24,000 nucleotides of DNA from an uncultured Atopobium sp. (GCA_963525825.1 CAURLG010000005.1:1-24000), one strand, 5' to 3'; shown: positions 1 to 24,000, numbered from the stretch's first letter. Made by a program: numbers and translations. Notes: generated by a model from the sequence alone, not told the origin.

Positions 1-180
1 GCACTTCTTTTAAATACCTGAAATGCTTGCTTACACCACTTTTCGGGACACGACCATGATGAACTCCCGCAGGGTGCCAAACGACAAATCTTGCACAGAT
101 TTCCTGTGTGATTTCAAATCGGTCAGATTACTTGCGCCATTTCCGGGTATGGAATTCATACTTTTTCGCGAAGGAGTGCT

Positions 181-1209
181 ATGGATTACTGTCTTTCGTA
201 CTTTTCAGCGTTTAATTTATTAATGAGTTCCTCTAGGCCATTTGATTCGTCGTCGGCAGCAAATGCTATGGTCAGAGCGCCACTTGTTCCCGAGTCTACA
301 CCTGGAGCGGCCATGGAACGAGAGCTTGCCGTCTACTATGGACACCTGCCGGAAATACAAGGTGTACGCATTCACCAGGAGTCTAATGGTAAGGTTGACC
401 TGCTAATTCGTGATGTGAATTCTGCGTCTACAAGAGCAAATGTTGCACTTCACATCTGTAATTCAAAAGTTTTGCCATCAATGCTTCTGCCCATAGACGC
501 TGGGCAAAAAGGATTTATTACATCTCCAGAATTCACTTATTTGCAGATTGCGTCAAAACTCGATTTCATCGGAACAATTCTTGCAGGTAGCGCGCTATGC
601 TCTGATTATTTTTTGAACCAAAATGGTCACGGTGGAGTTTCGCAACGCCAAAATGGCCCTCTGACAAATCGGGCTGCAATTGCAAAGTTTCTTGCCACAC
701 AAGGAAGAAAGCGTGGCATCATTCCAGCTAAACGAGCGCTTCAACACATCGTAGAGAAAGCCCGGTCGCCCCGAGAAGCTTCGCTTGCGTTGCTAATGTG
801 CCTCCCGTATAACCTCGGTGGCTTTAATCTAGGAACCGTTGAGCTCAACAAGCCTATTGAGCTGGAAAACCGATATGGCGAGAAAATCACTCGAATTCCT
901 GACTTAACCATTCAGCTCAAGGATAAAAGACGGAAGCGGGCGACGGTGCTGCTAGATTATGATCCTGCGGTAACGCATTCTGGCAATCAAAAAATCACGC
1001 GAGACCTGGATAGGGAAAACGAGCTGGTAACAGGCGTTCAGTGTCCGCATTTTTCGGTATCTGGCGAGATGCTTAAAAGCTTTGAAAGCGTTCAGGGCTT
1101 GGTCCGCCAGATTCGCGAGTCTACCGGAATAACAGCACGTGACACGACTATGTCAGATCTCGAAGAACGACAGCGGGAGCTCTGGGCACGGGTATTCAAA
1201 TCCAGGTAG
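181..1209 (+). CDS. Hypothetical protein with C-terminal DUF559/Vsr-like (restriction-endonuclease-fold) type region; overall AbiEi-like layout
   Basis: 342-codon ORF with AAGGAG 4 nt upstream of ATG181. An alternative start at ATG313 is also preceded by GGAG. The C-terminal half has the motif order I associate with DUF559 proteins: SPREASLALLM ... IPDLTIQL ... VLLDYDPAVTH ... DLDRENEL. Function is not assignable by eye. The ORF looks lower in GC than its neighbours. Confidence 0.5.
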   Translation: MDYCLSYFSAFNLLMSSSRPFDSSSAANAMVRAPLVPESTPGAAMERELAVYYGHLPEIQGVRIHQESNGKVDLLIRDVNSASTRANVALHICNSKVLPSMLLPIDAGQKGFITSPEFTYLQIASKLDFIGTILAGSALCSDYFLNQNGHGGVSQRQNGPLTNRAAIAKFLATQGRKRGIIPAKRALQHIVEKARSPREASLALLMCLPYNLGGFNLGTVELNKPIELENRYGEKITRIPDLTIQLKDKRRKRATVLLDYDPAVTHSGNQKITRDLDRENELVTGVQCPHFSVSGEMLKSFESVQGLVRQIRESTGITARDTTMSDLEERQRELWARVFKSR

Positions 1210-1300
1210 CAAAACCAGCTGCCACGTCTTTTCTGCGCAGCTTGCCGTACAATAGAGAAGCATAAACCGCTCATAATCGCACAGCCAGAAGGAGAAAATC

Positions 1301-1942
1301 GTGGAAGTTAACGGCCTTATCGACCATACAAATTTGAAGCAGAACGCAACCGCTGAAGACATCAAGAAACTTTGCGCCGAGGCAAAGCAGTACAAGTTTG
1401 CAACTGTCGCCATCAATTCTTGCTGGGTTTCTCTGGCTCATGCCGAGCTCGAGGACTCAGGAGTTGGTATCACTTCCTGCATCGGTTTCCCTCTGGGCGC
1501 CGCTTCAACTGCAGCTAAGGTCGCCGAGGCCAAGCAGAGCGTCGCCGACGGCACAACCGAGATTGATATGGTCATCAACGGTGGCCACCTGGTCGCGGGT
1601 GACGACGACTACGTTATCGCTGATATCAAGGCTGTCGTTGAGGCCGCTGGCACCGTGCCCGTTAAGGTAATCCTGGAGTGCTGCCTGCTTGATGACGAGC
1701 AGATCGTTCGTGCTTGCAAGGATTGCATGGCTGCTGGGGCTGCGTTCGTCAAGACAAGCACCGGCTTCAGCACCGGCGGCGCAACTGTTCATGACGTCGC
1801 TCTGATGAAGCAGACTGTCGGCAACACTTGCAAGGTTAAGGCTGCTGGCGGCATCCACAATAAGGCTGACGCTGAGGCAATGGTCGCAGCGGGCGCAGAT
1901 CGCCTGGGCTGCTCCAGCGGAATCGCTATTGTCACCGAGTAG
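1301..1942 (+). CDS. deoC: Deoxyribose-phosphate aldolase
   Basis: GTG start 7 nt after AAGGAGAA. Full-length match to the DeoC pattern: IDHTNLK, ATVAINSCWV, CIGFPLGA, TEIDMVIN, VKVILE, FVKTSTGF (Schiff-base Lys), KAAGGI. Confidence 0.95.
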   Translation: MEVNGLIDHTNLKQNATAEDIKKLCAEAKQYKFATVAINSCWVSLAHAELEDSGVGITSCIGFPLGAASTAAKVAEAKQSVADGTTEIDMVINGGHLVAGDDDYVIADIKAVVEAAGTVPVKVILECCLLDDEQIVRACKDCMAAGAAFVKTSTGFSTGGATVHDVALMKQTVGNTCKVKAAGGIHNKADAEAMVAAGADRLGCSSGIAIVTE

Positions 1943-1994
1943 CTCGCTGATCAGGAGTTTTCCGGACCAACACTTCACGGATAGGTAAATGAAG

Positions 1995-2034
1995 ACGACC
2001 TCATAGCATGTGCTGCGAGGTCGTTCTTTGTTGT
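1995..2034. terminator. Stem-loop terminator shared by convergent deoC and yjjW-type gene
   Basis: ACGACCTC (1995-2002) pairs with GAGGTCGT (2017-2024), and AGCA/TGCT pair inside the loop. TCTTTGTTGT follows on the + strand, 52 nt after the deoC stop. The tail on the - strand is less T-rich. Confidence 0.55.
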
Positions 2035-2047
2035 GGAATAGTGGGGT

Positions 2048-2097
2048 GGCGAGAAACCCGTGTAAGCTGCAGCAACAATCGCGGCGAGAAACCCGTG
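2048..2097. repeat. Two tandem copies (35-bp period) of GGCGAGAAACCCGTGyrAGCTGCrGC; its core also occurs elsewhere in the window
   Basis: GGCGAGAAACCCGTG occurs at 2048-2062 and 2083-2097. The reverse-complement core GGGGTTTCTCGCCAG occurs at 11946-11960 and 18024-18038. All four copies are intergenic. Confidence 0.7.
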
Positions 2098-2193
2098 CGA
2101 GCTGCGGCCTGCACCACCTGGACGCCGTGTGCTGCTGGTGTCGCGCTTCACGCCGCGTCTGCTGCGGCTGGTATCGCGCACCCGCCGCAGCGA

Positions 2194-3138
2194 CTAGCTG
2201 ACGACAACCTCGCCAAAGCCCAGGTTGCGAGCCTGCGACTCAATCGCTTGCATGCGCTCGTCGCTTGGAGAAGGGGAGTTCTCCATCGGTCCGCGTACAC
2301 CAAAACGCCTGAACTTCATGAGACGAATACGCGTCTGCCCGACCTTCTCGCCAAGGGTTGCGGCAATGCCTTCAACTGCGTCTTCAGCGTCGTTCCAGCC
2401 TTCGGTCACGATGACGCGAACCTCTTCTAGCTTGTTTTGCTCGGCCAAAAACGCAAGGTTTTTGCGGACCGTGACGCCATTCTCGCCGGTCAGGTGCTCA
2501 AACCACTGATCGTCCCAAGCCTTGACGTCAAGCATGACGCCGCTTGAGAGATCCAGCAGATCGCGGTACTCGGTGAAGTCGATGGTGCCGTTTGAGTCGA
2601 TGAGGCAGCTCAGACCAGCTGCGTTGCAGTAGGTGAAAAGCTCGTAGAGGAAGTCGGGACGGAGCATGCATTCGCCGCCTGAGGTGGTGATTCCGCGGAT
2701 GAACGGCATGTTGGAAATGCAGCGGTCGGCCACCTCGCGTGCGCTGAGCAGCTCAATCTTTGGCGTGGATTTGTGCTGACACACCTTGATGCAGTTGTCG
2801 CAGTTGATGCAAATGGAGTTGTCCCACACAACCTTGCCGTCAGCCACGGACAGGGCGTGAGCTGGGCATGGTTTGACGCATGCCTGGCAGGAGATGCATT
2901 CCACCTGGGTCTCGGGGTTGTGGCAGTAGGCGCAGCGAATGTTGCAGCCCTGCAGGAAGACGGCAGTTCGGCTTCCTGGGCCATCTACCAGCGAGAAGGG
3001 AATGATCTTGTTGACAGGAGCAACACACCCAGTTGGATGTGCTGCTCCTGAATTGGTTGCCGGGACGCTTGCGGTTGCGGGACGCGCCGCTTCGCCTCGT
3101 GTTGCTCCCAAAATTGTTTCTGTTGCAGTACAGGTCAC
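2194..3138 (-). CDS. yjjW: Glycyl-radical enzyme activating enzyme (radical SAM), YjjW type
   Basis: Radical-SAM motif CNIRCAYCHNPET (nt 2923-2946) follows IIPFSLVDGPGSRTAVFLQGC. Two ferredoxin-like clusters are present: CISCQACVKPCP and CINCDNCIKVCQ. The gene lies 19 nt downstream of the YjjI-type gene. The GTG start gives a ~40-aa Ala/Thr/Pro-rich N-terminal extension, so the start is uncertain. Confidence 0.88.
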   Translation of the reverse strand: MTCTATETILGATRGEAARPATASVPATNSGAAHPTGCVAPVNKIIPFSLVDGPGSRTAVFLQGCNIRCAYCHNPETQVECISCQACVKPCPAHALSVADGKVVWDNSICINCDNCIKVCQHKSTPKIELLSAREVADRCISNMPFIRGITTSGGECMLRPDFLYELFTYCNAAGLSCLIDSNGTIDFTEYRDLLDLSSGVMLDVKAWDDQWFEHLTGENGVTVRKNLAFLAEQNKLEEVRVIVTEGWNDAEDAVEGIAATLGEKVGQTRIRLMKFRRFGVRGPMENSPSPSDERMQAIESQARNLGFGEVVVS

Positions 3139-3157
3139 GATTGCGCAGCTCTTCTCG

Positions 3158-4660
3158 CTAGTCGCTCATGCGAACCTTGCGCTCGCCAAGGTGGTTGGCG
3201 GTGAAGTTGCCCAGGCCGTCGTGAGCGGTGTCCTGCAGGACAACGTCGCCGGACTGGAACTTCTTCATCTCAGAGCGCTTAGCCAAGAAGCCGGTAATGC
3301 GGACCAGGTCACCCTCGGAGCTGTAGAACGAGAGATACTTGTCATCGATGGAGAATGCGGCCTTGACCACGTCAACGACAGCGTCTGGGTTGCGCTCAGC
3401 AGTTGGCTCAGCTGGGAAGATGTCGGAGACGCCACTGTTGAAGAAGCGGTGCATGCGAGCGCTGTGGCGAATGTGGTCGTAGAGATTTGCAGGCTCGTCG
3501 CCAACCTTGATGCGGACACCTGGGGTAACACCCTGCTGGTCAGAGAAGCCAGCCTGTGCGTGCAGGGTGAAGCGGCCGCCAAAGACCTCGGAGTAGACGG
3601 CGTCAAAGCTGTTGACCTGGTCGGCAATCTTGACCATGATCTGATCGGCCAGCTCATTGGCCTCGTCGTCCTTGCCGTAGGTGCGGCTGCTGTCAAGATG
3701 CAGCAGCTCAGCGACGCACTCGCTCATGCCGGCAACGCCAAACATGCCGCAGAAGCGCTCGCGAGAAATGAGACCTTCCTGAGCCAGGAAGCTGGTCTCA
3801 AAGAAGTTGGAATCCTCAACCATAAAGCGGACGCGCTCGTTCATGAAGTTCAGAACCTCGCCGGTTGCGGTTGGCAGCAGGTTGTTCATGAAGTCGTCAA
3901 CGTTGGTTGCAAGTTTTGCAAGGCCAGGGAGAAGTACGCGGCTCAAAGTGTAAGCGCCACCGCCCATAGGAAGGACGTTGTAGCAGCTTACGACGGTGTA
4001 CTCGCCAGGGTAGGTCTCTTTGTGGATGCGGTGGTTAGCAAAAGCAGGGTTGGAGCAGACCATGGTGGTCTTGACTGCCAGGCGCATGAACTCGTCAGAT
4101 GTGACCTCTGGATCGTACTTGAGAGTGAAGTTTGGAACGGCGTTCATGAGCTCGCGGTCAACCTCAAGCAGCAGTCTACCTGCGCGAGTGTCCTCTGGAC
4201 CAATGTTTGCGTGGCAATAACCACTTGCAACGGTGCGGTCGATGTGGTTCAGGAAGCGGCGCAGACGAGGCTTAATCTCTGCGTCGGTCATGCCCTCCAG
4301 GAATGGGTCGATAATCTTGTCCAACTGGCCAACGTATACAGGGCGGCTGGTGACAGAAGGAACGTTGTCGTAAAGAGCGGCAAGGCCCCAGAGCAGGTCA
4401 TCAAGGGTCTCTGGCTTGTCAAAGCGCAAAAACTCGGAACCGTTCTGAGCAAATACCTGGTAGTCAGGGCAGATGTAGCGAGGACGGTAAGGAGCGTTGC
4501 CCTCACACATGTCGTCAAGCGCGTGAGCTGCAAAAAGACGATCAAACTCAGCAGTTGTCTTAATAGGGTGTTCGGAGTTCTCGGCAGCCTGAGCCAGGTG
4601 CAGAACCTTCTGCTTGTACGAGAGGTTGTCGGAAGTGATGATGTCCATGAACTCGCTCAT
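3158..4660 (-). CDS. yjjI: YjjI-family glycine radical enzyme (DUF3029), substrate unknown
   Basis: 500 aa with AAGGAG 7 nt upstream of the ATG. Family-typical blocks are present: APYRPRYICPDYQVF, GSEFL, VPSVTSRPVYVGQLD, HANIGPED, VVSCYNVLPMGGG. The C-terminal glycyl-radical motif is GDLVRITGFLAKR (Gly codon 3290-3292). Confidence 0.9.
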   Translation of the reverse strand: MSEFMDIITSDNLSYKQKVLHLAQAAENSEHPIKTTAEFDRLFAAHALDDMCEGNAPYRPRYICPDYQVFAQNGSEFLRFDKPETLDDLLWGLAALYDNVPSVTSRPVYVGQLDKIIDPFLEGMTDAEIKPRLRRFLNHIDRTVASGYCHANIGPEDTRAGRLLLEVDRELMNAVPNFTLKYDPEVTSDEFMRLAVKTTMVCSNPAFANHRIHKETYPGEYTVVSCYNVLPMGGGAYTLSRVLLPGLAKLATNVDDFMNNLLPTATGEVLNFMNERVRFMVEDSNFFETSFLAQEGLISRERFCGMFGVAGMSECVAELLHLDSSRTYGKDDEANELADQIMVKIADQVNSFDAVYSEVFGGRFTLHAQAGFSDQQGVTPGVRIKVGDEPANLYDHIRHSARMHRFFNSGVSDIFPAEPTAERNPDAVVDVVKAAFSIDDKYLSFYSSEGDLVRITGFLAKRSEMKKFQSGDVVLQDTAHDGLGNFTANHLGERKVRMSD

Positions 4661-4808
4661 TAGTGCTCCTTACGTTTATCCTGCAAAAACAGGTTTGTGA
4701 TTGCGACGGGTACGTCGGTCGTTCCAAATTATGGTGCACCGCATTGCGCGGCGCGCTGCTTGGGGCGAGAAGAACGGTCTTGCCCAAGCGTTGTGCCAGG
4801 TACAGAGG

Positions 4809-5576
4809 TTAGTCCAGAAGGTGGGATTCTCCCTCGTGTTTCATTGCGTCGTCGAGACGCTGGAACTGCCTCTCGGTAATAACAATCTTGCCATGCTGAA
4901 CAGAAACCATGCCCCTCTCCTTAAGCTCGTCGATGCCGCGGGCAACAGTTTTTGTGCTGGTACCAATCTTGTCTGCCAGCTCTTGCCTGGTCAGACGTAC
5001 CGTAAACGGCCACTCAACAACGCCGCGGTGAATCTGATCGCGCGTGAGCTCGCTAAGCATGTACATCAGGCGCTTGGTTCCGCTCCAGGTCAGCAGGCTG
5101 CGCTCGTAGCCAGACTGACGTGTCAGATTCTTGATAATCCAGCGTGAGCGGGTGAGAAGTGCCTCAGGGTCCGAACGAATCCACTGCAGGTAGTCCTCGC
5201 GTGGAACCGAAATAAACTCGCAGCCGGAAGTTGCGGTGAGCGATCCCAGGTAAAACGGGCTCTCGCTAATAACTTCCATCTCGCCAAAAGCAACGGGCGC
5301 ACGATACTCGTCAATAACGTACGTACTACCTGCGGAATTATGCGACGTAGTGCGCACGGTACCGCGGCACAGAATGTACACGTTATCAACGCGGTCCAGC
5401 ATGTGGACAAGGGTCTGTCCGGAATTAAGACGAATCTGCCTACAATGAGAAAGACGATTAGCAGGAACGCGAGAAGCCCATTTGATGATCTTCTTGCGAA
5501 CGTCGGAATCAAGACTATCAAGGTAGGTTAGGACGTTCACACGAGACCTCGCTGTTCTTGTTTCGTAAGTCCTCAT
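4809..5576 (-). CDS. Crp/Fnr-family transcriptional regulator (cNMP-binding-like barrel plus C-terminal HTH)
   Basis: Barrel region contains VAFGEMEVISESP. The HTH is LTRQELADKIGTSTKTVARGIDELKERGMV. There is no FNR-type N-terminal Cys cluster. ATG5576 lacks an SD sequence, while in-frame GTG5540 has GAGG 8 nt upstream, so the start is uncertain. Confidence 0.85.
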   Translation of the reverse strand: MRTYETRTARSRVNVLTYLDSLDSDVRKKIIKWASRVPANRLSHCRQIRLNSGQTLVHMLDRVDNVYILCRGTVRTTSHNSAGSTYVIDEYRAPVAFGEMEVISESPFYLGSLTATSGCEFISVPREDYLQWIRSDPEALLTRSRWIIKNLTRQSGYERSLLTWSGTKRLMYMLSELTRDQIHRGVVEWPFTVRLTRQELADKIGTSTKTVARGIDELKERGMVSVQHGKIVITERQFQRLDDAMKHEGESHLLD

Positions 5577-5678
5577 TACAGGACAGTTTCGGCTTAAGTT
5601 TGAGTAATTGTAACTGCTAGCAAAAATAAAAATAAGGACTTTTGTCCACTTTTTGAGACAATTTTCTTGAACGGTATC

Positions 5679-5761
5679 GGGCTGTGATTGGGCTGCGATT
5701 AGGTTGCAGCCAACCAGCGGTCAACCCACGGTCAGCCTACGGTCAGCTCGCGGTCAAGCTG
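5679..5761. repeat. About 7.5 tandem units with strict 11-bp phasing (GGGCTGyGATT x2-3, then CGGTCArCnnn x4)
   Basis: Units read gggctgtgatt / gggctgcgatt / aggttgcagcc ... cggtcaaccca / cggtcagccta / cggtcagctcg / cggtcaagctg. The CGGTCA units occupy 5718-5761. The array lies 100-185 bp upstream of the Crp-family gene. Confidence 0.65.
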
Positions 5762-5792
5762 CCGCAAGACAGAAAAAGCCCCCACATCAAAC

Positions 5793-5838
5793 TGAACTGC
5801 CTCTCATTTCTTGGACATAAGAAATAGGAGGCAGTTCA
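5793..5838. repeat. 46-bp palindromic element, copy A (20-bp arms, 6-nt loop GGACAT)
   Basis: TGAACTGCCTCTCATTTCTT-ggacat-AAGAAATAGGAGGCAGTTCA; 18 of 20 arm positions pair. Confidence 0.8.
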
Positions 5839-5840
5839 AA

Positions 5841-5969
5841 ACACACCTATGACAGATAATCTGTCAAAAAGACGTATACATTACGCTGAAAATACCTCAA
5901 TCATGCAGATTATCGTCATTAGGTGTGTAAAATGCCCACAATTGAGCAGATTATCCGACTTAGGTGTGT
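5841..5969. repeat. Three copies of a ~24-bp motif CAGATTATC-n5/6-TAGGTGTGT (one inverted, two direct with 41-bp period)
   Basis: The inverted copy at 5841-5865 is acacacctatgacagataatctgtc. The direct copies are gcagattatcgtcattaggtgtgt (5905-5928) and gcagattatccgacttaggtgtgt (5946-5969). They lie immediately inside palindrome copy A, and AT-rich DNA follows. Confidence 0.7.
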
Positions 5970-6208
5970 TCCGTAGATACAGAATTTATCGATAGTTAAA
6001 TTTCTTATATAAGTCTATTCATTTTCAAGCATATTAGATGAAGTTTATGCATAGAGATGTATATCAGGTAGTACGACCGCCTAACTGCCTAGCTATCTTG
6101 ATTAGGAACATGTCGATTCTTCGGCAGAACCTACCAAAGCTGCGCTATTTTGTGCGCCAGGCCTAAAAGCCGACGCTAACACGCTGCAGAATCATAATCA
6201 CCCGCATA

Positions 6209-6254
6209 TGAACTACCTCCCATTTCTTATGTCCAAGAAATGGGAGGCAGTTCA
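6209..6254. repeat. 46-bp palindromic element, copy B, inverted relative to copy A (loop ATGTCC)
   Basis: TGAACTACCTCCCATTTCTT-atgtcc-AAGAAATGGGAGGCAGTTCA; 19 of 20 arm positions pair. The loop is the reverse complement of the copy A loop. The element lies 54 nt downstream of the psuG stop. Confidence 0.8.
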
Positions 6255-6307
6255 AAACGACGCGGAGGCCAAAGGAACTGCGATGCTTACGCAGCGCTAA
6301 CGTGCAC

Positions 6308-7234
6308 TTACTTGCGGTTGCAAACCTCTGCAGCAACCTTTGCACCAAGAGCAACGTTGTTGAAGACCAGCTGAATGTTTGACTCAAGGGAGTTGTTGCC
6401 GGTAATCTCAGCAACCTTTGCCAGCAAGAATGGTGTGGACTCCTTGCCGTGGATACCGTTTGCCTCTGCCTCTGCAAGGGCCTTCTCGATAGCTGCGTCA
6501 ATGGTGTCCTTATCCATTGCATACTGCTCAGGAATTGGGTTGGTGACCAGAAGGCCGCTGTTCATGCCAATCTGCTGCTGGGTAGTAAAGATCTCTGCCA
6601 GCTCAGCAGGGGAGTCAACGCGGTAGTCAACGCTAAAGCCGCTCTTGCGGGTGTAGAACGCAGGAAGCTCCTTGGTCTGGTAACCAAGTACTGGAACACC
6701 CTTGGTCTCCAGGTACTCAAGGGTAAGGCCAAGGTCAAGAATGGACTTTGCACCAGCGCAAATGACCATAACAGGAGTCTGTGCAAGCTCCTCGAGGTCA
6801 GCGGAGATGTCCATGGTGGTCTCAGCGCCACGGTGAACGCCACCAATGCCGCCGGTTGCAAAGACGTCGATGCCCGCCATGTGAGCAATCATCATGGTAG
6901 TAGTGACGGTAGTTGCGCCGTCCTTCTTTTCAGCGATGATAACAGGGAGGTCGCGGCGGCTTACCTTAGCAACCTCGCGGCCCTTCTTGCCCAGGTAGTC
7001 AATCTCGTCAGCGGAAAGACCGGCACGCATCTGGCCGTTAATAATTGCGATAGTTGCAGGAATTGCACCGTTGTCGCGGATAATCTGCTCAACTTTCAGA
7101 GCGGTCTCGACGTTCTGTGGGTAAGGCATACCGTGAGAAATGATGGTGGACTCCAGAGCTACAACAGGCTTGTTCTGCTCAATTGCCTCTTTGACCTCGT
7201 CAGATACAACGAGAAAATCCTTCAGGTTAGACAT
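6308..7234 (-). CDS. psuG: Pseudouridine-5'-phosphate glycosidase
   Basis: GGAG 7 nt upstream of the ATG. Motifs VVALESTIISHGMPYPQN, ATGGIGGVHRG and VICAGAKSILD are typical of PsuG/YeiN (indigoidine synthase A-like family). Confidence 0.93.
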   Translation of the reverse strand: MSNLKDFLVVSDEVKEAIEQNKPVVALESTIISHGMPYPQNVETALKVEQIIRDNGAIPATIAIINGQMRAGLSADEIDYLGKKGREVAKVSRRDLPVIIAEKKDGATTVTTTMMIAHMAGIDVFATGGIGGVHRGAETTMDISADLEELAQTPVMVICAGAKSILDLGLTLEYLETKGVPVLGYQTKELPAFYTRKSGFSVDYRVDSPAELAEIFTTQQQIGMNSGLLVTNPIPEQYAMDKDTIDAAIEKALAEAEANGIHGKESTPFLLAKVAEITGNNSLESNIQLVFNNVALGAKVAAEVCNRK

Positions 7235-7289
7235 ATATACTCCAATCGTAAACGACTAATGGAACCGAAAGTAGTGCCGTGCAGATGCG

Positions 7290-8372
7290 CTAAATACCAG
7301 CGCGCTTGATAACCTCATCAACGTTGAGTTGTTCGTTGATAGTATTCTCACCTTCAACGGCCATGGTGGAAGCAGCCAAACCTACCAGGCCGGTCTGCTC
7401 AAGTGTCATGCCTTGAGTATATGCCCAGGTAACTCCTGCCATTATGGCATCTCCTGCACCCGTCATGTTGACTAGCTTTGCAGGGAGTAGCGGCAAGAGG
7501 ATGGTCTTCTCGTGATCAGCGCAAAAAAGGCCTTTCTCACCAAGAGAGATAAATACACGCTTGAGACCTGTTGCAAGTAGCTCATGAGCTGCGGCTTCAA
7601 GGGAGGCGTTGTCAGTAATCTTAATGCCTGAAAGTGCTTCAGCCTCAAGGTGATTGGGTTTGAGCGTGTGAATTTTTCCCAGAACCTTCTTGAGCTTTTG
7701 CGCTTTGATAGAAGAAACGGGGTCGCAGAAGATAGGGCAAGTCACATTTTTGGCGATAAACTCAATCGTTTGCTGAGGTAAATTGGTGTCAATTACACAG
7801 GCCGCAGCATGCTGGATAATATCTAGACGCTCTTCAATGCGCTCAGGGGTGACATACTCGTAAATCTGCATGTCATTAATAGCTTCCTGCATCTCACCTT
7901 GCTCATCCATGATGAAGAGGTAGGTGGAAGTGGAAGCGCCTGGCACGGTAATAGATGCGTCGATGTCAATGCCGCAGTCTAGGCAACCCTCTTTGAGCTC
8001 GCGAGCACGATAGTCCTCACCAAAGGCGGTAAGTAAACGAACGTCACCGTCGAGAAGGGCCAGGTTGTGTGCAATATTTCTACCCACACCACCAAAGGAC
8101 ATGGTGACTTTACCAGGGTTAGAATCTCCCGCCACAAGGGAAGCGTTAGGGCGACCAGCAATATCCATGTTGGCGGCACCAATAACAATGACGTAGGGAC
8201 GATCGCTCAAAATATAGCGACGGCCCAAAATAGCTCCTTTTGCGGTGAGGTTGGAGATATGAACCGAAACAGAAGAGCGTGAAATACCCGCGCGTTCTGC
8301 AATTTCCTTCTGAGTAATGGAAGGCTGCTCTTTAATCCAGTTGAAAATCATCTGTTCTCTATTGGTGAGCAT
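7290..8372 (-). CDS. psuK: Pseudouridine kinase (PfkB family) with N-terminal winged-helix HTH domain
   Basis: AGGAGG 5 nt upstream of the ATG. The N-terminus NREQMIFNWIKEQPSITQKEIAERAGISRSSVSVHISNLTAKG is a DNA-binding-type HTH. The rest is a PfkB kinase (VIVIGAANMDI, NMTGAGDAIMAG). It sits directly upstream of psuG. Confidence 0.88.
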   Translation of the reverse strand: MLTNREQMIFNWIKEQPSITQKEIAERAGISRSSVSVHISNLTAKGAILGRRYILSDRPYVIVIGAANMDIAGRPNASLVAGDSNPGKVTMSFGGVGRNIAHNLALLDGDVRLLTAFGEDYRARELKEGCLDCGIDIDASITVPGASTSTYLFIMDEQGEMQEAINDMQIYEYVTPERIEERLDIIQHAAACVIDTNLPQQTIEFIAKNVTCPIFCDPVSSIKAQKLKKVLGKIHTLKPNHLEAEALSGIKITDNASLEAAAHELLATGLKRVFISLGEKGLFCADHEKTILLPLLPAKLVNMTGAGDAIMAGVTWAYTQGMTLEQTGLVGLAASTMAVEGENTINEQLNVDEVIKRAGI

Positions 8373-8405
8373 CAGACCTCCTAGCAGTAAAAATAGAATC
8401 TGACT

Positions 8406-8465
8406 AAATAGGTGCTTATATAAAATCTTCTAAACAGGTGCTTATCTTGTTTAAGCTAGTGCTTA
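8406..8465. promoter_or_regulatory. Three copies of (A/G)GTGCTTA in the psuK upstream region (candidate operator set)
   Basis: AAATAGGTGCTTAT at 8406-8419 and AAACAGGTGCTTAT at 8432-8445 match 13 of 14 with a 26-bp period. AGTGCTTA occurs at 8458-8465. The sites are 35-95 bp upstream of ATG8372 in AT-rich DNA. Confidence 0.35.
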
Positions 8466-8601
8466 AATTTGCTTGGGACAACGATAAGACGGCAGCTAGA
8501 GTCTGTAAAGAATGAATTCATTAAATTTTTCCCTGGTGAGCTCAAAGATTTTCTCGTCATATTGGTTTTACCTGCTTGATTTTTCTAAGCATTTGCTGTG
8601 T

Positions 8602-8634
8602 ACCGTTTACAGAATTTTAGTATCTGCAAACGGT
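8602..8634. promoter_or_regulatory. 33-bp inverted repeat upstream of deoB (12-bp arms, 9-nt AT spacer)
   Basis: ACCGTTTACAGA-attttagta-TCTGCAAACGGT, with 11 of 12 arm positions complementary. It lies ~145 nt upstream of the deoB ATG. The right arm overlaps TGCAAACGGTTGTA, which is loosely LacI/cre-like. Confidence 0.4.
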
Positions 8635-8779
8635 TGTATCGTGAAAATCTCTCTAAATTGGGCATCGGTGTTATGTAACTGTAATAATATATTTAATGAA
8701 TAGTAATGACTCGTCCACATAAGTTAGTTCGCGTACGTATCGTGCGTAAATGCTTGTTTCGGACGTTTTAGGAGGTAGC

Positions 8780-9970
8780 ATGCCTAAACGTGTTTTTGTA
8801 GTTGTTCTTGATAGTTTTGGCATCGGCGAAGAGCCTGATGCAGCGGCATACGGAGACGAGGGTAGCAATACCCTTTGTGCATGCGCAACAAGTGGCGTTC
8901 TTAATATCCCAAATATGACAAAGTTGGGCCTTCTTAATATTGATGGCGCACTTGATACTGTGTATGACGTTGATCTGAAGCCAATTGAGTCTCCTGAGGG
9001 CGCATACGCTCGCATGCAGGAGAAATCCGCTGGTAAAGACACTACGGTTGGTCACTGGGAGATGGCAGGCGTCATTTCTCCAAAGAAGTTCCCAACCTAT
9101 CCTGATGGCTTCCCACAGGAGGTCATTGAGGAGTTTGAGCAGAAGACGGGCCGTAAGGTTCTCTGCAACAAACCTTACTCCGGAACTGATGTTATTAGAG
9201 ACTTTGGTAAAGAGCACGTAGAGACTGGTGCCCTGATTGTCTATACCTCAGCGGATTCTGTTTTCCAGATTGCTGCTCATGAGGACGTAGTAAGTCCCGA
9301 GAAACTCTATGAGTATTGCCGCATTGCGCGCGAGATTCTTCAGGGTGAGCACGGCGTTGCTCGCGTTATTGCTCGTCCTTTTGAGGGGGAGTGGCCATAC
9401 CAGCGCACTTCTCGCCGTCATGACTTCTCGCTTGAGCCAACGGGTCCAACTATGCTTGATCGTCTTAAAGAGAACGGCTTTGACGTTCTTTCTATTGGTA
9501 AGATTTATGACATCTTTGCTCACCGTGGCATGACTGAGTTTGAGTTCACTACCTGCAACGCAGATGGAATTCAGAAGACTATTGAGGCTACCAGCAAAGA
9601 TTTCAACGGTCTGTGCTTCACCAACCTTGTTGATACCGACATGATTTACGGTCACCGCAACGATCCTGTGGGATACTCCAACGCTCTTTCTTATTTTGAC
9701 GAGCGCATTCCTCAGATTATTGAGGGCCTTCGTGAGGATGACCTGTTCATTATTACCGCAGATCATGGCTGTGACCCGGTAACACCATCTACTGATCACT
9801 CTCGTGAGTACGTGCCACTGCTTATCACGGGTCCAAAGGTCAAGCCAAACACCAACCTTGGAACAACCGCTACATTTGCTGATATGGCCGAGACAATCCT
9901 TGATTATTTTGGCGTTGAGCAACTTGGTGTTGGAACTTCTCACCTGTCAGAGATTCTTAAGGAGAACTAA
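8780..9970 (+). CDS. deoB: Phosphopentomutase
   Basis: I prefer ATG8780, which has GGAGG 4 nt upstream, over the ORF-track start at 8750. Motifs [47 protein letters not shown] and [11 protein letters not shown] are present. Confidence 0.95.
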
Positions 9971-10680
9971 TGGCTACTACCCCAACTCCCCATAACGCTG
10001 CTGTTGAGGGCCAGATTGCTAAGACTGTCCTCATGCCAGGAGACCCTCTGCGCGCTAAGCTTCTTGCAGACACGTATCTGGAGAACGTTGAGCAGTTCAA
10101 CACCGTTCGCAACATGTTTGGTTATACCGGCACCTACAAGGGACAGCCAGTCTCCGTTATGGGTTCTGGTATGGGTATGCCTTCCATTGGTATTTATTCT
10201 TACGAGCTCTTTAATTTCTACGGAGTTGACAATATTCTCCGCATTGGTAGCGCTGGCGGCCTTGCTCCTGAGGTAAAGCTTAGAGACATTGTTATTGGCA
10301 TGTCTTCCAGCACTGATTCTAATTATCCATCACAGTACGGAATGCCTGGAACCATTGCACCTACCGCAGACTTTGGCCTGTTGAGCAAGGCTGTTGCTGG
10401 TGCAGAAAAGCTGGGTTATCCCGTTCGCGTTGGTAATATCCTGGCAAGCGACGTGTTCTATACCGTAAACAACTCGCTTCCAAAATGGGCAAGTATGGAT
10501 GTTCTTGCCGTTGAGATGGAGTCGGCAGCCCTGTATCTCAACGCCATGTACGCTCATAAGCATGCGCTTACGCTGCTAACTATCTCTGATTTGCCTCTTA
10601 CAGGAGAAGCACTTACTGCTGAAGAGCGTCAGACTAGTTTCACGCAGATGATGGAGGTTGCTCTTTCTGTTGTTGCTTAA
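9970..10680 (+). CDS. deoD: Purine nucleoside phosphorylase, DeoD type
   Basis: TAATG overlap with the deoB stop. Motifs [34 protein letters not shown] and [10 protein letters not shown] are present. Confidence 0.95.
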
Positions 10681-10843
10681 GGCACTTGTTGCGTAAAGCA
10701 TCGCAGATAGGCAGTTTGCCATTGCTGTTTGTTTTGGAACCATGCGGATTTTCCGCTTAAGTTAGGGGAGTTTGGTCAACTTCTCATAAAGATCCAGCAC
10801 TAAAGCTGGACGTTCCCGCCACATGAGGTAAGGAGAGCACGGA

Positions 10844-11920
10844 ATGAACAAGAACGTTTCTCGTCGTAGTTTTGTGACCGGCGCAACCGGCGCTGGCGCA
10901 TTTGCAGCACTCGCAGGTCTTGCAGGCTGCAACAACCCCAAGAAGGACGACGGCGGCCAGAAGGCATCAGGTGAGAAGAAAAAGAAGCTCACCATGGTTA
11001 CCGACACTGGTGGTGTTAACGACCAGTCCTTTAACCAGTCCGCTTGGGAGGGCATGACCGAGCTCAAGGACAAGAACGGCTGGGATGTCAGCTACCTTGA
11101 GTCCAAGCAGGATTCCGATTATGCAACCAACCTTGATAAGGCTGTTGACGCAGAGTCCGACCTTGTTTGGGGCGTTGGCTTTGCTATGGCAGACGCAACT
11201 CTTAAGGCTGCTAAGGACAATCCAAACACCCAGTTTGCTATCATCGACAACGGCAACGATTCTCAGGTTTCTAACTTCACGGGCGTTATGTTCCGCGCTC
11301 AGGAGCCTTCCTTTGTTGTTGGCTACATTGCTGCTCGCACTACAAAGACCGGCAAGGTTGGCTTTGTTGGCGGCATTTCTTCCGCACTTATCGACCAGTT
11401 TGAGTATGGTTACCGCGGTGGCGTTGCTTATGCAAACAAGGAAAAGGGCACCAACGTTGAGGTTTCTGCACAGTACGCAGAGTCCTTCTCCGATGCTGCA
11501 AAGGGTAAGGCTATTGCTAACTCCATGTACTCCGATGGTTGCGACGTTGTCTTCCACGCTGCAGGCGGCGTAGGAACCGGCGTTATTGAGGCAGCTAAGG
11601 ACGCAAATAAGCTTGCTATCGGCGTTGACCGTGACCAGGCATATCTTGCTCCAGAGAACGTTCTGACCTCCGCTCTTAAGCGCGTCAACGTTGCTATCGT
11701 TGAGATTTCCGAGAAGATCCTGAAGGACGGCCAGAAGGGCGGCACTACTGTTTCCCTGGGCGCTTCCGAGGACGCTGTCGGAATTGCTGAGGATCACCAC
11801 CTCATGGGCGAGGACACCTACAAGGCAGCTACTGATCTTCTTGACAAGATTAAGGCTGGCTCCGTTGTTCCTCCTGCAAGCAAGGACGACCTGGACAAGT
11901 ACGTTAAGTCTTTGAGCTAA
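10844..11920 (+). CDS. BMP-family (PnrA/NupN-like) nucleoside-binding lipoprotein of an ABC transporter
   Basis: AAGGAG upstream. The N-terminus has a twin-arginine-like SRRSFV followed by the lipobox LAGC (Cys29). The body matches the BMP/Med/PnrA pattern: VTDTGGVNDQSFNQSAWEG, FVGGI, VVFHAAGG, IGVDRDQ. Confidence 0.9.
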   Translation: MNKNVSRRSFVTGATGAGAFAALAGLAGCNNPKKDDGGQKASGEKKKKLTMVTDTGGVNDQSFNQSAWEGMTELKDKNGWDVSYLESKQDSDYATNLDKAVDAESDLVWGVGFAMADATLKAAKDNPNTQFAIIDNGNDSQVSNFTGVMFRAQEPSFVVGYIAARTTKTGKVGFVGGISSALIDQFEYGYRGGVAYANKEKGTNVEVSAQYAESFSDAAKGKAIANSMYSDGCDVVFHAAGGVGTGVIEAAKDANKLAIGVDRDQAYLAPENVLTSALKRVNVAIVEISEKILKDGQKGGTTVSLGASEDAVGIAEDHHLMGEDTYKAATDLLDKIKAGSVVPPASKDDLDKYVKSLS

Positions 11921-12010
11921 GCTCTGACTTAGTTTTTTGAGCCCTGGGGTTTCTCGCCAGATGGTTTTGCCGTCTGACAGGCCCAAAAGGTTGATGAGTT
12001 TGGATTTGCT

Positions 12011-12040
12011 GGTGAGGGGTGCTCTTTGGCGCTCCTCACC
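12011..12040 (+). other. Intercistronic stem-loop between the SBP and ATPase genes
   Basis: GGTGAGGGGTGC-tctttg-GCGCTCCTCACC forms a 12-bp stem including two G-U pairs. No U-tract follows. It lies 29 nt before GTG12069. Confidence 0.5.
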
Positions 12041-12068
12041 TCTAGCAAGTGTGTAAAGGAGGTGGCTC

Positions 12069-13598
12069 GTGGAAGTCAGTTCGGATTACGCTGTTCAGAT
12101 GCATGGCATTACCAAAGTTTTTGGATCGTTTAAAGCTCTTGACGCCGTAGACCTTAACGTGCGCAAGCAAACTGTCCACGCCATTTTAGGAGAGAACGGC
12201 GCAGGTAAAAGTACGCTCATGAACGTACTGTATGGCCTGTATTCTGCTGATGAGGGCGAGGTTTACCTCAACGGAGAGCGTGTATCCATTTCTGGCCCAA
12301 ACGATGCTATCGCTCACGGTATTGGTATGGTTCACCAGCACTTTATGTTGGTCGAGAACTTTACTGTTACAGAAAATATTGTTTTGGGCAACGAGGTCAC
12401 CACGGCCGGTGGCGTCCTTGATCCAAAGCGAGCTCGCGAGAAGGTCCTGGAGATTGTTGAGGAATACGGCTTTGACGTAGACCCTGACGCCAAGATTGAA
12501 GACATTTCTGTTGGTATGCAGCAGCGTGTTGAGATTTTGAAGGCCCTGTATCGCGGTGCTGATACGCTGATTCTTGATGAGCCTACGGCAGTACTTACGC
12601 CACAGGAGATTGAGAAGCTTATTCAGATCATGCATGACCTGGTAAGCAAAGGTAAAACCATTATTGTTATTACTCACAAGCTTAAAGAGATTATGTCTTC
12701 TGCTGACGAGTGCACTATTATTCGTCGCGGTAAGTACATGAGCACCGTTGATGTCTCCAAGACATCCGAGACTGAGCTTGCAACACTTATGGTAGGTAGA
12801 AACGTTAACCTGCATGTAGAAAAGAAGCCAGCAACTCCTGGTGAGGTTGTTCTTTCTATTAAGGACCTCCACGTCAAGGACGAGCGTGGCATTGAGCAGG
12901 TAAACGGTTTTAATTTGGATATTCGTGCCGGCGAGATTGTTGGTCTTGCAGGTATTGACGGCAACGGCCAGAAAGAACTTGCCGATGCCATAGACGCACT
13001 GGTCAAACCTGAGTCGGGCACCATTACCGTTAAAGGTGAAGAGATTCAGGGCACAACCCCTAAAACGGTCATTGACCATGCAGTTGCAACTATTCCTTCA
13101 GACCGCCATCGTTGGGGTCTGGTTCTGCCCTTTACCGTTGCCGAGAACATGGTGCTTGAGCGCCACAACGAGGAGACCTTTGGTAAGGGCATTGCGCTTG
13201 ACCTGGCAAAGATCAAAGAATTCTCTCAGAAGCTTATTGACGAGTTTGATATTCGTCCGGCAGAGTGCGCAGAGCATCAGGCAGTGGGACTTTCCGGCGG
13301 TAACCAGCAGAAAGTTATTATCGCCCGTGAGGTTTCTTCCAACCCAGACGTCCTCATTGCCATCCAGCCAACCCGCGGCCTTGACGTTGGTGCTATTGAG
13401 TTTGTTCACAAGGCACTTATTCGCGAGAGGGACCGTGGAGCAGCAATTTTGCTGATTTCCTTTGAGCTGGACGAGATTATGGACGTTGCCGATAAGATGG
13501 CAATTATTTACGCCGGCAAGAATGTTGGCGAGTTTGACCAAGGTACTATCACTGAAGAGCAGGCTGGCCTGCTGATGGCAGGAGGTGACGCCGAGTGA
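12069..13598 (+). CDS. ABC transporter ATP-binding protein with duplicated ABC domains (NupO/RbsA-like)
   Basis: GTG start after AGGAGG. Domain 1 has GENGAGKST (Walker A), SVGMQQRVEI and LILDEPT. Domain 2 has GIDGNGQ, LSGGNQQKVI and QPTRGLDVG. Confidence 0.93.
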   Translation: MEVSSDYAVQMHGITKVFGSFKALDAVDLNVRKQTVHAILGENGAGKSTLMNVLYGLYSADEGEVYLNGERVSISGPNDAIAHGIGMVHQHFMLVENFTVTENIVLGNEVTTAGGVLDPKRAREKVLEIVEEYGFDVDPDAKIEDISVGMQQRVEILKALYRGADTLILDEPTAVLTPQEIEKLIQIMHDLVSKGKTIIVITHKLKEIMSSADECTIIRRGKYMSTVDVSKTSETELATLMVGRNVNLHVEKKPATPGEVVLSIKDLHVKDERGIEQVNGFNLDIRAGEIVGLAGIDGNGQKELADAIDALVKPESGTITVKGEEIQGTTPKTVIDHAVATIPSDRHRWGLVLPFTVAENMVLERHNEETFGKGIALDLAKIKEFSQKLIDEFDIRPAECAEHQAVGLSGGNQQKVIIAREVSSNPDVLIAIQPTRGLDVGAIEFVHKALIRERDRGAAILLISFELDEIMDVADKMAIIYAGKNVGEFDQGTITEEQAGLLMAGGDAE

Positions 13599-14797
13599 GT
13601 ACGCTTACAAAGATAATGAGAAAACCAATTACGTCAGCAATTGTTGCTATTTTTGTTGGCCTGTTGGTTGCTTCTATTATTTTGGTTGTTGCAGGATATG
13701 ACCCTATCAGCTCGTTTGAGGCTCTTATTGGCGGCATGGTAGGTAAGCCAAAATACATTTCTAACGTCATTATTAAGGCAACACCTTTGCTCTTTACGGG
13801 TATTGCTGTTGCTTTTGCATTCCGCGTTGGCCTCTTTAACATTGGCGCTGAGGGTCAGTACATTGTAGGTACTATCCTGGCCGTTATTGTTGGCTACAGC
13901 CTTGACCTTCCTCCTGTACTGCAGATTCCTGTAGTTGTTTTGGTAGGCACCGCAGGCGGAGCAGGTATTGGCGCCATCATTGGATGGCTTAAAGCCCAGT
14001 TTGGCATCAACGAGGTTATTACCAGCATTATGTTTAACTGGATCAGCCTCTACCTCTGCAACTTTGTGGTTTCTCTTCCACAGTTCCACCAGCCAAATTC
14101 AACTTCTTCATACTCCATTAACGAGTCTGGCTATACCACACTGTTCTATGGCATGAAGAATTCCGAGGACGGTGCTGAGGCAATTCGCAATATTCCTGTT
14201 ATTGGCGACGCTATTATGCGTACCGATGTAAACATTGGTATTTTTGTTGCTATTATCGCAGCTATCTTTATTGGCTGGCTGCTTATGCGCACCAAGGTTG
14301 GTTATGAGATGCGCGCTGTTGGTTTTAACCGCGATGCTGCACAGTTTACTGGCATCAACGTTAAGAAGAACCTCACACTTTGCATGGCTATTTCTGGTGC
14401 ACTCTGCGGACTTGCAGGTGCTCTGACCATTACCGGTATTGCTCCTCACAGTATCGCAACGCTGGCAGCATTTGAGAACAACGGCTTTAACGGTCTGTCC
14501 GTTGCGTTTATCGCCAACTGCAATCCTGTGGCATGTATTCCTGCATCCTTCCTGTTTGCTGGTCTTCTTTATGGTGGCCAGACTGTTCAGCAGACGGTTG
14601 GTGCACCTTCCGAGATTATCAACATTGTTATTGGTACCATCGTGTTCTTTATGGCTCTGGGTGGCGTTATTCCAATGCTTGCCGACCGTCTTGATCACAA
14701 GCGTGCCCAGAAGGCTAAGGAAGAAGAGGCAAAGCTTGCTGCTCAAGTGAGTGATGCGTCCGACCCTTCTCAGGAGGAGGCAAACAATGCTCACTAA
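13595..14797 (+). CDS. ABC transporter permease (nucleoside/sugar type, NupP-like)
   Basis: GTGA overlap with the ATPase stop. The protein is polytopic and hydrophobic (FNIGAEGQY, MRAVGFN), as in BMP-associated permeases. Confidence 0.9.
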   Translation: MSTLTKIMRKPITSAIVAIFVGLLVASIILVVAGYDPISSFEALIGGMVGKPKYISNVIIKATPLLFTGIAVAFAFRVGLFNIGAEGQYIVGTILAVIVGYSLDLPPVLQIPVVVLVGTAGGAGIGAIIGWLKAQFGINEVITSIMFNWISLYLCNFVVSLPQFHQPNSTSSYSINESGYTTLFYGMKNSEDGAEAIRNIPVIGDAIMRTDVNIGIFVAIIAAIFIGWLLMRTKVGYEMRAVGFNRDAAQFTGINVKKNLTLCMAISGALCGLAGALTITGIAPHSIATLAAFENNGFNGLSVAFIANCNPVACIPASFLFAGLLYGGQTVQQTVGAPSEIINIVIGTIVFFMALGGVIPMLADRLDHKRAQKAKEEEAKLAAQVSDASDPSQEEANNAH

Positions 14798-15710
14798 CCT
14801 GATTCTTCTTGTTTCCGTTACCCTCATGTATTCGACACCTCTTATTTTTGGTGCTCTGGGCGGCGTTGTCTCCGAGCGCTCCGGTGTTGTCAACATTGGT
14901 ATTGAGGGCATGATGGGCGTTGGTGCCTTTGCAGGCGTTGCGGGCAGCTACCTCACCGGAAACCCTTGGATTGGCTTCCTTTGTGCAGGTATTGCAGGCG
15001 GTCTTATTGCACTTCTGCACGCGATGGCATCTATTACGTTTAACGCTGACCAGACAGTTTCTGGTGTTGCAATTAACCTGCTGGCACCTGGCATTGCTCT
15101 GTTTGCCTGCCGTCTTTTGTTTGATGGCGCTGCAATGTCTCCAGCAGTTAATAAGCTGCCAAAGCTCTTTGGCGAGGGTGCCTTTAACGACACACCTTAT
15201 TCCAGCTTGAACGTAGACATTACCGTGGTACTTGCACTTTTAACCGCCCTTCTCGTCTGGTTTGTGCTTTACCGTACCAAGTGGGGCCTGCGTATTCGCT
15301 CCGTTGGCGAGCATCCACACGCATCCGAGACACTGGGCATTAGCGTTCGTAAGACTCGCTACCTCTGCGTTATTGTTTCTGGTGTTCTTGCAGGATTTGG
15401 TGGCGCTTCTGTAACGCTGGCAATTATTTCTCAGTTCACTCAGACCGCTATTTCTGGTCAGGGCTTTATTGCACTGGCTGCGGTTATCTTTGGTAAGTGG
15501 AAGCCTCTGAACACCTATGCAGCTTGCCTGCTCTTTGGCTTTACTCAGGCACTTGCAATTCTTCTTGGTGGCGGCGCAACTCCAATTCCAAGCCAGATCA
15601 TTGCAATGCTTCCTTACTTCATCACCATCATTACGCTGGTCCTCTTTGTTGGTAAGTCCGTTGCGCCTAAGGCAGACGGTGTGCCATACATCAAGGGAAG
15701 TCGTGCATAA
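14787..15710 (+). CDS. ABC transporter permease (NupQ-like)
   Basis: I prefer ATG14787, which has GGAGGAGG 6 nt upstream, over the ORF-track start at 14751. It overlaps the preceding gene by 11 nt. Motifs GVVNIGIEGMM and IRSVGEHP are present. Confidence 0.9.
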   Translation: MLTNLILLVSVTLMYSTPLIFGALGGVVSERSGVVNIGIEGMMGVGAFAGVAGSYLTGNPWIGFLCAGIAGGLIALLHAMASITFNADQTVSGVAINLLAPGIALFACRLLFDGAAMSPAVNKLPKLFGEGAFNDTPYSSLNVDITVVLALLTALLVWFVLYRTKWGLRIRSVGEHPHASETLGISVRKTRYLCVIVSGVLAGFGGASVTLAIISQFTQTAISGQGFIALAAVIFGKWKPLNTYAACLLFGFTQALAILLGGGATPIPSQIIAMLPYFITIITLVLFVGKSVAPKADGVPYIKGSRA

Positions 15711-16273
15711 TGGCCGGGGTAGAGGGTTCTTGTCACGTTTCTAACGAGGCTCTTGTTCAGCTTGCTATTGAGGCGCGCAACCATGCCTATGTACCATACT
15801 CTCACTATGCTGTTGGAGCTGCACTGTTGTGCTCTGACGGCACGGTGTACGGAGGTGCCAACCTAGAAAACGCTGCGTACACGCCTTCTAACTGCGCCGA
15901 GCGTACGGCGTTTTTCCGCGCAGTGTTTGAGGGTCGCAGGGATTTTGTGGCCATTGCGGTTGTTGGTGGTCCTGAGGGAGAGGCTCCAACAGCTTGGTGC
16001 ACTCCTTGTGGTGTATGCAGGCAGGTTATTCGCGAGTGGTGCGATCCTGCTACATTCCGTATTGTGTTAGGCAAGGCAGATGCAGCTCCTCGCGAGTATC
16101 TGCTCCAGGACATCTTGCCTATGGGATTTGGTCCCGAGGATCTGGGCGAGTCCAGTCCTGCTGGCGCATCGGGTGACGACGCCGTGAAGGGCGCCGCGGG
16201 CGAGCACGGCGCGGGCGGCCACGAGCACAGCTGTGGCTGCGGGTGCGGCGAGCACGGCGGAGGCAACCAGTAG
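15710..16273 (+). CDS. cdd: Cytidine deaminase (small tetrameric type) with ~40-aa Gly/His/Cys-rich C-terminal extension
   Basis: TAATG overlap with the permease stop. Zinc motifs CAERTAFF and PCGVCRQV are present. The canonical end ILPMGFGPEDL is followed by GESSPAGASGDDAVKGAAGEHGAGGHEHSCGCGCGEHGGGNQ. Confidence 0.9.
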   Translation: MAGVEGSCHVSNEALVQLAIEARNHAYVPYSHYAVGAALLCSDGTVYGGANLENAAYTPSNCAERTAFFRAVFEGRRDFVAIAVVGGPEGEAPTAWCTPCGVCRQVIREWCDPATFRIVLGKADAAPREYLLQDILPMGFGPEDLGESSPAGASGDDAVKGAAGEHGAGGHEHSCGCGCGEHGGGNQ

Positions 16274-16336
16274 GCAGCGGCATCAAGCATCCTGCGCTTT
16301 CGGGTGCAGAAAACCTGGTAGGTTGCATGAAATTGC

Positions 16337-16369
16337 GAGCCGGTAGAGTTTCTCGCTACCGGCTCTTTT
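16337..16369 (+). terminator. Rho-independent terminator/attenuator after cdd
   Basis: GAGCCGGTAG-agtttctcg-CTACCGGCTC forms a perfect 10-bp stem followed by TTTT. It lies 64 nt after the cdd stop. Confidence 0.7.
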
Positions 16370-16389
16370 ACTAGAGAGTTAGCGCGCCG

Positions 16390-16483
16390 GCAACGGACGC
16401 GCCTGACGGCGCCGCGAACAGCAACGAACGCGCCTGACGGCGCCGCGAACGGCAACGAACGCGAACAGCAACGAACGCGAACA
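16390..16483. repeat. GC-rich tandem repeat: 2 x 31 bp plus 2 x 16 bp units
   Basis: The unit is GCAACGrACGCG[CCTGACGGCGCCGCG]AACr, at 16390-16420 and 16421-16451. Copies lacking the bracketed 15 nt sit at 16452-16467 and 16468-16483. The long units contain the mini-hairpin GCGCC-tgac-GGCGC. Confidence 0.75.
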
Positions 16484-16501
16484 GCGAAAAGAGGTTCAAC
16501 T

Positions 16502-17827
16502 ATGCGCATGTACGACGTGATTGAAAAGAAGCGCGATGGCGGCGAGCTTACCGACGCCGAGATTGACTACTTTGTCTCGGGCTATGTAGCTGGGGATATT
16601 CCCGATTATCAGGCTTCCGCGCTTGCGATGGCCATCTTCTACAAGGGTATGACCGCGCACGAGACAGCTCACCTGACCATGGCAATGGCAGAGTCTGGCG
16701 ACATGATGGACCTCTCGGCAATCCCTGGTATCAAGGTTGATAAACACTCTACCGGCGGTGTTGGCGATAAAACCACGCTGGTTGTTGGCCCACTTGTTGC
16801 ATCTCTTGGCGTAAAGGTTGCCAAGATGAGTGGCCGCGGCTTGGGCCATACGGGCGGTACGCTGGATAAACTTGAGGCAATTCCGGGACTTTCCATTGAG
16901 ATTTCCGAGCCAGATTTCTTCAAGCAGGTCTCCGAGATTGGCGTTGCCGTCGCAGGTCAGACGGGCAATCTTGTTCCAGCTGACAAGAAGCTTTATGCGC
17001 TTCGCGACGTTACCGCAACGGTTGATTCGGTGCCTCTGATTGCATCGAGCATCATGAGCAAGAAGATCGCTTCCGGTTCCGACTGCATTTTGCTGGACGT
17101 CAAGTGCGGTTCCGGCGCCTTCATGAAGAACGTCGACTCCGCAATTGAGCTGGCAGATGCTATGGTTTCCATTGGCGAGCACGTCGGCCGTACCACCGCA
17201 GCTCTGATTACTGGCATGGATCGCCCTCTTGGCAAAAACGTGGGCAATTCCCTCGAGGTCATTGAGGCAGTGGCTACGCTTAAGGGTGAGGGTCCTGAAG
17301 ATTTGACCGACGTTTGCGTTGAGCTTGCTGCAAACATGCTTAACCTCGCAGGTAAGGGAAGCGTTGAGGACTGCCGTAAGCTGGCTCGCCAGCAGATTGC
17401 AAACGGCGAGGGCTTGGCTAAGCTGGCACAGATGGTCAAGGCTCAGGGCGGCACCGACGAGGTCATCTTTGACACCACCAAGTTTGAAGCTGCGCCATTC
17501 CGCCGCGACATTGTGGCCGAGACCAGCGGATATATCACTTCTATGAACGCCGAGCTGGTGGGCATTTCCTCTGTTGCTTTGGGCGCCGGTCGCGAGAAGA
17601 AGGGCGATCCGATTGACCCAGCAGCAGGTATTATCCTTGAGCGCAAGACCGGCGATTATGTCGAGAAGGGCGATGTTATTGCAACGCTTCTGACCGGCGA
17701 CGAAAGCCGTCTTGACGAGGGCGAGCGCATCTTCCGCGAGGCTCTGGTCTTTGGCGAGAGTGCCCCTGAGCTGGAGCCGCTGTTCTTTGCACGTGTCTCC
17801 AAGGACGGCGTCGAGCGCTTCGCATAA
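16502..17827 (+). CDS. pdp: Pyrimidine-nucleoside (thymidine) phosphorylase
   Basis: AGAGG 8 nt upstream. Motifs MRMYDVIEKKRDG, IPDYQASALAMAI, KHSTGGVGDKTTL and SGRGLGHTGGTLDKLE are present. Pdp and DeoA specificity cannot be distinguished by eye. Confidence 0.94.
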   Translation: MRMYDVIEKKRDGGELTDAEIDYFVSGYVAGDIPDYQASALAMAIFYKGMTAHETAHLTMAMAESGDMMDLSAIPGIKVDKHSTGGVGDKTTLVVGPLVASLGVKVAKMSGRGLGHTGGTLDKLEAIPGLSIEISEPDFFKQVSEIGVAVAGQTGNLVPADKKLYALRDVTATVDSVPLIASSIMSKKIASGSDCILLDVKCGSGAFMKNVDSAIELADAMVSIGEHVGRTTAALITGMDRPLGKNVGNSLEVIEAVATLKGEGPEDLTDVCVELAANMLNLAGKGSVEDCRKLARQQIANGEGLAKLAQMVKAQGGTDEVIFDTTKFEAAPFRRDIVAETSGYITSMNAELVGISSVALGAGREKKGDPIDPAAGIILERKTGDYVEKGDVIATLLTGDESRLDEGERIFREALVFGESAPELEPLFFARVSKDGVERFA

Positions 17828-17857
17828 GCGCAGCTTGCGAGTACGTCGCGCGCTGGA

Positions 17858-17918
17858 AGCTCCACATAACATGCAGGTGAAGAGCGCGCGAGCTCCGAGC
17901 TCCACATAACATGCAGGT
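17858..17918. repeat. Two perfect 21-bp direct repeats AGCTCCACATAACATGCAGGT (40-bp period)
   Basis: Copies at 17858-17878 and 17898-17918. A degenerate third copy, CATAACAGCATGC, lies near 18045-18057. Confidence 0.7.
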
Positions 17919-18070
17919 TAAACCGGTGTTCACGCAGGTGGGCACCAGTTTTTTGTGTGGTAACAGCGTCGTGCGCAGGCAAACTTGCAGGTCAAGCGCG
18001 CGAAGCGCTGGCGGGGAGTACACGGGGTTTCTCGCCAGGTGCGCCATAACAGCATGCGCGCCTGAAAAGT

Positions 18071-18180
18071 GCAAAGAATCTGTATTTGAGACACCGATTC
18101 TTTGACGAAATCAGGCAAATCCACAGATTCTTTGAAGTATTTAGGCAAAAGTTACAGATTCTTTGCAGAAATCAGGCGCG
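18071..18180. repeat. Three ~31-bp tandem repeats (ACAGATTCTTTGnnGAAATCAGGC) preceded by an inverted half-copy
   Basis: GATTCTTTG occurs at 18096, 18126 and 18157. The inverted CAAAGAATCTGT at 18072-18083 forms a 12-bp-arm dyad (11 of 12 matching) with ACCGATTCTTTG at 18093-18104. Confidence 0.7.
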
Positions 18181-18247
18181 CTAGCAGACCAAGATAGAAA
18201 ACCTAGCCGGCAGAGCATACTTGGCGAGAAAATCGTCCCTCTCGAGG

Positions 18248-18295
18248 TTGCAGTTATTGCACAGAGTGTGTAATAATACTCAGTATGTGCAATAA
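18248..18295 (+). promoter_or_regulatory. Candidate promoter with overlapping palindromic (TetR-type) operator
   Basis: TTGCAG (18248-18253), an 18-nt spacer, then TGt-AATAAT (extended -10; hexamer 18272-18277). The palindrome TTATTGCACA-gag-TGTGTAATAA (18254-18276, 9 of 10 matching) overlaps this. A third, perfect half-site TGTGCAATAA lies at 18286-18295. Confidence 0.4.
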
Positions 18296-18402
18296 GTCGG
18301 ATGCTACGGTGTTGTTGTGCTGTCGCGCCACCCGCGCCAACCGCGCCGCACGCACCTGTGCACCCAGTACGTACCTGCAACCAGGAGAGGCTTCAGAAAC
18401 GT

Positions 18403-19110
18403 ATGACGCAAACATTGTCTGCACCTGCTGTTTTGTCAGCTTGCAAGCTTGATCGACGCACCGCCAGAACTCGCGCGGCGCTTAGAAAAGCCCTGGCAGA
18501 AGAGATAGACGCAACCGGCGACCTTACCTCCGTGACCGTCACGGGCGTAACGGAGCGCGCTGGCCTCACGCGTCGAACCTTTTATTCCCACTACAAAGAC
18601 ATCCCTGACCTGGTGCTTCACATCGAAAAGGAAGCGCTGGCGGAGCTGCGACCTGCTGTTGAACAGCTTGCTCGCGTCAACCTTGTTGAGCTCAGAGAGG
18701 CCATTGACTCCTACAAGCCGTGCCCCGGCGCAACGGAGATGCTTCGCAGCATTCGTAAACACGGTTTCTACCTGCGTCCTTTGCTGGGCAACGGTGGAGA
18801 TCCTGCGTTCCAGGATAAGCTAAAGCACCTGGTACACGAGGTTATCGCCCAGCGCGCCCTGCACGACCTTGATCCGCGCGCACTTGGTCCCTTCTTTGAC
18901 TACTATCTGACCTTCGCAATTTCTGCCGAGGTCGGCGTCCTTATCCGCTGGTTAATCGGCGGCATGCGCGAGAGCGACGAGCAGATGGCAGGCCTTATGA
19001 CCGGCCTCATGTTTGTTGCACCTGGCGATCTGTACGGCAAGCCAATCAAGCTAGACGTTCCACGATTTGCGCTTGCAACTCTTGTTCTCGGAGAGGAAAA
19101 TAATGATTAG
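18403..19110 (+). CDS. TetR/AcrR-family transcriptional regulator
   Basis: I prefer ATG18403, because the upstream 34 codons from 18301 are Cys/Pro/Ala-rich and look non-coding. The HTH is VTVTGVTERAGLTRRTFYSHYKDIPDLV. The stop overlaps the start of the downstream giant gene by 8 nt. Confidence 0.85.
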   Translation: MTQTLSAPAVLSACKLDRRTARTRAALRKALAEEIDATGDLTSVTVTGVTERAGLTRRTFYSHYKDIPDLVLHIEKEALAELRPAVEQLARVNLVELREAIDSYKPCPGATEMLRSIRKHGFYLRPLLGNGGDPAFQDKLKHLVHEVIAQRALHDLDPRALGPFFDYYLTFAISAEVGVLIRWLIGGMRESDEQMAGLMTGLMFVAPGDLYGKPIKLDVPRFALATLVLGEENND

Positions 19111-22100
19111 TCCAAAGTTTGAGCTGGTAGAGAATGGTGCCGAGCTTGCACCAAACGTCCCACTTGACCTGTCTCAGGCCCATCTTATGCTGGGCATCGA
19201 CGTTGGTTCCACAACCGTAAAGCTGTCCGTCATCGACGAGGACGGCACGCTGGTTTACGCAAACTACGAGCGTCACCACACCGACGTTCGTGCAACCGCG
19301 CGCTCCTTGTTTGTCAAAGCTCAGAAGCATATTGGCGAGACACCCATGTACGCCGCAATCACCGGTTCCGGCGGAATGCTCTTGGCACAATGGCTTGACC
19401 TGGAGTTTGTCCAGGAGGTTATCGCTTCCAAGCGCGCTGTTGAGACGCTGATCCCTCAGACCGACGTTGCCATTGAGCTGGGCGGCGAGGACGCAAAGAT
19501 CATCTACTTTGACAACGGCATTGAGCAGCGTATGAATGGTACCTGCGCAGGTGGTACCGGTGCGTTTATCGACCAGATGGCGTCTCTCCTCAAAACCGAC
19601 GCAACTGGCCTCAATGAGCTGGCAAAAGACGTCAAGCAGATCTACCCAATTGCTTCTCGTTGCGGCGTTTTTGCTAAGTCTGACGTTCAGCCGCTGCTCA
19701 ACGAGGGTGCCGCTCCTGCTGACATTGCAGCTTCCATCTTCCAGGCCGTTGCAAACCAAACTGTTTCTGGCCTGGCCTGCGGTCACCCTATCCGCGGCTA
19801 CGTCGCGTTTCTCGGCGGCCCGCTGCAGTACCTCTCTGAGCTGCGCCGTCGCTTCTACATCACGCTTAACTTGGACGACGAGCACATCGTCTTGCCAAAG
19901 AACGCCCACCTCTTTGTTGCAACGGGCGCTGCTTTGGCGGGCGAGTCCGACCGACCAATCACCTTTACGCAGGTCATGGAGGCACTGGATAACCTTAAGG
20001 ACATCCAGGGCTCCGAGGTTGCTCGTCTAGACCCACTCTTTGCTACTCAGCAGGACTTTGACGACTTCAAGGCCCGCCACGATCAAGAGGTAGTCCCCAA
20101 GGGCCAGCTGGCCAACTACCACGGCCGCGTGTTCATCGGCATCGACGCAGGTTCTACCACTATGAAGGCTGCAGTTGTTGGCGAGAAGGGCGAGCTGCTT
20201 TACACCTGGTACGACAATAACAACGGCGATATCCTGGGCACTGCTCGCAAGATCATGGACTCCATCTACGATGAGATGCCTTCCGACTGCATTATTGGCC
20301 ACGTCACAACCACTGGTTATGGCGAGGGTATCCTGATTGAGGCTCTGCGTGCAGACTCGGGCGAGATTGAGACCGTTGCTCACCTGCGTGGCGCTAAGGC
20401 ATTTGTCCCAGACGTTGATTTCATTCTTGATATCGGCGGCCAGGACATGAAGTGTCTGCAGGTCAAAGACGGCGTTATTGAGCACATCATGCTGAACGAG
20501 GCTTGCTCTGCAGGCTGCGGCTCCTTTATTGCATCTTTTGCCGACTCCATGAAGATGGACGTCCGCGAGTTTGCAACCGCTGCAACCAAGGCAACACTCC
20601 CTGTTGACCTGGGATCCCGCTGTACCGTCTTCATGAACTCCCGCGTTAAGCAGGCGCAAAAGGAAGGCGCAACCATCGGCGACGTTGCTGCCGGTCTTTC
20701 ATACTCCGTTATCAAGAACGCCCTGTTCAAGGTCATTAAGCTCCGCGACTTCAGCGAGATTGGTGAGCACTGCATTGTTCAGGGTGGTACCTTCATGTCC
20801 GACGCAACGCTCCGCGCCTTTGAGCTGCTCACCGGCAGAGACGTCATCCGTCCTGATATTGCAGGTGTCATGGGTGCCTACGGCGCTGCTCTTCTCGCCC
20901 GCGACCGCGCAGGTATTGACGGCGTGTCCACCCTACTTGACCGCGAGTCCATCGACAACCTGCAGGTCAAACTTACCAACACACACTGCCGCATCTGCCC
21001 TAACAGCTGCATGCTTACCATCAACGACTTTGGCAGCGGACACAGGTTTATCACCGGTAACCGTTGCGAAAAAGGCGCAGGTAAGAAGCGCGGTGCCAAG
21101 AAGAACGAGGCACCAAACGTCTTTGCGTTCAAGAATAAGCTGCTGTTTGATCGCGAGTCGCTTCCTGCAGACGAGGCACCTCGCGGCACCGTGGGCATTC
21201 CTCGTGCGCTGAACATGTACGAGAACTATCCGTTCTGGCACACGTTTTTCACTAAGCTGGGCTTCTCGGTCATTTTGTCCGACCAGACCACCGCAAAGAC
21301 GTACGACATGGGCATTGAGTCCATGCCATCTGAGTCCGCGTGCTATCCCGCAAAGCTTTCCCACGGCCACATCATGAACCTGCTGGCCAAGGACCCAGAC
21401 TTTATTTGGATGCCTTGTATTCGTTGGGAGCGCAAGGAGGACGACTCCGCAACCAACCACTACAACTGCCCAATTGTCATGAGCTACCCTCAGGCGCTGG
21501 GCCTCAATGTGGACGAGCTTTCCGATCCGTCCATCCAGTACATGGCTCCGTTCATTCCGTACGACAAGAAAAACGAGCTCAAGCGCCGTTTGTACGAGCT
21601 CGTCAGCGAACAGCGCGAGAAGGACGCCCAGGTAGGCAAGGGTCGCTTCCGCGGCGAGCACATCACGCGCGCCGAAATTGATGCCGCTGTTGAGGCTGCT
21701 TGGCAGGAAGACATCAACGTCAAGAACCAGATGCACCGTGCAGGTGACGAGGCTCTTGCGTGGATTGAGGAGCACGACGCTCACGGTATTGTTCTTGCAG
21801 GTCGCCCATACCACAACGACCCAGAGATTAACCACGCCATCCCTGAGCTGGTTTCTTCCTTTGGCTTTGCCGTGCTCACCGAGGATTCCATTGCTCATAA
21901 GATGATGCCTGAGCGCCCCATCCGCATTGTTGACCAGTGGATGTACCACTCGCGTCTGTACCGTGCGGCTCGCTTTGTTGCGTCCCGAAACGACCTGGAC
22001 CTCATCCAGCTCTTCTCGTTTGGTTGCGGTCTTGACGCGCTGACCACCGACCAGGTCCAGGAGATTCTTGAGGCTTCGGGCAAGATCTACACCATGCTCA

Positions 22101-23857
22101 AGGTTGACCAGGTCTCCAACTTGGGTGCTGCGCGTATTCGTATCCGCTCCCTGATGGCTGCTTTAAACGAGCAGCAGGCAGAGCTCGAGCGACTTTCAGC
22201 TGCCGGCCTGGTTACCGAGGCCGTTCCACAGGGCGTTCGCATGGCCGATGGCTCTCTGGAAAAGGCCAGAAGCGCTAGTTCTTCTCGCCGTGCGCCCGTG
22301 TACCGCGAGGCAGAATCCGCAGCTTACGAGAAGGTCCGCTACACCAAAGAGATGCAGGAAGCGGGCTACACCATACTGGCTCCACAGATGGCGCCGATCC
22401 ACTTTGAGCTGGTAGAGGAGCTGCTGAAGGGTGCGGGCTACAATGTTGTGCTGCTGCCTTCGGTTGACCAGGGTGCCGTTGACATGGGCCTTCGCTACGT
22501 CAATAACGACATCTGCTACCCATCTATCCTGGTCACGGGCCAGATTATGGAGGCAGTGCTTTCGGGCAAGTATGATCTGACCAAGACCGCGGTTCTGATT
22601 TCGCAGACCGGCGGTGGCTGCCGTGCAACCAACTACATTGCACTGATTCGTAAGGCGCTTAAAGACGCAGGTCACCCAGAGATTCCGGTCATTTCCGTCT
22701 CCGCCGCTTCCGGTCTTGACGAGGACAACCCAGGATTCAAGCTGTTCAAGCCTGACTTGCTCATCAAGGCAGTTTACGCGCTCCTGTACGGCGACCTGAT
22801 CATGCAGCTGCTGTATCGCGTTCGTCCCTACGAGGCCGTCAAGGGTTCCGCAAATGAGCTGTATGACCAGCTCATGGCTGATACACGCTCCAAGATCAAC
22901 GGAATTTCTCGCAAGGAATTCTACAAGCAGTGCCAGCGTACCATCGAACTGTTTGACAGCCTGCCCGTGGTCAATGACCGCCAGAAGCCACGCGTCGGAG
23001 TTGTTGGCGAGATTCTGGTTAAGTTCCACCCAACGGCCAACAATGAGCTGGTCAAGGTCATCGAGTCCGAGGGCTGCGAGGCTAACGTTCCGGGTCTGGT
23101 CGACTTCTTCCTGTTTGGCCTCTCCAACGCGATCAACACGCACAAGGAGCTGGGTACCTCGTTTAAGAGCCGCATGACGCACATCGCGGGCATCAAGATG
23201 GTCCAGGGCCTGCGCGCGCCAATCAATAAGATGCTGGAGAAGTCCGAGCGCTTTGAGCCATATCCCAACATCGATGAGCTGGCCGAGAAGGCTGGTCAGA
23301 TTCTCTCGCTCTGCAACACGATGGGCGAGGGTTGGCTGCTCACCGCTGAGATGTGCGACCTCATTGAGACGGGCACGCCAAACATCGTCTGCGCTCAGCC
23401 ATTTGCATGCCTACCTAACCACGTCGTTGGTAAGGCGGTCATCAAGCGCCTGCGCCAGATGCACCCCGAGTCTAACATTGTTGCTGTCGACTACGACCCA
23501 GGCGCGTCCGAGGTCAACCAGCTCAACCGTATCAAGCTGATGATTTCGGTGGCTAAGGAGAACTACAAGAACGGCGTAAATGGCGAGTTCAAGCTAGAAA
23601 ACGCCGACGATCCAGTCACTAACGACGCAACTATGCCGTATACCGGCCGCGACAAGTTTGGCCTGGATTCCGTTGTCCGCGAGGGCGGCCACTCTTGCTC
23701 TTCGCACCACATGTCTGCGCTGGAAGCAACCGGCGCTAACCTGGGCGATCACGGTCGCACCGCTCCTGACCACGGAAAAGATTACGGTTCCATTAGGCTT
23801 TCCGAGGAGCAGATGGCTGCTATCGAGCGCGCCAAGAAAAAGGCTGGCGTCAAGTAG
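19103..23857 (+). CDS. Fused ATP-dependent Fe-S radical/reductase system: 2 x BcrAD/BadFG (HgdC-like) activator ATPase domains, a 4-Cys linker, and 2 x HgdA/HgdB-like (DUF2229/HGD-D) modules
   Basis: ATG19103 has GGAGAGG 6 nt upstream. ATPase domain 1 (~19187-19942) has GIDVGSTTVK, NGTCAGGTG and SRCGVFAKSD. ATPase domain 2 (~20129-20902) has GIDAGSTTMK, NEACSAGCGSF and SRCTVFMNS. The 4-Cys motif spans 20987-21067. Module A (~21179-22171) has GIPRALNMYENYPFWHTFFTKLGF, SACYPAK and FGCGLDA. Module B (~22319-23566) has DICYPSILVTG, GGGCRATNY and PFACLPNHV. Confidence 0.9.
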   Translation: MISPKFELVENGAELAPNVPLDLSQAHLMLGIDVGSTTVKLSVIDEDGTLVYANYERHHTDVRATARSLFVKAQKHIGETPMYAAITGSGGMLLAQWLDLEFVQEVIASKRAVETLIPQTDVAIELGGEDAKIIYFDNGIEQRMNGTCAGGTGAFIDQMASLLKTDATGLNELAKDVKQIYPIASRCGVFAKSDVQPLLNEGAAPADIAASIFQAVANQTVSGLACGHPIRGYVAFLGGPLQYLSELRRRFYITLNLDDEHIVLPKNAHLFVATGAALAGESDRPITFTQVMEALDNLKDIQGSEVARLDPLFATQQDFDDFKARHDQEVVPKGQLANYHGRVFIGIDAGSTTMKAAVVGEKGELLYTWYDNNNGDILGTARKIMDSIYDEMPSDCIIGHVTTTGYGEGILIEALRADSGEIETVAHLRGAKAFVPDVDFILDIGGQDMKCLQVKDGVIEHIMLNEACSAGCGSFIASFADSMKMDVREFATAATKATLPVDLGSRCTVFMNSRVKQAQKEGATIGDVAAGLSYSVIKNALFKVIKLRDFSEIGEHCIVQGGTFMSDATLRAFELLTGRDVIRPDIAGVMGAYGAALLARDRAGIDGVSTLLDRESIDNLQVKLTNTHCRICPNSCMLTINDFGSGHRFITGNRCEKGAGKKRGAKKNEAPNVFAFKNKLLFDRESLPADEAPRGTVGIPRALNMYENYPFWHTFFTKLGFSVILSDQTTAKTYDMGIESMPSESACYPAKLSHGHIMNLLAKDPDFIWMPCIRWERKEDDSATNHYNCPIVMSYPQALGLNVDELSDPSIQYMAPFIPYDKKNELKRRLYELVSEQREKDAQVGKGRFRGEHITRAEIDAAVEAAWQEDINVKNQMHRAGDEALAWIEEHDAHGIVLAGRPYHNDPEINHAIPELVSSFGFAVLTEDSIAHKMMPERPIRIVDQWMYHSRLYRAARFVASRNDLDLIQLFSFGCGLDALTTDQVQEILEASGKIYTMLKVDQVSNLGAARIRIRSLMAALNEQQAELERLSAAGLVTEAVPQGVRMADGSLEKARSASSSRRAPVYREAESAAYEKVRYTKEMQEAGYTILAPQMAPIHFELVEELLKGAGYNVVLLPSVDQGAVDMGLRYVNNDICYPSILVTGQIMEAVLSGKYDLTKTAVLISQTGGGCRATNYIALIRKALKDAGHPEIPVISVSAASGLDEDNPGFKLFKPDLLIKAVYALLYGDLIMQLLYRVRPYEAVKGSANELYDQLMADTRSKINGISRKEFYKQCQRTIELFDSLPVVNDRQKPRVGVVGEILVKFHPTANNELVKVIESEGCEANVPGLVDFFLFGLSNAINTHKELGTSFKSRMTHIAGIKMVQGLRAPINKMLEKSERFEPYPNIDELAEKAGQILSLCNTMGEGWLLTAEMCDLIETGTPNIVCAQPFACLPNHVVGKAVIKRLRQMHPESNIVAVDYDPGASEVNQLNRIKLMISVAKENYKNGVNGEFKLENADDPVTNDATMPYTGRDKFGLDSVVREGGHSCSSHHMSALEATGANLGDHGRTAPDHGKDYGSIRLSEEQMAAIERAKKKAGVK

Positions 23858-24000
23858 TGCGGTCGACGCGGCGAACGGGCTGCAGAGCTGCGGCGGGCGC
23901 GTGGCTGCGAGCGCACACTCCGCGCCGACCGGCCGCGCACTGGTCGCGGAGGTCGTGCGACCAGCGCGAACACTGCGGTGAACGGGCGTGCAGCTGCATC

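Follow-up and report, generated by a model that had tools for sequence, protein, structure and literature searches.

A YjjI/YjjW glycyl-radical enzyme pair within a nucleoside catabolism locus of Atopobium

The crp-yjjI-yjjW genes of an Atopobium genome (Coriobacteriia) are best explained, taken as a whole, as an anaerobic accessory module of nucleoside catabolism, a reading to which we assign a probability of roughly one half. In the 24,000-nucleotide stretch of DNA that was analyzed (the window), these genes occur together with deoC, psuG/psuK, deoB, deoD, a Bmp-type ABC transporter, cdd, and pdp. A nucleoside locus is also the setting of yjjIW in most of the sampled related Gram-positive lineages, which gives the uncharacterized YjjI/YjjW pair a testable role in anaerobic nucleoside use. 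That YjjI/YjjW are in general linked to nucleoside catabolism is highly probable. The literature searched up to August 2026 assigns no function to the pair, in keeping with its designation as an orphan in a preliminary description of this DNA.

Organization of the locus

The three genes had been placed between deoC and psuG/psuK and described as convergent with deoC, and both statements agree with the annotation (Table 1). The nucleoside catabolism setting proposed at the same time is also found, but it is larger than described and reaches position 17,827, thus including deoB, deoD, the transporter, cdd, and the pyrimidine-nucleoside phosphorylase gene. The transporter consists of a binding protein (10844-11920), an ATPase (12069-13598), and two permeases (13595-14797 and 14751-15710). 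The psuK-like kinase scores 244 bits on the pseudouridine kinase model NF007355, which is below the cutoff of that model.

Table 1. Features of the crp-yjjI-yjjW locus and its surroundings in the window
Feature	Position	Strand	Basis or remark
deoC, deoxyribose-phosphate aldolase	1301-1942	+	TIGR00126, 249 bits (cutoff 117); PF01791
Strong hairpin, 14-nt arms, followed by TCTTTGTTGT on the + strand	1995-2024		Fold prediction
GC-rich hairpin just past the yjjW stop codon	2161-2191		Fold prediction
yjjW, radical-SAM glycyl-radical activase	2194-3138	-	TIGR04041; Radical_SAM and Fer4 matches
yjjI, YjjI-family glycyl-radical enzyme	3158-4660	-	TIGR04040; PF11230
Dyad CGACG-GGTA-CGTCG	4704-4717		44 nt upstream of the yjjI ATG
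crp, Crp/Fnr-family regulator	4809-5576	-	cNMP_binding and HTH_Crp_2 domains
Candidate -10 hexamer TACAAT	5607-5612	-	Sequence inspection; missed by consensus scan
Predicted operator GGAC-N4-GTCC	5636-5647		Window copy of aaGGACA-N2-TGTCCtt, upstream of crp
psuG, pseudouridine-5'-phosphate glycosidase	6308-7234	-	PF04227, 461 bits
psuK-like PfkB kinase with N-terminal HTH domain	7290-8372	-	PF00294 and HTH
deoB, phosphopentomutase	8750-9970	+	NF003766, 521 bits
deoD, purine-nucleoside phosphorylase	9970-10680	+	NF004489, 319 bits; TIGR00107, 283 bits
Bmp/PnrA-type ABC transporter	10844-15710	+	PF02608, PF00005, PF02653
cdd, cytidine deaminase	15710-16273	+	PF00383 and PF08211
pdp, pyrimidine-nucleoside phosphorylase	16502-17827	+	NF004747, 585 bits (cutoff 559)

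The 251-nt gap between deoC and yjjW has a fold z-score of -3.1 over its entire length. A terminator shared by the two genes had been suggested; the hairpin in question is one of at least three GC-rich ones in the gap. The hairpin at 1995-2024, with its T-rich tail on the plus strand, is likely the deoC terminator and may possibly act in both directions, and a separate hairpin follows yjjW.

Gene neighborhoods of YjjI

The neighborhood sample comprised 80 loci carrying the closest relatives of the window YjjI (at least 47% identity), with a bias toward Bacillota and Coriobacteriia, and dereplication at 90% identity yielded 46 YjjI lineages that are not phylogenetically independent. YjjW is adjacent to YjjI in 43 of the 46, and at least one nucleoside gene lies within 10 kb of yjjI in 36; the chance expectation, an estimate rather than a measured control, is approximately 1-4% per gene family per 20-kb window. 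Nucleoside genes and yjjI form one co-directional run (gaps below 300 bp) in 20 lineages, and the genes around yjjIW come in at least six different orders. The pair is thus embedded among genes for importing and cleaving nucleosides (mostly pyrimidine-related, namely udp, cdd, pdp, and psuGK, along with deoB and deoC), in many lineages in the same orientation. Three non-homologous nucleoside transporter families adjoin yjjIW, namely Bmp-ABC, NupG (in Neobacillus), and NupC (in Edwardsiella, together with deoCABD), and lineages L031-L034 carry an ECF transporter with no assigned substrate, followed by udp. The proposal that this co-localization is functional and not due to chance, which had been based on two genomes, is supported by these neighborhoods.

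Bmp-ABC genes were found in 28 of the 46 lineages, followed by those for Udp (15), DeoB (13), PsuK (11), DeoD (9), Cdd (9), DeoC (8), and PsuG (8). In a separate comparison by base, pyrimidine-specific genes occur near yjjI in 28 lineages, purine genes alone in one, and the purine-specific deoD in ten, nine of which have pyrimidine genes as well. The main neighbors of YjjI are nucleoside transporters and pyrimidine-specific enzymes, so that of the originally proposed deoC-centered link the nucleoside association stands, while deoC itself is a minority partner. Clustering is in any case common among the deo, cdd, udp, and transporter genes themselves, so that they do not identify the YjjI metabolite. 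The pyrimidine bias of the neighbors would fit a base-directed reaction equally well.

The link holds for most sampled lineages but is not universal, as nucleoside genes are absent near yjjIW in four Bacteroidales loci, Proteus, and two divergent clades, and the association is marginal in one further divergent clade. These absences would fit a rival reading in which the co-localization is genomic hitch-hiking and YjjI works in an unrelated anaerobic metabolism. An earlier proposal from co-expression points to nitrate or nitrogen metabolism, since yjjI falls into an FNR/NarL-type bicluster with narG (PMC3228777). FNR binding and FNR-dependent anaerobic expression are listed for E. coli yjjI (PMC3688515), however, and this shared FNR control accounts for the co-expression with nar genes. 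Hitch-hiking is also hard to reconcile with a link in 36 of 46 lineages through several independent gene orders and three unrelated transporter families, or with a predicted operator common to the yjjI unit, deoB, and a transporter operon (see below), and we consider it improbable.

The glycyl-radical enzyme and its activase

As initially described, YjjI is a 500-amino-acid protein with a glycyl-radical motif. It includes DLVRITGFLAKR and scores above the cutoffs of TIGR04040 (604 bits; cutoff 498.3) and PF11230 (705 bits; cutoff 23). Gly457 lies within an RITG motif (R454-I-T-G457-F) fitting the glycyl-radical pattern R-[VI]-x-G-[YF], and R454, T456, and G457 are invariant in an alignment of 37 sequences, as is Cys226 within an SCYN motif. 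In living E. coli, a radical-trapping probe labeled YjjI at Gly465 (bioRxiv 10.64898/2026.08.13.742689), an indirect indication of a stable glycyl radical. In the AF2 model (pLDDT 91.9, pTM 0.91), YjjI has the predicted ten-stranded alpha/beta barrel of the glycyl radical enzyme superfamily, with Cys226 at the tip of a beta-hairpin between strands 221-223 and 229-231, and all 50 Foldseek matches listed from the PDB are glycyl-radical enzymes.

The activase reported to follow yjjI was recovered with all its described motifs. YjjW starts 19 nt past the yjjI stop, scores 387 bits on TIGR04041 (cutoff 250), and contains CNIRCAYC (CX3CX2C) as well as two ferredoxin-type cysteine motifs (CX2CX2CX3C), CISCQACVKPCP and CINCDNCIKVCQ. 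Its first approximately 40 amino acids extend beyond the family model and differ from strain to strain, and its best non-YjjW NCBIfam match is a hydroxyproline-dehydratase activase. YjjI and YjjW are predicted to constitute an oxygen-sensitive radical enzyme pair.

Class III ribonucleotide reductase (NrdD) is the nearest relative of YjjI in predicted fold, and the two have the glycyl-radical barrel in common. The top 21 Foldseek PDB matches to the model are all NrdD proteins (query-normalized TM 0.65-0.75), which score only slightly better than pyruvate formate-lyase (PFL)-like enzymes (E 7e-17 vs 1.6e-13). In an hhalign comparison (94% probability across 430 columns), the YjjI RITG lies opposite NrdD RVCG (RVCG681) and the YjjI Cys-loop region aligns near NrdD M382-G-C384; this residue mapping is based on a thin NrdD profile of five sequences and has limited local confidence. 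Both enzymes also occur in a nucleoside or nucleotide context.

This resemblance, together with a weak PF13597 (NRDD) match, could indicate that YjjI is a specialized or back-up anaerobic ribonucleotide reductase, but several features speak against this, and we consider it very improbable. The PF13597 score of 21.9 bits is under the gathering cutoff of 26.2, no NrdD NCBIfam model matches YjjI, and the best PDB sequence match to NrdD has an E value of 0.05. Identity is 11-14%, and YjjI is shorter (about 500 amino acids vs 600-712). The N-terminal ATP cone or allosteric region is absent from YjjI, as the alignment begins at NrdD residue 145 and PF03477 gives no match, and so is the C-terminal four-Cys Zn ribbon ahead of the Gly loop, whose cysteines (NrdD C644, C647, C662, and C665) face a Cys-free YjjI segment (approximately residues 400-456). 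In the same five-sequence profile alignment, the second active-site cysteine of E. coli NrdD (C175) corresponds to an invariant tyrosine, Y62, in YjjI. Met382, which like C175 is required for reduction, has no equivalent either: C226 is preceded by V/I-S, and the position two residues ahead of it is not a Met. Ribonucleotide reductase activases consist of the radical-SAM domain alone (PMC13450708), and YjjW, with its two ferredoxin-type motifs and Fer4 matches, is unlike NrdG. Finally, E. coli and Neobacillus have separate nrdDG genes in addition to yjjIW, and yjjI belongs to a catabolic rather than a biosynthetic gene cluster.

Regulation

The gene upstream of yjjI encodes a Crp/Fnr-family regulator (PF00027, 44 bits; PF13545, 44 bits) with the recognition helix S-x-K-T-V-x-R. 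It lacks the FNR-type N-terminal cysteine cluster, as stated in the preliminary description, and a single Cys is conserved among 22 orthologues. Translation more likely starts at GTG 5540 than at 5576, because the former has a GAGG Shine-Dalgarno sequence and an N-terminus agreeing with homologues. In 21 of the 46 lineages, the gene immediately preceding yjjI is an orthologue of this regulator.

The dyad at 4704-4717, which had been put forward as a possible site for this regulator, is present, but no conservation was seen beyond the Atopobium species group. Taken by itself, such a 5+5 dyad does not exceed the chance level: at one mismatch or fewer, three matches were found (0.78 expected), and three or more were reached in 6 of 100 shuffles. 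It is probably not the Crp-family operator, and candidate roles are a 5'-UTR hairpin or a local protein site. A better predicted operator is the palindrome aaGGACA-N2-TGTCCtt, which is conserved upstream of crp/yjjI across phyla (38-fold enrichment, Poisson P about 9e-24). Its copy in the window is located upstream of crp, and therefore the mobility shift assay (EMSA) suggested for 4661-4808 would miss it. The conserved palindrome also occurs upstream of deoB (lineages L032, L033, and L076) and of a Bmp-ABC-deoC operon (lineage L081). In the window, the candidate -10 hexamer TACAAT would place the operator center at about -41.5, which suggests class II activator geometry, and the regulator may activate the operon from such a promoter on binding a ligand.

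Proposed function

On the best reading, YjjI would carry out a radical step on nucleosides taken up by the cell, chiefly pyrimidine ones, and would act on their ribosyl part. YjjW and S-adenosylmethionine would generate the Gly457 radical on YjjI, which would be passed on to Cys226. The resulting thiyl radical could, in the manner of ribonucleotide reductase, remove a hydrogen from the ribosyl ring, either in the imported nucleoside itself or in a ribose phosphate made from it, and the neighboring (2') C-O bond would be cleaved. This would yield a 2-deoxy-pentose derivative, which a phosphorylase, DeoB, and DeoC could convert into glyceraldehyde-3-phosphate and acetaldehyde. A redox-neutral elimination, or a reduction with another donor, is more likely than canonical ribonucleotide reductase chemistry because YjjI is missing the second cysteine of NrdD. 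Cleavage of the 2'-C-O bond as the specific chemistry is a tentative suggestion.

YjjI might instead act on the pyrimidine base (uracil or a derivative) as an oxygen-independent first step in uracil use or detoxification. Uracil is a product of Udp, of Cdd and Udp in succession, of Pdp, and of PsuG; in Coriobacteriia and several Firmicutes the genes immediately upstream of crp-yjjI are psuG/psuK; and the pyrimidine-specific neighborhoods described above are in line with such a role. On the other hand, the conserved neighbors include no recurrent ring-opening or amidohydrolase genes, the closest fold is that of a ribose-directed enzyme, and E. coli and Edwardsiella have the general deoCABD genes, purine deoD included, as neighbors of the pair. 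We regard a base-directed reaction as unlikely.

The psuGK genes handle pseudouridine, a product of RNA modification, and YjjI could similarly strip a modification (e.g., 2'-O-methyl or acyl) from RNA-turnover nucleosides by radical elimination, leaving the phosphorylases to finish. Ribonucleotide reductase-type chemistry eliminates 2' substituents, which provides a precedent, and a PF00756 esterase gene recurs beside yjjIW, in lineage L038 with the predicted operator upstream. This esterase is restricted to one Firmicute subgroup, however, and the idea derives from gene context while the sequence points to no modified substrate, making it about as doubtful as action on the base.

Comparison with known systems

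PFL-like 1,2-eliminases (e.g., hydroxyproline dehydratase HypD, propanediol dehydratase, CutC, and IslA) resemble YjjI in having a ferredoxin-domain-type activase partner and in often being encoded near substrate transporters. They also have one catalytic Cys and a role in catabolism, as is predicted for YjjI, and they are the second-tier Foldseek matches to the YjjI model. YjjI differs in lacking a match to the PFL-like (PF02901) or Gly_radical (PF01228) domain at E <= 1e-3, in its S-C-Y-N Cys loop as opposed to G-C-x-E in the eliminases, and in being approximately 300 residues shorter.

The 14-bp 5-N4-5 boxes of Crp/Fnr-family regulators are exemplified by the FNR box, TTGAT-N4-ATCAA. The window regulator, with its cNMP-binding-like and HTH_Crp_2 domains, resembles these regulators, and the predicted box AGGAC-N4-GTCCT is likewise palindromic and centered near -41.5 of the candidate promoter. 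The window regulator differs in having no Fe-S cysteine cluster, in its recognition helix, and in the half-site sequence of its predicted box.

In E. coli K-12, yjjI-yjjW (b4380-b4379) belong to the same families as the window pair (39% identity, about 75 invariant alignment positions). The adjacency to deoC "as in E. coli" noted in the preliminary description is real, whereas the orientation is not the same: the E. coli pair is divergent from deoCABD across a 257-bp gap, and the window pair is convergent with deoC. E. coli also has no dedicated regulator gene, while the window has its own Crp-family regulator and predicted operator. Control by the Crp/Fnr family would be common to both, being exerted by FNR and CRP in E. 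coli, where CRP ChIP peaks are located within yjjI and in the yjjI/deoC spacer (PMC4287617).

The yjjI locus in the Atopobium window

The overall observation of a yjjI-yjjW pair in the window was confirmed. The glycyl-radical enzyme and activase motifs quoted in the preliminary description (DLVRITGFLAKR, CNIRCAYC and two CX2CX2CX3C clusters) were all found in the window proteins, and the 19-nt spacing between yjjI and yjjW is correct. The two genes were also said to lie beside deoC as they do in Escherichia coli. This adjacency is real, but the orientation is not shared: in E. coli K-12 yjjI and yjjW are transcribed away from deoCABD across a 257-bp gap, whereas in the window they converge with deoC. 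The nucleoside gene set is wider than first noted, as deoB, deoD, a Bmp/PnrA-type ABC transporter, cdd and a pyrimidine-nucleoside phosphorylase are also present (see table). The nearest genomes are those of Atopobium spp. (Coriobacteriia, Actinomycetota).

No Rfam family was found at any position of the window, and a scan for consensus promoters and terminators was unproductive both in the deoC/yjjW gap and in front of yjjI and crp. The N-terminal ~40 residues of YjjW (window 3019-3138) fall outside the family model and vary in length among closely related strains, and the annotated start codon is uncertain. The ORF adjoining deoC occupies the same position in Atopobium-group loci, with 86-95% identity. 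The psuK-like kinase, in which the PfkB domain is fused to an N-terminal winged-helix/MarR-type HTH, may have a second role as regulator of the psu genes. The TetR_C/HAD-like ORF and the gene for a 1596-aa protein downstream of it appear to have no relation to the nucleoside genes.

Features of the window discussed in the text
Feature	Position	Strand	Remarks
ORF, 342 aa	181-1209	+	no Pfam or NCBIfam match
deoC	1301-1942	+	
yjjW, radical-SAM activase	2194-3138	-	TIGR04041, 387 bits (cutoff 250)
yjjI, 500 aa	3158-4660	-	TIGR04040, 604 bits (cutoff 498); PF11230, 705 bits
Dyad CGACG-N4-CGTCG	4704-4717		
Crp/Fnr-type regulator gene (crp)	4809-5576	-	
TACAAT hexamer	5612-5607	-	
GGAC-N4-GTCC	5636-5647		single copy
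11-bp tandem units	5718-5757 (and 5679-5700)		3.6 units; TGACCG core on minus strand
46-bp palindrome, copies	5793-5838; 6209-6254		TGAACTNCCTCCCATTTCTT, 6 nt, AAGAAATGGGAGGCAGTTCA
psuG	6308-7234	-	
HTH-PfkB kinase, psuK type	7290-8372	-	
deoB	8750-9970		
deoD	9970-10680		
Bmp/PnrA-type ABC transporter	10844-15710		
cdd	15710-16273		
Pyrimidine-nucleoside phosphorylase	16502-17827		
TetR_C/HAD-like ORF	18301-19110	+	
1596-aa protein	19067-23857	+	two BcrAD_BadFG ATPase domains and DUF2229 (CoA-enzyme activase type)

Nucleoside genes near yjjI across lineages

One genome per GTDB species was scanned, which gave 577 relatives, and the closest 80 of these 577 loci were analysed with the proteins of the window and the Deo set of E. 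coli as queries. Dereplication at 90% YjjI identity, with at least 8 kb of sequence required, left 46 lineages. Since these 80 loci were chosen by similarity to the window protein, Bacillota and Coriobacteriia are over-represented.

The neighbourhood test upheld the earlier inference of a link to nucleosides, as in 36 of the 46 lineages one or more nucleoside genes lie no more than 10 kb from yjjI. Most frequent was a Bmp-type ABC transporter (n = 28), followed by uridine phosphorylase (TIGR01718; n = 15), deoB (n = 13), psuK (n = 11), deoD (n = 9), cdd (n = 9), psuG (n = 8) and pdp (n = 2). The emphasis previously placed on deoC was not borne out, as it is a minority partner (8/46). In 20 of the 46 lineages yjjI and nucleoside genes share a co-directional run with gaps below 300 bp. 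Pyrimidine-specific genes (udp, cdd, pdp, psuGK) are present in 28 lineages; in the same tally the purine-specific deoD was counted in 10, nine of which carry pyrimidine genes too. A base-directed reaction of YjjI on uracil would fit this pyrimidine bias, but we consider it unlikely.

The gene order differs among groups. Coriobacteriia have psuK-psuG-crp-yjjI-yjjW with a divergent deoB-deoD-bmp operon and a convergent deoC, while Lachnospiraceae have yjjI-yjjW-bmp-ABC-crp-udp-deoD-cdd on a single strand. Peptoniphilaceae and Filifactor show yjjI-yjjW-cdd-bmp-ABC-udp, with or without psuKG after it; Anaerotruncus has a divergent cdd-bmp-ABC-psuKG unit; and in one Spirochaete and several Clostridia udp is followed by bmp-ABC-(gntR)-yjjI-yjjW. 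The transporter also varies, with a NupG-type nucleoside:H+ symporter after yjjW in Neobacillus, a NupC/CNT transporter beside yjjW and deoCABD at the opposite side in Edwardsiella, and an ECF transporter followed by udp in four other loci (L031-L034).

The chance level of ~1-4% of genomes per family per 20-kb window is an estimate and not a measured control, and the lineages are non-independent. Given the effect size and the independent architectures, chance or plain inherited synteny is nevertheless an unlikely cause of the co-localisation. What had been a two-genome anecdote is now a family-wide association with genes for nucleoside uptake and pyrimidine-nucleoside cleavage, and we put the probability of a general link between YjjI and nucleoside catabolism at about 85%.

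The association has exceptions. At the four Bacteroidales loci, only housekeeping neighbours were found when nucleoside genes were looked for (e.g., ribBA, pgi, gpsA, an aminoacyl-tRNA synthetase and NlpC/P60). Proteus has yjjIW with no deo genes beside them, and two divergent YjjI clades have no nucleoside genes at the locus. In one further clade a Bmp-type ABC operon lies at a distance of 6 kb, and another, very divergent, has a Bmp-type permease immediately upstream of yjjI. Loci without nucleoside genes would fit an unrelated function of YjjI with hitch-hiking elsewhere, an explanation which we hold to be highly improbable given the recurrence of the association in different architectures.

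Several loci are of interest in their own right. In a divergent clade (L090, 10496-12572) genes for an MFS transporter and a glycerophosphodiester phosphodiesterase come after yjjIW, and a HAD phosphatase gene lies upstream of the pair, a context with no obvious relation to nucleosides. In another (L089, 9557-10309) the adjacent activase has only 250 aa and no ferredoxin-domain match on record. An Oscillospiraceae contig (L079; 7632-9104, 9131-9952 and 10001-11476) carries crp and then two tandem YjjI paralogues flanking one yjjW, an arrangement that points to gene duplication in the family, perhaps with divergence in substrate. One 574-aa NCBI protein (P0124), on a 2.9-kb contig, combines YjjI-like and DeoC Pfam domains; since yjjI and deoC diverge in E. 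coli, an error of assembly or gene calling probably accounts for the fusion. In a subgroup of Firmicutes (L036, L041, L044, L049, L055 and L038; e.g., L049 12364-13158 and L038 10703-11494) yjjIW repeatedly have as neighbour a ~264-aa PF00756 "putative esterase", which may represent an additional pathway step. Most of these loci have a GntR/FCD regulator instead of Crp directly upstream of yjjI.

A dedicated regulator and its predicted operator

The Crp/Fnr-family protein encoded upstream of yjjI lacks an FNR-type Cys cluster, as had been stated; its family has one conserved Cys, an FGE.E motif and a recognition helix S-x-K-T-V-x-R. Its gene probably starts at the GTG at 5540.

The dyad proposed as the site of this regulator exists and is conserved throughout the Atopobium-group loci against a variable flanking sequence, with one strain having an altered spacer base and both arms intact. 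As a Crp-family operator it was rejected, being missing in a locus with 92% YjjI identity (L018) and in every other taxon. A dyad of this size is not rare by chance, the crp-yjjI distance is only 30-100 nt in most taxa without it, and no inverted repeat with a seed of 6 was found in 4661-4808, the arms of the dyad being only 5 bp.

A better-supported box takes its place. A palindrome search upstream of the Crp-family genes found GGACA-N2-TGTCC in 12 of 26 regions, compared with at most 3 in shuffled sequences. With up to one mismatch it is present in the 260 nt ahead of crp or yjjI in 17 of 22 dereplicated regulator-bearing lineages, and it is 38-fold enriched there (19 matches in 17.9 kb vs. 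22 in 791 kb; Poisson P ~9e-24), with 10 perfect copies within these upstream regions and 2 outside. The box also lies upstream of deoB (L032, L033 and L076) and of a sulfatase-bmp-ABC-deoC operon (L081), and a perfect copy is found ~90 nt upstream of the esterase gene of L038. The window has its only GGAC-N4-GTCC at 5636-5647. If the TACAAT hexamer of the window served as -10 element, this box would be centred at approximately -41.5, which is where a Crp/Fnr-type activator usually binds. The regulator/operator pair, although predicted, could be used as an inducer reporter.

E. coli has no dedicated yjjI regulator, whereas the window has its own Crp-family gene. In E. coli, yjjI is listed among operons which FNR binds and whose anaerobic expression depends on it (PMC3688515), and CRP ChIP peaks lie within yjjI and in the yjjI/deoC spacer (PMC4287617).

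Two further repeats occur in the psuG-crp spacer. The copies of the 46-bp palindrome are 416 bp apart with an AT-rich segment between them, and related Atopobium loci have one or two copies, matching a ~400-bp length polymorphism. One possibility is duplication of the psuKG terminator along with insertion of a segment; another is a small element that moves or recombines. The 11-bp tandem units upstream of crp are phased at one helical turn and may serve as an array of sites for another regulator.

Fold and possible chemistry of YjjI

About 75 positions are invariant in an alignment of 37 family members, which includes enterobacterial sequences 36-40% identical to the window protein; examples are S225-C226-x-N228, H150-A-N152 and R454-x-T456-G457, along with many Arg and His. 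The family is small and tight, as only 680 matches (~20 full-length clusters at 50% identity) came from a profile search against 1.84 billion representative proteins. In the AlphaFold2 model (pLDDT 91.9, pTM 0.91) C226 and G457 are each placed at the tip of a separate beta-hairpin, the arrangement expected of the Cys and Gly loops.

The predicted fold resembles that of RNRs. Class III RNRs are the top 21 Foldseek PDB matches (E to 7e-17, TM 0.65-0.75, 11-14% identity), with PFL-like enzymes close behind (e.g., PflD, 1.6e-13). A sequence search of solved structures gave no match to YjjI, the best being NrdD at E = 0.05, and the YjjI profile aligned to a single E. coli NrdD sequence with a probability of only 7% (hhalign). 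Profile against profile, the probability was 94% (YjjI 34-472, NrdD 145-694), and RITG457 of YjjI pairs with RVCG681 of NrdD. In this alignment the four Zn-ribbon cysteines of NrdD lie opposite a YjjI segment without Cys, and no Met is found two residues ahead of the catalytic Cys; NrdD C175 pairs with the invariant Y62, although the NrdD profile comprises five sequences only. The homologues listed for the E. coli NrdD seed were all at least 86% identical, and with so thin a profile single-residue statements are only moderately secure. YjjI also has no ATP cone, unlike NrdD. A specialised RNR would account for the fold and the paired glycine loops, yet this is the least probable explanation considered here, given these missing features and the separate nrdDG genes of E. 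coli and Neobacillus.

We tentatively propose a different reaction. YjjW would generate the Gly457 radical, and Cys226 would become a thiyl radical which abstracts hydrogen from an imported nucleoside, at its ribosyl ring, or from the derived ribose phosphate. This would drive departure of the adjacent (2') oxygen substituent, and the 2-deoxy-pentose product would pass to phosphorylase, DeoB and DeoC. Since the second RNR cysteine is absent, a redox-neutral elimination, or a reduction with a different donor, is favoured over canonical RNR chemistry, and our analysis predicts a chemistry other than canonical ribonucleotide reduction. The substrate candidates narrow to uridine, cytidine, pseudouridine and their products, ribose-1-phosphate/ribose-5-phosphate, uracil and modified nucleosides. 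Action on modified nucleosides would agree with the nucleoside context as well, and like the uracil reaction it is a good deal less probable than the ribosyl chemistry.

Slightly less probable than this reaction is the wider reading that YjjI forms a third functional branch of glycyl-radical enzymes, derived from RNR and dedicated to radical 2'-C-O cleavage of free, mainly pyrimidine, ribonucleosides or ribose phosphates. If so, ribosyl units would be converted to 2-deoxy (or 2-deoxy-3-keto) pentoses and then to C3 and C2 units via DeoC-type cleavage, so that RNA-derived ribose would be burned anaerobically without the pentose-phosphate pathway, with the Crp-family sensor as switch. The family is distributed among oral and gut anaerobes and enterobacteria, and an anaerobic route for RNA-derived nucleosides would be relevant to nutrient use in host-associated communities.

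Comparison with known systems

That YjjI and YjjW have no assigned reaction, as previously stated, agrees with an August 2026 preprint, which calls YjjI uncharacterised and reports labelling of its Gly465 by a radical-trapping probe in living E. coli (bioRxiv 10.64898/2026.08.13.742689), and with NCBIfam (June 2026), where both models are typed as hypothetical equivalogs. Our full-text literature search found no paper which assigns a function to YjjI or ties it to nucleosides; the sole functional proposal found was "nitrogen metabolism", from co-expression (PMC3228777). YjjI is absent from the text of a June 2026 superfamily review, in which every known glycyl-radical enzyme except class III RNR is "PFL-like" (PMC13450708). 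The ferredoxin-type domain of YjjW is common to activases of PFL-like eliminases and missing in NrdG. The YjjI/YjjW family itself was already known, though uncharacterised; new here are its family-wide functional context, the predicted regulator/operator pair and the evidence for an RNR-derived enzyme which is not an RNR. YjjI is homologous to the NrdD barrel yet lacks most of the RNR-defining features tested.
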